A stretch of DNA of 64,000 bases from Candidatus Binatia bacterium (GTDB lineage: Bacteria; Desulfobacterota; Binatia; Bin18). The notes beneath the pieces are model-generated. The model did not search any database. It saw only the letters and a list, made by a program, of their open reading frames with translations, and was not told the origin of the DNA. Below are positions 1-64,000 of the stretch, piece by piece. The translations under genes and the position numbers were made by a program. The number at the start of each line of letters is the position of its first letter. Position 1 is the stretch's first letter. The stretch covers positions 1-64,000 of the forward strand of contig CAXXHG010000014.1 in assembly GCA_963666315.2 (NCBI GenBank). Reading direction: 5' to 3'.

Positions 1-921
1 GCGGGCCTTACGCGGTGAGAGGTAGTCTTCGATGAGGATGCCCGCGTCGCGCAACCCAGCATAGGCTCCGGGATAATAGTCAGGGATCTCTGTCGGCCCG
101 CTCGGGACACTCGAGCAGCACACAACGGGCACTCCGGTGTGTGCCAAACGAAAGAGGTGTTCCGACGCCGCTGGCGGGAGACTGCCCGCTCCCATGCTTG
201 CAACAACAAGTCCATTGAGCACATCGCTTGCGGCCAAGTTCCTGAGCAGCGCCGCGTCATCTCCCATACCCACCGTCAGTATTGGTACGGAAGACGGCAA
301 GACTGGCGGGATGCGGCTCAAACGGGAGCGCGGGAACGCGGGCCCGGAAAACTCAATCTGCTTCCCAGCGACTCGACCACGCACAGCTCCCCGCCGCGCG
401 GTAAAGGCATCCAGGGCCTGCGTGTCGGCTTTATACACACTCCAGGCCTCAAAGATTTCAGCCCGCATTGTCACCAGCGTGCCAGACTCTGCGGGAACGA
501 AAGCGGCCACCTGGAGGGCCTGCTCAAGGTTTTGAATCCCATCGAATTCCGGCGCCCAGCTGGGTCGCATGGCTCCGGTAAAGACAATCGGAAACACCCC
601 AGCAAGCATCTCATCAATGCCATACGCGACCTCTTCGAGCGTATCCGTACCGTGCGTCACCACGACACCACGGACGGGGTCTTGGGCTGCATGGGCTATG
701 CCCTGCGCAAGGCTGAGCAAATCGGTCCCTGACGATATGACAGCATCGGGATAGGGAAGATCCAGACAGCGAACCGTCTCCGTATCGATTGACGTCCGGG
801 CCAGCAGCTCCTCAGCAGTGAGGGCGGGCACACTCTTCCCCGTCTGTCCGTCACGTACCATGCTGATCGTCCCACCTGTGGCGATCAATAAGAGTTGTGA
901 CACATGTACGGCGCCAGTCAT
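1..921 (-). CDS. L-asparaginase/glutaminase family protein (3' end runs off the window)
   Basis: Not in the ORF track; translated by hand. MTGAVHVSQLLLIATGGTISM carries the ATGGT motif and VVVTHGTDTLEE the HGTDT motif. The ATG overlaps the egtD stop (ATGA at 918-921). Confidence 0.88.
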   Translation of the reverse strand, partial: MTGAVHVSQLLLIATGGTISMVRDGQTGKSVPALTAEELLARTSIDTETVRCLDLPYPDAVISSGTDLLSLAQGIAHAAQDPVRGVVVTHGTDTLEEVAYGIDEMLAGVFPIVFTGAMRPSWAPEFDGIQNLEQALQVAAFVPAESGTLVTMRAEIFEAWSVYKADTQALDAFTARRGAVRGRVAGKQIEFSGPAFPRSRLSRIPPVLPSSVPILTVGMGDDAALLRNLAASDVLNGLVVASMGAGSLPPAASEHLFRLAHTGVPVVCCSSVPSGPTEIPDYYPGAYAGLRDAGILIEDYLSPRKAR

Positions 922-1925
922 GTGTCGCTGGCAGTAGACGGTCCGTTGTAACGAAAGAGGTACATCACAAAGAGCTGTTGCGCATCCGTCCATTGCGCTT
1001 GAAAATGGAATCCGTATCCAGTCAATTGCTTCCGGACTTCTTGGGCATCAAATTTCCGGGAGATCTCCGTATGTATCGTTTCTCCAACACGAAACGACAC
1101 CTGCAAGTCGAGGTCAGGAATTGTCACTTCCTGCGCAACCTGACTCTGCAGATGCATCTCAATTTGATGCAGCTGCTGGTTATAAAAGGCCAGATGAGAG
1201 AACTGGGACAGGTTGAAATCCGCTCCGAGCTCGCGATTAATATGACGCAAGATATTGAGATTGAATGCCGCCGTGACTCCGGCGGTGTCGTTGTACGCCG
1301 CTTCCAAAACCGCAACAGACTTCCGCAGGTCCAATCCCAGCAAAAATTGATCCCCAGGATGGAGAGCCGCAGCTAGCTGCTGAAAAAGTTCAGCTTGTTC
1401 TGCCGGGCTGAAGTTCCCCAGATTACTGCCTAAGAAAAGGACAAGCCGGGGACGCGTGTTCGGCAAAGCGGTCAGCCCGCTCAGATAGTCCGTGGCCAAT
1501 GCCTTAATGGACAGCGTAGGATAATCGTTGAGCAAGCTGTGCGACGCCTCTTGGAGCATTGAGGCACTAATATCAATCGGCACATAGCGCATGAGGTGGT
1601 CACGGCGCTGATATTCGTCAAACAGGAAGCGGGTTTTCACAGAGCTGCCGCTGCCCAATTCGACCAGCATAGCCCCGTTCGTTTGCTCCACGATATCAGC
1701 GACATTGGTGCGTAGAATGTGTGCCTCCGTCCGGGTGAGATAATATTCCGGCTGCTGACAGATGTCTTCAAATAACTGTGAGCCGTGCGCATCGTAAAAA
1801 TATTTAGGATGCAGCGTTTTCTGTGTTTGACTCAGGCCAAAAGCCACATCCTCACGGAATTGCGAACGAATCTCGCCTGGCGTGGTAATCTGCAGACGAT
1901 GCGTGTCGTGCGATGCAGCTTGCAT
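918..1925 (-). CDS. egtD: L-histidine N-alpha-methyltransferase (hercynine synthase)
   Basis: KTLHPKYFYD..GSQLFEDIC..PEYYLTRTE, VELGSGSSVKT, FLGSNLGNF, AAYND..GVTAAFNLNIL, IHTEISRKF; adjacent to egtB and egtC. Confidence 0.93.
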   Translation of the reverse strand: MQAASHDTHRLQITTPGEIRSQFREDVAFGLSQTQKTLHPKYFYDAHGSQLFEDICQQPEYYLTRTEAHILRTNVADIVEQTNGAMLVELGSGSSVKTRFLFDEYQRRDHLMRYVPIDISASMLQEASHSLLNDYPTLSIKALATDYLSGLTALPNTRPRLVLFLGSNLGNFSPAEQAELFQQLAAALHPGDQFLLGLDLRKSVAVLEAAYNDTAGVTAAFNLNILRHINRELGADFNLSQFSHLAFYNQQLHQIEMHLQSQVAQEVTIPDLDLQVSFRVGETIHTEISRKFDAQEVRKQLTGYGFHFQAQWTDAQQLFVMYLFRYNGPSTASDT

Positions 1926-1950
1926 AGGAAATCTCTACTTTCACTATCAG

Positions 1951-3315
1951 TCAAGAAAGAGTGCGCCGGCTCACGGCGTGAGGCGGTAGAGACGTAGAAT
2001 CTTTGGCGCAGCGCAAGCCCGCAAAGATCGCCCGCATCCCAGGGTGATACCAATTACGAAACGTTGTCCGCGCAACATGCCACCGCGTTGCCCATGATCC
2101 GCCTTTCAGGACGCGGTGCTGCTGGTCAAAATACGGAACCGAATAGCCTGCATATGGAAAGGCCTGAAAACCCGGATACGGGTGAAACCAGGTATGCGTC
2201 CATTCCCATACACTGCCCAGCATGTCGAGACAGTCAGGCCGGCCAGCACCTTCGCCGTGGCTGTTGGAATCCCACGCGGCGGCCTTTTCCCACTCAGCTT
2301 CCGTGGGCAGACGCTTGCCAACCGAGCGAGCATAGGCATCGGCTTCATACCAGCTGATACACATCACGGGCAGTGTCGGGTCTAATGGTCCAGTTCGACC
2401 GAGACCGATTTCCATCCAATGCTCCCAACCAGCAGGCCAACCATACCCGCCATACCCGCCCTCGCTAGGATGGCCACGCGAACGCCAGTGCAGCGGGTGT
2501 CTGACTTGGTTTTCCGTGCACCAGCACCACCCCTCCTGGCTCCACCAGGCTGGATGAGCATAGCCTCCGCGCTCAATAAACTGCATGAAATCGGCATTGG
2601 TAACAGGAGTCCGATCAATCAAAAACTCCCCAACCTGGACGGTCTGTTGTGGCCGTTCATTATCCAGGGTGCTGGTCACATGATCACTGCCCATCCCAAA
2701 AGGTCCACCAGGAATACAGACCATCTCTGTTTGAGCAGACGTCCGTTGAAAATGCGCTTGTCGAGCATACGTTTGGCGCCGGACCGCACTGGAAGGGCTG
2801 GGCTGGGCCGGACAGCTGGAGACATCCGCATCGGATCGTGCGGCCGCACCCAGGTTGAGAATCAGGAGCATCGTTTCGTTGTGCTGCTCTTCATGTTGGA
2901 GGAGCATATTGAAGATGCACCCTTCAGACAGCAGCGGATGCGCTGCCTCCCACCCGCCCTGCTCAAGAAAGGCAAACACCCGATCCCGGACTACATCTAG
3001 ATAGGACAGGATCTCTCGCTGCGAGGGCAAGTTGATCCGGTTCTGCTTGGGAGTATCCAGCGGGGAGAACAACGTGTCGTATGCTGGAGCCAGAGGCGCT
3101 TCGTCTTGACATTGCTGGAGTATCCAAAATGATTCAGTCACCCCAATATGCCCCAGATGCCACCCAACGGGGCTGAACTCAGGGTGAACTTGGCGATAGA
3201 AGTCTTCCGCTTCCAGGTTCAACAAGAGCGACTTCGTATACGCGCGTGCCTCGACCATCTGCTGTCGGCAGTCAGCGCTGTCAATTATGTCGTTCATGTC
3301 GATTACGCCACTCAT
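1951..3315 (-). CDS. egtB: Ergothioneine sulfoxide synthase (DinB-like + FGE-sulfatase non-haem iron enzyme)
   Basis: SPVGWHLGH and QHEEQHNETM iron-binding His motifs; FGE-domain motifs DNERP, RLPTEAEWEKAA, GSVWEWT, LKGGSWAT, FRNWY. Start placed at the ATG just after the egtC stop (3315 or 3297). Confidence 0.9.
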   Translation of the reverse strand: MSGVIDMNDIIDSADCRQQMVEARAYTKSLLLNLEAEDFYRQVHPEFSPVGWHLGHIGVTESFWILQQCQDEAPLAPAYDTLFSPLDTPKQNRINLPSQREILSYLDVVRDRVFAFLEQGGWEAAHPLLSEGCIFNMLLQHEEQHNETMLLILNLGAAARSDADVSSCPAQPSPSSAVRRQTYARQAHFQRTSAQTEMVCIPGGPFGMGSDHVTSTLDNERPQQTVQVGEFLIDRTPVTNADFMQFIERGGYAHPAWWSQEGWCWCTENQVRHPLHWRSRGHPSEGGYGGYGWPAGWEHWMEIGLGRTGPLDPTLPVMCISWYEADAYARSVGKRLPTEAEWEKAAAWDSNSHGEGAGRPDCLDMLGSVWEWTHTWFHPYPGFQAFPYAGYSVPYFDQQHRVLKGGSWATRWHVARTTFRNWYHPGMRAIFAGLRCAKDSTSLPPHAVSRRTLS

Positions 3316-3320
3316 GTCGA

Positions 3321-4145
3321 TTACGCCGCTTCCGTCGCATCCGGACAACTCAGGTTCGTCACGTGTACGTCGAACGCGTTGCTGCATGTGATCAGATGCC
3401 CCGCGGGCACAGCCCTCCACTCGGGATCAGCGGAGAGTTTTTCCGAGGCAATGACGACCCCGTCGGGAAAAGCCGGGCTATTCGGCAAATAATACAGGGA
3501 GGGGGCCGGAGAGCTGTTGGCAAACCGCAGCACCGCGACATGCTCGCCATCAGACAGGGCAATATTCAGTGCCATATGCATCTGCCGCCCGTGTGTCCAC
3601 TCCAATAATTGCGCAACCGTTTCCTGTAAGGCTGCTACGAGCGTCTGCTGCGTGTACTCTCGGCCATGTAGAAAGTTCAACACCAGGGCAAAAATATGCT
3701 CGGAATCGGTTGTCCCCTGGATGAGTCGATAATATTCGTCACGCAGCGAGTCACGAATCTTGCGCAGCAAGGTATCCCGGAAGTTTTCAATAAAACCGTT
3801 GTGCATAAAGAGCAGGCGCTCATAGGTAAACGGCTGGCAATTGCTCTGATCAAGTCCAAAACCAGGCGTGGCGCTGCGCACATTAGCCAAAATACAATCC
3901 GAGGCAATATGGCGGCTCAACCCTGGCAGGTTACGGTCGTTCCAGATAGGAAGGATACTCGTATACACACACGGCGTGGCATCAAGCGCGCGGTTATACC
4001 AGCCTACTCCAAAACCATCCACATTCACCGTCCCGGCCGTCATCTCTTTGGGCTGATAACTCTGCTCTATAAGGGAATGCTCCGGCTCACTGATGACACG
4101 AGCCAGCAGCACCGGCTTGCCCCGATACACAACGAAACGACACAT
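3321..4145 (-). CDS. egtC: EgtC-type class II glutamine amidotransferase/Ntn amidohydrolase
   Basis: N-terminal MCR nucleophile, NVDGFGVGWY, PIWND.NL, VRSATPG, FMHNG, GTTDSE; directly upstream of egtB. Confidence 0.9.
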   Translation of the reverse strand: MCRFVVYRGKPVLLARVISEPEHSLIEQSYQPKEMTAGTVNVDGFGVGWYNRALDATPCVYTSILPIWNDRNLPGLSRHIASDCILANVRSATPGFGLDQSNCQPFTYERLLFMHNGFIENFRDTLLRKIRDSLRDEYYRLIQGTTDSEHIFALVLNFLHGREYTQQTLVAALQETVAQLLEWTHGRQMHMALNIALSDGEHVAVLRFANSSPAPSLYYLPNSPAFPDGVVIASEKLSADPEWRAVPAGHLITCSNAFDVHVTNLSCPDATEAA

Positions 4146-4154
4146 CGTATTAAG

Positions 4155-4202
4155 TCAAAAGTTCAAAGTTCAAAGTTTAAAGTTCAAAGTTCAAAGTTCA
4201 AG
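4155..4202. repeat. Heptamer tandem repeat (TTCAAAG)n, about 6-7 units
   Basis: tcaaaagttcaaagttcaaagtttaaagttcaaagttcaaagttcaag in the spacer between the ATP-grasp gene and egtC. Confidence 0.9.
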
Positions 4203-4232
4203 GAACATACTGGATTATCTTTTTTTCATTGC

Positions 4233-5438
4233 TTACCAGGGAGAATGCGCCGGCTGTTTGAGAAGACGGCGACGCAAAGCATCGGCTTCGGCATGAATGG
4301 CTTCGTAGCTTGGACCGAATAAGTCAATCTGCGCCAGGACGACGCCAAACTCACTCACTGGACGAATTTCCTGTCCTGGTTCGATATACAACGTAAGCCC
4401 GTCGATCTCGCCAGCACGAGTAAAGCCAAACAGGTTTTCTGCGACATCTTCGCCAAAGGTAATAAAGTTAAATTGCCCCCCAACCACGTCTGTCTGAGCA
4501 AGCTGCGGTTGCAGGTCTCGGCCGCACGCCAAGGCGAGTCCCGCTTCATAGATGCAGGCGCCCAGGCAGTTGCGGTACAGATTATAAAAGCACGTTGCCG
4601 CCCGTCCATTCACCTCGGTCAAAGTAACAGCATTGTCATGACACCAAAATTCGATATTGAAGAAGCCGTTATCCAGTCCGATATTGTCGACCGCCGCCAT
4701 AGTCTGACTGGTCAGCTGATCTTGGATATGAGCCGGCTGGCGCGAGGGCAGCGAAAAATTGTCAATGACTCGGGTCCCGGGATAGGTATTCGTGTCGGTA
4801 ATAGCCCATAGATGCGGCTGGTGATCCACCACCCAGCCTTCAACCGTCACCTGCGGTCCCTCAACAAAGTCTTCGACCAGCATGATCTCGCGGGCGGCCA
4901 GCGGAAATTTTTCACAATCGATATACCGCTCAAAAAATGGAAAATAGAGCGGCGACCAGGCCGGATATTCACGCCGCGCAACTGCCAGCGCACGCTGGAG
5001 GTCGTCCGGAGAGTCGAGCTTAAATCCCAGAATGCCAAGATTCAGCCACGGCGGCTTAAGATAACACGGGTAGCGCGTCAGCGTAGGCTGTTCGTCGGCG
5101 AGATCAATATATTCACACCGGACCGGATTGGGCTCGTACTGGCGACCGTAGTATTTGTGCAGACACAGAAAGACGGACTCCAGGCTGGGGCCGGGAAAGC
5201 CGAACTCCTCGCACAACACTGCAGCAACAATGTCCGCCACATCGCGCGAGTAAAAAACCGCGTCAATATGGTGCGTCTTAATATATTCTCGACACTGATC
5301 CGTATAGACGAGAAGATCGAGTTCAGGCGACGGCGTGCGCGGATTGAGCGGAGCGTCAAGCAGGTGAAAAGTGTGGCCGGAGATCTGAGCGAGCGCGCTT
5401 CGGTCACGTTGTGACGGGCAGGTTATCAACACTTCCAT
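4233..5438 (-). CDS. ATP-grasp carboxylate-amine ligase
   Basis: 401 aa; CLHKYYGR, YPCYLKP, MLVEDFVEGPQVTVEG, GFFNIEF, TEVNGR are ATP-grasp signature segments. Confidence 0.82.
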   Translation of the reverse strand: MEVLITCPSQRDRSALAQISGHTFHLLDAPLNPRTPSPELDLLVYTDQCREYIKTHHIDAVFYSRDVADIVAAVLCEEFGFPGPSLESVFLCLHKYYGRQYEPNPVRCEYIDLADEQPTLTRYPCYLKPPWLNLGILGFKLDSPDDLQRALAVARREYPAWSPLYFPFFERYIDCEKFPLAAREIMLVEDFVEGPQVTVEGWVVDHQPHLWAITDTNTYPGTRVIDNFSLPSRQPAHIQDQLTSQTMAAVDNIGLDNGFFNIEFWCHDNAVTLTEVNGRAATCFYNLYRNCLGACIYEAGLALACGRDLQPQLAQTDVVGGQFNFITFGEDVAENLFGFTRAGEIDGLTLYIEPGQEIRPVSEFGVVLAQIDLFGPSYEAIHAEADALRRRLLKQPAHSPW

Positions 5439-5547
5439 ACCACCACCCGGTTCTTCTCGATTACCTGCAGGCGTGAGCCTCTCACCACTTCGTTCCTACT
5501 ATGCCTATTGCAAATATGCTTTACTACCCTCGATTTTCGCAATCTCT

Positions 5548-5565
5548 TGATGCATAATTGCAGCA
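5548..5565. promoter_or_regulatory. Inverted repeat, probable LysR autoregulatory site
   Basis: tgaTGCA-taat-TGCAgca immediately before the LysR ATG in the divergent intergenic region. Confidence 0.4.
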
Positions 5566-6510
5566 ATGCAGGATTGGGATGATTTGCGGATCTTTCTTGC
5601 CCTTGTCCGCAAGGGCTCGATCCGGTCGGCAGCTGAGTCGTTGGATGTAGACAATTCGACGGTCTCCCGCCGTATCCGCGCGTTTGAGCAAAAGCTGGCG
5701 GTGCGTCTCTTCGAACGTTTACCAACAGGGTATACACCCACGTCTGCCGGAGAGGACATGCTCGATTCGGCCCAGCAGGTCGAAGAAGAGATCCTAGCTC
5801 TTGAACGCCGCCTGCTGGGGCAAGATAGGCGCCTCACCGGAGAACTCCGCGTCACCATGCCCGACCTGTTAGGCATGAAACTCCTGATGCCCGATCTGGC
5901 CACCTTCACCCAGACCTATCCAGGCATAGGTTTAGAGATCAATGTCTCGTATGAGCATTTAGACCTCACTAAACGTGAAGCAGATGTCGCAATCCGTCTC
6001 ACTGATAATATACCCGAACACTTAGTCGGCCAACGTTTGCTCCAGCAGGCAACCGCAGCCTACGCTTCGAGGACATATCTGGCGCAACACAATCTTGTAG
6101 ATGCTCCGGTGGATGATTCGGCCAGTCTGACCTGGCTCGGTTGGGATGATCTGGTGACGTACCCTAAGTGGGTAAAAGAAAGCAATTTCCCCACCGTGCC
6201 GGTCCGCCACCGCCTCAACAATGCAGTCCTTCAGCTCGAAGCCGTTAAGGTAGGACTAGGCATTGGTGTCCTGCCCTGCTTTATTGGCGACCAAGAGTCG
6301 AGCTTGCGCCGGCTCCCGCCCGGTAGACCCAAGCTCGGCAAGCATATCTGGCTTCTCACCCATCCCGACCTGAGCAACACTACCCGGGTACAAACGTTTC
6401 TCGACTTTATGGCCAGGGCCATTACCAGCCGGCGCGATTTGATCGAAGGTCGTTGTCCCCAACCACCTGCCCCCCGGACAAGCAGGAAAGCGCGCGCACC
6501 AAGCACGTGA
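5566..6510 (+). CDS. LysR-family transcriptional regulator
   Basis: MQDWDDLRIFLAL..GSIRSAAESL.VDNSTVSRRI..FE..L.VRLFER HTH; LTKREADVAIR in the substrate-binding domain. Confidence 0.95.
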   Translation: MQDWDDLRIFLALVRKGSIRSAAESLDVDNSTVSRRIRAFEQKLAVRLFERLPTGYTPTSAGEDMLDSAQQVEEEILALERRLLGQDRRLTGELRVTMPDLLGMKLLMPDLATFTQTYPGIGLEINVSYEHLDLTKREADVAIRLTDNIPEHLVGQRLLQQATAAYASRTYLAQHNLVDAPVDDSASLTWLGWDDLVTYPKWVKESNFPTVPVRHRLNNAVLQLEAVKVGLGIGVLPCFIGDQESSLRRLPPGRPKLGKHIWLLTHPDLSNTTRVQTFLDFMARAITSRRDLIEGRCPQPPAPRTSRKARAPST

Positions 6511-6584
6511 AAATATTCGGTCCTCACGTCATATTTTCTCCTTTTCCCGGTGTTGATGTTTGTCCGCCTCCGTTCCCCCGTCTC

Positions 6585-6617
6585 CAAGGTCTGCAGGTAC
6601 CCTGTCTGCAGACCTTG
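6585..6617. terminator. Perfect 12-bp hairpin between convergent genes
   Basis: caaggtctgcag-N9-ctgcagaccttg; no U-tract. Confidence 0.4.
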
Positions 6618-6620
6618 CCG

Positions 6621-7650
6621 TCACCCCAGCCTGCAGACGCTGCATGAGATCCACCTTGAATTGCGGAGATACGTTATAAAAAACGTGACTAGATTGCCGT
6701 TCTGTATGTGCTTGGAGACCTCCACGGTGAGCGTGCTCGACCAGATGCCGCGTCTACTCACCACTTGCGCTGAGAGCAGATCACATTGAAACTGCTGCGA
6801 TCCCGTCACATAGCCGACCGCGAGCGGTTCAAACGGGAAGAAACCGTCCGTCTGGAAGAACCCAGCGCTATAACTGAAGCCAACCGGACGCCTGTTGAGA
6901 AACCCCGCGTGACACCGGAGGGCCGGTTAATAAGTCATCCAGATCCTGGCGATTCAGCGTTACCTTGACTGCAACCTCATACGGAATGAGAGTGATGGGA
7001 ACACCGGAGCGCAAGACAAGATCGAAACACAACGGATCTGCCTCAAAGTTACGATCTCCCAACGACACGGGAAGAAGGGGGGTGGGCTGGAAGCGCTGTC
7101 CCGGCCGACGTCCGGCTACGGCAATCACACGGACGATCTGTCGGCGCAACTCCGGGTAGTGGACGAGAAAAGTCGCTACATTCGTCAACGGCCCGAGCGC
7201 GAGTATGGTGACCGGGCGGTGCGCAAGAATACGCCGCAGAGCCTCAGTAGCGGGAGTTTTCACAAAACCCTGGTCTGGACTCCGCGCGCCGGCATGAACG
7301 TGCGAGGGACACAGGTGCTGCGCTTGCGTACAACCAAACTGAGCGACTATACGCCGCGCAATTGCAGCAGCCGTGTCATGGTCGGTATTGCCAAAGATCG
7401 TACCAATCCCCACGATCTCAAGTTCCGGGGAGTTGAACGCCTGTATCAACGGCAGGCAGTCGTCCACATCATGCCCAAACCCTTCCCCACACGAAGGATC
7501 GGTATCAATCCAGACGGGAATCCGCCTGTTTCCGGATTGAGCGGCCCACACTGACAGGACAGAAAAGCTACTCAGCCCGATGAAGAGTGCCAGGTAGACT
7601 GGGACAAGCCACCTCTTTTTGATTCGGGACTGTTGAGCAAAGACAATGTG
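6621..7650 (-). pseudogene. Inosine/uridine-preferring nucleoside hydrolase, disrupted and possibly secreted
   Basis: WIDTDP..DVDD, GIGTIFGN, ILALGPLTNVA motifs. Premature stop at 6868; the upstream in-frame signal-peptide-like segment has no ATG. Confidence 0.7.
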
Positions 7651-7742
7651 GGAAGAAACGATATAGTGACCTCCACCATAAATTACATACTGGGTGCACG
7701 CTTGAGTCTAACTAGATGTTCTACACATGTCCTTGCCAAAGC

Positions 7743-7788
7743 GTAAAAGCTTGTAAAAGAAACCGGCGCAGATGTAAAAGAATGTAAA
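7743..7788 (+). promoter_or_regulatory. Two GTAAA-N5-GTAAA direct-repeat boxes (OmpR/CpxR-type)
   Basis: gtaaa-agctt-gtaaa at 7743-7757 and gtaaa-agaat-gtaaa at 7774-7788. Confidence 0.5.
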
Positions 7789-7884
7789 AACACCCAGCGT
7801 GTGAGAGAACGCCACGATAAACCTCTCGACTGTTGACGAAAGAAGAGGCATGTTCGAGAGAAGGGAGACTCTACAATATTCTTC

Positions 7885-8010
7885 TCCCCTCTTGAGAGCG
7901 CCTTCCTTTGGAAGGGTGCCACGTAGCGACGGGGTGTGTTTCGAGCCGGCCCGGCAACCCACCCTGTCCGCCGACCTTTGGTCGGACGGCCACCCCTCCA
8001 AGGAGGGGAT
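7885..8010. repeat. MITE/REP-like palindromic element, family A copy 1
   Basis: Shares tcccctcttgagag ... ccgccgacctttggtcggacgg.cacccctcc..ggaggggat with the copy at 41533-41643. Confidence 0.8.
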
Positions 8011-8062
8011 GAGAAGACAAAGAACTTTAGCAAAGCTGAAGCTATGTCCGAATAAAAAACTT

Positions 8063-8190
8063 ATGACAGCACTGCGAACATTTCTGAGGCAGCATCTGGT
8101 GTAGGGCGGGCTCTTGGCTGTCGTCATCCCGCTGGTTGTCATTCTCGGCATGCAATATTGGTCACTGGTCAGTCTTGAGCGCATGTCTCG
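8063..8190 (+). pseudogene. N-terminal membrane-anchor remnant (sensor kinase-like)
   Basis: MTALRTFLRQHLV*GGLLAVVIPLVVILGMQYWSLVSLERMS; in-frame TAG, ending at a (GTAGACN)3 repeat at 8190-8210. Confidence 0.3.
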
Positions 8191-8280
8191 TAGACGGTAG
8201 ACCGTAGACATTGGTACTCTTTTTGTTCTCCTGCTGAGAAGGCCGTTGTCCTCAGCAGGAGATGGTCGTGCACGACTGAC

Positions 8281-10575
8281 ATGACTGATTCATCTGATTC
8301 GTCCGAATCTGCCCGTTCTTCGCGGGTTTCCCCCCAAATCCTTATTTTCATATGCGGCTTGCTGTTGTGGACGCTCTGGCCGCGTACCCAGTTCTGGTCT
8401 TTTCTTGCGGCGTACGCTGTCGCCTGGCTTTTGCTCAACATCGCCCTGTACCGGACACACCGGCTGGTACTGCCACTCTCCGCATGGCAAGCCACCTTTG
8501 TTATTGCCCTGCTGCTTGCGGTCCCGCTTACTCAATTCGTCCACACGTTTGATCTTTTCCGGCGGGACGAGGGTCTGCGCGGAATACAGGAGCATATGAC
8601 TGATCGTTCCAAACTCGCATCGCTGCCCGCCGTCTTTCCTGCCGTTGCCTCTCACGACCGGCCGCAGCGTTTTTATATTTACGCCCCAGACGCCAAGCAG
8701 GTTACGCTGGGATTGAATACGCATATTTCGCTCCCGGCACAGCCGCTGGGACACGGCTTGTTCAGGGCAAACTATGACCCACGACGTGATGGATTCCCAT
8801 CAGATTCCGCAGCCTCTGTTCACATTGAGCTGAACGTTGATGGGCAGCATATCGAAAGACCGTTTGCCGTAGTCCAGCATCAAGCGCATCCGCGTTGGTT
8901 TGCGAGTGCGCCCCAACAAGGACTGGCAAGCACTGTTAGTGAAGAAACGGATGAACTATTCATCCTGTCCCGAACCGGGTTGAAACACCATATTCAAGTT
9001 GGAGACGCACCCACAGATACCGCGTTTTTCGACCAAGGCCGCCGTCTGGCGGTGACCCATCGCTATAGTTCAGCATTGTGGATTGTCGACGTTCATGCCG
9101 GCGAGGCTCTTTCTCAGATCCCGCTGTCTCCCTTTCAGGTTCGTGTGGTAACGAGCCCGGACGAGACTCGCCTTGCAGTTGCTATTGCCGGCCTGCGACC
9201 AGGCATTCAATTCCTCACGCTTCCGTCCGGACACCTAGAGGGATTTGTTCCGCTCGACTTTCCCCCGGATTGGACCGCTTTCGGACCTGACGCCAACACC
9301 CTGGTCATATCGAGCGCACAGACGCACGCGCTCTACACGCTTACACGCAGCCAGGAAACCCAGGCCTGGACACACGGTCAGCCGCTCCAGCTTGGCCGTC
9401 CAGTGGTGACGCTGGGCCGCGCTCTTGACGGCAAGCACATCTACCTTGCCACAACCGACTACCGACCCGACGGCAAAGAGCACCGCGGCAACCATTTTAT
9501 TCAAGATCAGATTCTGACTGTTGATATCCACCGCTGGGCCGTTGTGAGCCAGTTTCTCACCGCCCGACGCAGTGAGCGACAGACACGAGCTGGGAGTCTT
9601 AACCGTGGCGTCTCGCCCATGGGCATCATCGTTCGCCAAGACGGTGACCTGCTGATTGCTTTTGCCGGCACGGATGAAGTCTGGCAGCTAGAGCCCGACT
9701 TTCAAAAACCGCCGCCCATTATTGCGGGTACAGATCTCGATCTTATTGCCCCGCATGGCGTGGCCGACTTGGGCGCAGGCTATTGGGCAGTCTCTTCTCC
9801 GGCCGGTGGAGCCATGGCCGTGTATGATGCCTCCAATCAGATGGTTGCTTTCGAAGGTGTTGCACCGCCTGATGCTGAGCTAGCCACGGGAGATACAGAC
9901 TCTCTCAGTCGCTTGGCCTTACGCATTCGATCTGGAGAACGCGCGTTCTACGAGTCCACCCGGGCAGGCCTGGCCTGCCAGAGCTGCCATTTGCATTCCG
10001 GGACCGACTACAGCCCGCACGACATCGGTCAGCGCCCGCTCCTGCATACACTGACCGTGCGCGGAATCGCCGGAACTGCGCCGTATCTGAAAGACGCGAG
10101 CTTTCCGCGTATTCGCGATCTCAACGACCACCTCGCCCTCACCCTCTACCGTGGCTACGAACGCCTTGTGGAAGAACGCAATATCCTCTTGGAAAGCTAT
10201 GTGAAAAGCCTGCCGCGTGACGTGAACCCGATGTGGTTTGAAGAATCCAAACCTGAGCTTGGGCAAGCGGGTCTCCAGGTCTTTGTGAAAGCGCAGTGTG
10301 TCCGCTGTCACACCTTTCCGGCTTTTACGAATCTAAGCCAGCACCCCGTCCGGGCTGTGTTTCCAGACTATGGTGAAACACAATTGGCAACGAGTTTACT
10401 GGATACCCCCTCACTGCTCGGCATTCAGTCCGAGCCGCAGCTCCTCCAAGACGGACGGGCTCACGATCTGCAGGCGGTTCTCGATCAACACAACCCTTCC
10501 AATCGACATGGTGATACTGCCGTTCTCTCGGATGAAGAAAAGAAAGCGCTGATTTATTTCCTCAAGGCATTATAA
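8281..10575 (+). CDS. Membrane-anchored YVTN-type beta-propeller + di-haem cytochrome c (bCcP/MauG-like) protein
   Basis: Three N-terminal hydrophobic segments; propeller-like repeats (IQVGDAPTD, GVSPMGI); CQSCH and CVRCH haem motifs; DTPSLLG..QLLQDGRA.DL tail. Confidence 0.75.
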   Translation: MTDSSDSSESARSSRVSPQILIFICGLLLWTLWPRTQFWSFLAAYAVAWLLLNIALYRTHRLVLPLSAWQATFVIALLLAVPLTQFVHTFDLFRRDEGLRGIQEHMTDRSKLASLPAVFPAVASHDRPQRFYIYAPDAKQVTLGLNTHISLPAQPLGHGLFRANYDPRRDGFPSDSAASVHIELNVDGQHIERPFAVVQHQAHPRWFASAPQQGLASTVSEETDELFILSRTGLKHHIQVGDAPTDTAFFDQGRRLAVTHRYSSALWIVDVHAGEALSQIPLSPFQVRVVTSPDETRLAVAIAGLRPGIQFLTLPSGHLEGFVPLDFPPDWTAFGPDANTLVISSAQTHALYTLTRSQETQAWTHGQPLQLGRPVVTLGRALDGKHIYLATTDYRPDGKEHRGNHFIQDQILTVDIHRWAVVSQFLTARRSERQTRAGSLNRGVSPMGIIVRQDGDLLIAFAGTDEVWQLEPDFQKPPPIIAGTDLDLIAPHGVADLGAGYWAVSSPAGGAMAVYDASNQMVAFEGVAPPDAELATGDTDSLSRLALRIRSGERAFYESTRAGLACQSCHLHSGTDYSPHDIGQRPLLHTLTVRGIAGTAPYLKDASFPRIRDLNDHLALTLYRGYERLVEERNILLESYVKSLPRDVNPMWFEESKPELGQAGLQVFVKAQCVRCHTFPAFTNLSQHPVRAVFPDYGETQLATSLLDTPSLLGIQSEPQLLQDGRAHDLQAVLDQHNPSNRHGDTAVLSDEEKKALIYFLKAL

Positions 10576-10681
10576 TAAAGATGCCCACTTTGTCTGACAA
10601 GATCTGTTCACTTCTAGTTCCCTCGCCCCGTGGGAGAGGGCTAGGGTGAGGCTCTTTTTCGGCTCAGAAGAAACTCCAGCC

Positions 10682-11284
10682 ATGAACCAATCCACTGCTC
10701 AACAGCTCTCCAGAAGGATTTGTTTCACACTCGGGATCGTTCTCGCCGGGCTCTTTGCAGCAATTGCCGTTTTCATGCCCTACGCCGTGGCGCGTGAACT
10801 GTGGCTGATCCAAGCCACTGGCTACACCGCACTCGGCGCACTCTTTGTGGCACTGCTAACAACGCCGACACTGCGATTAGTTCGATATGCGACGGCAAAA
10901 AACCTCAACGTTGTTGTGTGGACTGCCTTTCGGCGCAGCTTTGGAATCAGCGCGGCTTGCTTCGCCAGTATGCATGCAGCCCTCACCCTAACGACCTATC
11001 TACAGGGCTCCTGGCCGTTCATCCTCACTGCTCCCTACCTCCGCGCCGGCCTGACCACGTTGACGATTCTGATTGTCCTGCTGCTGACTTCGTTTCCAAA
11101 GATCACTCGCCCGCTGCGCATTCACCTCTGGAAACAATTACACCGCCTGTCCTATATTGCAGCGCTTTTGCTTTTTCAGCACCTCATGCAATCGCCGTTC
11201 GCGTCTCGGCAACTGGTTATTATTCTTTTTGCGGGACTCGTTCTCTTCGGCTCGCTGCGGTTGCTGCCGGTGCGCAAGCAGTAG
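10682..11284 (+). CDS. MsrQ/YedZ-like ferric-reductase transmembrane haem b protein
   Basis: TGYTAL..L.TTP, RRSFGISA..FASMH, LLLTS, WKQLHRLSY..LL..H match the MsrQ pattern. Confidence 0.8.
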   Translation: MNQSTAQQLSRRICFTLGIVLAGLFAAIAVFMPYAVARELWLIQATGYTALGALFVALLTTPTLRLVRYATAKNLNVVVWTAFRRSFGISAACFASMHAALTLTTYLQGSWPFILTAPYLRAGLTTLTILIVLLLTSFPKITRPLRIHLWKQLHRLSYIAALLLFQHLMQSPFASRQLVIILFAGLVLFGSLRLLPVRKQ

Positions 11285-11297
11285 CCAACACCGTAGT

Positions 11298-11390
11298 CCC
11301 GTAGGTCGGGTTAGCGAAGTGTCCCCCGACACCCTGGCCTTGCTACCTCGCTCGCATCTCCCGGATTCGACTCCGTTGCATCCAGGCTAC
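11298..11390. repeat. GTAG-type REP pair (family B)
   Basis: cccgtaggtcgggttagcg..cccgacacc followed by an oppositely oriented ...tgcatccaggctac unit. Confidence 0.65.
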
Positions 11391-11431
11391 GATGTGGTGC
11401 TACAGTCCGCCATGTCTTGGAGAAACAGATA

Positions 11432-11560
11432 ATGGCTGCAGAAAGCATGCCCGCTTCGACCAACTGCAAAGGGGTCATGGTCTCCAGCACCTTCAAGACT
11501 TTAGAGCAGCACCGGGCCGCACTGATGAAGGCGCTCCAAAAGGAAGAACTCTTCGCCGTT
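11432..11560 (+). pseudogene. DUF4062-like N-terminal fragment
   Basis: GVMVSSTFKTLEQHRAALMKAL resembles the start of DUF4062 domains; the similarity then stops. Confidence 0.45.
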
Positions 11561-11671
11561 ACGTCGTTAGGCCCTTACTTTGCGGGCGGAGTTTGTTATG
11601 TCCGCACTGAGAACGGACGGACTTCCGACGGTACCGAGCTATTAATGTGGTCCATAAATTGGGGTAGCTGC

Positions 11672-12358
11672 ATGTCTCATCGCTATTACATTCTTCAAGA
11701 CCACCTCATTCACTTGCTCATCGCCTCGGTTGTGCTGTGGCTGGTCGGAGCACTGAGTATCCTCAGTGCTAGGGCGGAGGCCGGAGCGGGCCAGTCTAAG
11801 ACGAAAATAGCTGTCGAAATTGATGCGGACAGTGCCATCGGAAAGAAGGTGCTGAGCTATTTGGTTCGAGAGCTTGGCGAAATACCGGAGTTTGAAGTCG
11901 TTTCGTCGACTGAGAAGCCGGCCTATGTCTTCATGATGCTCGCAGTTCAAGAGACAGACAACAGCGACCAACCGGTCGGATATGCATTATCGACGCTCAT
12001 TGTGGAGCCCACATATTAACAGACTTATGTGCCGCTCGTTCGAACAGACGCAGACAAGGCGGCCATGGAGGCATCCGTGGTGCAGCTCCTGAGTGGCACC
12101 TATCATATCCTGTATCGTCTGCTTCACACCGGACCGCTAGAAAATCTAAAGTCGGCCTGTGAGGAAGTTGTCACCGACTTCCATGCGACGAGAATTAGGC
12201 TGCGACAGGAAGTCGCCAACGAACTACTGCGGAAACGGACGAAAGAAGCCCTACAGGTCGAGTTGCGTGAGCTGAAGGCTGTACGAGACCAACGACAGCT
12301 GCAGGTCAACGACACGGAAGAGCAGACAGAGCGGTATCGTAATCTGTGGCAGGACTGA
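11672..12358 (+). pseudogene. Secreted hypothetical protein interrupted by an in-frame TAA
   Basis: Signal peptide ..SILSARAEA; ORFs 11417-12019 and 12029-12358 share a frame and are separated by the stop at 12017-12019. Confidence 0.45.
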
Positions 12359-12408
12359 TGCCCAAGCCCGTATCTCTCGAAGCGTGGTCGCAACGTTATT
12401 ATCTTTAT

Positions 12409-12444
12409 CCCGTAGGTCGGATTAGCGGAGCGTAATCCGACACC
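12409..12444. repeat. GTAG-type REP (family B)
   Basis: cccgtaggtcggattagcggagcgtaatccgacacc palindrome. Confidence 0.75.
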
Positions 12445-12471
12445 ACAGGGCTGGAAAGGGAGAATTAGGCT

Positions 12472-13044
12472 CTACCAACGGTCGGCAAATTCGAGTGCGA
12501 CGGGTGTCACCGACAGGGACAGGCGGTCTAAGATATCCATCCCAAGCAGGAAGATTCCTGGTCTGGGGCTGACGGCGACGAGATGGTTCGAGAGTTCTGC
12601 AGAACCTAGGGTGAGTTTCGGCACGCGACCCACCCAACTCACGACGGTGCTGTTCACTCCGGTCATGAGCGTGTACTGCTCCGGCTGTATATCCAGGGCT
12701 TCCGCAAGAGCTTTATCAATAACGGTGATTTGCGCACCGGTATCAACCAACATTGAAACGTTGCGTGTCGCCCGCTCACTCTCGAAGGTCACATCAACAA
12801 ACTTGCGAGATGGGTCGCCGGCGCGGGTTTTGAGCGGGATGCTTCTATGCTGTGGGGGAGGCCCGGGTGCAAGCTGAAACGTCTTTACGCTGCCGGCCCG
12901 TGTGTCGGGGATCGTGGCGTTGGAGTAACGCCTGACGCCGTTCTCGTCGGTCCAGCTATAGATGTCAGCCTGAAGACCTGTCGGGCTGAGGACCAGAAAG
13001 AAGAAGGCCAGGAGTAGACAGCAAACACGCTTCGTCAAATGCAT
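12472..13044 (-). CDS. Secreted DUF4124 + retropepsin-like aspartyl protease
   Basis: Signal peptide, ADIYSWTDENGVRRYSN (DUF4124), catalytic LVDTGA, C-terminal LLGMDIL. Confidence 0.85.
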   Translation of the reverse strand: MHLTKRVCCLLLAFFFLVLSPTGLQADIYSWTDENGVRRYSNATIPDTRAGSVKTFQLAPGPPPQHRSIPLKTRAGDPSRKFVDVTFESERATRNVSMLVDTGAQITVIDKALAEALDIQPEQYTLMTGVNSTVVSWVGRVPKLTLGSAELSNHLVAVSPRPGIFLLGMDILDRLSLSVTPVALEFADRW

Positions 13045-13063
13045 CGTTATACCTTAGTTAATG

Positions 13064-13212
13064 CATCGGCAGCTGCCAAGGAAGGATTAGTAGGGAGCTT
13101 CCGGGGTCAGGTATAGGTACGGCTCTCCTCCGAAAGGTGGCGCCTTTACCAAAAGGCCGTCCCCGAAAACAGACCCATTAATCAAGTCTGGCCGTCTGAC
13201 TCCATTCCCCTC
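13064..13212 (-). mobile_element. Possible orphan IS110-family left non-coding end (no transposase)
   Basis: Minus strand reads ggggaatggagtcagacggccagact...ggcgccacct..ggagagcc...aagctccc...ctgccgATG, resembling IS110-type left ends as recalled; the ATG is followed at once by CAT TAA. Confidence 0.35.
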
Positions 13213-13314
13213 GAGACAAAGAACCTCCCTCCAGTCGGTAATGCCGCTGAGCACAACAAAACCATCTTGGCAGACTATATGAATATTTGTATACTTATAA
13301 AATGATTGGAGCAC

Positions 13315-13663
13315 TCAAACCAGTGGTCTGAATCAGGTTTAGTCGCCGCGACCTGCGGGCCATGCCGCTGCAGGTACGACGCGACATCGGCCAGGCGCTG
13401 TATGCTGCGCAGCGGGGCGAGACCGACCCAGCCACTAAGCCATTGAAAGGGTTTGGCGGCAGTCAGGCGGTGGAAATTTTTGAACGCTATCAGGCTGACG
13501 CCTATCGTGCGGTGTACACGGTGCAGTTTCGCGACTTGATTTATGTACTACATGTCTTTCAAAAGAAGTCGAGACGGGAAAGGCCGCACCGCAGAAAGAC
13601 CTCGCGTTAATAAAACGGCGGCTCAAGGACGCAGAACGAGACTACCGGGAAAGGCAGAACTAA
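13315..13663 (+). pseudogene. RelE/ParE (Gp49-like/HigB) toxin, inactivated
   Basis: LKPVV*I.., KPLKGFGG, YRAVYTV...IYVLHVFQKKS; TGA near the N-terminus and a frameshift before ..DLALIKRRLK. Confidence 0.8.
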
Positions 13664-13664
13664 C

Positions 13665-13994
13665 ATGACACACAAGAAAAAGCCCAGCGTAGAAGAGAGT
13701 AGCGGCAATGTCTTTACCGATCTCGGCTTGCCTCATCCAGACCAGGAACAGCTGAAGGCTCACTTGACGCTGCAAATCTATCGAACGATTACTGCGCGCG
13801 GTCTGACGCAAACACAGGCGGGAGAAATTCTGGGGCTCAAACAGCCGAATGTCTCTTTGTCGATGCGCAACCGCTCAGGATCGTTTTCCGTGGGGAAGCT
13901 CATGGGGCTGTTGACCAGGTTGGACCAGGATGTCCAGATTACGGTCCGGCCCGAGAAGCGTAGACAGGCGGAACTGTCTTTTGTGGTCAAATAA
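13665..13994 (+). CDS. XRE-family HTH antitoxin (HigA-like)
   Basis: ESSGNVFTDLGL, GLTQTQAGEILGLKQPNVS; directly after the toxin. Confidence 0.88.
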   Translation: MTHKKKPSVEESSGNVFTDLGLPHPDQEQLKAHLTLQIYRTITARGLTQTQAGEILGLKQPNVSLSMRNRSGSFSVGKLMGLLTRLDQDVQITVRPEKRRQAELSFVVK

Positions 13995-14098
13995 CGCAGG
14001 CAGCGCATTTTCAGCCCACTACGATTCCTTACTTTTTCTTTTCTCTGCTGGCAAGAACAGCTACATTACGAGACCAACGGAAAAGACAAGGAGCAAGC

Positions 14099-14536
14099 AT
14101 GCAACGCATCGAAGGCGGATGTCACTGCGGGAATATTCGGTATGAATTTTTGTGGCCGCTTGATGAGCCTGAAATTCCAGTTCGGGCGTGTACCTGTAGC
14201 TTTTGCCTGAAGCATGCAGGCACGTATACCTCGCATCCCGAGGCGGAACTCAACGCAACCCTTATCACTAAGACTCTCGTTCCCAAGTATCGCTTTGGGC
14301 ATGAAACTGCCGACTTCTATGTGTGTTCTCGCTGCGGCGTCGTAACATTTGTCGTGAGTCGGATCGATGAGCGTGATTACGCAGTCGTCAACGTTCATAC
14401 CTTTGAAAACATCGATCCCGCGAATTTCACATCTCGCACAACCAATTTTGACGGTGAGACACCAGAGAGCCGTCTCGATCGACGAAAACGGAACTGGACG
14501 CCGACGGTACGTATTACTGACTCCGGGAAAGAGTAG
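14099..14536 (+). CDS. GFA/CENP-V family Zn-binding protein
   Basis: GGCHCG..RY, CTCSFC.K, CSRCG motifs. Confidence 0.88.
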   Translation: MQRIEGGCHCGNIRYEFLWPLDEPEIPVRACTCSFCLKHAGTYTSHPEAELNATLITKTLVPKYRFGHETADFYVCSRCGVVTFVVSRIDERDYAVVNVHTFENIDPANFTSRTTNFDGETPESRLDRRKRNWTPTVRITDSGKE

Positions 14537-14632
14537 TTGACGCAAGCACCGCGCACGCTACTTTCAACAAGACAGTAGTCGCGACTCTCAATACGAGAGT
14601 AGTCGGTCCAGCACCACACAAAGGAGGCTTCC

Positions 14633-15211
14633 ATGCTGTTATATCTCGACAAAAAACGCGCTCCCAATCCGCGCAAGTTGCGCATCTATCTGGCGGAAAA
14701 AAAGCTGGATATTCCGATAAAAGAACTTGACCTGTATGCTGGGGAGCAAAAGACTCCGGAGTTTCTGGCGAAGAATCCGTTTGCCGGCGTCCCTATCCTG
14801 GAGCTGGATGACGGCACGGTGCTGATCGAGACTCTGCCGATTATGGAGTATCTGGAAGAACTCTACCCCGATCCGCCACTGGTCGGCACTGACCCCGTTA
14901 GCCGCGCCCTGGCCCGATCCTGGGAACGGCGGTGTGAGATCGGCGTGTATTTGACTGCGTCGCGCATGGTGCTGTCCAAAGGCGACGTATCCGACCAGGC
15001 ACGCAAAGTCCTGATGCATCGTTTGCCTTTGGTCAACGCTGGCCTTGAAGGCAAAGAATGGCTGGCCGGGAATTTTTCGATTGCCGATATCATGCTGTTT
15101 ATTGGCTTGGAGACCGCGCACCACGGCAAAACGTTTAGCCTTGATCCAGCCTGGACGAATCTGGTCCGTTGGTATGAGGCCATGAAGGCGCGGCCGAGTA
15201 CGTCGGCGTAG
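14633..15211 (+). CDS. Glutathione S-transferase
   Basis: APNPRK..I.L.EK, KNPFAGVPILELDDG..L.E, FSIADI. Confidence 0.9.
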   Translation: MLLYLDKKRAPNPRKLRIYLAEKKLDIPIKELDLYAGEQKTPEFLAKNPFAGVPILELDDGTVLIETLPIMEYLEELYPDPPLVGTDPVSRALARSWERRCEIGVYLTASRMVLSKGDVSDQARKVLMHRLPLVNAGLEGKEWLAGNFSIADIMLFIGLETAHHGKTFSLDPAWTNLVRWYEAMKARPSTSA

Positions 15212-15272
15212 GAAGTAAGAGCCCTTCATCCGCGTCCACTAAGGAGACGGAAACCTATCGCTTCTCTCTCTC

Positions 15273-16507
15273 ATGCCTTCCAGCTAGCCACCCAGCCGCT
15301 GCGCCGCGAAGGGATCCGAGGCTATGCCCTCTTCTTTGCGGCGCTCTATTTTGTTCAAGGCACAATCGATCTCTCGGCTGGCCTGGCCTACCTGCCCATT
15401 CAGTATCTGCTCAAAGAAAACCTCAGTCTGACTGCCGGCCAGGCGGGCTTTGTGTGGGCCATGATCGGATTGGGCTGGACGATTAAACCTGTGTACGGAC
15501 TCCTGTCCGATTTTCTCCCATTTGGCGGCTCGCGGCGCAAAGGCTATCTGGTGCTGATGAGTGTGCTGGGCATGGCAAGCTGGTTCGCCCTTGCCTTTGT
15601 CCCCCCTGCGTACACGACTGTCCTCATTCTTCTCATGGCCTGCTCGTTTACCCTGGCCTTTGCGGATGTCATGACCGATGCGCTCATGATCGAAACCGGC
15701 CGTCCGCTCGGTCTCACTGGCAGTTTCCAGGCCATTCAGTGGGCAGCAATGGGACTAGCGTTGACGCTGGCTCACCTTGGCGGAGGCTATCTCTCCGAAT
15801 ACGCCAGACCACAAACAGCCTTTTTCATCTGTGGCTTTTTTCCACTCGTGACCTTGCTGGCAACCGTCTTCTTTGTTCGTGAAACCACAGCTCCACGTAC
15901 GCAAGAGCGCTGGCATGAGACCGCGGCAGCGCTCGAGACCGCAGCAGCGCTCCGCACGGCAGCGCGATCAAGTCCGGTGTGGATCGTCGCGGGCTTTCTC
16001 TTTGTGTGGAATTTCAGTCCACTCTTCGGCGTCCCACTCTTTTACTATGAGCGGGATATTCTGCAGTTCTCGAAAATGTATATCGGCACCCTCGGTGCGC
16101 TCAGCAACGCGGCGGGTATGCTCGGTGCACTCATATTCTTTTTCTTCTTTCGTGATTATCAGCTGCGCCGTTTACTCTCCACCGCGGTCGCCCTAGGCGT
16201 CCTCTCAACTTTGAGTTTTCTCGGGCTTATCGGCTCATGGTCGGCCGTTCTCATTTTTTTCTGTTCCGGCCTGATTTCACAGATTACGCACCTGGCTATT
16301 CTGGATCTGGCCGCCCGTTCGTGTCCGGCACGAGTCGAAGGCACCGTGTTCGCATTACTGATGTCTGCCTTGAACGTAGGTCGGAGCGGGTCCAATGCGC
16401 TGGGCGGATGGCTATATGACCAAACCGGCTTTATCCCGCTGGTTCTAATCAGTGCGGCCTTCACCGCCCTGTGTTGGCTGCTTATCCCCTTTCTTCGTTC
16501 TGAGTAG
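15273..16507 (+). CDS. MFS transporter, BT1 (folate/biopterin) family; start uncertain
   Basis: YFVQG, PIQYLLKE, WTIKPVYGLLSD..P.GGSRRK.Y, FADVMTDAL, EGTVFALLMS; the frame extends upstream of the listed GTG, and the ATG at 15273 is out of frame. Confidence 0.8.
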
Positions 16508-16550
16508 GGGCGACCGGCCGGTCGCCCAGGCGAGGTCACCTCACCCCTAC
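16504..16550. repeat. GTAG-type REP-like palindrome between convergent genes
   Basis: gtaggggcgaccggccggtcgccc...cccctac; a similar unit lies at 40050-40097. Confidence 0.6.
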
Positions 16551-18082
16551 GAGGCAGACGGGCGTGGAGCATCGAAGATCTCATGTTGAAAGGCATCTGC
16601 CGCCCGCAGCACTGTTGCGTCATCGCCTTTGCGGCCAATCAACATCATACCTATGGGTAACCCATTCGACATACCACACGGGACATTCATGGCCGGATGT
16701 CCGGTTGCGTTAAACGGGCTGGTGTTGTTCACCATTTCAAACGCCCGCTGCACATACTCTTCCCGACTCATATCTGCAGGGGGAATCTTAGTTGCCTTGA
16801 GCGGTAGTGTGGGCATCACTAAGAGGTCACACTCCTTCAAAGCGGCATCGTAGGCCGCAGCCAGGGAACGGGATAAATTCTGGGCTTTGGCATAATAGCG
16901 TCCGTGGTAGCGCTCCTGCATATATTGGCCGGCCAACATGGTGAGCTTGACCGTCTCTGATAAATCGTCTGGTCGAGTCAGAAGACCGCGGGCCATGGCA
17001 TCGATCAAGCTTGTGGTGTAGTGGCCTTTCCAGTTCGTGCCCATGCCGTAGCCCTGCACCATCAGCATGGTTGCCCCCTCTTGGAATATGGCAAAGAGAA
17101 TATGCCGTCCGTCACGGTGCCATGGAATAGAAACCGTCTTGATCTGAGCGCCCAGCTTCTCAAACGCATAGGCGGATTGTTCTACACTCTCATCCACATC
17201 CGTCTCAGACAGACCTTCCCAACCAAAGCCTTCAGGGACAATCCCGAGGCGCAGACCTTCGATTTTTCCGGACAGGGCTTGTCTATACGCTTCGCCTTGC
17301 AAACCGGCCTGCTGACGCGGGTCGAGACCGTCCGGCCCGGCAATCACTTCTAGTAACAAAGCCACGTCAGCCACTGTGCGTGCCATGGGTCCGGCATGGT
17401 CTATGGTCAGTTCTATGGGAGCGATTCCGGTGTAGGGAACCAATCCGTAGGTTGGTTTAATGCCATAAATCCCACACCAGCAGCTCAGCATCCGGATCGA
17501 GCCGCCTTGGTCTCCGCCAATCGCCATAACGACCTTGCTCGCCGCAACAAGCGCCGCACTGCCGCTTGAGGAGCCACCGGCCATACGGCTTTGATCGTGT
17601 GGATTACGAACTGGGCCGGTATCGCTGGTGTGGCTACCGCCTGAGCTACAGAAATGCTCACACACCGCTTTTCCGAGAATGGTGCCACCGGCATCCAGGA
17701 TACGAGTGACAACGGTTGCATCGATCTCCGGGGTGTAGCCCTCTAACACACTGCTGCCGTTCATCATCGGCACCCCAGCTACGCAGACGTTATCCTTAAT
17801 CGCCAACGTTTTTCCGGCGAGTAGCCCTGATGACGCACCCGTGATTTCCGTTCGCCAATACCAGGCGTTGAACGGATTGTCTTCGGGTTGCGGGCGTAAG
17901 CCGGGCGTGCGCGGATACTTCACCGGCAGTGTGGGTTCGGTCAGCTCGTCAAGACGCGCGTACGATTCGAGAGTGCCACGCATCAGCCCTTGAAACGATT
18001 CAAGATCGCTTTCGTCCAGACTCAGTCCATATCCCTCAGCAATATCGGCGATCTCATCCAGTGTCGGTGATTGTAGTGGCAT
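16547..18082 (-). CDS. Amidase-signature family amidase
   Basis: AIKDN, AGGSSSGSAA, GGDQGGSIR, GIKPTYG. Confidence 0.93.
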   Translation of the reverse strand: MPLQSPTLDEIADIAEGYGLSLDESDLESFQGLMRGTLESYARLDELTEPTLPVKYPRTPGLRPQPEDNPFNAWYWRTEITGASSGLLAGKTLAIKDNVCVAGVPMMNGSSVLEGYTPEIDATVVTRILDAGGTILGKAVCEHFCSSGGSHTSDTGPVRNPHDQSRMAGGSSSGSAALVAASKVVMAIGGDQGGSIRMLSCWCGIYGIKPTYGLVPYTGIAPIELTIDHAGPMARTVADVALLLEVIAGPDGLDPRQQAGLQGEAYRQALSGKIEGLRLGIVPEGFGWEGLSETDVDESVEQSAYAFEKLGAQIKTVSIPWHRDGRHILFAIFQEGATMLMVQGYGMGTNWKGHYTTSLIDAMARGLLTRPDDLSETVKLTMLAGQYMQERYHGRYYAKAQNLSRSLAAAYDAALKECDLLVMPTLPLKATKIPPADMSREEYVQRAFEMVNNTSPFNATGHPAMNVPCGMSNGLPIGMMLIGRKGDDATVLRAADAFQHEIFDAPRPSAS

Positions 18083-18304
18083 ACTGTCCCCTTTTTTCTT
18101 GTATGGAAATCCGTTCACAGTCGGCCTTCCCAGCCGTGTATCCTCTCGTGTCTAGCGCACTCTCGGTGGCCGCGTCCAGACAGACAACGCCCTATCTCTC
18201 TGTCACCTGGCTGTATTTGGCTGCACTTGGATTCACCTTGCCAAGCAGCAGCAAACCAAGTAAGACGGTGCGCATCATATATACAGGCACACAGGAGGCA
18301 GGGC

Positions 18305-19069
18305 ATGGGACGACTCAATGGGAAAGTTGCGATCATTACCGGTGGCGCGGGCGGCATAGGAAGCCAGGCAGGTAAGCTGTTCGTCCAAGAAGGCGCAAAA
18401 GTTCTTCTGGTTGACCTGAACGAAGATGCCCTCAAGCAGGCGGCTCAGACTATCGGCAGTGACGCAGTCGGCTATTGCGCCGCCGACGTGACGCAACCCG
18501 ATCAAACCCAGCAGTATGTTCAGGCGGCAGTAGACCGGTTTGGCGGGGTCGACATCCTGCTTGCCAACGCCGGCATTGAAGGCGAGGTCAAGCCGATCAC
18601 AGACTACTCAATTGAAACATTTGATAAAGTCATAGCCGTCAACGTCCGCGGAGTATGGCTCGGGTTGAAGTACGCGGCTCCGGAGATTGAAAAACGCGGC
18701 GGCGGCACCATTGTCATTACCTCATCGGTCGCAGGCGTACGCGGGACTGCGGGAATATCTGCGTATATCACCAGTAAACACGCCGTCATCGGTCTGATGC
18801 GCACGGCGGCCTTGGAAATGGCATCAAAGGGCATTCGGGTCAATACTGTCAACCCGGCCCCTATTGAGACACGTATGATGCGCTCACTCGAAGCAGGCTT
18901 CCAACCTGACGATCCAGGTCAGGCCAAAGAAGGCTTCGCCGCCATGCTGCCGCTGCATCGTTATGGCTCTCCAGAAGAGGTGGCCGGCATGATGCTTTTC
19001 CTAGCCAGCGACGAGAGTCGCTACTGCACCGGGGGCGTGTATATGGTCGACGGCGGCATGAGCGCCTAG
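18305..19069 (+). CDS. Short-chain dehydrogenase/reductase
   Basis: TGGAGGIG, NAGIEG, YITSK catalytic motif, VDGG. Confidence 0.94.
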   Translation: MGRLNGKVAIITGGAGGIGSQAGKLFVQEGAKVLLVDLNEDALKQAAQTIGSDAVGYCAADVTQPDQTQQYVQAAVDRFGGVDILLANAGIEGEVKPITDYSIETFDKVIAVNVRGVWLGLKYAAPEIEKRGGGTIVITSSVAGVRGTAGISAYITSKHAVIGLMRTAALEMASKGIRVNTVNPAPIETRMMRSLEAGFQPDDPGQAKEGFAAMLPLHRYGSPEEVAGMMLFLASDESRYCTGGVYMVDGGMSA

Positions 19070-19132
19070 ATCCGTTTTCATTGGTCTTTACCAAGCTTTC
19101 ATCCTCACCCACAGTCGCTAGGCAGACGTGGG

Positions 19133-19627
19133 TGCCTGGAACGTTAGCTTCATGGGGGATAGGCTATGAGGGCGAGCGGAGAGTCAAGCCCGATGTGATC
19201 TATGTCTCCATCTCAGGCTTTGGCCAGGTTGGACCGGATCACGACCGGCCGGGCTATGATCCTCTGGCCCAAGCTGCGAGTGGCTTTCTGCAAAATTCTC
19301 GACCACAATATCCGCCTTTGCCGCCAATTTGAGAAATACGTCTTGGCCTTCAGCCGTTCGCAGATCAAGGCTCAGGCTGCGTTTATTCCGGGTCACAATG
19401 GCGTGGGCACCAGAGACGGGAGGGTTTGTATTGGGCAGGAAAGGCGGCAAACGCCGACTGTCTTCACCCCCAGGCAGCTCAACTTTAATCACATCAGCTC
19501 CAAAGTCAGCCAACAGACAGGCACACATCGGTCCGGCCCCGGTCGTTGTGGCTTCTAAGACCCGTAGCCCGGCTATCGGACCCGTCAGATCTGTTCGTGC
19601 TTCACGGTAGAATTCGCTTTTGTCCAT
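19133..19627 (-). pseudogene. CaiB/BaiF family III CoA-transferase, truncated with an internal inversion
   Basis: Minus strand GPIAGLRVLE..ADFGADVIKVE..RNKRSL.LDL..ADIVVENF; the expected continuation PGT..WGIGYE..SISGFGQ.GP..RPGYD is on the plus strand at 19135-19290. Confidence 0.85.
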
Positions 19628-19770
19628 GAGACCCTCCTTCCGGCTCTGCCTGCATGCGGCGTCCAAAGCCTACGAAGTTCCGAGCCAGACGGCAACGGCT
19701 GGTGCGCACGCAACAGATTGTGCGGTACGCACGAGGTTGTATCGGACATCAACTGCGGTAGCATGCCGGT

Positions 19771-20819
19771 ATGACGAAGGCGGAAAAGCAACAGGCGGGG
19801 GCTCATCAGCTTGATCTGTTTACGCCGGCAACCTCAACCGCCTCTCCTCAGCCTCAGAAAAAACGAAGACAACAGTTCGAGCTCAGACCGGCGCCCCTGC
19901 CCTCTGAATTGCAGTCGGTTGCCCAGTCTCTGCCAGAAACTATTCGCCTCGGGACTTCATCCTGGTCTTTTCCCGGCTGGGACGGTCTGATCTACGAGCG
20001 ACCGACGCCACAGACACAACTGTCTCGTGAGGGGCTGACGGTCTACTCGCAGCACCCACTGCTGCGGACTGTTGGGGTGGACCGGACGTATTATCGCCCG
20101 ATGACGGCCGCGTAGTTCGCACCCTATGCCGAGCAAGTACCCGACACGTTTCGTTTTCTGATCTAAGCCCACGAATACTGCACGCTGAATCGCTTCAGCG
20201 ACCATCCTCGCTACGGGACGCGGCGGGGGCAACACAACGGCCTCTTTCTTGATCCGCAGTATGCAACCCAAGAAGTTGTGGGCCCGTTTATGGACGGGCT
20301 GCAAGACAGAGCCGGCCCCCTACTCTTTCAGTTCTCTCCCCAAGATTTCACCCAACTTGGCGGACCCGAGTATTTTGTCGAACGCCTGTATCAATTTCTG
20401 GATGCGCTACCCCGCGGCCCGTTGTATGCGGTTGAGTTACAGAACGCCGAGGTATTCGCACCTGAGTATGTTGACGCGTTATCCGCCGCTGGTGCGTGTC
20501 ACTGCCTGAACGGTCATCCCAGTATACCGCCCATCAGAGACCAAGCAGCCTTGGCCCAGCCAGGGCCGGCTTTGGCAGTCGTGATCCGCTGGATGCAGAT
20601 GCGGCACCTCAGCTATCAAACGGCAAAAGAGAAATATGCACCGTTTAGTCAGATTGTGGACGCGACCTCACCTCACGGAACGCGATTGCTGAGTTATGCC
20701 TTGACGCGACCGCCCGCCATCATCCAGCTTACGTGATTGTCAATAACAAAGCCGAAGGCTCAGCTCCGCTGTCTATTTTCCACCTGGCCGAACAGATTGT
20801 AGAAAAGATGGATACGTAG
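19771..20819 (+). pseudogene. DUF72 family protein, inactivated
   Basis: RLGTSSWSFPGW, GPLLFQF, YVIVNNKAEGSAP; nonsense codons at 20113 and 20164 plus a frameshift near 20665. Confidence 0.85.
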
Positions 20820-20862
20820 CGGCGAAGCATTCTCCTAACAGCCACAGAGGTAGCTAACGGCT

Positions 20863-21492
20863 TCATACGAGAATGCTTCGCCCGCCACTCCACACCAGCC
20901 CAATGCCAAACAGGACCAACAGCCCACCGCTGACTTGGAGTGCGATTCGATACCCACGTCCGTGCAAATGCGCGCGTCCGCCGTGGACGAGCACGGCCAG
21001 CAGCACCTTGGCCCCCACCAGGCATCCGTAAAAACCGAGCAGAAAAGCTATGATCGGCGCCCACCTGTCGTGCTGCGCGTTCATGGTCACCAAGGGTCCT
21101 CCAACCGTGAGCCAAAAGACATACGGGTGAGGATTCAGGAGATTGACCAGCAGGCCTTTACGGAAACTCTGGAGAAGACTTCCCTGTTCCTGGCCTGCTG
21201 AGACACGTGGTCCGACCATTGTCTGCAGGGTCTGCCAACCCAGAAAACACACATACCCTCCACCCATAATACTGAGCAGCGGCAGTACCATAGGCGGCAT
21301 CTGGGCCAAGAGTAGCAAGACGGCGCCTACGACAAGAACATCGGCAGCCGGAGGCGCGAAGGCCACCCAGGCCCCCGCCCGCCACCCACTCCGTAAGGTC
21401 TCATTGATGACCAGACTGGACAACGGACCGGGCGTAATACCGGCCCCGAGGCCTAAACTCATCGCAAAGAGCAGCGTCTGCCATACGGTCAT
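20863..21492 (-). CDS. LysE/RhtB family exporter
   Basis: GITPGP..LVI..TL..G..AG, GLLVNLLNPHP..FW; hydrophobic throughout. Confidence 0.88.
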   Translation of the reverse strand: MTVWQTLLFAMSLGLGAGITPGPLSSLVINETLRSGWRAGAWVAFAPPAADVLVVGAVLLLLAQMPPMVLPLLSIMGGGYVCFLGWQTLQTMVGPRVSAGQEQGSLLQSFRKGLLVNLLNPHPYVFWLTVGGPLVTMNAQHDRWAPIIAFLLGFYGCLVGAKVLLAVLVHGGRAHLHGRGYRIALQVSGGLLVLFGIGLVWSGGRSILV

Positions 21493-21571
21493 AGCGTTTC
21501 TCGGCTTCCTTCCATCGCTATCGTTTTTGCGCCATGATAGGGAACTCAGCAAGCGGGGAGGAGGCAGGTGT

Positions 21572-22165
21572 ATGGCTCACAATCCAGATTCGGATAGTTC
21601 GCACAATCTACATGACCACCAGCATCAGCACGATTACCATCGGCAACCTGATTTTCGGTTTTGCCCGAAATGTGGCGGTGTCTTAAACCGCCAGCTGCTC
21701 AAAGCAAACGACCCCAAGCGACTGGTGTGCGAAAATTGCTCTTTCATCTTTTATGATGACCCGAAAGTAGCCGCGTGCGCCATTCCTATTGTGGACGGGA
21801 AGATCCTCCTCCTCAAGCGCGGCATCGAGCCGGGCTATGGCAAATGGGTCTTCCCCGGAGGCTTCTTGGACCGTGGCGAGCGGGTGGAAGACGCCGCCAT
21901 ACGCGAGACGTGGGAAGAGGCCGGTCTCAAGATCGCACTCACCCGGCTGCTCAACGTGTACTCGTACACAGACCAGCGGGTGATAGTCATCGTGTATCTG
22001 GCCACAGTCCTCAACGGAACGCCACGGGCGCTGGATGAAACCTTAGAAGCCAAGCTGTTTGCGCGTACAGAAATTCCGTGGCAAGAACTCGCCTTTCCGA
22101 GTACGCGCGACGCGCTCTCTGAGTATATCTCACTCTCTGCTCCACCCCCGCGTGAAGACCGGTGA
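21572..22165 (+). CDS. Zn-ribbon NUDIX hydrolase
   Basis: FCPKCG..C..C Zn ribbon; PGGFLDRGE.VEDAAIRETWEEAGL Nudix box; His-rich N-terminus. Confidence 0.9.
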   Translation: MAHNPDSDSSHNLHDHQHQHDYHRQPDFRFCPKCGGVLNRQLLKANDPKRLVCENCSFIFYDDPKVAACAIPIVDGKILLLKRGIEPGYGKWVFPGGFLDRGERVEDAAIRETWEEAGLKIALTRLLNVYSYTDQRVIVIVYLATVLNGTPRALDETLEAKLFARTEIPWQELAFPSTRDALSEYISLSAPPPREDR

Positions 22166-22236
22166 AGAACCCGACCTAACTATTTTTAGCCAGATTTTTC
22201 TGGTAAACTACCGCAAATTTTTCCAGGAGGAACTTG

Positions 22237-22605
22237 ATGGCAGAAGAACAAATGTCGGCGGACGAAGCACTGAAGAAAGCCACATGGGGCTATGTCGGAG
22301 TTGCCGTGTTATGGCTCTCCCTCATTTTATCAGGCATCGCGCTTGAGAGGTTAGGACTGAGCGACGGATTCCTCACCGGACTTTTACCGGGTGAAGTCCA
22401 TGCCTTACGGGCAGAGAATACAGCACTCGACAAGCAGGTTCGAGAACTCAAAGATGCCAATCGACGCTTAGATGGGCTTATCGGACGCGAGGCGGCTACA
22501 GCCGAGGCGCTTGTTTATTGTCAGGCGGAGAACCGAGAAATTTCTGCTGAGATTAAAGAGCTCAAGGCTGGCGCCGCAGCCCCGTCAGAAGAGCCAGCTG
22601 GCTAG
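22237..22605 (+). CDS. Hypothetical single-TM coiled-coil protein
   Basis: RBS aggagg; one TM helix followed by a heptad-rich segment. Confidence 0.6.
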   Translation: MAEEQMSADEALKKATWGYVGVAVLWLSLILSGIALERLGLSDGFLTGLLPGEVHALRAENTALDKQVRELKDANRRLDGLIGREAATAEALVYCQAENREISAEIKELKAGAAAPSEEPAG

Positions 22606-22684
22606 GCATCTGCGCCCATCGTTCTCACGGCACGCCAGTGCTGGGGTGAAATATAATGTCACCAAACTCTGGCGCTGCTCTCGC

Positions 22685-22960
22685 TCAAGAAGCTTGTATT
22701 TGCGGCAAAAAGCTTGCCACCTGGCGGAGTCGTTCATCGCAGGCAGTCTTGATCCAGGCTTGGCGGGTAATACCAAGCCGCTGACACTCGGTATCAATTT
22801 GCTGCAGGAGATTCAGGGGAAAGTCCACATTCACGCGCTGCTTAGCGATATGCTTACCAGTGAAATATGCGGAAACATCCTCCCCTTTCTGCGCCCGCTT
22901 GGCAATCTCCTCGATCCCAATGCTTTTCTTGCTGGAACGTTCAACCGATTTCTTTCTCAT
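22685..22960 (-). CDS. CopG/BrnA-like RHH antitoxin
   Basis: GEDVS.YF, QRVNVDFP..L..ID..C..LGITRQAWIK; overlaps the toxin stop. Confidence 0.8.
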   Translation of the reverse strand: MRKKSVERSSKKSIGIEEIAKRAQKGEDVSAYFTGKHIAKQRVNVDFPLNLLQQIDTECQRLGITRQAWIKTACDERLRQVASFLPQIQAS

Positions 22961-23216
22961 ACGCTTGTCTCTCCACTGCCGTAGACTTCCATGCCGTGAC
23001 GACCCAGATCAGTTCTCCCAAGGGATCTTCCCGGTACTCAAGAATGAAAGTCGTCACTTGTCCATTGACAAAGCCAATAATCCGGTATTGCTCTGGATCA
23101 TCTGAACGCTGGTCTTCGAGATAGGGCAGAGAAAAAAGCTCATTCAGATCAGTGAAATCAATAGTGCGATCCCGGAGCACCAATTGACGCTTCTTCTCAT
23201 CCCGCCAAATACGCAG
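22941..23216 (-). CDS. BrnT-family toxin (start probably non-canonical, near 23216)
   Basis: LRIWRDEKKRQLVL..R.IDF, EQYRIIG, VVTAWKST..ER..YE; gtata-N5-tatac inverted repeat upstream at 23226-23240. Confidence 0.75.
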   Translation of the reverse strand: MRIWRDEKKRQLVLRDRTIDFTDLNELFSLPYLEDQRSDDPEQYRIIGFVNGQVTTFILEYREDPLGELIWVVTAWKSTAVERQAYEKEIG

Positions 23217-23356
23217 GTCAGAACAGTATAGTTTTTATACCTTTTTGAAACAGCTCGGTCTATAGCCGCCGACCTATCCAAGCACCGGCCCCCCGTCATG
23301 GGAGTGGCAGGACAATGGATACAGACAGATGCAGACGCGGGAGGAGGGGGTGCGAT

Positions 23357-24169
23357 CTACTGCCACTCATGTTGACGCTGAATAAACTCGGTCACGAGAT
23401 CAACGGTCGTATGTGCTAGTTCAATATTAAAGAGATGGCTGGCGTTTGACAGGATGGTCAGGTCGGCATTGGGAATGCGCTGGGCTAAGGTCGCAGAGTT
23501 TTCCGGCGGTACCAAGCCGTCTTCTTTTCCCGTAATGACCAGCGTCGGAGCCGTAATATCCGGAAGGCGACCGTAGGTATCGTGGCCCTGAATTGCCGCC
23601 ATTTGATTCAGCATGCCGTGTTTGGGCGTAGGATGCCGGCTGGAGAGCTGAGTCAGTTCGAGCAGGGTATTCATATGCTTTTGCATAAACCGAGGTGTGA
23701 CAGCGACTTTGGTCATGGCCAGTGCAGCTTGTTCCACCCCGAAGTCGGCAATATTCGTCAGCATATTCACGACTTCGGGATCTTGTGACGGCAGGGTCTT
23801 TTCTCCGCCGCAATTCGTACAGCCCAGTATCAGGCTCTTCACACGCTCCGGATAACGCAGGGCAAATTCTTGGGCAATCATCCCGCCCATAGAAATGCCA
23901 AACACGTGGGCCTGATCGATGCCGAGATGATCCAGGACACCGGCGGTATCGTCAGCAAACGTCGTCATGGCATACGGCTCATCCGGCTTATCGCTTTGGC
24001 CCACCCCACGGTTATCAAACACAATCGTCCGAAACGATTGAGCAAATCTCTCCACGTTCCAGTGCCAGCCCGCCGAGCTCATAGTAAAACCCATAATGAG
24101 GACAAGCGGCTCGCCTTGGCCGTGTTCTTCGTAGTACAGGTTGATTCCGTTGGATTCGACATGTGGCAT
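23357..24169 (-). CDS. Alpha/beta-fold hydrolase
   Basis: FDNRGVGQS, GISMGG nucleophile elbow, G.ED.LVP, ASHLF. Confidence 0.92.
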   Translation of the reverse strand: MPHVESNGINLYYEEHGQGEPLVLIMGFTMSSAGWHWNVERFAQSFRTIVFDNRGVGQSDKPDEPYAMTTFADDTAGVLDHLGIDQAHVFGISMGGMIAQEFALRYPERVKSLILGCTNCGGEKTLPSQDPEVVNMLTNIADFGVEQAALAMTKVAVTPRFMQKHMNTLLELTQLSSRHPTPKHGMLNQMAAIQGHDTYGRLPDITAPTLVITGKEDGLVPPENSATLAQRIPNADLTILSNASHLFNIELAHTTVDLVTEFIQRQHEWQ

Positions 24170-24197
24170 AGACTGCTCTTTCCTTCTTCGTTGTCGC

Positions 24198-24470
24198 CTA
24201 ATCGATATACGGACTAAAATTTTGCATGGCAGACAACAGAGCCTCAAGGTCTGCGTATTCACTCAGTTCAGCATACAGAAAGTCGTACTGACTGCGGACT
24301 TCCTCAGGATCTTGCTCGGCCGCGGGGACGGACATAAGCGCTTCAAACTCTTTGAGCATGCCTTGGGTTTGCAGTTTGGTTTCGATCGGCATCTCGTCAT
24401 CGGTGGCGATCAGCAGCTTCGTCTGCTTAATCAACCGTACGATCATTTCCGCATCGGTTCGCTCAGGCAT
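24198..24470 (-). CDS. Hypothetical acidic helical protein
   Basis: 90-aa ORF at operon spacing between the TPR and hydrolase genes. Confidence 0.6.
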   Translation of the reverse strand: MPERTDAEMIVRLIKQTKLLIATDDEMPIETKLQTQGMLKEFEALMSVPAAEQDPEEVRSQYDFLYAELSEYADLEALLSAMQNFSPYID

Positions 24471-24505
24471 ACAGACTCACAATCCATTTATTGGCTCTCT
24501 TGGCT

Positions 24506-24865
24506 CTATGTGCTCTCTTTATGCTCTTCTTGTTTCTGTTCTTTCAGCTGGCGTTTCCAGTCCAGCATGCGGGCTTGGGCGGCAACCGCCTCCGCTTCCG
24601 GAACCATGCCTTTTTGCTGGTATAAACGGGACAAGACGGTAAAGCTCATTTCATCCTCAGGGCTAAGCTCGGTCAACTTCTTGGCCATTTCTATGGCCTC
24701 GTCGAACTGTTCGTTATCACTATAGGCATGGGCCAGGTCGTGAACGGCTTCGACATAGTTCGGGTCGATATCTAGAATGGCTTTGTAGGCGGCGATAGCT
24801 TTGTCTGTCTCGTCGTCGCACAAAAAGTCGTACGCTTCATCGTACATTTCTTCGACAGATGGCAT
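24506..24865 (-). CDS. Tetratricopeptide repeat protein
   Basis: AIAAYK.IL..DPNY.EA...LA..Y..., EAI..AKK..EL.P. Confidence 0.85.
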   Translation of the reverse strand: MPSVEEMYDEAYDFLCDDETDKAIAAYKAILDIDPNYVEAVHDLAHAYSDNEQFDEAIEMAKKLTELSPEDEMSFTVLSRLYQQKGMVPEAEAVAAQARMLDWKRQLKEQKQEEHKEST

Positions 24866-25034
24866 GACCGTTATGTCCTCCGAGATTGCAGATTGTGCGA
24901 GAGCCCTACTCAGCGGAGCAGTTCTCTTCATGCAGCCAACCTAACTGATTTCATTGACGGCTCCAACCCCTCACCGCCCTCTTGTTGACAGGGTTTTCGC
25001 GACTTCTTATGCTCTTTCTTCCGTGAGTCCTCCC

Positions 25035-26108
25035 ATGAACACTCTAGTCAGCCGAGTGCTGGATTTTATCACCAGTCCGGGCGGCACAGACTTCGGGGCA
25101 TTAGCCCTGGCGGTCTTCGCGTATCAATTTGAAAACAACCTGCCCTACCAGCGCTTTTGCCTGTCCAGGGACAAAACGCCTGAGACGCTCTACACTTGGC
25201 AGAATATTCCAGCCGTACCTACGGTCGCTTTTAAAGAGCTAGACCTGACCTGCGGGCCGGCGGAAAAAATCTTTCTCACCAGCGGTACAACGCAAGGCCA
25301 GGAGAAGCGCGGGAGACACTTGGTGCCGGACCTGCAGCTCTACCACGCGTCTGCTCTGAGCCACTTCTCACAGTGTCTGCTGCCCGACGAGCGACGGCTT
25401 CGTATCCTGAGTTTGATTCCCCCGCCCGACATGCAGCCGCACTCGTCACTCAGCCAGATGGCCGCGTGGGTCATGCAGGAATTGGGGACGGACGACAGTT
25501 GCTATTTTATTGATCAGAACGGGATACACCTGGAAGCATTTGCCGAAGCCGTTGCGTACGCCCAGGAGAACACTGAGCCGGTCTGCGTCCTGGCTATCAC
25601 CTCTGCCTTGGTCGCCTTTTTCGATTGGTGTGCAGTTCGCGGCAAAACGTTTGGCCTGCCGTCCAGCAGCCGCATCATGGACACGGGCGGCAATAAAGGT
25701 AAAGGCCGCCCGATCTCACGCAACGGTTTTCTCCTGTCGTGCTGGAAGTATCTCAAGGTCGCCGGCTATTACTGCGTGAATGAGTACGGCATGACCGAGA
25801 TGGCGTCGCAGTTCTACGACCATGTGCTATACAACCGTTTTCGAAAAAGCAGCGAACCCCGCTATAAGATTGGTCCGGCCTGGACGCGCACGCTGGTAGT
25901 CGATCCTGAAACTTTAGAAGAGGTCACGCATGGTAAGAAAGGCATTTTGCGCCACTTCGATCTTGCCAACTGCGGCTCGGTTATGGCTATTCAAACCGAT
26001 GACGTAGGCTATCTGACCGGCGAGGGGTTTGAGATTGTGGGCCGGACGGCTGGCTCTGAGGCGCGCGGTTGTGCCCTCGTGTTAGACGAATTCCTGTCAG
26101 CGCAGTAG
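25035..26108 (+). CDS. LuxE-family acyl-protein synthetase
   Basis: IPAVPT.AFK, FLTSGTT, MDTGG.KG, NEYGMTEMASQFY, IQTDD.G, GR..GSEARGC. Confidence 0.88.
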   Translation: MNTLVSRVLDFITSPGGTDFGALALAVFAYQFENNLPYQRFCLSRDKTPETLYTWQNIPAVPTVAFKELDLTCGPAEKIFLTSGTTQGQEKRGRHLVPDLQLYHASALSHFSQCLLPDERRLRILSLIPPPDMQPHSSLSQMAAWVMQELGTDDSCYFIDQNGIHLEAFAEAVAYAQENTEPVCVLAITSALVAFFDWCAVRGKTFGLPSSSRIMDTGGNKGKGRPISRNGFLLSCWKYLKVAGYYCVNEYGMTEMASQFYDHVLYNRFRKSSEPRYKIGPAWTRTLVVDPETLEEVTHGKKGILRHFDLANCGSVMAIQTDDVGYLTGEGFEIVGRTAGSEARGCALVLDEFLSAQ

Positions 26109-26136
26109 GGTGCGCCCCGCGAACCGAGAACAGGGC

Positions 26137-26169
26137 GTCGGGTTACGCTCCGCTAACCCGACCTACGGG
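26137..26169. repeat. GTAG-type REP (family B), reverse orientation
   Basis: gtcgggttacgctccgctaacccgacctacggg is close to the reverse complement of the 12409 copy. Confidence 0.8.
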
Positions 26170-26264
26170 ACGGGCTTCATTGAGGTCAGGAATTTGTCAT
26201 TCTGAGCAGACGCGAAGAATCTCTTAGGCTCAGAGCAATAGGTAACTAGAATCAAGGTGCATGC

Positions 26265-27557
26265 ATGCCTCCCCTCTCCCCGGCCGAACTGAGTGCAACC
26301 ATTGACACCATTATAGACAATTGCGCACGTCATCTTGTCAACACACCAGTCCGGGAAGTCCTGGCATCTATAGACCAAGCTATTCTGCGCTGGCTCGACC
26401 CGAACTCTTCCGAACGTCAAGAAGCCGAGGCACGTCTGCCTGAAACAACCGGCCTCTCTCCGGAGATGATTCAGCACGTCCTGCCGCTTATTTTTCAGGA
26501 GTATCGAGCGAATAATTTAGAGGCGCTCTTGGTCGATGAGCTCGGCTCTCTTGAAGTCCTCGACCATTTTGTCTCATCTTCGCAAGGACATAAAAAAGCC
26601 TCCGGTCCACGACTGATGACCCATATCCTCGCCGGCAACCTGCCTGGGGCCGGACTCGACAGTGTCATCCTTTCCCTTGTGGTGAAGTCGGCCACTCTTG
26701 TCAAAGCGTCCTCAACAGAACCACTATTGCCAATACTATTTGCGCGTTCGACCCAGGAAATCGATCCTGACCTCGGTTCCTGCCTTGCTGTCGTCACCTG
26801 GCCGGGGGGGAAGGTTGATGTGGAAGACGTTGCTTTTACACGCGCGGACGTGGTCGTAGCGTCCGGATCAGACGAAAGCCTGGCGGCCATTCGCCAACGC
26901 GTGCGCGGCAAATTTATCGGCTACGGGCATAAAGTCAGCTTTAGCCTCGTCGCCAGAGAAGCGCTTGCTGCAGCAGAAGAGGTTGCCCAAAAGGCAGCCT
27001 ACGATGTTGCGCTGTACGATCAGCAAGGTTGTCTGTCCCCCCAGCTCATGTATGTCCAAGAGGGCGGAGCGCTTACGCCAAAAGACTTTGCCGCACTTCT
27101 GGCCCAAGGATTAGCGCATAGTCAAACAGTGCTGCCACGTGGCCCGGTCACGCCGGTAGTGAGTACGGCCATCCGAAAAGTCCGAGACGAAGCCGAGTGG
27201 CAAGCACTGGCAGGTAAAGATATCGTCTTGCACGCAAGTCCGCAGGGAACGGACTGGACGGTCATCTACGACTCCGATCCGACCTTCGTTCCGTCCCTGT
27301 TGTATCGAACTATTCGGGTCAAGCCATTGCAGAATGTCGAACAGCTCATTGGGATATTAGATTCGTGGCGACCATATCTCGAAGCCGTTGGTGTGGCGGC
27401 AAGTACCGAACGGATGATCACTATTGCAGGCACCTTAGGAGCACTAGGCGTCAGCCGTGTTTGTCCAATTGGCACCATGCAACTTCCACCGCTGAGTTGG
27501 CAGCACGGAGGAAGGCCGAGGATTGGCGATCTTGTACGGTGGGCTGGACTTGAATAG
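26265..27557 (+). CDS. LuxC-family acyl-CoA reductase
   Basis: HILAGNLP, LVKASS, GYGHKVSF, YDQQGCLSPQ catalytic Cys, GVSRVCPIG.MQ.P...W.HGG. Confidence 0.88.
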   Translation: MPPLSPAELSATIDTIIDNCARHLVNTPVREVLASIDQAILRWLDPNSSERQEAEARLPETTGLSPEMIQHVLPLIFQEYRANNLEALLVDELGSLEVLDHFVSSSQGHKKASGPRLMTHILAGNLPGAGLDSVILSLVVKSATLVKASSTEPLLPILFARSTQEIDPDLGSCLAVVTWPGGKVDVEDVAFTRADVVVASGSDESLAAIRQRVRGKFIGYGHKVSFSLVAREALAAAEEVAQKAAYDVALYDQQGCLSPQLMYVQEGGALTPKDFAALLAQGLAHSQTVLPRGPVTPVVSTAIRKVRDEAEWQALAGKDIVLHASPQGTDWTVIYDSDPTFVPSLLYRTIRVKPLQNVEQLIGILDSWRPYLEAVGVAASTERMITIAGTLGALGVSRVCPIGTMQLPPLSWQHGGRPRIGDLVRWAGLE

Positions 27558-27705
27558 GGGATGTAAAGATGGAGTGTCTTCTTCGTCTCGACGGAGGATT
27601 AAAAGTAGGATGGTGGATGAGAAGAGCATATAGATATAGATGCATCGCAGACAGTATCATGAGAGTTCGTCGGATCGAGCATCTACGCCGAAATGAATAA
27701 GCGCT

Positions 27706-28221
27706 ATGGAATTGGCATTGGACATAATACGAAACGGTGATTTGTCGGACGATGAAATTCGCTTCGTGGTCGCCTGGGACAACAAATTCTTCGGAAGTGA
27801 GTCTGCAGGAGAGAACCTCAGTCAGGCTGCTGTCCAATGGCGAATCCTGGCTCGATGTGGCGATAATTTCCTCGGTCACGCCGCAATCTCGGACATGCGG
27901 GTTTCGGTCATTGCCGCCTTTCCTGCGACCATGGCCATTGGCGGATTGTTCACACATTCCGAATTCCAAGGCAAGGGCATCGGCAACAGCATTATGGATG
28001 CCGCCGAACGATTCGTATTCGATGACAGGGAAGCGGAACTTATATTGCTGTTTTGCTTGGACTCACTTCGCGAGTTTTATGCCGGCAGAGGATGGAGAGC
28101 CATCACTGAGCCGGTACTACTCGAACAATCCAAGGGTTGGGTGGTATGGAGCGACACGACGATGGGCTTATCCCAGGCCAACCTCGAAATTGATGATTCC
28201 TCTGTCCGTGTTTACGCATGA
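27706..28221 (+). CDS. GNAT acetyltransferase
   Basis: FQGKGIG acetyl-CoA motif; FY...GW. Confidence 0.75.
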   Translation: MELALDIIRNGDLSDDEIRFVVAWDNKFFGSESAGENLSQAAVQWRILARCGDNFLGHAAISDMRVSVIAAFPATMAIGGLFTHSEFQGKGIGNSIMDAAERFVFDDREAELILLFCLDSLREFYAGRGWRAITEPVLLEQSKGWVVWSDTTMGLSQANLEIDDSSVRVYA

Positions 28222-28254
28222 CATCCTATCCGGATTGGGCAGACTACGATCACT

Positions 28255-28461
28255 ATGATACAAAATGATCAAGAACTGAAAGTTACCCGCGAACGTATTA
28301 CGCGTTTCGAAGATCAGGTCGCCCATTTACGCCAAGTAGAGACAAATCCCACGAACTACCACGCCTCGGCGTCTGGCTTTTTAGCCGAAATAGATCGTAT
28401 GCAATTAGAAGTGCGAGAATATTTATCTCTGCTCCCAGCAGAAATAGCTACGACAAATTGA
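28255..28461 (+). CDS. Small helical protein, antitoxin-like
   Basis: MIQNDQEL..T.ERI..F...EI..MQ.EVREYL pattern seen in small TA-associated proteins. Confidence 0.55.
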   Translation: MIQNDQELKVTRERITRFEDQVAHLRQVETNPTNYHASASGFLAEIDRMQLEVREYLSLLPAEIATTN

Positions 28462-28572
28462 GCAAAAAACTCGGATAACAGGGTGGCCACCTAACTAACG
28501 CACTAAAAAATTTTCGCTGTACCCCTAAAGATTCTGCTGAGCCTGATAATTTATCGCCAGGCAGTTCCTCAC

Positions 28573-28810
28573 ATGTATCACACATGGTACATGCTGGAGG
28601 TGTCGAGGAAGAAGCGGGGTGGATATTTATTCGTGACGTTTAAGGGCGACCACCCTCCTCGTCACGTACATGTTTTTCGAGGCAAGAGAGTCGTTGCCCG
28701 TTGGGATTTGACGAACCAGCGTATCCCTCTCGGGAACAGTTTCTGCACAGCTCAGACGATACCTCAAGGAACTCTATGAAGAAGACCTCTCGGAAAATAC
28801 AGGTGACTAA
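28573..28810 (+). pseudogene. DUF4160-like toxin, frameshifted
   Basis: GDHPPRHVHV motif; the C-terminus (..YLKELYEE) is in another frame. Confidence 0.6.
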
Positions 28811-29048
28811 CGACCTCGACAAACGTCTTCGCCAGGCTGCGCTAGCAAAAAAGGCGGATATGGCACGCCCGAATCTGGCACGCCCGAATCTGGCTCGCAT
28901 CGAAGCAGGTCGCTACCGCCCTGCGTTAGAAACGCTTGAGCGCATTGCGTCCGCTCTTGGCTATTCCGTAGGTATGCTTGTCTCTGCCCAAACAATTCCG
29001 CATAAAGAAAGACAGAAGAAGATGCCGCGGAAAAGAAAAGCTGCATAG
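28777..29048 (+). CDS. XRE HTH regulator/antitoxin remnant
   Basis: MARPNLARPNLARIEAGRYRP.LETLERIA.ALG; 15-bp tandem duplication at 28861-28890. Confidence 0.6.
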
Positions 29049-29057
29049 AGGGAAATC

Positions 29058-29538
29058 ATGCCAGACCTCAGTACGTATGAAGACCGTCGCAACGCACTCA
29101 AACAACAGCATCTCTCAGATGACAAGCCGGCGAGCCCACCAGCCTATACAGGCGGTGTGGATCATCTTGCGCTGATCAGCTCGGACCTTGATAAGACTAT
29201 CCGATTTTATACTGAGGTTGTTGGCATGCGGTTGACCCAGGTTTTCCAAAACCGGGATGAGCCGACTTCAACACATATCTTTTTTGATATGGGTGGCGGC
29301 AATTCATTGGCGTTTTTTGACTTTCCGGAGAAAGACACTGAGCCCACGGTTCGGGGTGTGGGCAGTATGCACCATATTGCGCTCAAGGCAACGCCTGAGC
29401 AGTTTCAGGCCCTGCTGGCGAAGCTAGACGAGAAGCAGGTTCAATATTCCCTTGCATGGCACACGAGAAAAGGGGTCAGTGTATATGCGTGACCCGGACA
29501 ATATTCAGGTTGAAGTCACAACAGGGTATGGGTTTTGA
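29058..29538 (+). CDS. VOC/glyoxalase family protein (frameshift near 29450)
   Basis: GVDHLAL..SDLD.TI.FY, MHHIAL; SVYMRDPDNIQVE continues in the shifted frame. Confidence 0.8.
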
Positions 29539-29604
29539 AGCCTGTTCTCGCACATTCAGGGCCAACCCAACTCTGTAGACGGAGAAAATTGAGGAACAAA
29601 GAAA

Positions 29605-29659
29605 CTCACCCCGGCCGCCGACCTAGGGTCGGACGCGCCACCCCTTCCAAGAGGGGAAT
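29605..29659. repeat. Family A element, right half only
   Basis: caccccggccgccgacctagggtcggacgcgccaccccttccaagaggggaat. Confidence 0.7.
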
Positions 29660-29679
29660 AGCATAAGGAGGCACAGGTC

Positions 29680-30144
29680 ATGCTCGGAGCTGTTGCACAT
29701 ATTGGCATTACTGTCAGGGATATGGACAAGGCGGTTGAGTTTTACCGAGACACGCTAGGACTCAAGGTGATCGGCGACGTGACCATTCAAGGGCAAGAGG
29801 CGAGCACGGTCACGCAGGTGCCTGATACAAAACTGCGCGCCGTCTACCTGCGTTATGAGGATGACCCAAAAGGCCCGCCGATTGAACTCCTGCATTTCAT
29901 CGAACCAAAGGGAGACAATGGTAAACCGTATCCAGGACTCGCCAACCCCGGCATTACTGAGATCGCATTTTGGGTCAAGGATATTGAAAAGACGTATCAA
30001 GAATTGCAGGAAAAAGGCGTTGACTTCTATTCGGCCCCGCAGCTTTTTGATCTGGAGGGAGAGGGCTACGGAAAAGTCAAAGCCGTGTATTTTCGTGACC
30101 TGGATGGCACGACGTTAGAGTTGCTGCAGAATATTGCAGACTAG
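29680..30144 (+). CDS. VOC family protein (methylmalonyl-CoA epimerase-like fold)
   Basis: HIGITV.DMD.AVEFY..LG, IELL.F, YFRDLDG..LEL. Confidence 0.88.
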   Translation: MLGAVAHIGITVRDMDKAVEFYRDTLGLKVIGDVTIQGQEASTVTQVPDTKLRAVYLRYEDDPKGPPIELLHFIEPKGDNGKPYPGLANPGITEIAFWVKDIEKTYQELQEKGVDFYSAPQLFDLEGEGYGKVKAVYFRDLDGTTLELLQNIAD

Positions 30145-30253
30145 CCTGCTGCTGCACGGGGCACAGGCTACGGCACGTCTGCCCGGTAAGCCGCACTCTG
30201 CGAGGGCATGAAAAGACGTTCGCTCAGCGTAGCCCTGACCTCCTTGCTCGTCA

Positions 30254-30923
30254 TTGGTCCATACTCTCTCGTCTTTTACAACGCACCCTCTGTTGCCGGA
30301 GCTTGGTGTTGAGGATGGGCTGGTCAAGAATCTCGAAGCCTTTTTCTCCTGCTCGCCTCCGGCTTATTCTTTGGCGCGTCTTTCACTCATAGGGAGTCCC
30401 ACGATCCTCTTCGAAAGACGCACCCCAGGAGGAAGAGCTTCCACCTTCTACTACGCGTGCTGTTTCTGTTTGGGTTTGATGCAATCAGCTGGGGCCAGTG
30501 CCTCCTGCAGTGGGAAACTCCGCGTTTCTTCCAAGCGCTCAACGCCCAAAATGAGACCAATTTGCATAATATCTGGATTTTTCACGGCAAAAATCTAGAC
30601 GGCAATTTCAAATCACCCCTGGCTAGCCTACTCACGATCAACCGGCTCTTCGTCATTTTTTCGTTCTTCCTTTCCTCAACCTCTGTTCCATGCGGATACG
30701 AACTTGGTTCAACCGTCTGGGGATCCCTTTTGCCCCAGTCTGGATTGCTGGGGTGTTCGTGCTGCGTGCGACCGTTTTTAACCTCATCTTTCATCTTTTT
30801 CCTGATCTACCTGTGGACGTGCGGAGAGGGCTGCATGAACTGAAAGAGAGTAATGGAGCCTTCCTCTTCACCCTCATCGCCTATGCGCATTGGACAACCG
30901 AACACCGTGTAGCTGTCAGATAA
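30254..30923 (+). pseudogene. Membrane protein remnant
   Basis: EDGLV.NL, ISWGQ, NAQNETNLHN segments scattered over different frames. Confidence 0.5.
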
Positions 30924-30944
30924 AGGGAGACCTCAGGCTCATGT

Positions 30945-32126
30945 CTAGCCCCGCTCCTCAAACCACGCCTTGCCATCCAGATATTGCTGCGGCACTAAGA
31001 TCGAGCCTTCCATAATGCGTCGCGCTGTGCGTGTGGTCGTCACTTGCTCGGCGTACCATTCCCCTGCTCGGTGCGAGACTATTGCCCCAACCTGCATGAC
31101 CCCGGCAGGATGACCGATGCGGATGTCCTGCGAGTCTCTCTGCTGTGTGACTTCGTGCACTACCGTGCCTTCAACCTGTGCCGCAACTGCAGTACACATG
31201 GAAACCGTACCCGGAAAGGTGCGGTGGGTATTGCGCATAGAGATGGCCCTGGCCACGAGATCGATCTGCCCAGCTTCGACGAGCTTTCCGCTACTTATCG
31301 TATATGCCGCTGACGGGCCGACAAGCACAATTTTCGGGATGTGTTGCACTGTTTGGTGGGCTTCTTCAATGCTGGCGGCCAGACCGAGTAGCACTGCCGT
31401 TCGGCAGCGGATTTCTTCCAGCGTAGTCTGCAAAACACGGTCCCTATCAAGCGCAGGCGCGAGCGGGGTGGCAGCCACTCCGAGTTCACTCGCTCGTACA
31501 AAGACCGTCGGGATAGCCGCATCAACAATGGAAATCGTCACCTGGCATGTGTCCGTAAGCTGACACTGCTGGCGGGGTGTATGTGTGGGCAAGAGTTTTC
31601 CGCCCAGCGATCCAGCAGGATTTTCGAATTCCAATGTGATACACGCACCGGGAGCAGGCACGCCGTCAATCACATAGTCGCCTTCAACCACAGCGTGACC
31701 GTCGCACACTGGGACATAGGCCACATAGCGTTTGTTTGTATTCGTCGCCAGTACACGCACGGTGGTAACGGGCTCCACCGCAGGAATCAGCCCTTCGTCT
31801 ATGGCAAACGGGCCCACCGCGGCCGACATATTGCCGCAGGTGCCGCTCCAATCAATCTGCGGCGTACGCACGTCCACCTGGCCGAAGGTAAATGTCACAT
31901 CGCTGTCCGCTTCTGTACTGCGGCCGACAATGACCACCTTACTCAGTGAAGAGATCCCCCCGCCAAGTCCGTCAATCTGGCGGCCATGCACATCGGGGCT
32001 GCCCAAGGCGGCCAAGATGATCCGCTCGCGAACGGGCTGCGGGTATGGGGCCAAAACCTCTTCACGAAAGCACACCGCCCGACTTGTCCCGCCGCGCATA
32101 AAGACCGCGGGGATCTTTGTTTGCAT
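30945..32126 (-). CDS. prpF: PrpF-family (methylaconitate/methylitaconate) isomerase
   Basis: MRGGTSR, QIDGLGGG.SSLSK, CGNMSAAVGPFAI, IGHPAG, RTARRIMEG. Confidence 0.9.
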   Translation of the reverse strand: MQTKIPAVFMRGGTSRAVCFREEVLAPYPQPVRERIILAALGSPDVHGRQIDGLGGGISSLSKVVIVGRSTEADSDVTFTFGQVDVRTPQIDWSGTCGNMSAAVGPFAIDEGLIPAVEPVTTVRVLATNTNKRYVAYVPVCDGHAVVEGDYVIDGVPAPGACITLEFENPAGSLGGKLLPTHTPRQQCQLTDTCQVTISIVDAAIPTVFVRASELGVAATPLAPALDRDRVLQTTLEEIRCRTAVLLGLAASIEEAHQTVQHIPKIVLVGPSAAYTISSGKLVEAGQIDLVARAISMRNTHRTFPGTVSMCTAVAAQVEGTVVHEVTQQRDSQDIRIGHPAGVMQVGAIVSHRAGEWYAEQVTTTRTARRIMEGSILVPQQYLDGKAWFEERG

Positions 32127-32132
32127 CAGCTT

Positions 32133-33113
32133 CTACGCCCCACGGACCGCAGGCATGACTTCTTTCGCAAAACGGTGCAGGGCTTTCCGGTCGTAGTCCG
32201 GGAACATAGACACGATGAAATATCGTACCCCGGCGTCGGTATACGCCTGTATCAAGGCGTGGACTTTATCTGGGGATAGCTTGAGCTGCGCGGGGCTGAG
32301 AGAAGTGGATTTCTGTACTTCAGCGGGATCGCGCCCGACCTCTTTACAGATCGCATCGAATCTGGTGGCGATCTTTTTGACGGCCTCCGCTCCACCCTTG
32401 CGCACAAAGAAATGCCAGATGTTCGCATGCCGCGCCGCGAGCGGCTGAATCACCTTGGGCCCCATACCGCCGATCAGAATAGGCGGATGCGGTTTCTGAA
32501 GGGGTTTGGGCTCAAACGGCGCGTCTTTGATTTGGTAGTATTTGCCGTCGTAGGTCGTCTTGTCTTGGGTAAAAAGCATCTTGATCAACTCGACCGCTTC
32601 CACCAGCCGCCGCGCTCGGCCCCCAGGTGTATAATACGGAATCCCATACGCCTGATGCTCTAATTCAAACCACCCCGCACCCATGCCCAGGATCAACCGG
32701 CCGCCACTCACATGGTCAACCGTGGCCGCCATTTTGGCCAGCACGACGGGATTGCGGTAGGTATTGCCGGTCACAAGCAAACCGACCTTCAGCCGTTTCG
32801 TCTGGGCAGCTAAGGCGGCTAGTAGCGTCCAGCCTTCGAAACAGGGACCGCTCGGATCGGAAAGAATGGGCATAAAATGGTCAAACGCAAAGGCACTATC
32901 AAAGCCGAGGGCATCCGCCTCCAACCACACCTCTTGGATTTGACTATAGGACACATTCTGCGGAGGCGTCTGTACTCCAAAACTCAGGCCGCTTGGAGAA
33001 GAAGCCGCATAGCTCAATTGAGGAATAGAGAAATTTTGCGCGAGAGTGGCTGCGGTAACAACTGCGCTCGTATTCTTAAGAAAAGTCCGACGTGAGATCT
33101 GTTCTTTTGGCAT
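32133..33113 (-). CDS. Luciferase-like (probably F420-dependent) oxidoreductase with a Tat signal
   Basis: SRRTFLK twin-arginine signal; DHF, EGWTLLAALA..T, YRNP..LAKMAATVDH.SGGR..LG.GAGW, PPILIGG.G. Confidence 0.88.
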   Translation of the reverse strand: MPKEQISRRTFLKNTSAVVTAATLAQNFSIPQLSYAASSPSGLSFGVQTPPQNVSYSQIQEVWLEADALGFDSAFAFDHFMPILSDPSGPCFEGWTLLAALAAQTKRLKVGLLVTGNTYRNPVVLAKMAATVDHVSGGRLILGMGAGWFELEHQAYGIPYYTPGGRARRLVEAVELIKMLFTQDKTTYDGKYYQIKDAPFEPKPLQKPHPPILIGGMGPKVIQPLAARHANIWHFFVRKGGAEAVKKIATRFDAICKEVGRDPAEVQKSTSLSPAQLKLSPDKVHALIQAYTDAGVRYFIVSMFPDYDRKALHRFAKEVMPAVRGA

Positions 33114-33196
33114 ATGAAATCCTCTAGATGATCCTTTATTTGCTCTGTATTGGGCACACCGCCGTGCGCCCTGACACTAGACATCTTAAGCCGCCT

Positions 33197-34084
33197 TCAC
33201 ACTTTCGCCATAACCTCTTCCGCAAACCGTTCCATCTCAGGATACAGATCGGTTTGAAACTTCCTGCGCGGCACCCAGCCAGGGGCAAACACAAACAGGC
33301 GGTGCACCCCGGCGTCTTCAAACTGTTTGACCGTATCGATACTCAGCGCCATCCTAGGCTCCAAGCCGACGGTAATCTCAAACTGGGAAAAATCTCGACC
33401 AGCTTGCCGCGTGAGATCTTTGAGCTGAGACACATACGGTTGCACACTCTGCGGGGTATACCGAATACCACACCAGCCGTCGGCTAAGTCGGCCGCGCGC
33501 TTGAGTGCCGCCCGACTTTCCCCACCGAAGATAACCGGCGGATGTGGATTTTGAACCGGCTTGGGATTAAATCCAACTGGCTTAAAGTGGTGGAATTTTC
33601 CTGAGAACTGCGGAGTCTCTTCCGTCCACAGGGCACGCATAACCTTGACAGCCTCACGCGTACGCGCCGCCCGATCACGAAACGACATCCCGACCGCATC
33701 GAATTCTTCTTCACACCAACCCACACCAATGCCGAACAGTACTCGGCCGTGCGACAACACATCCAGACTTGCTACCGCTTTGGCAACCGACAACGTATTC
33801 CGTAGTGGCAAAACAAAGACACCCGTCCCCAACTTGATCGTCTTGGTATGCGCGGCAACAAAGGCCAGGGCCACAAATGGATCGTGCAGATTCACCCCCG
33901 GCCCGCCCGGAAATTTTCCATCTGCAGAGCCGGGATAACGTGCTTGCATGTCAACCGGCACGGCCAAATGTTCAGGAATCCAGACCGATTCGTAGCCGAG
34001 CGCTTCCGCCTTCTGGGCCACTTCAGTCAAGGGTTCAGGTCGGATAGTCGAGCCACTGCCGACTCCGATCAATGCAAATTTCAT
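33197..34084 (-). CDS. Luciferase-like (probably F420-dependent) oxidoreductase
   Basis: AE.LGYESVW.PEH, DPFVALAF.AA.T..I.LGTGV, PKPVQ.PHPP...GG.S. Confidence 0.9.
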   Translation of the reverse strand: MKFALIGVGSGSTIRPEPLTEVAQKAEALGYESVWIPEHLAVPVDMQARYPGSADGKFPGGPGVNLHDPFVALAFVAAHTKTIKLGTGVFVLPLRNTLSVAKAVASLDVLSHGRVLFGIGVGWCEEEFDAVGMSFRDRAARTREAVKVMRALWTEETPQFSGKFHHFKPVGFNPKPVQNPHPPVIFGGESRAALKRAADLADGWCGIRYTPQSVQPYVSQLKDLTRQAGRDFSQFEITVGLEPRMALSIDTVKQFEDAGVHRLFVFAPGWVPRRKFQTDLYPEMERFAEEVMAKV

Positions 34085-34354
34085 ACAGACTTCCCCTTTC
34101 TATGCTGCCTTTATCGGTCCCGTCCTTCCTCCTTAACGCATATTCTCCGCATTCGACACCAGCGAGCTTAGAGCGTGGACTAGCGTAGATTTGGGAAAGG
34201 CCATTTTAGAAACCTGTAGTCATACCGATTTCCTTCTCCATAGGGATTGTGTGCATATCGTCCCCACACAAGGGAAAAAGTGAAACCGTTCGCAGCATGT
34301 AGAAAGAGGCCGGCTGAGCTGCCCGCGCCTTCGCCCCGGTAGCTCCAACGCGCC

Positions 34355-35812
34355 TTGGCTGAAGACGGTCGGCTCTTGGGCTTTATTGATCGCATTGAAG
34401 CAGTGTGGGTCAACCTCCAAAAGGAGGGAAGAATTACCCCGCCTGTGCTCGACCTCTCAGCCCTGCTGTTTGAGCACGCAGCCTCCCTTGTCCCTATTGA
34501 ACTAGCAGCCCTGTATCGTGTTGATCCAGACACGCAGGAATTTTTCTTTGAGCGGAGCGCCCCGTCTAGCCTGGCTGACGACCTTCAGGCCGAAGGCCAG
34601 GCGCAAATTAAACACGGGGCTTTTGCCTTGACGTTGAAGCGCTGCCGCCCGACTGTGGCTGCGAGTCACCTGCTGCACCGTGATTATCCACGCAAAGAGG
34701 GCCAACGGCATATGGCAGAGGGGAATTTTGCACGAACGCTCAGACGCAATCGGCCCACGGTATGTGACAGCATCAGCCTGCATCATGCGTACACCCGAGT
34801 ACGGACGGTTGTTCTGGTTCCACTGACGACTTTGCAAGCCGTACATGGCATGGTCTTACTCGCTGTTGAGCGATCCGAAAAAGATATGACCCCGCCTGAG
34901 CTCACGCTCCTCTCCACCCTGGCCGTGCAAACCGCATTGGCCTTGGAAAGTGAACAGCACGCACACGCTCTCCGGGAGCAGCAGGTGCGGATTGAACGAG
35001 AGGTGCAACAACGGACTGCAGAGCTGGAACAGGCCAATCGAGCCACGCAAAATCTCAATCAAGAACTCGAAACCAAGCTCGCCCAACTGCAGCAACTCAA
35101 TGGCAGCCTGACCATGGTTGACCGAGTACGGGACGGTTTTCTGGCGACAGCGTCCCACGAGCTGCGTACGCTGTTGAGTGCGATTCTCAGTTCATTGGAT
35201 ATCATTCGGGAAGAGTGGAACGACCGTTTGCCTGCGCAAGGACAACATTTGCTGGAAATTTGCGAGCGTAACAGCACTCTCCTCATGTCGCTGGTATCCG
35301 ACCTCTTAGATATGGCCGCCTTACGCAGCGGTCGAGCGCAATTCAACCGGCAGAAAGTCCCGCTGTCGCCTCTGGTACAACAGATCTTTAGTACGGTCTC
35401 TCCCCTGGCCCGTAGTAAAAACGTCAAGCTCTTGAACACCGTCCTGCCCCACGTTGAAGTGTACGCCGATGCCCAGCGTCTTCAGCAAGTTCTACTCAAC
35501 CTGGTTGGCAACGCTATCAAGTTCTCAAAAAAGGACTCGGCGAGTGTGCGGATCAGCGCAGAACAGGAGGCGGAGCGAGTCATCGTGAGCGTGACGGACG
35601 ACGGCGTCGGCATTCCACCGGGCGAGGTCGAACATATTTTCGAGCCCTTCGTACAGGTCGATAACGCCCCGCATGGTTCGGCCAAGGGGACGGGCTTGGG
35701 TCTGGCAATCTGTCAATCCATGGTCGAACAGCACGGCGGCTCGATCTGGGTTGAGAGTGAAGAAGGCGTGGGGAGCCGGTTTTCTTTCTCCCTGCCTTGT
35801 GCCGGCAGCTAA
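34355..35812 (+). CDS. GAF-domain sensor histidine kinase
   Basis: SHELRT H-box, LQQVLLNLVGNAIKF, DDGVGI, GTGLGLAI; GAF-like N-terminus. Confidence 0.9.
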   Translation: MAEDGRLLGFIDRIEAVWVNLQKEGRITPPVLDLSALLFEHAASLVPIELAALYRVDPDTQEFFFERSAPSSLADDLQAEGQAQIKHGAFALTLKRCRPTVAASHLLHRDYPRKEGQRHMAEGNFARTLRRNRPTVCDSISLHHAYTRVRTVVLVPLTTLQAVHGMVLLAVERSEKDMTPPELTLLSTLAVQTALALESEQHAHALREQQVRIEREVQQRTAELEQANRATQNLNQELETKLAQLQQLNGSLTMVDRVRDGFLATASHELRTLLSAILSSLDIIREEWNDRLPAQGQHLLEICERNSTLLMSLVSDLLDMAALRSGRAQFNRQKVPLSPLVQQIFSTVSPLARSKNVKLLNTVLPHVEVYADAQRLQQVLLNLVGNAIKFSKKDSASVRISAEQEAERVIVSVTDDGVGIPPGEVEHIFEPFVQVDNAPHGSAKGTGLGLAICQSMVEQHGGSIWVESEEGVGSRFSFSLPCAGS

Positions 35813-35827
35813 GCCGTGCGGCCCGCG

Positions 35828-37019
35828 CTACTCGTCGGTCTCACACAATCTTCGGACCACGCCAAGAATCGTATCCGTCCCATTCTCAAACGTTTCCCGC
35901 CGAATACTCTCATTCGGCTTATGGGCTTGGTCTAAATCCCCAGGTCCACAAATCAGCGATGCAATACCGCCAGAGGCAAACTGACAGCCGTCAGTCGCAA
36001 AGGGTGCGCCGCCGCTGGTGTCCTGATCCAGCACCTCGAACAGCGCGCCTTCCAGCGGGGTTCCGCGTGGCGAAAAAAGTGGCGGCACGATAAGCGGCTC
36101 GGTCAGCTCAACGCTCGCCCGGTGCTGTGAGCCACTGTAATCGACCAGGTCGAGCGCACGCACACGCCGGGCAATCTCGTGATAGCAGGCCAGCGGATCG
36201 GCTTTGGGTAAGGGTCGGTAGCTGACCTGGATCGTGCACTGCTCGGCAATCATATTCCCCGCAGTGCCACCTCGCAGCAGCCCGAAATTCAGCGTGGGAT
36301 ACGGAGACTCAGGGAAAAGTTCAGCAAAAGTGGGAGAAGGCCGTGCGTGCAGTTCGGCTTGATACTGTCCAATTGTATCAATGACCTTGCCTGCTACCGC
36401 AATCGCATTCACCCCATGTTCAGGCGTACTGCTGTGGCCGCCGAGGCCATGGATAGTGATAGAAAAAACGGCGACCCCCTTATGGGCGTGAAAAACCTGA
36501 TACGAGGTAGGTTCACCGATCCAAGCCAGTCGGGGTTGTGGGATATCACCGAGCAGGTCTGACAGCGCAGGCATGAGCCGCGCAGCGCCCAAACACCCGA
36601 CTTCCTCATCTGCAGTAAACAGAAAAACCACGGGTCGTTTGAGTGCTGCCCAGGTCCAGAGATGCTGCGGCATCGACACATTGGGCCAAGAACACTTTCA
36701 TATCGGATGTCCCCCGCCCATAGACACGATCATCTTCCACGCCAAGAGCGAGAGGATCGCGTGTCCAACCCGGCTGATCGAGAAACGGCACAGTATCCAC
36801 ATGGCCGGAGAGAATCAGGCCATCCGGCTCCGGGGGACCAGCGAGTGCGACCAGATTCGCTTTGGGCACCCCGGCAACGTCTGTTTGCTGCAAGGCAACG
36901 CGAAAACCCGCGGCGTCCAAGTGGTTGCCCAGATATTCCATCGCTTCAACATTGCTCTTTTGGCTCACCGTGTTATGGGCAACCAAACGGCCTGCAACTT
37001 CCTGGAGATAAGTACTCAT
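35828..37019 (-). CDS. argE: M20 family acetylornithine deacetylase-like peptidase (frameshift near 36650)
   Basis: SGHVDTVP and GRGTSDMK in one frame; ADEEVGC.GA, IGEPT, GHSS, AHKPNE in the other. Confidence 0.78.
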
Positions 37020-37183
37020 ATCCGACCTCTTCGATCCAATATCTCTTCCAGCTCTCACTTAGGGAGAGATATTGACCTTTCCATTAGCCCTGAGAAGACA
37101 TACTACTAAAAAAACGATGTGGGAACAACACCCGACTATGCTGACCCTGACAATCACTCCGTATCTCTGCACTGCGGCTGCTC

Positions 37184-37939
37184 ATGATTAAACTCAGCGT
37201 AAACGTGAATAAAATCGCCACGCTGCGTAATGCGCGGGGCGGCGACCAGCCCAATGTTGTTCACGCTGCCCAGACGTGTATTCATGCGGGCTGTCACGGC
37301 ATTACCGCACACCCACGTCCGGATGCGCGTCACATTCGCTACCAGGACGTATTCGACCTTACGGCCCTATTGGCAGATGAGGCAAGCGTCGAGTTCAATA
37401 TCGAGGGCTATCCTTCGCCCGCATTCCTGGACCTGGTCTGCCAAGTACAGCCAACCCAGTGTACGCTCGTTCCTGATCCGCCCGACGTCCTGACCTCGAA
37501 TGCAGGCTGGGATTTGCGGGGCGATGTCACCTGGCTCAGCGATATTCTCCAGCGCTTGCACGATCAAGGCATTCGGACCAGTCTTTTTCTTGATCCGGAT
37601 GTGGACCAAGTGCAGCGGGCAAAGGACATCGGCACGGATCGGATTGAACTGTACACAGAACAGTATGCGCGCATGTTTGGCACTGCCGAGCAAGCTCAGA
37701 TTTTCGAACCGTATCATCAAGCGGCACGGTCGGCGCAAGAAGTCGGCCTGGGCCTGAATGCCGGGCATGATCTGAATTTGGACAACCTACCTTACTTTGT
37801 AGAACGTATGCCCGGCTTACTGGAAGTTTCCATCGGCCATGCCCTGATTTGTGACGCCCTGTACATGGGACTCGTCCCAACCGTAAAAGCATATCTCACA
37901 GCGCTGGGGTATGCGGGAGAGGAAAGCCGAGAGAGATAA
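37184..37939 (+). CDS. pdxJ: Pyridoxine 5'-phosphate synthase
   Basis: LSVNVNKIATLRNARG, HPRPDARHI, RIELYT, NAGHDL, EVSIGHAL. Confidence 0.96.
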   Translation: MIKLSVNVNKIATLRNARGGDQPNVVHAAQTCIHAGCHGITAHPRPDARHIRYQDVFDLTALLADEASVEFNIEGYPSPAFLDLVCQVQPTQCTLVPDPPDVLTSNAGWDLRGDVTWLSDILQRLHDQGIRTSLFLDPDVDQVQRAKDIGTDRIELYTEQYARMFGTAEQAQIFEPYHQAARSAQEVGLGLNAGHDLNLDNLPYFVERMPGLLEVSIGHALICDALYMGLVPTVKAYLTALGYAGEESRER

Positions 37940-37965
37940 TCATACACTGTATGAGGAGTTTTCTT

Positions 37966-38936
37966 ATGGGCATGTTGATTGACGGTCAGTGGACGACAGA
38001 AAATAACAAACCAGATGCAGCAGGCCGGTTTGTCCGACCCCAGACCCAGTTTCGCGATTGGATTACAGCCGACGGATCATCAGGTTTTGCTGCCGAAGTA
38101 GGCCGGTATCAGCTGTATGTCGCCATGGCCTGTCCGTGGGCGCATCGCACCCTCATTCTTCGTCAGCTCAAACAATTAGATACCATGGTCAGCCTGTCGA
38201 TTGTTGATCCGTTTATGGCAGAGGACGGCTGGGTTTTCAGCCAGGCGCCGGGCTGTATTCCTGACCCTATCCATCAGGCGACTTTCCTGCATGAGATTTA
38301 TGCGCATGCCCGGTCCGACTTCACTGGTCGTGTCACTGTTCCTGTCCTGTGGGATAAGCAAACGCGGACAATTGTGAATAATGAATCTGCGGAGATCATT
38401 CGTATGTTTGATACCGCGTGTGATGCGCTGGGAGATTCCAGCCTCAACTTCTACCCCACACCTTTGCAGCCAGCAAATCGATTCCACGATTCAAGATCTC
38501 TACCACCGGGTGAACAACGGCGTCTATCGCGCAGGCTTTGCCCGCAGCCAAGAATCGTACGATGAAGCGGTGACCGACGTGTTTGCCGCCCTTGACCACT
38601 ACGAAGCCGTGCTCTCCACACAACGCTACGTATGTGGCTCGGTGCTGACCGAGGCTGACTGGTGTTTCTTTCCGACATTGATTCGCTTTGACCTGGTGTA
38701 TCATGGCCATTTTAAGTGCAACCTGCGACGCATTACCGATTATCCAAACCTGTGGAACTACCTCAAGAGACTTGTATCAAGTACCTGGTGTGGCCGAGAC
38801 GTGCAATTTTGCCCATACCAAGCAGCACTATTATCAAAGTCACGAAAGCATTAACCCGACCCGTATTGTGCCGAGTGGCCCGGAGATCGACTTCAACGCG
38901 CTGCATAATCGACGATTCAAGGTCGATGATCGATGA
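37966..38936 (+). CDS. yqjG: Glutathionyl-hydroquinone reductase (two frameshifts)
   Basis: ACPWAHR, RVTVPVLWDK, IVNNES, NNGVYRAGFA, HFKCN, SINPTRIVP spread over three frames. Confidence 0.85.
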
Positions 38937-38979
38937 CCGGATGACCCGAGGATCCGATGACCGGATGGCCCGAGCATCG
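38925..38979. repeat. Degenerate octamer tandem repeat (GATGACCG)n, about 7 units
   Basis: gatgatc gatgaccg gatgaccc gaggatcc gatgaccg gatggccc gagcatcg. Confidence 0.75.
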
Positions 38980-39014
38980 GCAGCGGTTCGAGGACAGAGG
39001 TGAGGAGAACGCCC

Positions 39015-40023
39015 ATGGCAAGAGCATAAGATTTTTTCGTTAGGTGATTTTTCTCTTGAATGTGGTCTCGTACTGCGTAAAGCCCAGCTCGTTTATCAGG
39101 TGTATGGCAAGCTCAATCGCCGTAAGACCAATGCCATTATGCTGTGCTCCTGGTATTCGGGCGATCATACCGGCTATGAGTTTTTGATCAAAAAAGACCG
39201 ATGCTTTGATCCAAGCAAGCATTGTGTGATTACGGTGAATATGTTCGCCAACGGACTGTCTTCTTCTCCCAGCAACACGCCCGTTCCAATGAACGGTCCG
39301 CACTTCCCCACAACGACTATTCGTGACAACGTCCGAGCCCAGCACGAACTCGTCCAGAGTCTTGGCATTAAATCGCTTCGCATGGTCGCCGGCTATTCCA
39401 TGGGCGCCCAGCAAGCATTTCAGTGGGCCGTTAGTTATCCGGACATGGTCGAACGTATTGCCCCCTGGTGTGGGGCGGCCCATACCACCCCACATACACA
39501 TGTGTTCATCGAGGGGTTCACTGGTGCGTTGAGGGCCGATGCGGCCTGGAATGGCGGCCATTACACCGATCCGCCGTCCAAAGGGGTTCGGGCCATGGCT
39601 CGGGTATACGCGGGCTGGGGATTATCCCAGGCGTGGTACCGTGAAGAACTCTATCAACAGCTTGGCCACCCCAGCATTGAGGATTTTTTGGTCTATTTTT
39701 GGGAGAATTTTTTCCTACAGTGCGATGCCAATAATCTGCTCGCTCAAGCCAAGACATGGCAGGATCACAATGTCGGCGATACGCCGGGGTTTGATGGAGA
39801 TTGGAAGAAAGCGCTCGCCTCAGTCTCAGCACGGGTGACGCTCATGCCGTGCCAAACCGACCTGTATTTCCCACCGGAGGACAACGAAGCAGAGGTCGCC
39901 TGCCTGTCGAACGCTGTTCTTAACCCAATTCCATCAATCTGGGGTCATTTAGCTGGAATTGGCATGAACCCGGTGGACAATGATTTTCTTGATACGGCGA
40001 TCAAGGAATGTTTGGCGTCGTAG
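39015..40023 (+). CDS. MetX-like alpha/beta hydrolase (frameshift just after the ATG)
   Basis: GDFSLECG..L..A.L.Y..YG.LN, NGLSSSPSN, GYSMGAQQA, DLYFPP, WGH.AG. Confidence 0.8.
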
Positions 40024-40104
40024 GAGAGAGATTTTTTCACGCCTTTATTCGTAGGGGTGACATATGCATCGCACGGGCGAGGAAACCTCGCCCCTACTCG
40101 CACC

Positions 40105-40554
40105 TTAGACAACCACATCCGCCTTCTGGGCTAAGGAGGCATAGCTCACCCCGTCACCGTTGTTGGCATTCACCGGTAGGCCCGCCTCTTGCCAGCCTGG
40201 CACGGCTTGGCCCGTTTGGTCTTGCCCGCCGCCAAAACCACCCATCATATTTGAGACACCGCTGTATCCCGCCTGCTGCATGATTTCTGCGGCACGTTGA
40301 GATCGCCCGCCGGCTTGGCAGCCGACGACCACGGTTGCCTCTTTCGGGATAGTCGCTTCAACAACGGTCAGAAAGTTCTGATTGGGAACCGGGCGGCCAG
40401 TTGCTTGATCGAAAAACATCACTGGAATATTGATTGCCCGCTCAGGGTGTCCGGCCTGGAACTCGGCTTCGGTTCTCACATCCAGATACACCATTGCGGC
40501 ATCTTGGCTAAGCGTTTCATGTACTTCCGGTGGGGTTGTTTGTGTAATCGCCAT
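40105..40554 (-). CDS. Rhodanese-like domain protein
   Basis: LDVRT..EF..GH...AINIP, CQAGGRS, GGF. Confidence 0.9.
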   Translation of the reverse strand: MAITQTTPPEVHETLSQDAAMVYLDVRTEAEFQAGHPERAINIPVMFFDQATGRPVPNQNFLTVVEATIPKEATVVVGCQAGGRSQRAAEIMQQAGYSGVSNMMGGFGGGQDQTGQAVPGWQEAGLPVNANNGDGVSYASLAQKADVVV

Positions 40555-40697
40555 GACGTCGGCCTCCCTTTCGTTCTCGCTGCTGGGTCTGATATGGAAA
40601 CAGTCCACAGAACACCCAACATATTCTTGTATCCTGAGAAACCAGTCAAGACAGGCGAGACAGGCGAGTCACGGGTCAGGCAAACCAGGAGGAACAC

Positions 40698-41489
40698 ATG
40701 GAAGAAGCAGTCTATTGGAGTCGTGAAGGCAGCGTAGCCACAATTACACTGAATCGCCCGGCGCAGTTCAACGTTATGAACACCGAACTCTCAGCAGGCT
40801 TACGCAAGGCGCTGATGGAATGCTGGGACGATGATGAGGTCCGGGCGATTATTCTAACCGGCAACGGCAAGGCTTTTAGTGGCGGTGGTGATATTAAATT
40901 CTTTATTGAGGAGCTGGGGCAGCAGCGCATCATACCCAGCCTTGAGAAAATGATGCCGATCCTGCACGCCGCGATTGCCATGGTCCGGGAGATTCCTAAA
41001 CCGGTCATTGCCGCGCTGAACGGAGTTGCCGCCGGTGGAGGATTTGGTTTGGCTCTGGCGTGTGACTTCCGGATTGCTTCACCTCAGGTCAATTTGCTGA
41101 CCGCCTTTCTGGGCATTGGCGCAAGCCCGGACTCCAGTTCGACCTTTTTCTTACCGCGTCACGTGGGCTTGGCAAAAGCAACAGAGATGTTTCTACGAAA
41201 CAAACCCGTGTCAGCAGAAGAGGCATTAAACCTCGGCCTTGTGACCGCAGTGGTCGAGCCAGATAACGTCATGGACGAAGCCAAGAAGCTGGCTGAGGAG
41301 TTGGCCCAGGGCCCGACCGCCGCCTTTGGCCGTACCAAGTTGCTGCTCAATCAAAGTCTAGGTAGCTCCCTGCACGAACAGCTCCAGAGCGAAGCGCGCT
41401 CTATCACACTGTCGATGGGCACGCCTGATTTCGCAGAAGGCATCACGGCATTTACGGAGAAACGCAAGGCCAACTTTAAAGGTAAATAG
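40698..41489 (+). CDS. Enoyl-CoA hydratase/isomerase (PaaG-like)
   Basis: TITLNRP, AFSGGGD, PKPVIAALNG.AAGGG..LALACD, EGI.AF.EKR. Confidence 0.93.
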   Translation: MEEAVYWSREGSVATITLNRPAQFNVMNTELSAGLRKALMECWDDDEVRAIILTGNGKAFSGGGDIKFFIEELGQQRIIPSLEKMMPILHAAIAMVREIPKPVIAALNGVAAGGGFGLALACDFRIASPQVNLLTAFLGIGASPDSSSTFFLPRHVGLAKATEMFLRNKPVSAEEALNLGLVTAVVEPDNVMDEAKKLAEELAQGPTAAFGRTKLLLNQSLGSSLHEQLQSEARSITLSMGTPDFAEGITAFTEKRKANFKGK

Positions 41490-41532
41490 CTGAGTATTCA
41501 AAAATAAGAAGAGTCTCACCGCCAATGAACAT

Positions 41533-41643
41533 ATCCCCTCTTGAGAGGGGTGCCGCGTAGCGGCGGGGTGTGTTTTTCTCGACCAGGGAACCCACCCCGG
41601 CCGCCGACCTTTGGTCGGACGGTCACCCCTCCGAGGAGGGGAT
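41533..41643. repeat. MITE/REP-like element, family A complete copy
   Basis: Imperfect 20-bp terminal inverted repeats atcccctcttgagaggggtg / cacccctccgaggaggggat, with internal hairpins. Confidence 0.8.
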
Positions 41644-41662
41644 CAGATAAGGAATCTAATCT

Positions 41663-42643
41663 ATGCAAGCTATCACCTTTGAGACCCCAGGCGGACCGGA
41701 AGTCCTCAAACTCGCCCAAGCTCCCGACCCCACGCCAACCCCGGAACAGGTCCTAGTCCGAGTACACGCTAGCGCGTTGAACCGAGCTGATACGCTCCAG
41801 CGCCAAGGCCTGTACCCTCCACCGCCGGGCGAGTCTGCAATTCTGGGACTTGAACTCGCCGGAGAGGTGGAAGCGCTAGGCTCAGCAGTGACCAATATTG
41901 CGATAGGTGCCCGAGTCTTTGGGCTAGTCGGTAGTGGCGGTTATGCGGAAAAAGCTGTTATTGACGCGCGCATGGCCATGCCGATTCCCGATGGCTGGAG
42001 TTTTACCGAGGCAGCCGCGGTGCCGGAAGTGTACTTCACAGCGCAAGAAACCATTTTTACTCTCGGTAGTTTAAAGCACGCTGAAACAATTTTGATCCAC
42101 GCTGGCGCGAGTGGAGTCGGCACGGCGGGTATTCAGATGGCTCGCGAAACAGGCGCACGCATATTCGTCACAGCCGGCTCAGCAGACAAGATACAGCGCT
42201 GTGTCGAGTTGGGCGCGACTGCGGGCTGCAATTACAAAGAGCAGGACTTCGCCGAGTGGGTCAAAGACGTGACAGACGGAAAAGGCGTAGACGTTATCGA
42301 AGACTTTATTGGTGCGGCGTATTGGGACAAGAATCTCCAAAGCCTCAAAATCGGCGGACGGCTTGTTCTTGTCGGCCTCATGGGTGGGGTCAAGGCCGAG
42401 ACCAACCTGGGATTGATTTTGACCAAGCGGCTCCAGGTTTTTGGCTCAGTCCTACGCAGCCGACCGCTTGCTGAGAAAATCGACATCACCCGACGCTTTC
42501 AAAAAAACTGGCTGCCGCTCTTAACCGCGGGCACGATCAAGCCCATCATCGATCGGTCTTTTCCGTTAGCACAGGCGGGCGATGCGCATCAGTATATGGA
42601 GGACAATAAAAATTTCGGCAAGATTATTCTCGAAGTCGCCTAG
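41663..42643 (+). CDS. NAD(P)H-quinone oxidoreductase, PIG3 family
   Basis: GGPEVL, LNRAD..QR.G.YPPPPG, LGLE.AG, HAGASGVG.A.IQ, GKIIL. Confidence 0.92.
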   Translation: MQAITFETPGGPEVLKLAQAPDPTPTPEQVLVRVHASALNRADTLQRQGLYPPPPGESAILGLELAGEVEALGSAVTNIAIGARVFGLVGSGGYAEKAVIDARMAMPIPDGWSFTEAAAVPEVYFTAQETIFTLGSLKHAETILIHAGASGVGTAGIQMARETGARIFVTAGSADKIQRCVELGATAGCNYKEQDFAEWVKDVTDGKGVDVIEDFIGAAYWDKNLQSLKIGGRLVLVGLMGGVKAETNLGLILTKRLQVFGSVLRSRPLAEKIDITRRFQKNWLPLLTAGTIKPIIDRSFPLAQAGDAHQYMEDNKNFGKIILEVA

Positions 42644-43045
42644 TCTCTCAGACTGTACTGTTTCCCAAGCCGTTTGGAATTTCCAGGCGGCTTTTTTTCG
42701 TTCCAGCCGGATTCAGTAGGGAAAATTTTTCCCCCGATTGGATTATATTTCCCCTATTTTCGTCCGATGACAATAACAGTGGTCGGGTAGTGTCACAGGA
42801 GGCAAAAAAGATGGGGGTGGACAACGTGGAAGGACGGAAAGCTTATCGTGAATCTCAGTGGCAATGTTCATCCGGCCCTCGTCACCCAAGCCATGCTCCT
42901 CGCTCTGATTGCACTGGATTTTGGCGAACGTAATCCCCTCCCCATCTCAGACCCGGAGAAATGGGAACCCCTCACTGCTGCCACCTTGTGGGAAAAGCAG
43001 TGGTGCGTGTCGGGGAATTGAAGACTCTTAGCCCTCAGCCCTGTA

Positions 43046-43074
43046 GTGTCGGGTTACGCTACGCTGACCCGCCC
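43046..43074. repeat. Degenerate family B REP
   Basis: gtgtcgggttacgctacgctgacccgccct. Confidence 0.55.
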
Positions 43075-43168
43075 TTTGTCAGCGGGTCACGACCCGCTGA
43101 CAAAGGGGTGGACCTTTGGTCCACCCCGCCAATGCTGGCGACTCGAAGAAAGCCAAGCCTGCACCCCA

Positions 43169-44766
43169 TCAGGTCCGTTTCAGCGTCAACACACTGCCCT
43201 CACCATCGGCAGTAATATAGACGGTTCCATCACTGCCAACGGCAAGACCGGAAAATGACGTAAGCGGACCTTGGATCAGGCCAGCAATGCCCATCAGCGG
43301 CTGCGGCGTAACGCCGGGTTGAGGCACCGACCGGCAAGTTCGACGACTAGCGTTTGACGTTGTTTTGTTCCAAGCGAAACAGCTATGAGCTCTTTGCTGC
43401 CTGAGTCCACAATCAGCAGTTGATCGCCGAGCAAGGCCAGCCCTTGCGGCGACGATAATCCTTCAATCAAAGTTGAGGTTCCACGCATCCACATGTGAGA
43501 CTCGGCCTTTGTCCGGTTCGCTGACATAATACGATCCGTCGCCAGCCACGACAACGCCATTCGGTCGACCAAGACCGCGAGCTAAGACCGTCACATCGCC
43601 ATTTCCTGAGATCTTGAGGAGCCGCCCTTCTCCGCCCTCGGCCACAACAACGGCGCCATCTGACGTTTGCGCAAGACCGTACAGTTCGTTGAGTTCGTTT
43701 ACCAAAATCTGCGGTTCACGTGTGTTGAAGTTATACAACACAACCTCGCCGGCCGAGGTGGTCACGTATACACTAGCCGCCGGACCAGAGGCGATACCGC
43801 GTATGAATCCAGGGTAGCCTTCCTGAGTGAACATCGTCGGTCGACTCACCTGACCGTCCGGACTGACAGCCACCAGGCTCATACCATCAGCAGCGTACAC
43901 CGTTCCGTCACTCGTAACAGTGATTCCAAATGGTCCCAAAAGACCAGCCGGCACGAGGACTCGCTCCTGCCCATTCGCCAATATTTCAGCCACGCCACCG
44001 TCTACAAAATGAGAAATAAACAGCCGATTGTCATCCGCTATGGCCAGATTATCGATGCCCGGTCGCACGTTTGCGATAATCGTCTTTTCACCGCTCTGGA
44101 TATCGATCTTGGTCACTTCGCCACTTGCGGCTTGGGTCGTAGTGAGGAGTCCATTTTGATCGAACTTGACCGCAGTCGGCACCGCCAGCCCGTCCATAAA
44201 ACGCTCGGGTGCCCCGCCTTCGAGCGGACAACGCCAAATCTCACCCGCTCCTATCTGAGGAAAGTAGAGATTTCCGTCAGGACCAACGGATAGCGCGTTG
44301 GGCAGCGGCAGGTTCTCGGCTATAACACGCGGCTCTCGACCGTCTGGATACAACTCAAACAGCCGTCCACTCAGGACGACATTCGTCCATAAACAGCCGG
44401 TCCTGGTAGGCGGTAATGCCGTTGGCAGCGGGAACATTGTCTGCGATTACCCGTACTTCGCCCTTCGGCGTGCGCGCGCTAACCCGAGCACTCATCACCT
44501 CAGTGACATACATGACGTCGTGTGAATCAAAGGCGATGTCATCCGGTGCGACAATGGGACCACCAACCGGCGAGACCGTTTGACATGCACCACTCCCGAT
44601 ATCAACCGCACTCACCTGACTGCCAAAGGCTTGGACGACATACAATTTTCCATCCGATCCCATGCGCATGCCGTTCGCCCCAAATAGGCCAGCTCGGCGA
44701 AGACAAGTGAGCAAGCTGCCACCCCGCCGCCGCTTGTGGTTGCGTATTTTCTGCGTACCGATTCAT
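43169..44766 (-). CDS. SMP-30/gluconolactonase-like double beta-propeller protein (several frameshifts)
   Basis: GANGMR.G.DG.LYV, PDDIAFD, PNAL..GPDG.LY repeats across ORFs 44355-44714, 43463-44437 and 43294-43572. Confidence 0.72.
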
Positions 44767-44802
44767 ATGCTCTCTCCTTTAGTCGTGTTCGCTCGATATC
44801 TC

Positions 44803-45010
44803 CTACCCTTTTGAATACGGGTTTTTACCTCTCCCGCCAAGCCTGAGGGGCTTCATGGCTATCTTCTGTCTGGCCAACTCACATGAATCGATATGTATCT
44901 GTCTGAACAGCTTCTTTAAGCGAAGCGATATCGAGCCCTTTATTAAGCGACTCTTTCGCCATGCGCACGGCAAATCTGAAAGTGAAAGGCGAGAGCTATT
45001 CTCTCGCCTT
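44803..45010 (-). pseudogene. Enoyl-CoA hydratase C-terminal remnant
   Basis: Hand translation AVRMAKESLNKGLD..LKEA..D..RF..QTEDSHEA..AW....KPVFK with in-frame stops. Confidence 0.55.
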
Positions 45011-45281
45011 TTTTTCACGCTTCAAGTGCGGGAGTGAAGATTGGAGGAATTTTTCTGGATGACAGACTGGAATACTTAGGTACCTTCAAGTCGCTTCAAC
45101 TCGTCGGCAACAGTCTCGCGAAGCGGTTCCAATTCATGCTGACTCGTAGACCACACGAGTGCATCATCACCCTGTCCGCCCGCAGAAAGACGGGCGCAGC
45201 ATGTAGCACCCTTATGCAAGTGTCGTGTCCAGAGACCCGAGAGAGAAACGAGAAGTACTACTCTTCTCTCTGAGTTTCAGA

Positions 45282-46342
45282 TCAGGCGTAATGGCTGCGC
45301 CGCTTGACGGCCATCTCACGCTCTAAGTAGAAGATCTCCATCTTGTCCCAATCGTAACATCTTTGGGGATGAATTTGTGGCCACGCAGGATGGTCTCGAC
45401 AATGCCCAGATCGGGCCGATTGGGATAGTCGCGCTTGCCCGTTATTTCAGTCGCCGCAAAAACCGTATCTCCCACAAAAACAGGACCGGTGTGGCGACCG
45501 ATTAGGTAGCACACATCGCCGACCGCATTATCTCCTACATCCGGACACGACAAGCCCAGGCACAGGTTCAACGGGATGCCGCCGTAGACAATGAGTTGAC
45601 CGCCGATATAGCGCGTGGGGTTCCGGTCTATCATGTATTGGTTGGAATGGACTTGGGAGGTGTTGTCCAGCATGGCGGTCCATTCCATATGCGCAGTCGT
45701 GACTGTTCGTCCGCGTGAATGTTCAATCGTCTCCCCAACGTTGAAGTCTTCAAAATAGGTGTCGTCATTTGCCAGATGGGCAAGTTCTTTGTAGTGTCGG
45801 CTCTCGTCATACGCCGGTAGAGCTAATGCGCACGGAATGGTCTGGACATCCGAGAGCGCCACTTCTTCGACCTGGGCTGCATTATTACCCTTCCAGATTT
45901 GTACTTTCCTTTGCAATGTCAGGACGATTTCACCATTCTGGTTGCGTCCTGTGGTCTGGACATGGACTACGCCCCGATCCTGGTCTCGTGAGGAAGGCTT
46001 AACGCCGAGGATCGTTGTTTCAACCTCAATCGTATCGCCTATATAAACAGGAGCGCCAAAACGCATATCGCGGTATTCGAGATTCGCCCGCGCATTTTCT
46101 GAAATGTCCTCAACACTCTGGCTGAAGACGATATTCATAACTAAGCCTGGAGGGGCGACAAGACCACGGAAGCCATAGCGTTCGGCGTAGCGCAGGTTTT
46201 TCGACAACGGGTTGGTCGTCATGCCGAACTCGGTAAAGGCGTTGAACAACCCTTCGGTGACGGTCTTGCCGACCTTATGCCGGAAGAGCTGGCCGAGAGT
46301 AAAGTCTTCGAGAAAATTGCCGCGTTTTTTCCGGATGCGCAC
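45282..46342 (-). CDS. Double hot-dog MaoC dehydratase (mesaconyl-CoA hydratase-like; frameshift near the C-terminus)
   Basis: GNFLEDF.LGQ..H and YFEDFNVGETIEH repeats; FGAPVYIGDT; H.GPVFVGDT. Confidence 0.8.
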
Positions 46343-46380
46343 TGGAATTCCTTCTCCCCCGCCCGCCTCGACTATTCCCG

Positions 46381-47064
46381 CTATCCCATAGCGGCTAAGA
46401 ATTCTTGCCGACTCTTCGTACTGAGATGGAGATACATATTGTGCTGTTTCTGTTCGCCGAGTGTGTCAAAAGGCTGAGATGCATAGTTATGGCCAGGGTA
46501 TAAAACCGTTTCGTCAGCCAGTTTGGATAAGGTCCGCAAGCTGGAGTACAGGTCTTCCGGGCTGCTGCCAGGCAGATCCACTCGTCCACACGAGTTGATA
46601 AACAGCGTATCGCCGGCCACTAGACGGTTTTCTATTAAAAAGCATTGCGAGCCTGGTGTATGTCCTGGAGTGTGAATGAACTTGACGTTGATATCACCCA
46701 CAGCTGTCGTGTCACCGCCCTCGACCTTGACCACATCCGAAACAGATAGGCCAACTAAACGGGTCAGAAACTCAGACTCTGCCTTGTGGATGTATACCTT
46801 GGCCTTCACCTGCTCTAGCAGTTCAACAACGCCTTGGATGTGGGTACCAAACAAGTCCCCGCCAAGATGATCCTGATGGTAGTGGGTCACCAGAGCCTGC
46901 GTAATAGTGTATCCGTCTTGTTCAGCGGTTAGGAGAATCTTGGGGATATCCCAGGCAGCATCAATCACGATGGCCTCGTGGGTGGCAGTATCCCCAATCA
47001 GATAAGCGAAGTTCTGCATGGGCCCAATTTCAATCTGCTTGAAATACAACGAGGACTCTGCCAT
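46381..47064 (-). CDS. Metallo-beta-lactamase fold hydrolase (glyoxalase II-like)
   Basis: THYHQDHLGG, HTPGHTPGS, GDTLF..SCGR.D, YPGH. Confidence 0.92.
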   Translation of the reverse strand: MAESSLYFKQIEIGPMQNFAYLIGDTATHEAIVIDAAWDIPKILLTAEQDGYTITQALVTHYHQDHLGGDLFGTHIQGVVELLEQVKAKVYIHKAESEFLTRLVGLSVSDVVKVEGGDTTAVGDINVKFIHTPGHTPGSQCFLIENRLVAGDTLFINSCGRVDLPGSSPEDLYSSLRTLSKLADETVLYPGHNYASQPFDTLGEQKQHNMYLHLSTKSRQEFLAAMG

Positions 47065-47732
47065 CACGCACCTTTCTTTCGTACTGAGCGTTTTTTTGCA
47101 GCCTCTTTTCCCTTACTCGGCTTGCTGGCCTTTTTCCTACTTCCTCGTAGTCCACGCTCCCAGAGATATTCAGGCTCGCCCAGTTTTTTGCTTACCCAAC
47201 GCGACAACACAAACAGCAAGTCGCTTAGCCGGTTAACATATTTGAGTGGCCAGGGACCCACCTCTTCTTCACGCGAGAGGCGTAGAATATCTCGCTCTAC
47301 CCGGCGACAGACCGTTCGCGCTTGGTGCAGAAACCCGCCAACTTTTCCGCCACCGGGCAGGATAAAAGAGTTCAGTGGCTCAAGGTCTTCCTGGCAGGTA
47401 TCAATGATCCGTTCGAGAGCCTTCACCTCAGGATCGCCAATCCGAAACATGCCTTCGTATGAGAAGTCCGGTGGGGTGGCGAGCTCACTGCCGAGATCGA
47501 ACAGTTCATTCTGAAGACGGCGGAAAATATCGTCGAGCTGCTTCGAGGCTGGCAGCTTGCCTTTCAGATCGTCATTAAAGACGCGGGCCAGACCCAGGAC
47601 GGAATTCAGCTCGTCTATGGTCCCGTAGGCCTCAATACGGGCCGCGTCCTTGGCGACTTTCTTACCACCGACAAGCCTGGTCGAGCCTGTGTCGCCCGTA
47701 CGGGTATAGACTTTTGTAATGCGGATGGCCAT
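47064..47732 (-). CDS. pduO: ATP:cob(I)alamin adenosyltransferase, PduO type
   Basis: KVYTRTGD.G.T, EAYGTIDELNS, FILPGG, RTVCRR.ER, YVNRLSDLLF. Confidence 0.92.
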   Translation of the reverse strand: MAIRITKVYTRTGDTGSTRLVGGKKVAKDAARIEAYGTIDELNSVLGLARVFNDDLKGKLPASKQLDDIFRRLQNELFDLGSELATPPDFSYEGMFRIGDPEVKALERIIDTCQEDLEPLNSFILPGGGKVGGFLHQARTVCRRVERDILRLSREEEVGPWPLKYVNRLSDLLFVLSRWVSKKLGEPEYLWERGLRGSRKKASKPSKGKEAAKKRSVRKKGA

Positions 47733-47809
47733 GGCAACTTAGGATCTGGGGATTAGGGGTTAGAGAAAAATATTCTGCGACACCCCAACCCCCATCACCG
47801 AGTCCCTTT

Positions 47810-49555
47810 TTAGGCTTTCAATCGTTTATCCAGGGCCGCGTTTTCTTGCCACAGTTCTTGTGGCAGTCGGTCCCCAAACTGCTCGAAGAACTCCCGCTGG
47901 CCGGCCGCCGCCTTGAGCCAGCCCTCGCGATCTACGCTGAGGAGTTCATGCATCACCGCAGGCGACACATCGATGCCGGTGGTATCAATATCTTTCGGAT
48001 ACGGCAGATAGCCGATTTCCGATTCCCGGGCGTCAGTCTCGCCATGGACCCGAGAAATCACCCAGCGCAATGCGCGCAGGTTTTCCCCAAAGCCGGGCCA
48101 GAGGTATTTACCGTCGGCATTCAGGCGGAACCAATTGACACGAAAGATTTTCGGTGGGTTCGCGATATTTTTGCCCATATTGAGCCAATGGCCAAAATAG
48201 TCGCCCATGTTGTAGCCACAGAACGGCAACATGGCCATAGGGTCGCGACGGACAATGCCGACTTGCCCAGTCGCTGCAGCCGTCGTTTCAGACGCCATAG
48301 TCGTACCAAGCGAGACGCCGTGCTGCCAGTTGAAAGACTGGTACACGAGGGGAATCAAACCAGCACGGCGTCCACCAAAGAGCATGGCCGAAATCGGCAC
48401 GCCTTGGGGGGAGTCCCATTCCGGCGACATGGCCGGACACTGCCGGGCCGGCGTGGTAAAACGCGAGTTGGGATGAGCCGCTTTCCCTTCGGACTGTGGC
48501 GTCCAAGGCTTGCCCTGCCAGTCTATGGCCTCAGCCGGAGGGTCGCCGTCCATGCCTTCCCAATACGGTATCCCCTCTGGAGTCAGGGCCACATTCGTAA
48601 AAATTGAATTCTTCGAGATAGTCGACATGACATTCGGGTTAGTATGGGAGTTGGTCCCTGGAGCGACCCCAAAAAAGCCCGCTTCCGGATTGATTGCCCA
48701 GAGCCGTCCGTCCGGACCGGGGTGCATCCAAGCAATATCATCTCCCACTGTCCAGACTTTATAGCCCTTTTGACTCTCCGGCGGGATCAGCATGGCCAGG
48801 TTCGTTTTACCACAGGCGCTAGGAAATGCCGCGGCAATATAGGTCGTGCGGCCGCTGGGCTCTTCGACTCCGATGATGAGCATGTGCTCGGCCAACCAGC
48901 CTTCCTCACGGGCCATATAGCTGCCAATCCGCAGGGCAAAACATTTTTTCCCGAGCAGGGCATTGCCACCGTAACCGGAGCCAATAGACCAGATCGCGCG
49001 CTCTTCAGGATAATGCATGATAAAGCGGCGGTCCGGACTGAGATCTCCGAGCGAATGAAGACCCTTTACATACTTGTCAGACGAACCAAGTCGATCGAGC
49101 GCGGCCTGGCCCATGCGGGTCATGATCCGCATGCTGGCCGCCACATACGCACTATCCGTAATTTCCACCCCGACCTGGCTATACGGGGAAGTCTCCGGTC
49201 CCATGATATAGGGCACCACATACAAGGTGCGGTCCTGCATTGAGCCTTTGAAGAGCCCGCCGACTTTTTCCTTGGCCCCGGCCGGGAGCATCCAATTATT
49301 ATTCGGGCCGGCATCATCTTTTTCCTTGGTGCACACGAAGGTGAGGTGCTCTGTGCGAGCGACGTCTTTCGGATCGCTTCGGTGCAGATAACAATTCGGG
49401 TATTTCTCCTGATTCAGGGCCAGCAGCGTCCCGTCGTCGAGCATGCCTTCTATCAGGCCTTGATTCTCGGATTCCGATCCGTCACACCAATGAATATCCT
49501 TCGGCTTCGTCAGTCGGGCGGTTTCTTCTACCCATTGTTCGAGTGGGGTGGGCAT
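47810..49555 (-). CDS. pckG: Phosphoenolpyruvate carboxykinase (GTP)
   Basis: GYGGNALLGKKCFALR, AFPSACGKTNLAM, VGDDIAWM, AHPNSRF, RDPMAMLPFCGY. Confidence 0.97.
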   Translation of the reverse strand: MPTPLEQWVEETARLTKPKDIHWCDGSESENQGLIEGMLDDGTLLALNQEKYPNCYLHRSDPKDVARTEHLTFVCTKEKDDAGPNNNWMLPAGAKEKVGGLFKGSMQDRTLYVVPYIMGPETSPYSQVGVEITDSAYVAASMRIMTRMGQAALDRLGSSDKYVKGLHSLGDLSPDRRFIMHYPEERAIWSIGSGYGGNALLGKKCFALRIGSYMAREEGWLAEHMLIIGVEEPSGRTTYIAAAFPSACGKTNLAMLIPPESQKGYKVWTVGDDIAWMHPGPDGRLWAINPEAGFFGVAPGTNSHTNPNVMSTISKNSIFTNVALTPEGIPYWEGMDGDPPAEAIDWQGKPWTPQSEGKAAHPNSRFTTPARQCPAMSPEWDSPQGVPISAMLFGGRRAGLIPLVYQSFNWQHGVSLGTTMASETTAAATGQVGIVRRDPMAMLPFCGYNMGDYFGHWLNMGKNIANPPKIFRVNWFRLNADGKYLWPGFGENLRALRWVISRVHGETDARESEIGYLPYPKDIDTTGIDVSPAVMHELLSVDREGWLKAAAGQREFFEQFGDRLPQELWQENAALDKRLKA

Positions 49556-49790
49556 AGAAATAATGATCTCCTTCGAATAGCAGTGGGCTTTAATACTGAG
49601 GACAGCATATGATTAGCTTTCTTCATACCTTGCGTCTGGTTGAACGTCAAGAATGTTTTCCGTTTATAAGACATAGGGGCTATGGGGAAGGGTCAGGAAG
49701 TAGCCTTTGGAGCACAGTCGGGTCTGGAGAGATGCCACACAGCTTTATCGTAGACACCCGCAGTCTGACTTTCTCACTTGCGCGCAGTCC

Positions 49791-51257
49791 CTATGATTTA
49801 CACAGTTTAAGGATCGTTTCCTTGAGACGGTCGGGATCAACGGGTTTCTTAAACAGGACATTCTCCAGTCCTTCCAGGCGACTGCGTTTGATCACGTGGT
49901 CTTTGTCATAAAAATATGCGGTCATGAGTACAAACGGGAGATCCGGATAGCGTTCTTTGGCCTCCATGTAGAGATCGTACCCATCCAGATCGGGCATCAC
50001 CACATCACTCAGCACCATATGAAAGGGTTCCGGACCAGGAATCTTCTGATCAAGAATCTTGAGCGCCTCAATACCATTGGTCGCTACTTCGACCGCACAT
50101 CCTTCTTCCGTCAACAAATCGCGCAGCGAATAACACACGCCGAGGTCGTCATCGACCACCAAGAGGCGCAGTCCGGACAGCGCTTGTGTTGCCGGCCGCA
50201 CCCTCAGGGGATGGGGGGCTACCACCTCGTCACGACCCAAGTCGGCCATGCGAGAGCCACGCAGATACTCGGTCGTGTCATACCGTTCTCCGTGGGCCAT
50301 TTCATCAACACGAGAGACCATTGCTCGAATCTTGGCCAGTTCACGTTGGATCGACTCCACCCGCTCTTCCTGAACGATATATTCCTCGTCCGAAAGACCC
50401 TGCGCCATGTGTTTCGCTAAGATATCCAGATTATTAAAAATGACTTCGAGCGGGTTATTCACACGATGGGCCAAGCCAACGGCCAATTCCCCCAGGGTTG
50501 CCAACTGATCGCGACGACGAATGTCTCGCAAGTCTTTTAAAAAACCAATCGACCCACTCTCTTGCCCCCTCTCATCATAAATAATGGAGGCAGAAATCGC
50601 TGCCGGGATACGCTCTCCGCTTTTGGCAACGAGCGTAGTCTCGAAATTCTTGATCTTGCCCTGCTCCCCAATCTCCTCGCTACGCATCGCCTCCATCACC
50701 CGCCGCGCTTCTTCCATGCCCGGATAGACGGAAGCCCAGACCGGCTTGCCGTGGATCTCTTGTGAGGTATAGCCAAGAGTCTTATGTGCCCCATCATTGT
50801 AAAAAATAACTTGGCCCTTGTGGTCGAGCGCAATAACGATGTCGAGCGAACTTTCAAGCAACCGCTCAAAATACCCCGGCGGCAAACGGATCTCACGCAG
50901 ATCTCGGAAAAAGCCGATCGAGCCGATTTCTGCCCCGTTTTCGTCGTAGATAATGGACCCGGAAAAGGAGACCGGAATCTGATCTCCGTTTTTTGCGACG
51001 AGCGTCGTCTCAAAATTCTTGACTTTTCCCTTCTCCCCGACCTCTTCGCTCCGCATCACCTTCATCATCCGCCGGGCCTCTTCGATGCTCGGGTAGATAA
51101 TGCCCCGTTTCCCTCGGACCTCCTCTCGGGTGTAGCCCAAGGTCTTGCGCGCCCCGTCATTGTAAAAGATGATTTGTCCTCGATGATCGACGGCAATCAC
51201 AATGTCAAGGGAATTTTCGAGCAGACGCTCAAAATAGATGGAAGGAAGTTGGAACAT
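49791..51257 (-). CDS. PAS-PAS-HisKA-like-REC signalling protein without a HATPase domain
   Basis: Two near-identical PAS domains; LGELAVGLAHRVNNPL H-box; LLVVDDD..LSDVVMPD.DG..KP receiver. Confidence 0.85.
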   Translation of the reverse strand: MFQLPSIYFERLLENSLDIVIAVDHRGQIIFYNDGARKTLGYTREEVRGKRGIIYPSIEEARRMMKVMRSEEVGEKGKVKNFETTLVAKNGDQIPVSFSGSIIYDENGAEIGSIGFFRDLREIRLPPGYFERLLESSLDIVIALDHKGQVIFYNDGAHKTLGYTSQEIHGKPVWASVYPGMEEARRVMEAMRSEEIGEQGKIKNFETTLVAKSGERIPAAISASIIYDERGQESGSIGFLKDLRDIRRRDQLATLGELAVGLAHRVNNPLEVIFNNLDILAKHMAQGLSDEEYIVQEERVESIQRELAKIRAMVSRVDEMAHGERYDTTEYLRGSRMADLGRDEVVAPHPLRVRPATQALSGLRLLVVDDDLGVCYSLRDLLTEEGCAVEVATNGIEALKILDQKIPGPEPFHMVLSDVVMPDLDGYDLYMEAKERYPDLPFVLMTAYFYDKDHVIKRSRLEGLENVLFKKPVDPDRLKETILKLCKS

Positions 51258-51339
51258 GGAAGATCACCTACTTGTTCACCCCTCCTCGAAAGGCTCCCTC
51301 TCGGTGGGGAACCGTGACCATAAACGCTCTTCCTTTATC

Positions 51340-51819
51340 ATGGTAGGCTCCCGGTTTCGTGATCGTCAAGCCCGGCCCCGCCGGCGGAAACGCACGGGGC
51401 AAAGAGTTGCGCTCTGCAGCCTTGTTCTCCTGTGTAGTCTGGGAGGATGTTATTGGATCAAGTATGAGAAACTCATGCACACGCATGTCGAACTGCTGCT
51501 CGCCATGACAGACAAGATGGGCCGCTTAGTAGAGGACACCGAAACGATGACTCCGACAATGATGACCGAGTTTCTCTACCCACTTGAGCGTGCCCGAGAC
51601 TTTGTTCGTATCGTCGCCCAACGCTACCCAGATCGCCAGTCCCTCGCCATCTTTAGCCAGTTCCTCGATATCTATGAGAGCATCGTCAACGAAACTGATC
51701 GGCTGCGCATTATCTCGGGAGACCTGAGTACTTTTCGAACCCACGTCCAAATCCTGCAACAGTTCGCTCCACGCATTGAGGTAGCTCTGAGAGAAGAACA
51801 ACACGAACGAGGTGTTTGA
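51340..51819 (+). CDS. Hypothetical lipoprotein
   Basis: Basic N-terminus, hydrophobic stretch and LGGC lipobox-like motif. Confidence 0.55.
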   Translation: MVGSRFRDRQARPRRRKRTGQRVALCSLVLLCSLGGCYWIKYEKLMHTHVELLLAMTDKMGRLVEDTETMTPTMMTEFLYPLERARDFVRIVAQRYPDRQSLAIFSQFLDIYESIVNETDRLRIISGDLSTFRTHVQILQQFAPRIEVALREEQHERGV

Positions 51820-51856
51820 CCACAATCCCAAGCGTAGGAGGTTTGACACCAGCTTC

Positions 51857-52360
51857 TTAGCCGTTTGGCCGCAAGAGAACGACCCGTTTGTCATCTTTCA
51901 CAGCGGCAAGTAATTGAGAGATAGTTGATCCAAGGTGAGGGTGAGTAAGCTGGGGGGCAAGTTCGGACAGAGGCAAAAGGACAAAGCGGCGTTGATGCAT
52001 TTCAGGATGGGGAATCTTGAGCTTTTCGTCGTCTACAACATAATTGTCAAAAAGTAAGATATCGAGGTCGATCTTGCGGGAGGCCAATTTTTTTGTTTGG
52101 GCAGTTTTCTTGCGCCCCATCGTTTGCTCAATCCGCTGCAGCCGGCTCAGTAGCTTGTGTGGATCAAAATCCGTCTCAAGCTCGACCGCCCCATTGAGAT
52201 ACCAGTTCTTGACATCCCCGATGGGTTCACTTTCGTACAAAGAGGAGCACTTCGCGATATGCGTATTAGGCAAGTCCTCCATCAGATCTAACGCCTTCTG
52301 ATAATGCTCTCGGCGCTTGCCCAGATTAGACCCAATACCAATAAAAACTCGACTGAACAT
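51857..52360 (-). CDS. folK: 6-hydroxymethyl-7,8-dihydropterin pyrophosphokinase
   Basis: IGIGSNLG, SSLYESEP, RKIDLDIL, IPHP.M..RRFVL.PL. Confidence 0.95.
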   Translation of the reverse strand: MFSRVFIGIGSNLGKRREHYQKALDLMEDLPNTHIAKCSSLYESEPIGDVKNWYLNGAVELETDFDPHKLLSRLQRIEQTMGRKKTAQTKKLASRKIDLDILLFDNYVVDDEKLKIPHPEMHQRRFVLLPLSELAPQLTHPHLGSTISQLLAAVKDDKRVVLLRPNG

Positions 52361-52654
52361 CTACCATTTTCCCCCGAGCCGGTGATGGCGGACTCGCACC
52401 CCAGACTGCACTATTGCACGAACAAAAAGGTTTCCAACGCTTCCCATGGTGCTGACTCGCAAGCGATTGTATCTATTGTTCTTTTTTTGGGCGGAGAGGG
52501 AGCGGAGGGTCTTCGTGAAACGAGCGGGAGGGATGAGGAGTATGAACATCAGTTCCTGTCAGCACGTGTATACTAGCCGGTTTATTCATTTTTGACAAAT
52601 TCTGTCTCTACTGCCGCATGCTGCTCCTTATGATGATCCTTCTCTTGGGGCCTG

Positions 52655-53869
52655 CTATATGTTCCAAGAAAAGGCCTGAGCAGCTCGCTTGACAAGGTGC
52701 CGTCCGATAGCAAGAGAGGCCGTTGCGCCAGGCGAAGGAGCATTCAGGACATGCATAGCACGGGGCGAATCGGTAATCACAAAGTCGTCGACCAGCGCCC
52801 CGCTGGTCGAGACAGCCTGGGCCCGGACTCCGCTTCCGCCAGGAAGTAAATCATCTGCCGTGAGTTCGGGCACCAAGCGCTGCAGGGCGCGAAGGAAAGC
52901 CCTTTTATTGAAAGAGCGGTAGATTTCTCCAAGACCCGTCTGCCAGTATTTTCGCGCTATCGTCCGAAATCCGGGGAAACGCAGTGTTTCCCACAGCTCT
53001 TGGGGAACCATGTCTACCCACTGGTACCCTTCCCGGGCAAAAGCCAGGACGGCGTTGGGACCGGCTTCCATTGCCCCACTCATTGTCCGCGTAAAGTGCA
53101 CGCCCAGGAAGGGAAAGGCCGGATCGGGAACCGGGTAGATCAGATTGTTGACCAGATAGTGTTTATGCGCTGCGATAGTATAGTACTCGCCTCGGAACGG
53201 AACAATTTGGAGTTCCGGATCAACGCCTGCCATCCGTGCGAGACGGTCACACTGCAGGCCGCCACAATTAATCACAGCATGGGTATGCACTGCTCCGGCT
53301 GAAGTCTCTAGTACAAGATGACCGTCGGCAGACACAATCCGCTGTACGGTATGTGCAAGCTTTATTTCCCCTTCACCTTCTTGAATCAATTCGGCATACA
53401 TTTCCGTCACACGGACAAAGTCGATAATCCCCGTTTTCGGGACATACAGCGCTTGTATGCCGGCCGCGTGGGGCTCGCGTTCTCGCAGCCGCTCGGGCCC
53501 GATCATTTCCAGTCCCTCAACGCCGTTGGCCGTGCCACGCCGATGGAGTTCTTCAAGGCGCGGCAGTTCGTCTTGTGACGTTGCGACCGCTACTTTCCCA
53601 CACTGTTCATAAGGGATACCGTGTCTGTCACAAAATTCGGTCAGCAGTTTCGCCCCCGTGACACAGGTCCGGGCCTTGAGTGACCCGGGCTTATAATAAA
53701 TGCCGGAATGAAGAACGCCGCTGTTATGGCCGGTTTGGTGAGCGGCCAAGCCCGCTTCTTTTTCTAAGACCCCCAGTTTAACCTTTGGATATTGGCGTGT
53801 GACTTCCAGAGCGGTGGCAAGTCCGATGATCCCACCGCCAATAATAATAAGGTCAAACTGGTCTGCCAT
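52655..53869 (-). CDS. lhgO: L-2-hydroxyglutarate oxidase
   Basis: IIGGGIIG, HQTGHNSGV.HSGIYY.PGSLKA, PFRGEYY, YPVPDP.FPFLGVHFT, SGVRAQA, NAPSP.ATASL. Confidence 0.92.
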   Translation of the reverse strand: MADQFDLIIIGGGIIGLATALEVTRQYPKVKLGVLEKEAGLAAHQTGHNSGVLHSGIYYKPGSLKARTCVTGAKLLTEFCDRHGIPYEQCGKVAVATSQDELPRLEELHRRGTANGVEGLEMIGPERLREREPHAAGIQALYVPKTGIIDFVRVTEMYAELIQEGEGEIKLAHTVQRIVSADGHLVLETSAGAVHTHAVINCGGLQCDRLARMAGVDPELQIVPFRGEYYTIAAHKHYLVNNLIYPVPDPAFPFLGVHFTRTMSGAMEAGPNAVLAFAREGYQWVDMVPQELWETLRFPGFRTIARKYWQTGLGEIYRSFNKRAFLRALQRLVPELTADDLLPGGSGVRAQAVSTSGALVDDFVITDSPRAMHVLNAPSPGATASLAIGRHLVKRAAQAFSWNI

Positions 53870-53946
53870 AAAAGTGTTCACCTCATAGAGAAATTGCACT
53901 CCCATCTGCGTATACAAAACAGCTCCTGACTGCAAACAGTACGTTT

Positions 53947-55365
53947 ATGTTTTCCCCCACTCGATCCGGACTCAGCGAAATTCTCCAGCTGGCCTTGCCG
54001 ATTATCATGTCGATGGCCTCGTTCACGGTCATCGGCTTTGTTGACACTTGGATGGTTGCGCGGGTGGGGACGGCTGAAATGGCCGCAGCCATGCCTGCCG
54101 GAGTCATCGCCTATACACTGACGGCCCTCCCGCTGGGCATTACGCAGTGTGTCAGCACCTTCGCCGCACAAGCGTTAGGCCGTGGTAAGTCTGACGAAGG
54201 TTCAGCCTTTGCCTGGCAGGGGCTCTACTTGAGTCTCGTCGTTGGTGTGCTGGCCTTCTCACTGTGGCCGCTGGCGCCGCACTTTTTTTCGCGGTTCGGC
54301 CATGAGCCAGACATTGTAGATCTCGAGGTCATCTACTTCCGCGTTCGCCTGTGGGGCATAGGCTTTTCGGTTGCGATAGGTGCGTTGAGTGGATTCTTTT
54401 ACGGGCTGCATAAGCCCAAGGTCCCGCTAGTCGCCGCGGTTATTGCCAATATTGCCAACGTTATTTCCGCCTACGCTTTGATCTTTGGAAAATTCGGCGC
54501 CCCGGCCTTGGGCCTCAAGGGTGCCGCTCTGGCTATGGTATTGAGCTTCATCATACAGTTTGCCGTGCTCTTGCGTGTGTTTCTGTCCCAGACGTATGCT
54601 GCCCGGTTTGCTACGCGAGCGACCTGGCAACCGCTCTGGACACGCACCCGCCAGCTGCTCCACATCGGCTGGCCGGCCGGCATGCAAATGGCCCTCGACA
54701 TCTTAGGCTGGGGGGTATTAATCATCCTTATGGTTGGTCAGTTCGGTCGGCAACAACTGGCCGCTAGCAATATAACCATCCAGTATATGACCATCTCGTT
54801 CATGCCCGCCCTTGGGCTCGGCCAGGCGCTGACCGCGCTTGTGGGGCGCTATATTGGTGAGGGCAAACGCGAACTCGCCGTGCAGCGCGTCTACGAAGCG
54901 GTCTTTCTGGCTATGGCATATATGGCCCTCATGGGCACGATCTATCTCCTCTTTCGGTTCTCCTTTGTCGGCTTTTTCAGCCAAGACGCCGCGGTTATCC
55001 AGATCGGCAGTACCTTACTACTCTGTGCCGCTCTCCTACAGATCTTTGACGGCATGGGGATAGTGTTTGCCGCAGCCCTGCGCGGCGCTGGCGATACGCA
55101 TTGGGTTGCCGGCCTGACCATTACGCTTTTGGTGTGCGTGTTTACCCCACTGAGCTTGGGTTCCGTGGTGTTTACCAATCTCGAATCCTTGGGGCCATGG
55201 ATTGCCGGAACCATAAACGTGGCACTCTTCGGCCTGGGTTTATGGTGGCGTTTCTCCCAAGGAAAATGGCGAGACATCAATATTTTCGCGACGCAAAAAG
55301 AGCAGCAAGGAAAACAGGAGCAAACCGCAGCTGTGCCGCCACCGATTCGAGCAGCAAACCGATGA
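53947..55365 (+). CDS. MATE-family efflux transporter
   Basis: LALPI, FVDT.MV..VG..EMAA, LIFG.FG.P.LG..GAALA, ALRGAGDT. Confidence 0.92.
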   Translation: MFSPTRSGLSEILQLALPIIMSMASFTVIGFVDTWMVARVGTAEMAAAMPAGVIAYTLTALPLGITQCVSTFAAQALGRGKSDEGSAFAWQGLYLSLVVGVLAFSLWPLAPHFFSRFGHEPDIVDLEVIYFRVRLWGIGFSVAIGALSGFFYGLHKPKVPLVAAVIANIANVISAYALIFGKFGAPALGLKGAALAMVLSFIIQFAVLLRVFLSQTYAARFATRATWQPLWTRTRQLLHIGWPAGMQMALDILGWGVLIILMVGQFGRQQLAASNITIQYMTISFMPALGLGQALTALVGRYIGEGKRELAVQRVYEAVFLAMAYMALMGTIYLLFRFSFVGFFSQDAAVIQIGSTLLLCAALLQIFDGMGIVFAAALRGAGDTHWVAGLTITLLVCVFTPLSLGSVVFTNLESLGPWIAGTINVALFGLGLWWRFSQGKWRDINIFATQKEQQGKQEQTAAVPPPIRAANR

Positions 55366-55375
55366 AAGCTGAACC

Positions 55376-56298
55376 TTGTATGCGCCGTTTCCCCCTCCGC
55401 CCGATTACGCCCCATTTCAACCCGGCCCGTTTCGGCTCTCGATGGGGCTTATGCCGCTTGATCTCAAAGACTGGATAGAGCCGGATAAAAATCTCGCAGT
55501 TGAACTGCACGAGAAAGAGCGTTTACTGAGCCAACATGACGCTGGCGTCTTTGCCGCTCTGCCTCAAGCAGCAGCGGGTTCGGCTGAAGTACTGGAGCTT
55601 CCTATCGACCATCTTCCAACCAGATTCCCGGAGCTGTACACACGAGCAGGAGATCAGTTCAACAATCTGGCAACGGACCAACGCTGGAATATCACACAGC
55701 CTACGCTCCACCTGCTCGATCTGGCCGGACGGCTTGTCCAAGAAGACCTCTGCCTCATGCAGAGGGATGCCGCCACCATGGTCTACCATCTCATTGCGGC
55801 CTCGCTGTGCTTTCCCACTCGGTGGCGCTTGGCCGACAAAATAGGCAAACGGCTCAATACCATTCATGCCCCGATTCCGGGCTACGAGGAACAGATAGCC
55901 TCGACCATCGACAAATTTTTTGACCGGCTGAAAGTCGACAAGCCCGTCTGGCGACTCAATTGGAGCCTCATCGACGACCCCACTCTTTTTCAGCCGACCG
56001 GACCTGATAGGACAAAGGCCAATGTGGATATCACTGCAGAGAATGCCGGGAAAGACCCTGGCTGCGCATGGAACGACAGACGCTCCGGCGGCTGCCGCGA
56101 ACAAAAGACATCCTCTTCACCATCCGCGTCCACGTCAAACCGCTCGCCCAGCTCGCCACACAACCAGAACGCGCCGCGCTGCTTGCCGCGGCGGTGCGAG
56201 CGTTGCCGCAGCCTGTTCGGCTATACAAAAGCCTCCCGCCTTTTATTAATGCCGCACTGGCATGGCTGGATAGAGTAGAAGCTGAGGCGAGGAGATAG
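55376..56298 (+). CDS. DUF3445 haem-dependent N-demethylase alpha subunit-like protein (frameshift near 56055)
   Basis: MGL.PL, LVQEDLCLM, SLCFP..W...DKIG, IHAPIPGY, WRLNW; ERQTLRRLP..LFTIR in the shifted frame. Confidence 0.8.
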
Positions 56299-56458
56299 AC
56301 CATTCCCGCGCCCCTTCGGAGACAGGCCTCGACACGCTGCTCATAAACATAGTTGTGAGTCCAGTATGGAATAGTGTAGGTCAGGTTAGTGTATCCTGAC
56401 ATCCCGCAAAAATTCGCGGGCTAGCCAGGCTAAGGAATGGTGTCTCTTCGTTCTGGCC

Positions 56459-57433
56459 CTACCAATCCTTCAATCTCAACTCCCGAATCTTCCGCTGGAG
56501 CAACTGGCGGCGCAGACCGATTTCCGTTGCCGCATGCGTAATATTGCTCTTGTGCTGACGCAGCGCACGGATAATAAAGCCGCGCTCGAAGGTCTCAACC
56601 ATATGCTGTTTAGCTTCTTTGCAGGTGCCCGAGGCCACCCCGTTAGAAGAAGCCCCCGGACGGCCAAGACGTAAGTCGTCGGCTTGAATTTCATCTCCGG
56701 CCGAGAGCACCAGCGCGGCTTCGACCTCGTTTTTGAGTTCGCGCACATTGCCCGGCCAGCAATGATGTAACACAGAGTGATAAACTTCAGCAGACAGCGG
56801 TTTGGGAGCCCGCCCATTGCGCTTCGCTGCCTGTTCCAAAAAATGCGCGGCGAGCCGCAGAATATCCTCCGGCGGGTCCCGCAAAGGTGGAACCAGCAGC
56901 GAGATCGTATTGAGGCGCTAAAACGAATCCTCACGAAAGGTCCTCGTCTGGACCATTGCGGGCAGATCTTTATTGGTCGCAGCAAGAATGCGGACGTCAA
57001 CACGAATCGTGTGATTCCCACCTGCACGCTCAAACTCTTTTTCTTGCAGGATGCGCAGGATCTTGCCCTGAGTCTCCGGGCTCATATCCCCGATTTCATC
57101 CGGCAGTAGCGTACCACCATCGGCTGCGCTATACTTGACGTCGCCCGTGGTGGTCGCGCCGGTAAACGCGGCCTTTTTACGACCAAACGGCTCGGACTCC
57201 ACCAATTTTCGCGTCAACACCGCACAGTTGATCTTAATAAATGGGGCAGACTGACGTGGGCTATTCTGATGCAACGCATTGGCGGTCAACGTCGGGTTTT
57301 CCACTGCTTGGTAGAAACCGAACAGAAACCAACTCACGAACAAAAGACCTGAGGCGATAAGGATGATCTCGGTCATACTCTCTTGTGTCTTCCTTCCAAG
57401 GGCGAGGGGCGTCCGAATCGTCGTTTTAGACAT
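56459..57433 (-). pseudogene. Sigma-54 enhancer-binding protein remnant fused to a small membrane ORF
   Basis: PFIKINCA, ESE.FG..K.AFTGA, DEIGDM, RILAATNKDL, WPGNVREL, Fis-type HTH; Walker A absent, frameshift near 56920. Confidence 0.8.
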
Positions 57434-57476
57434 CGGATGTGTCCTCCTTCTTGTAACATTCTTGAAGAACATAGAG

Positions 57477-57493
57477 AGCAACCTGAATGCCAA
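57477..57493 (-). promoter_or_regulatory. Sigma-54 -24/-12 promoter
   Basis: Minus strand TTGGCATTCAGGTTGCT with exact GG-N10-GC spacing, upstream of RBS aaggagg and the ATG at 57433. Confidence 0.75.
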
Positions 57494-57567
57494 CTCTGGC
57501 ACTCCTGGAAAAGCCTGATTTTTCAGGGTTCTGAATCAGAACGGCAGTGGAAATACGCAAGACCAAT

Positions 57568-57597
57568 GTTGCAGCAGCGCAATGAAATTGCTGCAAC
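57568..57597. promoter_or_regulatory. Probable enhancer (activator-binding) inverted repeat
   Basis: gttgcagca-N12-tgctgcaac, 75-105 bp upstream of the sigma-54 promoter. Confidence 0.5.
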
Positions 57598-57643
57598 CTC
57601 GCAACTTGTCTTTCTCCAGGAGTCGAGTCTGGGTTCCCTCTAA

Positions 57644-58537
57644 TCAGCCAACCGCGGCCCGAAGGACGGCGTACGACGGGAAGCCTAATGCCGGGGTAAT
57701 CTCTTCCCGCCAGACGGCATCTAATGCTTCGCTGATATCTTGCGGCAACTCTTTGTTATGGTCCCCAACATTGCCCGTTCTGACTTTCGACGAATCACCT
57801 CCAGGCGGAAGACCACAGCCTGCATCACGCGTCTGACGGAGTAAATGATCGTCGAATTGGTGTTTATGCGCGCGCATGAATCCAACAGAAGACTGATGCA
57901 CTACGATGTCCAGCAGCTCAGCATCGAGCGGACACTCGATGAATGCGGCAATACGTTGGACGGTCCCCTCAAGGTCTTCTTTCATATCTTCGTAACAGAG
58001 GAATAATACGTCCGAATCGTTTCGATGTGGCCACCACGAAGCGACGTGTGGCCAGTAGCCGTGTGACCGCCCCGCGTTGATGTATTGCGCACGCGTAAAA
58101 TCTGCCAAAGAGATCGAGCCGGACTCAAAAAACCAGCCTTCCATGAAGTAGTACGCCGAGACCACGGCGTCCTTTGGATCCCGAATAACGTAAATATAGC
58201 GACCGCCTTTCGGGATGAGATCCCAGCTGAAGTGACTCTTAAAAACACTGGGCATACTGACTTGAGGCATTTCCAGGTCAACCCTCATGTCATGGGCGAG
58301 TTCTAACCACGGCACAACAGCCGTGATCTCATCAAAGGCCATAGAGCCTCGGGTCCGCAGGCCATGCACAATCTGTTGCACCCAGGTCGTGCCACATTTT
58401 GAGTAGGGAGAAATTAGCACATCCGTGGGCTGCGGCTTGAAGGCGAGCGCACGCCGGATACTTTCTTGAGTAACAAAGCGCTTCTGACATTCATGAAGTT
58501 CTTCGATGGTTGTTGGTCGAACAAGATTCTGGGGCAT
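57644..58537 (-). CDS. PAPS-dependent sulfotransferase
   Basis: YSKCGTTW 5'-PSB loop, FKSH, YIYVIRDPKDAVVS 3'-PB motif, LCYEDMK, KVR.G.VGD. Confidence 0.93.
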   Translation of the reverse strand: MPQNLVRPTTIEELHECQKRFVTQESIRRALAFKPQPTDVLISPYSKCGTTWVQQIVHGLRTRGSMAFDEITAVVPWLELAHDMRVDLEMPQVSMPSVFKSHFSWDLIPKGGRYIYVIRDPKDAVVSAYYFMEGWFFESGSISLADFTRAQYINAGRSHGYWPHVASWWPHRNDSDVLFLCYEDMKEDLEGTVQRIAAFIECPLDAELLDIVVHQSSVGFMRAHKHQFDDHLLRQTRDAGCGLPPGGDSSKVRTGNVGDHNKELPQDISEALDAVWREEITPALGFPSYAVLRAAVG

Positions 58538-58914
58538 AGTTGCATCTCCTAGATCAATTAGATCATTGTCGGAGTAGTTCCACTCTGAGGAATTTTTGTA
58601 TATCAGTCTGAACCATCTTGATTATCGGATTTTGTTGTTGTCTTCTAGAAACCCACATTGTGAGTTTCGCAACCCCCTGAAAGTAGGCAAAACCCTTAAT
58701 TCTATGGGGGTTACGGGACATGCAACCTACTCTCCATTCCCCGCGAATCACCGTGAAAGTCCCGCGAATTTTCACAACAGGTTGGACCCGAGGAGTCGAG
58801 TGAGCGTGCGTCCTGCAATACGCTACCCGGTGGCCGATTGAAGCGTATCTTAACGTATTAAAGAGTGGGCTACGAGGTCGTGTCAATTGGCGTGTCAATA
58901 ATAAAGCGGCGCAG

Positions 58915-59142
58915 TTGAGAAAAGAGAGGAATGCCACTCTCGTTGAAGGGAAACCGGTCACGCCTGATGTCTGTGAGGAGAACACGAGAGATCGATATGG
59001 ACATACACTGGCGTACGTTATTGTCGGCGCAACTGTTGTTAATGAAGTGCTCCTGCGCGAAGGACACGCCTCCCCTCTCCATATTCCACCCTGTGGAAAT
59101 GACACTGCAACATGTTATGAGGCGCTCGCGGTGGGGTTCTAG
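58915..59142 (+). pseudogene. Thermonuclease (SNase) fragment
   Basis: LVEGK.V......RDRYG.TLAYV......VNEVLLREGHA. Confidence 0.65.
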
Positions 59143-59535
59143 TCTCGCACGGGACCTGGCGTGCCAATGAGGTCTTCCGGAACTGGCTCGCCCCAGACCT
59201 CTAGCCATCCAATCTCAGTTTCGTGTCGAGGCCCGTACCCGTAACAGGTAACGCCTTGTCGATCATAATCCTGTCGCGCCTTCTCTTGCTGCGCGACGTA
59301 GTGTTTACGTGGCATGATCTGTTCCCCCGTGGAACGCAAGACGCCGCGTGTAGATTCCGCATTCAGCAAGACCGGAAAGTCTCAAACCGTGCCACCCGGG
59401 CCACGATTGCAAGCCGTGCTGGAAGAGGCATTATCCTGCCGAGGTGAAGCCCCCGTGGTCTTTGTGACGAAGGCAGGCGGAGCCCCGGACAGCCGATGGG
59501 TTTACAATGGCCCTAAGATACCATAGCAAGCGTAT

Positions 59536-59598
59536 AATTGACCCAATTGACCCAATTGACCCAATTGACCCAATTGACCCAATTGACCCAATTGACCC
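59536..59598. repeat. Perfect 9-bp tandem repeat (AATTGACCC)7
   Basis: Seven exact units, translating as (IDP)7 in frame with the integrase fragment. Confidence 0.95.
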
Positions 59599-59800
59599 GC
59601 ATATATTACGACACACGTTTGGTTCGCGCTGCGTTATGAGCGGAGTGGACGTTCCCACGACGCAAGAACTCATGGGACATGCTGATTTCAGTATGACATT
59701 GCGGTATAGTCACCTGTCGCCAGACCATAAGGGAGAGGCAATGGACGTGATGAAAAGCCACTTTTCGGCAAAAAGTACCGTGAATTTTCACAACTTCCCT
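59597..59800 (+). pseudogene. Tyrosine recombinase C-terminal fragment
   Basis: PHILRHTFGS...SGVD....QELMGH....MT.RYSH (HxxR, H and catalytic Y). Confidence 0.88.
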
Positions 59801-59916
59801 CTAGGAGCGGTTGGGGGCCAGACGAGAAGGTCGCGGCTATTCACTGAGTTAGAGAGCTTACTGGGCATTGATAGAGAGCGTTGTTGTTGTCTTCCAGAAA
59901 CAACGGAGGAGAAGAT

Positions 59917-60408
59917 ATGAGCAACCTTACATCCCTGGGGCAGAGTGTTGGCGAGCTGCTCAAGACACACAAGCAGACTATTGCGGTCGCGGAGTCTTCC
60001 GCGGGGGGTTTGATCTCGGCCGCTCTACTCGCAGTTTCCGGTGCATCGGCATATTTTTTGGGCGGCGGCGTGATCTATACACATGAAGCGCGGCGGTCTC
60101 TTCTGGCCATGCCAGATGAGGCACTCGAAGGCGTGCGCGCCAGTACTGAGGAATATGCCCGACGTCTGGCCCATCAAGTGCGCGTCCGTTTTGAGACCAC
60201 ATGGGGGCTGAGTGAAACCGGAGCAACCGGCCCAACCGGCAATCGCTACGGCGATGCAGCCGGACATGCCTGTATTGCCCTTGTGGGCCCGGTGGAAGAG
60301 ACGCTAACCCTAGAGACCGGAAGCGCGGATCGGGAAGCCAATATGTGGACATTCACCCAGACTGCCCTAGAGTTATTGGCGAAGGCCATCGAGAAAAACG
60401 TCACATAA
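59917..60408 (+). CDS. CinA C-terminal/PncC family protein
   Basis: IAVAESSAGGLI.A.L..V.GAS.YF.GG...Y, SETGATGP.G. Confidence 0.88.
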   Translation: MSNLTSLGQSVGELLKTHKQTIAVAESSAGGLISAALLAVSGASAYFLGGGVIYTHEARRSLLAMPDEALEGVRASTEEYARRLAHQVRVRFETTWGLSETGATGPTGNRYGDAAGHACIALVGPVEETLTLETGSADREANMWTFTQTALELLAKAIEKNVT

Positions 60409-60419
60409 AAGAGGTCACC

Positions 60420-60893
60420 ATGACGCATTGTGTCACCCAGGCTCTAAAAGTTTTACTTCTACTCATCTGCTGTCTCACGCTGCTGCCAGCATCCTTCGCC
60501 GATGCCCAGGGCGGCGCCGGTGTGGGAGGCGATCGCCCCTCAGCTAAGACGCGTCGCTTCCCGTTTAAAGTCATCCTGACCGGCTTCCTCAACACCGATC
60601 CCGCACCAGAGGCACTCGCGGTTATGCAACTCGGACTGACCGGTTATCGGGGTCAGTACCAGCTGGAAGTCACCAGTGTGAAAGCACCGAATGCACCCGG
60701 ACTGACCCCGCGACAAATTCTCCTGCATCGGCTCGGGAAGCGCTTGTCGGATCTGGATGTCACCGGCCCACGCAACACGCTGGAAAAGATTGCCCAATCC
60801 CAGCCCGGCACGCCACTGGAACTGACCGGCTGGTATGCTCAACGCGACGGGGAGTTTCGGCTCGAAAAGGTCAGAATTGTTGGGTTTGAGTAA
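60420..60893 (+). CDS. Secreted hypothetical protein
   Basis: RBS gaggt; signal peptide ending ..ASFADA; co-oriented with the CinA-like gene. Confidence 0.6.
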   Translation: MTHCVTQALKVLLLLICCLTLLPASFADAQGGAGVGGDRPSAKTRRFPFKVILTGFLNTDPAPEALAVMQLGLTGYRGQYQLEVTSVKAPNAPGLTPRQILLHRLGKRLSDLDVTGPRNTLEKIAQSQPGTPLELTGWYAQRDGEFRLEKVRIVGFE

Positions 60894-60899
60894 GCCCTG

Positions 60900-61679
60900 C
60901 TACAAATCAATCGGCAGTTCGAGATATTCGTGGTAAACCATGTCGCGGTGTGCCAGCAAGATCGGATTTACCGCGGCTTGCACAACTGGGTCAGTATTGG
61001 TGTACATAGTCCGAAAAGCATCTGGCATTGGACACAGATCGTGTGGCAGCGGTTGGATGAGGGCAGCAAACGTTGCCCAATAAATGTCCAGTGCGGACAA
61101 CTGGCTGCCGATAAAGAACTTACTGCCCTTTTCTCGTTGTTGCTCCAGACGGGTACTTAGAGTTTTCAGAATATTCGCCACCCGAGCTGGCGCGGCCACC
61201 ACCTCTTCTCGATTGTAGCCATATTTCTTTCCCATATGGGAGGCGAAGGCACGCGCTGACTCTTTCGCGTCTGCGTCGGTCAACACGGGATGGAGGAGCA
61301 TCAGACGCTTTGACCAACCAAAGCCATGCTGGCCACACAGCTCATTACAATATCCAAACATCAGCATCCGCTCTTCTATATTCTCTGGGATCAGCGCCAG
61401 AGTCGGCTGGAGGCGCTCTGCTAAAAAGAGCTGCTCTATCCAGGTTGAGCGGGGCGGTTCGTCATTCCAGATCGCAACCGGCGCCGTCGCCTGTGCGGTC
61501 CATTCGGTGAGTTCTCGATTCTCTTCACCAATCTCCTGACGTACGCGGACGTAAGAAATACCTTTAACATGCAAAATTCCCTTGGCAGCCTCGCTCCATG
61601 GACCAGGCACGCCGAGCGAGAGCACGAGTCGGAGCCCGGATGGGGTTCTTGCTTGTGCAACATCAATATAGTCAGCCAC
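60900..61679 (-). CDS. Divergent GST-like protein
   Basis: PGPWSEAAK.IL.VK N-domain; FFIG.QLSALDIYWA C-domain motif. Confidence 0.65.
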   Translation of the reverse strand: MADYIDVAQARTPSGLRLVLSLGVPGPWSEAAKGILHVKGISYVRVRQEIGEENRELTEWTAQATAPVAIWNDEPPRSTWIEQLFLAERLQPTLALIPENIEERMLMFGYCNELCGQHGFGWSKRLMLLHPVLTDADAKESARAFASHMGKKYGYNREEVVAAPARVANILKTLSTRLEQQREKGSKFFIGSQLSALDIYWATFAALIQPLPHDLCPMPDAFRTMYTNTDPVVQAAVNPILLAHRDMVYHEYLELPIDL

Positions 61680-61712
61680 GACCTGCCTCCTTATTGTCTC
61701 GCTATTCTGGTC

Positions 61713-62179
61713 TCACCATTCTTGCGAGTGACCGGGCGTATACCGATAAAAGACGGTAATGGTCCGATCTTTCAAAAACCACGGTCCTTTTTCTTTGATG
61801 AGTGTGTCATCATACCGACCAACAATAACCTGGATCGTCCCATCTTCCACCGAGTCAACATCAAAATAGGCCGCCGCAACGGCCGTCTTTTTATTAAGCG
61901 AGATAACTGGTTCGAAGAGCCTATGCCGGACATGCTGAACGTCGCAGGGGCGCGATTCAAAAAAGTGTGTGTACCAGGCTTGGATGTCTTCGCGACCGGC
62001 GGATTGCTTCGTAATCGCTGGAGGAGGTCGTCTGTCTGACCCCAGATGGACGAGATGAGACGGATGGGACAGAAGGGGCTGCTCGCCGGACTGTTTGCGA
62101 CTGCCGTGTGACTTTCTTTGGCCCGACTTTCGGCTTTTGTTTGGGACCGGATTTCTTTGCCGCCCGTTGTCTTGCCATA
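61713..62179 (-). pseudogene. SnoaL/NTF2-like protein, disrupted
   Basis: A frame not in the ORF track reads GREDIQAWY..VRHRLFEPVI..A.A.AYFD..GRYDDTLIKE.G.W..K.R. Confidence 0.6.
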
Positions 62180-62980
62180 CGCCCTCCCGCCGTCTGCATC
62201 ATCGTTCTCGAACAATTTTTCAGCAGGTATCCGATTCTGCAACTCGTCGCCTTCCTTTGTCAAGCATAGAAGAAGGTTGCAGAAAGAGAAGGAAAGGCTG
62301 GTTGAGGCAGGTATCACTTACCCTGAGAGCGTATGCAAAAAGCCCCTTCTAGGCGTCGCCCAGAGACTTCTTAGACTCGCCCTCAGGAGTGTAGTGGGCA
62401 AATTCAGACCTGGTGAATCAGGTCCTCTTTGACCATGAGTAGAGTCTCTTCATGTTTTGAGATGTAGTTTTCCTTGTATTGCATGCGCAGCATTCAGGGT
62501 ACGCTTCCACGCATCTAGGTCCGTATCAATATCATCTACGATGACCGTTCCATCCTCGTCGGGTTGCACCTCGGTACTCCCCGGGTTCTCCGCTCCCAGT
62601 TCATGTAGCGTGTTCGTACGAAGGGGCGGAAGGACTTGAACTTGTTCCTGAGTTGGCTCTTGCTCGCTCACGCGCTGGCCCAGTCCACCGGCAATCGCCT
62701 GGGTCAATTCTCCATCTTCACACGGCTTGGACAGTAATCGATGCCATGCCTCATCATGTATTGCACCCCAAGGACGATCACGCCTCTGGTTTTGAAAATG
62801 TCTTCATGTTGCTGACATTGGTTTGAGCCTTTTCCCATGGGTCAGGTGTGCTTTCTGTCCATCTCGGGCCTTCTGTGACTATTATGGGGACCCTCTATAG
62901 CTCCTGGAACCGTGAAAAAATTTAGTTTTCAGGCTGCTTCCCAATCTATTATTTCTGATCGATAGGAGGCAATGCGGCAC

Positions 62981-63012
62981 AAAAAAAGCCGGGCGCAACC
63001 AGCGCCCGGCTT
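62981..63012 (-). terminator. Rho-independent terminator
   Basis: gccgggcgc-N5-gcgcccggc hairpin followed by T7 on the minus strand, just after the diiron gene. Confidence 0.85.
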
Positions 63013-63050
63013 CGGAGAGAACAAAAGGGACAGAGATAGGCAGCCGGTGT

Positions 63051-64000
63051 TTATGCTGCTGCTTGTTCGTGTGGCTGCGGAGCGCTAATGCCCATTGCGC
63101 TCAGTTTCCCAATCGTCCGGTCACTCAGAAGGCCAACTTTCCCCATATTACTCCAGAGCGCGGCGTGAAAATCTTTTTTAAAGAAGGTGCGGAATGCCAC
63201 GTACTCATTATTCTTTGCGACTTTATGACGCATGGTCCGGATGTCTTCGATCTCTGCTGTCGTAAAACCAACCGCCTCATACGCCTCTTTGGGAAACTGT
63301 CCCTGCAAGAGCCCGCCAGTTGCCTCACACGCGAAATCTTCCACCTCTTGCAGTTCTTGCTCTGATAGCTCCTTCATCTGGTCAGGCAGACTCAGCATCC
63401 CAAAACCCATATGACGCGATTCATCAGAAAGAATACGCTGGCAGATCTGGCCGATTAATGGATCTGGACTGTGGTCCGCCAGCATGCGGAACAGCGACAC
63501 CGCCAGCGTTTCTGCCACGAGCTGGGTGCCTACGGTCTTGAGATACCACTGTGGCGTTTCCAGGACGTGATCGAACATTTTCTTTAAGTTGGCAGTCAAC
63601 GGGTACGTCACTCCGACCTTTTCGTATAGATAGCGCGCCAACACTTCAGAATGTCTTGCTTCATCAACCACCTGGGTTGCCATAAAAAACTTCGAGTCGA
63701 TATCAGAAACGCTATTAGCAATTTGGCCGCATACCATCAGTGCAAACTGTTCCCCATACATCAACTGACTGATCCGCCAAGCGGAAAAGTGTCGATTGAG
63801 TGCAAGCCGCTTCTTGTCGTCAAGTTTGTCCCAATACTTCGTCTCGTAGATATCAATCAAACCGTCGGGCAAGATGCCACAATCAGGGTCGCCGCCCTTG
63901 TCCCAGTCGATATCAGTTGATGCGTTCCACTGATCGCGCTTCGCCTTCTCATAGAGATTGCGCATGTCTTGATTTTGGACATCGAGCAGTTGCGTGAAGA
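63051..64000 (-). CDS. Ferritin-like diiron protein (AurF-like); probably starts beyond the window
   Basis: LYEKAKRDQW, SQL.YGEQ, QVVDEARH and SDESRH (ExxH pairs); the frame stays open to the window edge. Confidence 0.85.
   Translation of the reverse strand, partial: FTQLLDVQNQDMRNLYEKAKRDQWNASTDIDWDKGGDPDCGILPDGLIDIYETKYWDKLDDKKRLALNRHFSAWRISQLMYGEQFALMVCGQIANSVSDIDSKFFMATQVVDEARHSEVLARYLYEKVGVTYPLTANLKKMFDHVLETPQWYLKTVGTQLVAETLAVSLFRMLADHSPDPLIGQICQRILSDESRHMGFGMLSLPDQMKELSEQELQEVEDFACEATGGLLQGQFPKEAYEAVGFTTAEIEDIRTMRHKVAKNNEYVAFRTFFKKDFHAALWSNMGKVGLLSDRTIGKLSAMGISAPQPHEQAAA

Follow-up and report, generated by a model that had tools for sequence, protein, structure and literature searches.

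Two genes flanking an egtC-egtB-egtD module in a family of Binatia may tailor the ergothioneine pathway

What are an ATP-grasp ligase and an asparaginase-family hydrolase doing at the two ends of an ergothioneine-type operon? The question is raised by the genome of a marine Binatia bacterium, from which we analyzed a stretch of 64,000 nucleotides (hereafter, the window). Five genes, all on the minus strand, occupy positions 1–5438 in the order ATP-grasp ligase (4233–5438), egtC (3321–4145), egtB (1951–3315), egtD (918–1925) and asparaginase/glutaminase-family amidohydrolase (1–921). The genes are separated by 87 nt (ATP-grasp/egtC), 5 nt (egtC/egtB, provided that egtB starts at the ATG at 3315) and 25 nt (egtB/egtD), whereas the TGA stop codon of egtD (920–918) overlaps the ATG of the asparaginase-family gene (921–919) in an ATGA motif, a spacing of −4 nt. 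A LysR-family regulator gene (5566–6510, plus strand; PF00126 and PF03466) diverges from the ATP-grasp gene across a 127-nt intergenic region (5439–5565). An earlier note had described this co-oriented operon and its divergent neighbor, and both are confirmed by the ORF coordinates and profile matches. The window opens at the end of contig C14 and thus has no sequence to its left, the last gene of the operon being cut after 307 of its 328 codons; a full-length form (P0125) is 100% identical over these 307 residues.

The central genes correspond to curated families. EgtC, an Ntn amidohydrolase for gamma-glutamyl removal (TIGR03442, 291.2 bits; cut-off 218.65), and EgtD, an L-histidine N-alpha-methyltransferase (TIGR03438, 384.8 bits; cut-off 290.9; PF10017, 388.6 bits), score above the equivalog cut-offs, with EgtB, the non-haem-iron sulfoxide synthase, falling marginally below (TIGR03440, 345.9 bits; cut-off 360). 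EgtC begins with Met-Cys, and the Cys2 nucleophile is therefore present; among solved structures, 3MDN is the closest and EgtC of M. smegmatis (4ZFJ) the next. EgtB comprises FGE-sulfatase and DinB_2 domains, matches the SenA model with 281 bits and the OvoA N-terminal domain with 133.9 bits, and is closest among solved structures to EgtB of M. thermoresistibile (4X8B, 201.6 bits), ahead of the type-II enzyme 6O6L (154.9 bits). It has the type-I (Tyr377) architecture and retains both Tyr377 and Tyr380 (M. thermoresistibile positions). The open frame of egtB extends to 3420, but its orthologues align from about residue 45 of this long frame, and the gene likely starts at the ATG at 3315, or at 3297. 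The positions of 2 glutamyl-binding residues of the M. thermoresistibile enzyme, Asp416 (for its role, see PMC11237966) and Arg420, are occupied by Tyr and by Met, Val or Ile, respectively. Thus, the locus shares with the mycobacterial egtABCDE cluster the adjacent EgtB, EgtC and EgtD, the equivalog-level match of the latter two and the affinity of EgtB to the M. thermoresistibile enzyme, but differs from it in the 2 substituted EgtB positions and in having neither EgtA nor EgtE in the cluster.

The five-gene arrangement is not a chance juxtaposition. We collected 41 loci encoding an ATP-grasp protein at least 69% identical to that of the window, 35 of which could be assessed (at least 4.2 kb of downstream sequence), and the five genes are found in identical order in 33 of the 35. 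The exceptions are L029, with the ligase alone, and L034, which has no egtB but retains the ligase, egtC, egtD and the asparaginase-family gene. The ligase gene is first and immediately ahead of egtC in 40 of the 41 loci, all except L029. In a sample of 121 Binatia genomes, the ligase was found in 15 genomes of the window's own family (its own genome and all 14 others sampled) and in none of the 106 genomes outside this family; EgtC is likewise present in the 14 relatives, and ligase and egtC are always paired within the family sample. The synteny that the earlier note had proposed to look for is therefore conserved throughout one family of marine and soil Binatia, with the operon present in every sampled genome, and we found no description of it in the searchable literature. 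Downstream of the asparaginase-family gene, the relatives carry a gene for a luciferase-like monooxygenase (16/32 loci) or an MFS transporter (2/32); egtA and egtE are absent from the cluster and, in the relatives, from beyond the asparaginase-family gene.

The earlier note had placed the ATP-grasp enzyme where egtA would be and the asparaginase-fold enzyme where egtE would be. Neither placement is supported when the core is followed into relatives. We inspected the 5-kb neighborhoods of 55 outgroup loci, mostly cyanobacterial, with EgtC proteins 47–52% identical to that of the window. The same core genes occur there in the same order, egtB following egtC in 46/55 loci and egtD being nearby in 36/55, and neither there nor here does the cluster include egtA or egtE, glutathione synthesis being the presumed source of gamma-Glu-Cys; a ligase of this type, an asparaginase or a GCS2 ligase was found in none of the 55 neighborhoods. 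Likewise, L081 and L082, the clusters of 2 further Binatia, consist of egtC-egtB-egtD without the ligase, the asparaginase or a nearby egtA. By contrast, the window's family adds the ATP-grasp gene in front of the module and the asparaginase-family gene behind it. Elsewhere in the genome, where the earlier note suggested looking for gshA, egtA or egtE, there are genes for a plant-type Glu-Cys ligase (GshA; TIGR01436, 441.7 bits) and a glutathione synthase (GshB; 408 bits), but no egtA or egtE above cut-off. The sole GCS2 gene of the genome, on contig C39, stays below the cut-off of the EgtA model (146.9 against 370.8 bits), and GCS2 is present in all 30 high-quality genomes of the family; the best EgtE match in the whole genome falls below its cut-off as well (67.7 against 400 bits), and similar subthreshold matches are seen in 14/14 control genomes. 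Furthermore, we know of no precedent for an asparaginase fold acting as a C–S lyase. Because the core stands without them in relatives and gshA and gshB lie elsewhere, the ligase and the hydrolase are additions rather than substitutes for egtA and egtE, and, judged from sequence, the core appears to be a self-sufficient gamma-Glu-Cys-dependent ergothioneine module.

To which enzyme group does the added ligase belong? Its sequence gives a PF13535 match of 28.6 bits (cut-off 27), no RimK-family match in Pfam or NCBIfam, and a PurD-annotated protein as the best PDB match (E = 0.0012). The AF2 model (pLDDT 89.6) places it among L-amino-acid ligases, which hold Foldseek ranks 1–5 and 7 in the PDB, with BL00235 (3VOT; TM 0.76), BacD/YwfE (3VMM and 3WNZ) and RizA (4WD3) as the top matches; TM scores of these ligases range from 0.64 to 0.76 and E-values from 5e-22 to 5e-20, at a sequence identity of only 12–16%, and PurT, PurK and PurD are structural neighbors as well. 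Residues E263, E275, N277 and R279 are invariant in an alignment of 15 sequences, the last 3 forming the E-x-N-x-R motif, which we take to bind Mg and phosphate. The modeled three-domain fold and the intact motif fit the L-amino-acid-ligase group, whose members link two free L-amino acids through an alpha-peptide bond; the enzyme of the operon may do likewise. A sister clade of the ligase, with 46–54% (about 49%) identity, adjoins a PCO/ADO thiol dioxygenase gene in 22 of 23 loci, in 2 different gene arrangements, and is fused to the dioxygenase in P0106 and P0245, suggesting an aminothiol (cysteine-like) substrate with a derivatized carboxylate; by analogy, this points to a cysteine-like substrate for the ligase of the operon. 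PCO/ADO enzymes require the free amine of cysteine, and cysteine would therefore be the carboxyl donor in the sister clade.

These features bear on the possibility, close to the main idea of the earlier note, that the ligase supplies the sulfur donor, making gamma-Glu-Cys or another N-acyl-cysteine for EgtB, with EgtC and the asparaginase-fold enzyme trimming the adduct to plain ergothioneine. The position of the ligase gene right before egtC, a chemistry of the same class as that of EgtA, the aminothiol link of the sister clade and the altered glutamyl-binding positions of EgtB would all suit such a role, as would a 33%-identical homologue in Roseateles, which sits with a GST gene and a Peptidase_C26 gene of the gamma-glutamyl-hydrolase type. 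However, Tyr likewise replaces Asp416 in the ligase-free EgtBs of L081 and L082 (with Thr or Cys in place of Arg420), so the change in the pocket is not tied to the ligase, and the core dispenses with a dedicated ligase in these 2 Binatia and in the 55 outgroup loci, whereas the genome encodes both GshA and GshB. The fold, moreover, is of the alpha-dipeptide ligase type, and the orientation deduced for the sister clade is opposite to that of gamma-Glu-Cys synthesis. We therefore consider donor supply unlikely.

The hydrolase at the other end of the operon belongs to the asparaginase family (PF00710, 144.9 bits; PF17763, 52.5 bits) but lies far below the cut-off of every NCBIfam equivalog compared (type II, 131.1 against 314.3 bits; type I, 94 against 260.5; AnsB, 91.2 against 506; GatD, 74.9 against 310). 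All 36 cluster-linked orthologues retain T12, T89, D90, A114 and K162 (E. coli AnsB numbering), the catalytic Thr12, Thr89, Asp90 and Lys162 thus being intact. The AnsB residues that grip the head group of the free amino acid (Ser58, Gln59 and Glu283′) and the lid residue Tyr25 do not find identical partners in the alignment, either in the 36 orthologues or in 63 generic relatives from other phyla, although the loops are poorly alignable at about 25% identity; the differences at S58, Q59 and E283, being common to such ordinary-looking proteins, do not demonstrate a new substrate. Identity is at least 48% within the family and at most 39% outside it, none of 63 outside loci has egt genes nearby, and the protein forms a cluster-specific clade found only beside egtD. 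Of 55 family genomes searched, 52 have a PF00710 gene, and in 51 of these it is the only one (G153 has 2). This last observation, together with the catalytic residues and general features shared with generic relatives, would be expected if the organism's housekeeping asparaginase/glutaminase had come to be fixed behind egtD, the role of the ligase being unrelated. Matches to the asparaginase, egtC and ligase genes occur among short contigs of X19, a marine metatranscriptome, but none of these contigs bridges a gene junction, in line with mere neighborhood, and DNA carry-over may account for them. Such an origin is nevertheless improbable, given the distinct clade next to egtD, PF00710 scores of 114–147 bits in the family as against 165–215 bits for asparaginases of other Binatia families, the overlap of its start with the egtD stop codon and its gain in the very family that gained the ligase.

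Upstream of the operon, the relatives differ from the window. The LysR gene recurs in 1 of 35 related loci only (L004, a near-identical relative), whereas 30 of the 35 have a divergent GST gene instead, often adjoined by a GFA-like gene; LysR is species specific and lies outside the conserved cluster. In the window, tblastn against its own genome places homologues of GFA (79% identity, 14087–14533), GST (92%, 14633–15205) and the BT1-family MFS protein (81%, 15314–16486) on the plus strand at 14087–16486, so that the block found directly upstream of the ATP-grasp gene in relatives is here about 8.6 kb away (5439–14086). The GST and GFA neighbors would suit a parallel pathway in which the ligase, possibly with the asparaginase-family enzyme, makes a separate cysteine dipeptide, a second low-molecular-weight thiol, co-transcribed within a redox-defense regulon. 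Consistently, L034 keeps the other 4 genes without egtB, and ligase relatives in Thermoanaerobaculia are found with a thiol dioxygenase rather than beside egt genes. The 69%-identical ligase of L029 has no egt gene within 8 kb, the egtD of that genome being about 2 Mb away, and the ligase can thus work outside the operon. On the other hand, genes of a separate pathway would more likely lie together, whereas the 2 added genes flank the core on both sides (87 and −4 nt), the gene order is invariant in the family and the ligase is always paired with egtC there. A parallel pathway appears quite unlikely, if somewhat less so than a passenger role.

We favor, with a probability of roughly 40%, the reading that the 2 enzymes form a pair that tailors either ergothioneine itself or a pathway intermediate carrying a thiol, and the product of the operon may be a modified ergothioneine; a new thiohistidine conjugate was also among the alternatives of the earlier note. 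From the family matches and the established pathway, EgtD would make hercynine, EgtB would join it to gamma-Glu-Cys provided by the housekeeping plant-type GshA, EgtC would take off the glutamate, and a generic PLP lyase would cleave the C–S bond. The ATP-grasp enzyme would take an amino acid of the pathway that carries a thiol, activate it at the carboxylate and couple it to an amine. The acid may be gamma-Glu-Cys or hercynylcysteine sulfoxide, each through its cysteine part, or else ergothioneine, and the amine may be an amino acid or ammonia. The hydrolase may supply ammonia, deamidate the added residue or remove the added group. The end product would likely be an ergothioneine-derived amide or dipeptide and, less likely, ergothioneine reached through a doubly protected intermediate.

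Tailoring is preferred because gene order is invariant and packing tight down to 69% ligase identity, the ligase is restricted to one family among the 121 genomes, its fold is that of L-amino-acid ligases with a sister clade tied to PCO/ADO dioxygenases, the hydrolase forms a catalytically intact, cluster-specific clade, and X19 contigs match the 2 added genes as well as egtC. There is also a precedent: PMC13674229 (J Am Chem Soc 2026) describes the ash and tgi clusters, which likewise encode a thiohistidine-forming sulfoxide synthase with an ATP-grasp ligase and yield the thiohistidine dipeptides actinothioneine and thioglutine. As described in its main text, these synthases belong to an OvoA-like branch with histidine as substrate, and egtD, egtC and asparaginase play no part; the ligases, all RimK-like but for one that is YbdK-like, acylate the free alpha-amine of 2-thiohistidine, and the supplements list 16 ligase subfamilies. 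Here, by contrast, an EgtB-like synthase (345.9 bits, against 133.9 for OvoA) is accompanied by egtD and egtC, and the fold of the ligase is that of L-amino-acid ligases. The presence of egtD counts against tailoring, since the amine acylated by the published ATP-grasp enzymes would be blocked, and it would be unusual for a ligase to act on a betaine carboxylate; the solitary ligase of L029 and the Thermoanaerobaculia relatives away from egt genes weigh on the same side. The main text of PMC13674229 mentions neither Binatia nor an asparaginase, and its Conclusion calls ergothioneine-type tailoring "exceedingly rare" (October 2026).

The known tailoring cases all begin from unmethylated 2-thiohistidine, whereas this operon combines a complete pathway based on hercynine with an amidohydrolase and a ligase of another structural class. 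Should the pair tailor the product, thiohistidine chemical space would widen to betaine-type conjugates, and a ligase family with a likely thiol-amino-acid preference would be gained, its PCO/ADO-linked sister clade being uncharacterized. Were ergothioneine the only product, the operon would show a glutathione-producing bacterium modifying the precursor supply for ergothioneine.

A narrower proposal, which we hold as tentative and rather doubtful, is that the 2 genes were gained together for one new step at the carboxylate of ergothioneine or its hercynyl-cysteine precursor, either an Asn/Gln-dependent amidation or the attachment of an amino acid that is then deamidated. In GatD/GatE, an asparaginase-fold ammonia donor serves a ligase, and carbamoyl-phosphate synthetase combines an ATP-grasp enzyme with a glutaminase; the likeness lies in the joint gain here of an asparaginase-family protein and an ATP-dependent carboxylate-activating enzyme. 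Here the one gene opens the operon and the other closes it, and their rates of evolution differ: in the closer relatives, whose ligases are about 85% identical, the asparaginase is only about 60% identical, which argues against a tight two-subunit complex. If true, no hercynine-based (N-trimethylated) amide or dipeptide of a thiohistidine would have been known as genetically encoded before this product, and the hydrolase would be the second asparaginase-fold protein serving a ligase, after archaeal GatDE.

Consensus scans for promoters (5 found, 3.9 expected) and terminators (4 found, 6.2 expected) remained at chance level, and no promoter-like site was called within the divergent region at 5439–5565. 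The 87-nt spacer ahead of egtC contains a heptanucleotide tandem repeat (4158–4201), 6.3 copies of GAACTTT as read on the gene strand, and a DNA contig of run X1 that spans the whole stretch is 7 nt shorter at 4158.

The ORF coordinates and curated models bore out the gene layout described in the earlier note in every detail. The MAG (4.99 Mb, 92% complete), in which the window forms the first 64 kb of contig C14, carries on the minus strand an ATP-grasp ligase gene (5438-4233; PF13535, 28.6 bits, barely reaching the cut-off of 27), egtC (4145-3321; 291.2 bits versus an equivalog cut-off of 218.65), egtB (likely 3315-1951; 345.9 bits, marginally under the cut-off of 360), egtD (1925-918; 384.8 bits versus an equivalog cut-off of 290.9) and an asparaginase-family gene (921-1), which strongly matches PF00710 and breaks off where the contig ends, at codon 307 of 328, its full-length form being protein P0125. 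The spacers measure, in operon order, 87, 5 and 25 nt, egtD and the asparaginase gene overlap at ATGA, and a LysR gene on the opposite strand starts 127 nt from the ATP-grasp gene. An imperfect direct duplication of ~18 nt (~3293-3328; 16-nt core GGCGTAATCGACATGA) lies across the egtC stop, so that egtB has candidate in-frame ATG starts at both 3315 and 3297.

The five-gene arrangement is real and conserved. Two scans, with one genome per species, yielded 41 loci encoding an ATP-grasp protein at least 69% identical to the ligase, 35 of which have at least 4.2 kb of downstream sequence and were assessed for synteny. The association of ATP-grasp, egtCBD and asparaginase genes that the earlier note proposed to look for in other genomes is kept in full and in unchanged order in 33 of these 35 loci; the exceptions are L029, with the ligase alone, and L034, without egtB. 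Several contigs with the cluster (L051, L005, L030, L034, L052, L027 and L028) are filed as Klebsiella pneumoniae, Enterobacteriaceae, Acidobacteriaceae or Methylomirabilota, labels that are probably wrong, the gene content being Binatia-like. In an even sample of 121 Binatia genomes, ligase matches were found in 15, all from the family of the window (its own genome and 14 of 14 others), and in none of the 106 genomes from 18 other families; EgtC was matched in 20 genomes and EgtD in 87. Thus, most Binatia own some ergothioneine genes, and the five-gene form occurs only in the window's family. Many of the EgtD matches outside this family (e.g., G018:C10:394460-395362, G009:C15:225994-226896 and about 30 more) fall within open reading frames of 700-1150 aa, suggestive of fused EgtB-EgtD (Egt1-like) bacterial proteins. 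No published work on the five-gene form was found in the literature on ergothioneine, ATP-grasp, egtC/egtD, Binatia, asparaginase, L-amino acid ligase, PCO_ADO or sulfoxide synthase neighbourhoods.

The earlier note had placed the ATP-grasp enzyme in the role of EgtA and the asparaginase-fold enzyme in that of EgtE, and neither replacement survived comparison with the rest of the genome and with related loci. A search for gshA, egtA and egtE elsewhere in the genome recovered, off C14, a plant-type glutamate-cysteine ligase (TIGR01436, 441.7 bits), alongside a glutathione synthase (408 bits versus a cut-off of 272); EgtE had no match at cut-off genome-wide (best 67.7 versus 400), only generic class-V aminotransferase-like genes being found, as in 14 of 14 control genomes. 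A GCS2 gene was recovered from 51 of 55 genomes of the family, 30 of 30 high-quality ones among them, and never beside the operon. The closest EgtC relatives outside the family (55 loci, 47-52% identity, nearly all titled cyanobacteria) share the egtC-egtB(-egtD) order, with egtB next in 46 and egtD near in 36, and a window-type ligase, asparaginase or GCS2 gene lies within 5 kb in none of the 55. Furthermore, clusters from two other Binatia families (L081 and L082) comprise egtC-egtB and a divergent egtD, without the ligase. Collectively, these results indicate that the core module needs no dedicated ligase or lyase to be complete. Judged from sequence, the operon core appears to be ordinary ergothioneine biosynthesis, to the two ends of which the ligase and the asparaginase were added within one family. 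This pair of added enzymes is the new part of the finding.

One possible role for the added pair is a dedicated supply of the sulfur donor, which turns attention to EgtB. The nearest relative of this protein is the gamma-Glu-Cys-dependent enzyme of M. thermoresistibile (201.6 bits versus 154.9 for the cysteine-dependent type II), and Tyr377 and Tyr380 (M. thermoresistibile numbering) are kept. Asp416, which is reported to hydrogen-bond the glutamyl part of gamma-Glu-Cys (PMC11237966; also PMC4768315), is replaced by Tyr, and Arg420 by Met, Val or Ile, in all 38 ligase-linked Binatia EgtBs covering the site. As a sign of a ligase-made donor, this altered pocket was ruled out by the EgtBs of L081 and L082, which have Tyr at 416 and Thr or Cys at 420: because Tyr416 also occurs in clusters without the ligase, the change is uninformative on the ligase. 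EgtC begins with Met-Cys, so its nucleophile is in place. We consider donor supply unlikely.

A structure model of the ligase built from a 15-sequence alignment (pLDDT 89.6) best matched L-amino-acid ligases, namely BL00235 (3VOT, TM 0.76), BacD/YwfE (3VMM, 3WNZ, 3WO1) and RizA (4WD3), followed by PurT, PurK and PurD; the residues of the E-x-N-x-R motif are invariant in the alignment. Among the operon's proteins, the ligase is also the best conserved, with ~85% identity among closer relatives versus ~60% for EgtB and the asparaginase. Of 23 loci with its sister clade (46-54% identity; Thermoanaerobaculia and other Acidobacteriota), 22 have a PCO/ADO-family thiol dioxygenase next to the ligase and 21 a ~420-aa protein, an association that recurs in two distinct gene arrangements. 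A ligase of this kind and PCO_ADO are fused in proteins P0106 and P0245. A profile search for ligase fusions detected PCO_ADO, flavin monooxygenase and SMP-30/gluconolactonase domains, the latter two in more distant ligase members, and a word-based search for fused proteins above 703 aa found none. The substrates oxidised by PCO/ADO enzymes are aminothiols whose amine is free, namely cysteamine and N-terminal cysteine, suggesting that the conserved substrate of the ligase group is probably cysteine or a cysteine-like acid, the carboxylate of which would be joined to an amine. A parallel cysteine-dipeptide pathway is a reading that we hold to be less probable still than donor supply.

In Thermoanaerobaculia, the ligase (~49% identical), the PCO/ADO thiol dioxygenase and the soluble ~420-aa protein form a trio at L054 (8001-11026) and 20 further loci (L056-L074, L080), which probably represents an uncharacterised cysteine-dipeptide oxidation pathway; the ~420-aa partner belongs to no Pfam family and gave no usable Atlas match, and its Atlas model has a pLDDT of 0.35. 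At L079 of Roseateles sp. DB2 (499-13255), a 33%-identical ATP-grasp gene lies amid an NRPS module and flavin monooxygenase, GST, aminotransferase, methyltransferase and Peptidase_C26 gamma-glutamyl-hydrolase-type genes, in an uncharacterised natural-product cluster.

Alignment of 36 cluster-linked asparaginase orthologues with E. coli AnsB (annotated locus) showed that Thr12, Thr89, Asp90, Ala114 and Lys162 (AnsB numbering) are kept in all of them. Against each named NCBIfam model for an asparaginase or for GatD, the protein falls far short of the cut-off. It belongs to a separate clade, with at least 48% identity inside the family and at most 39% for the next relatives; none of 63 loci of outside relatives has egt genes or the ligase nearby. 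PF00710 was matched in 52 of 55 genomes of the family, as a single copy in each except G153, with bit scores of 114-147 versus 165-215 in other Binatia families. The changed Ser58, Gln59 and Glu283 were dropped as evidence of a new substrate since these positions are equally changed in 63 generic relatives, and a second asparaginase in genome G056 was ruled out as cluster-type because it is only 28% identical. That the ligase and the asparaginase are passenger genes seems to us very improbable.

We tentatively favour, at a probability of roughly 0.4, the reading that the ligase and the asparaginase work as a pair to tailor either a thiol-bearing intermediate or ergothioneine itself, ranked ahead of donor supply, the parallel pathway and passenger genes, in that order. 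Beyond the three Egt steps, the chemistry proposed here is read from fold, gene neighbourhood and fusions, and all substrates are candidates. A recent study that used sulfoxide synthases as a hook (PMC13674229, J Am Chem Soc, October 2026) recovered ~100 clusters whose ATP-grasp genes fall into 16 subfamilies, the products being Phe-2-thiohistidine (actinothioneine) or gamma-Glu-2-thiohistidine (thioglutine). Unlike in the Binatia operon, the synthases described there belong to the OvoA-like branch with histidine as substrate, all ligases but one, a YbdK-like enzyme, are RimK-like, and the ligase acylates the free alpha-amine of 2-thiohistidine (PMC13674229). The main text of that paper names neither Binatia nor an asparaginase, and its cluster network may still include Binatia.

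Upstream of the ligase, 30 of the 35 related loci have a divergent GST gene, frequently accompanied by a GFA-like gene and a BT1-family transporter. In the window genome, this block is located at 14087-16486, ~8.6 kb from the operon with the LysR gene in between, which among the 35 loci is common only to the near-identical L004. The intervening stretch (5439-14086) looks like an insertion, and holds the LysR gene, a ferric-reductase-like gene, a retropepsin-like aspartyl protease, a nucleoside hydrolase gene truncated to profile positions 1-207 of 297 (6868-7551) and a 764-aa ORF without family (8281-10575). Downstream of the asparaginase, 16 of 32 relatives carry a luciferase-like monooxygenase gene in convergent orientation, and 2 of 32 an MFS transporter gene. 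The spacer that separates the ATP-grasp gene from egtC contains a tandem repeat of GAACTTT (gene strand; 4158-4201, 6.3 copies), one unit shorter in a DNA contig of sequencing run X1, indicating that the copy number varies between close strains; in most relatives the spacer is much shorter. No stable RNA fold was detected in the spacer (z = +1.8), and promoter and terminator scans remained at chance level. The five genes are likely to be co-transcribed, as their spacing suggests. Metagenomes from marine water, sediment and vents contain near-identical DNA, and contigs of the marine metatranscriptome X19, for which DNA carry-over is possible, match the asparaginase gene (472-719, 3 mismatches), egtC (3537-3754, 8 mismatches) and the ligase gene (5036-5209, 0 mismatches). 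X19 and X20 together cover parts of four genes with no junction-bridging RNA contigs, and X23 gave no match. Elsewhere in the window are an amidase gene (16547-18118) and adjacent genes for a LuxE-like acyl-protein synthetase and a LuxC-like acyl-CoA reductase, a fatty-aldehyde-forming pair (24954-27557).
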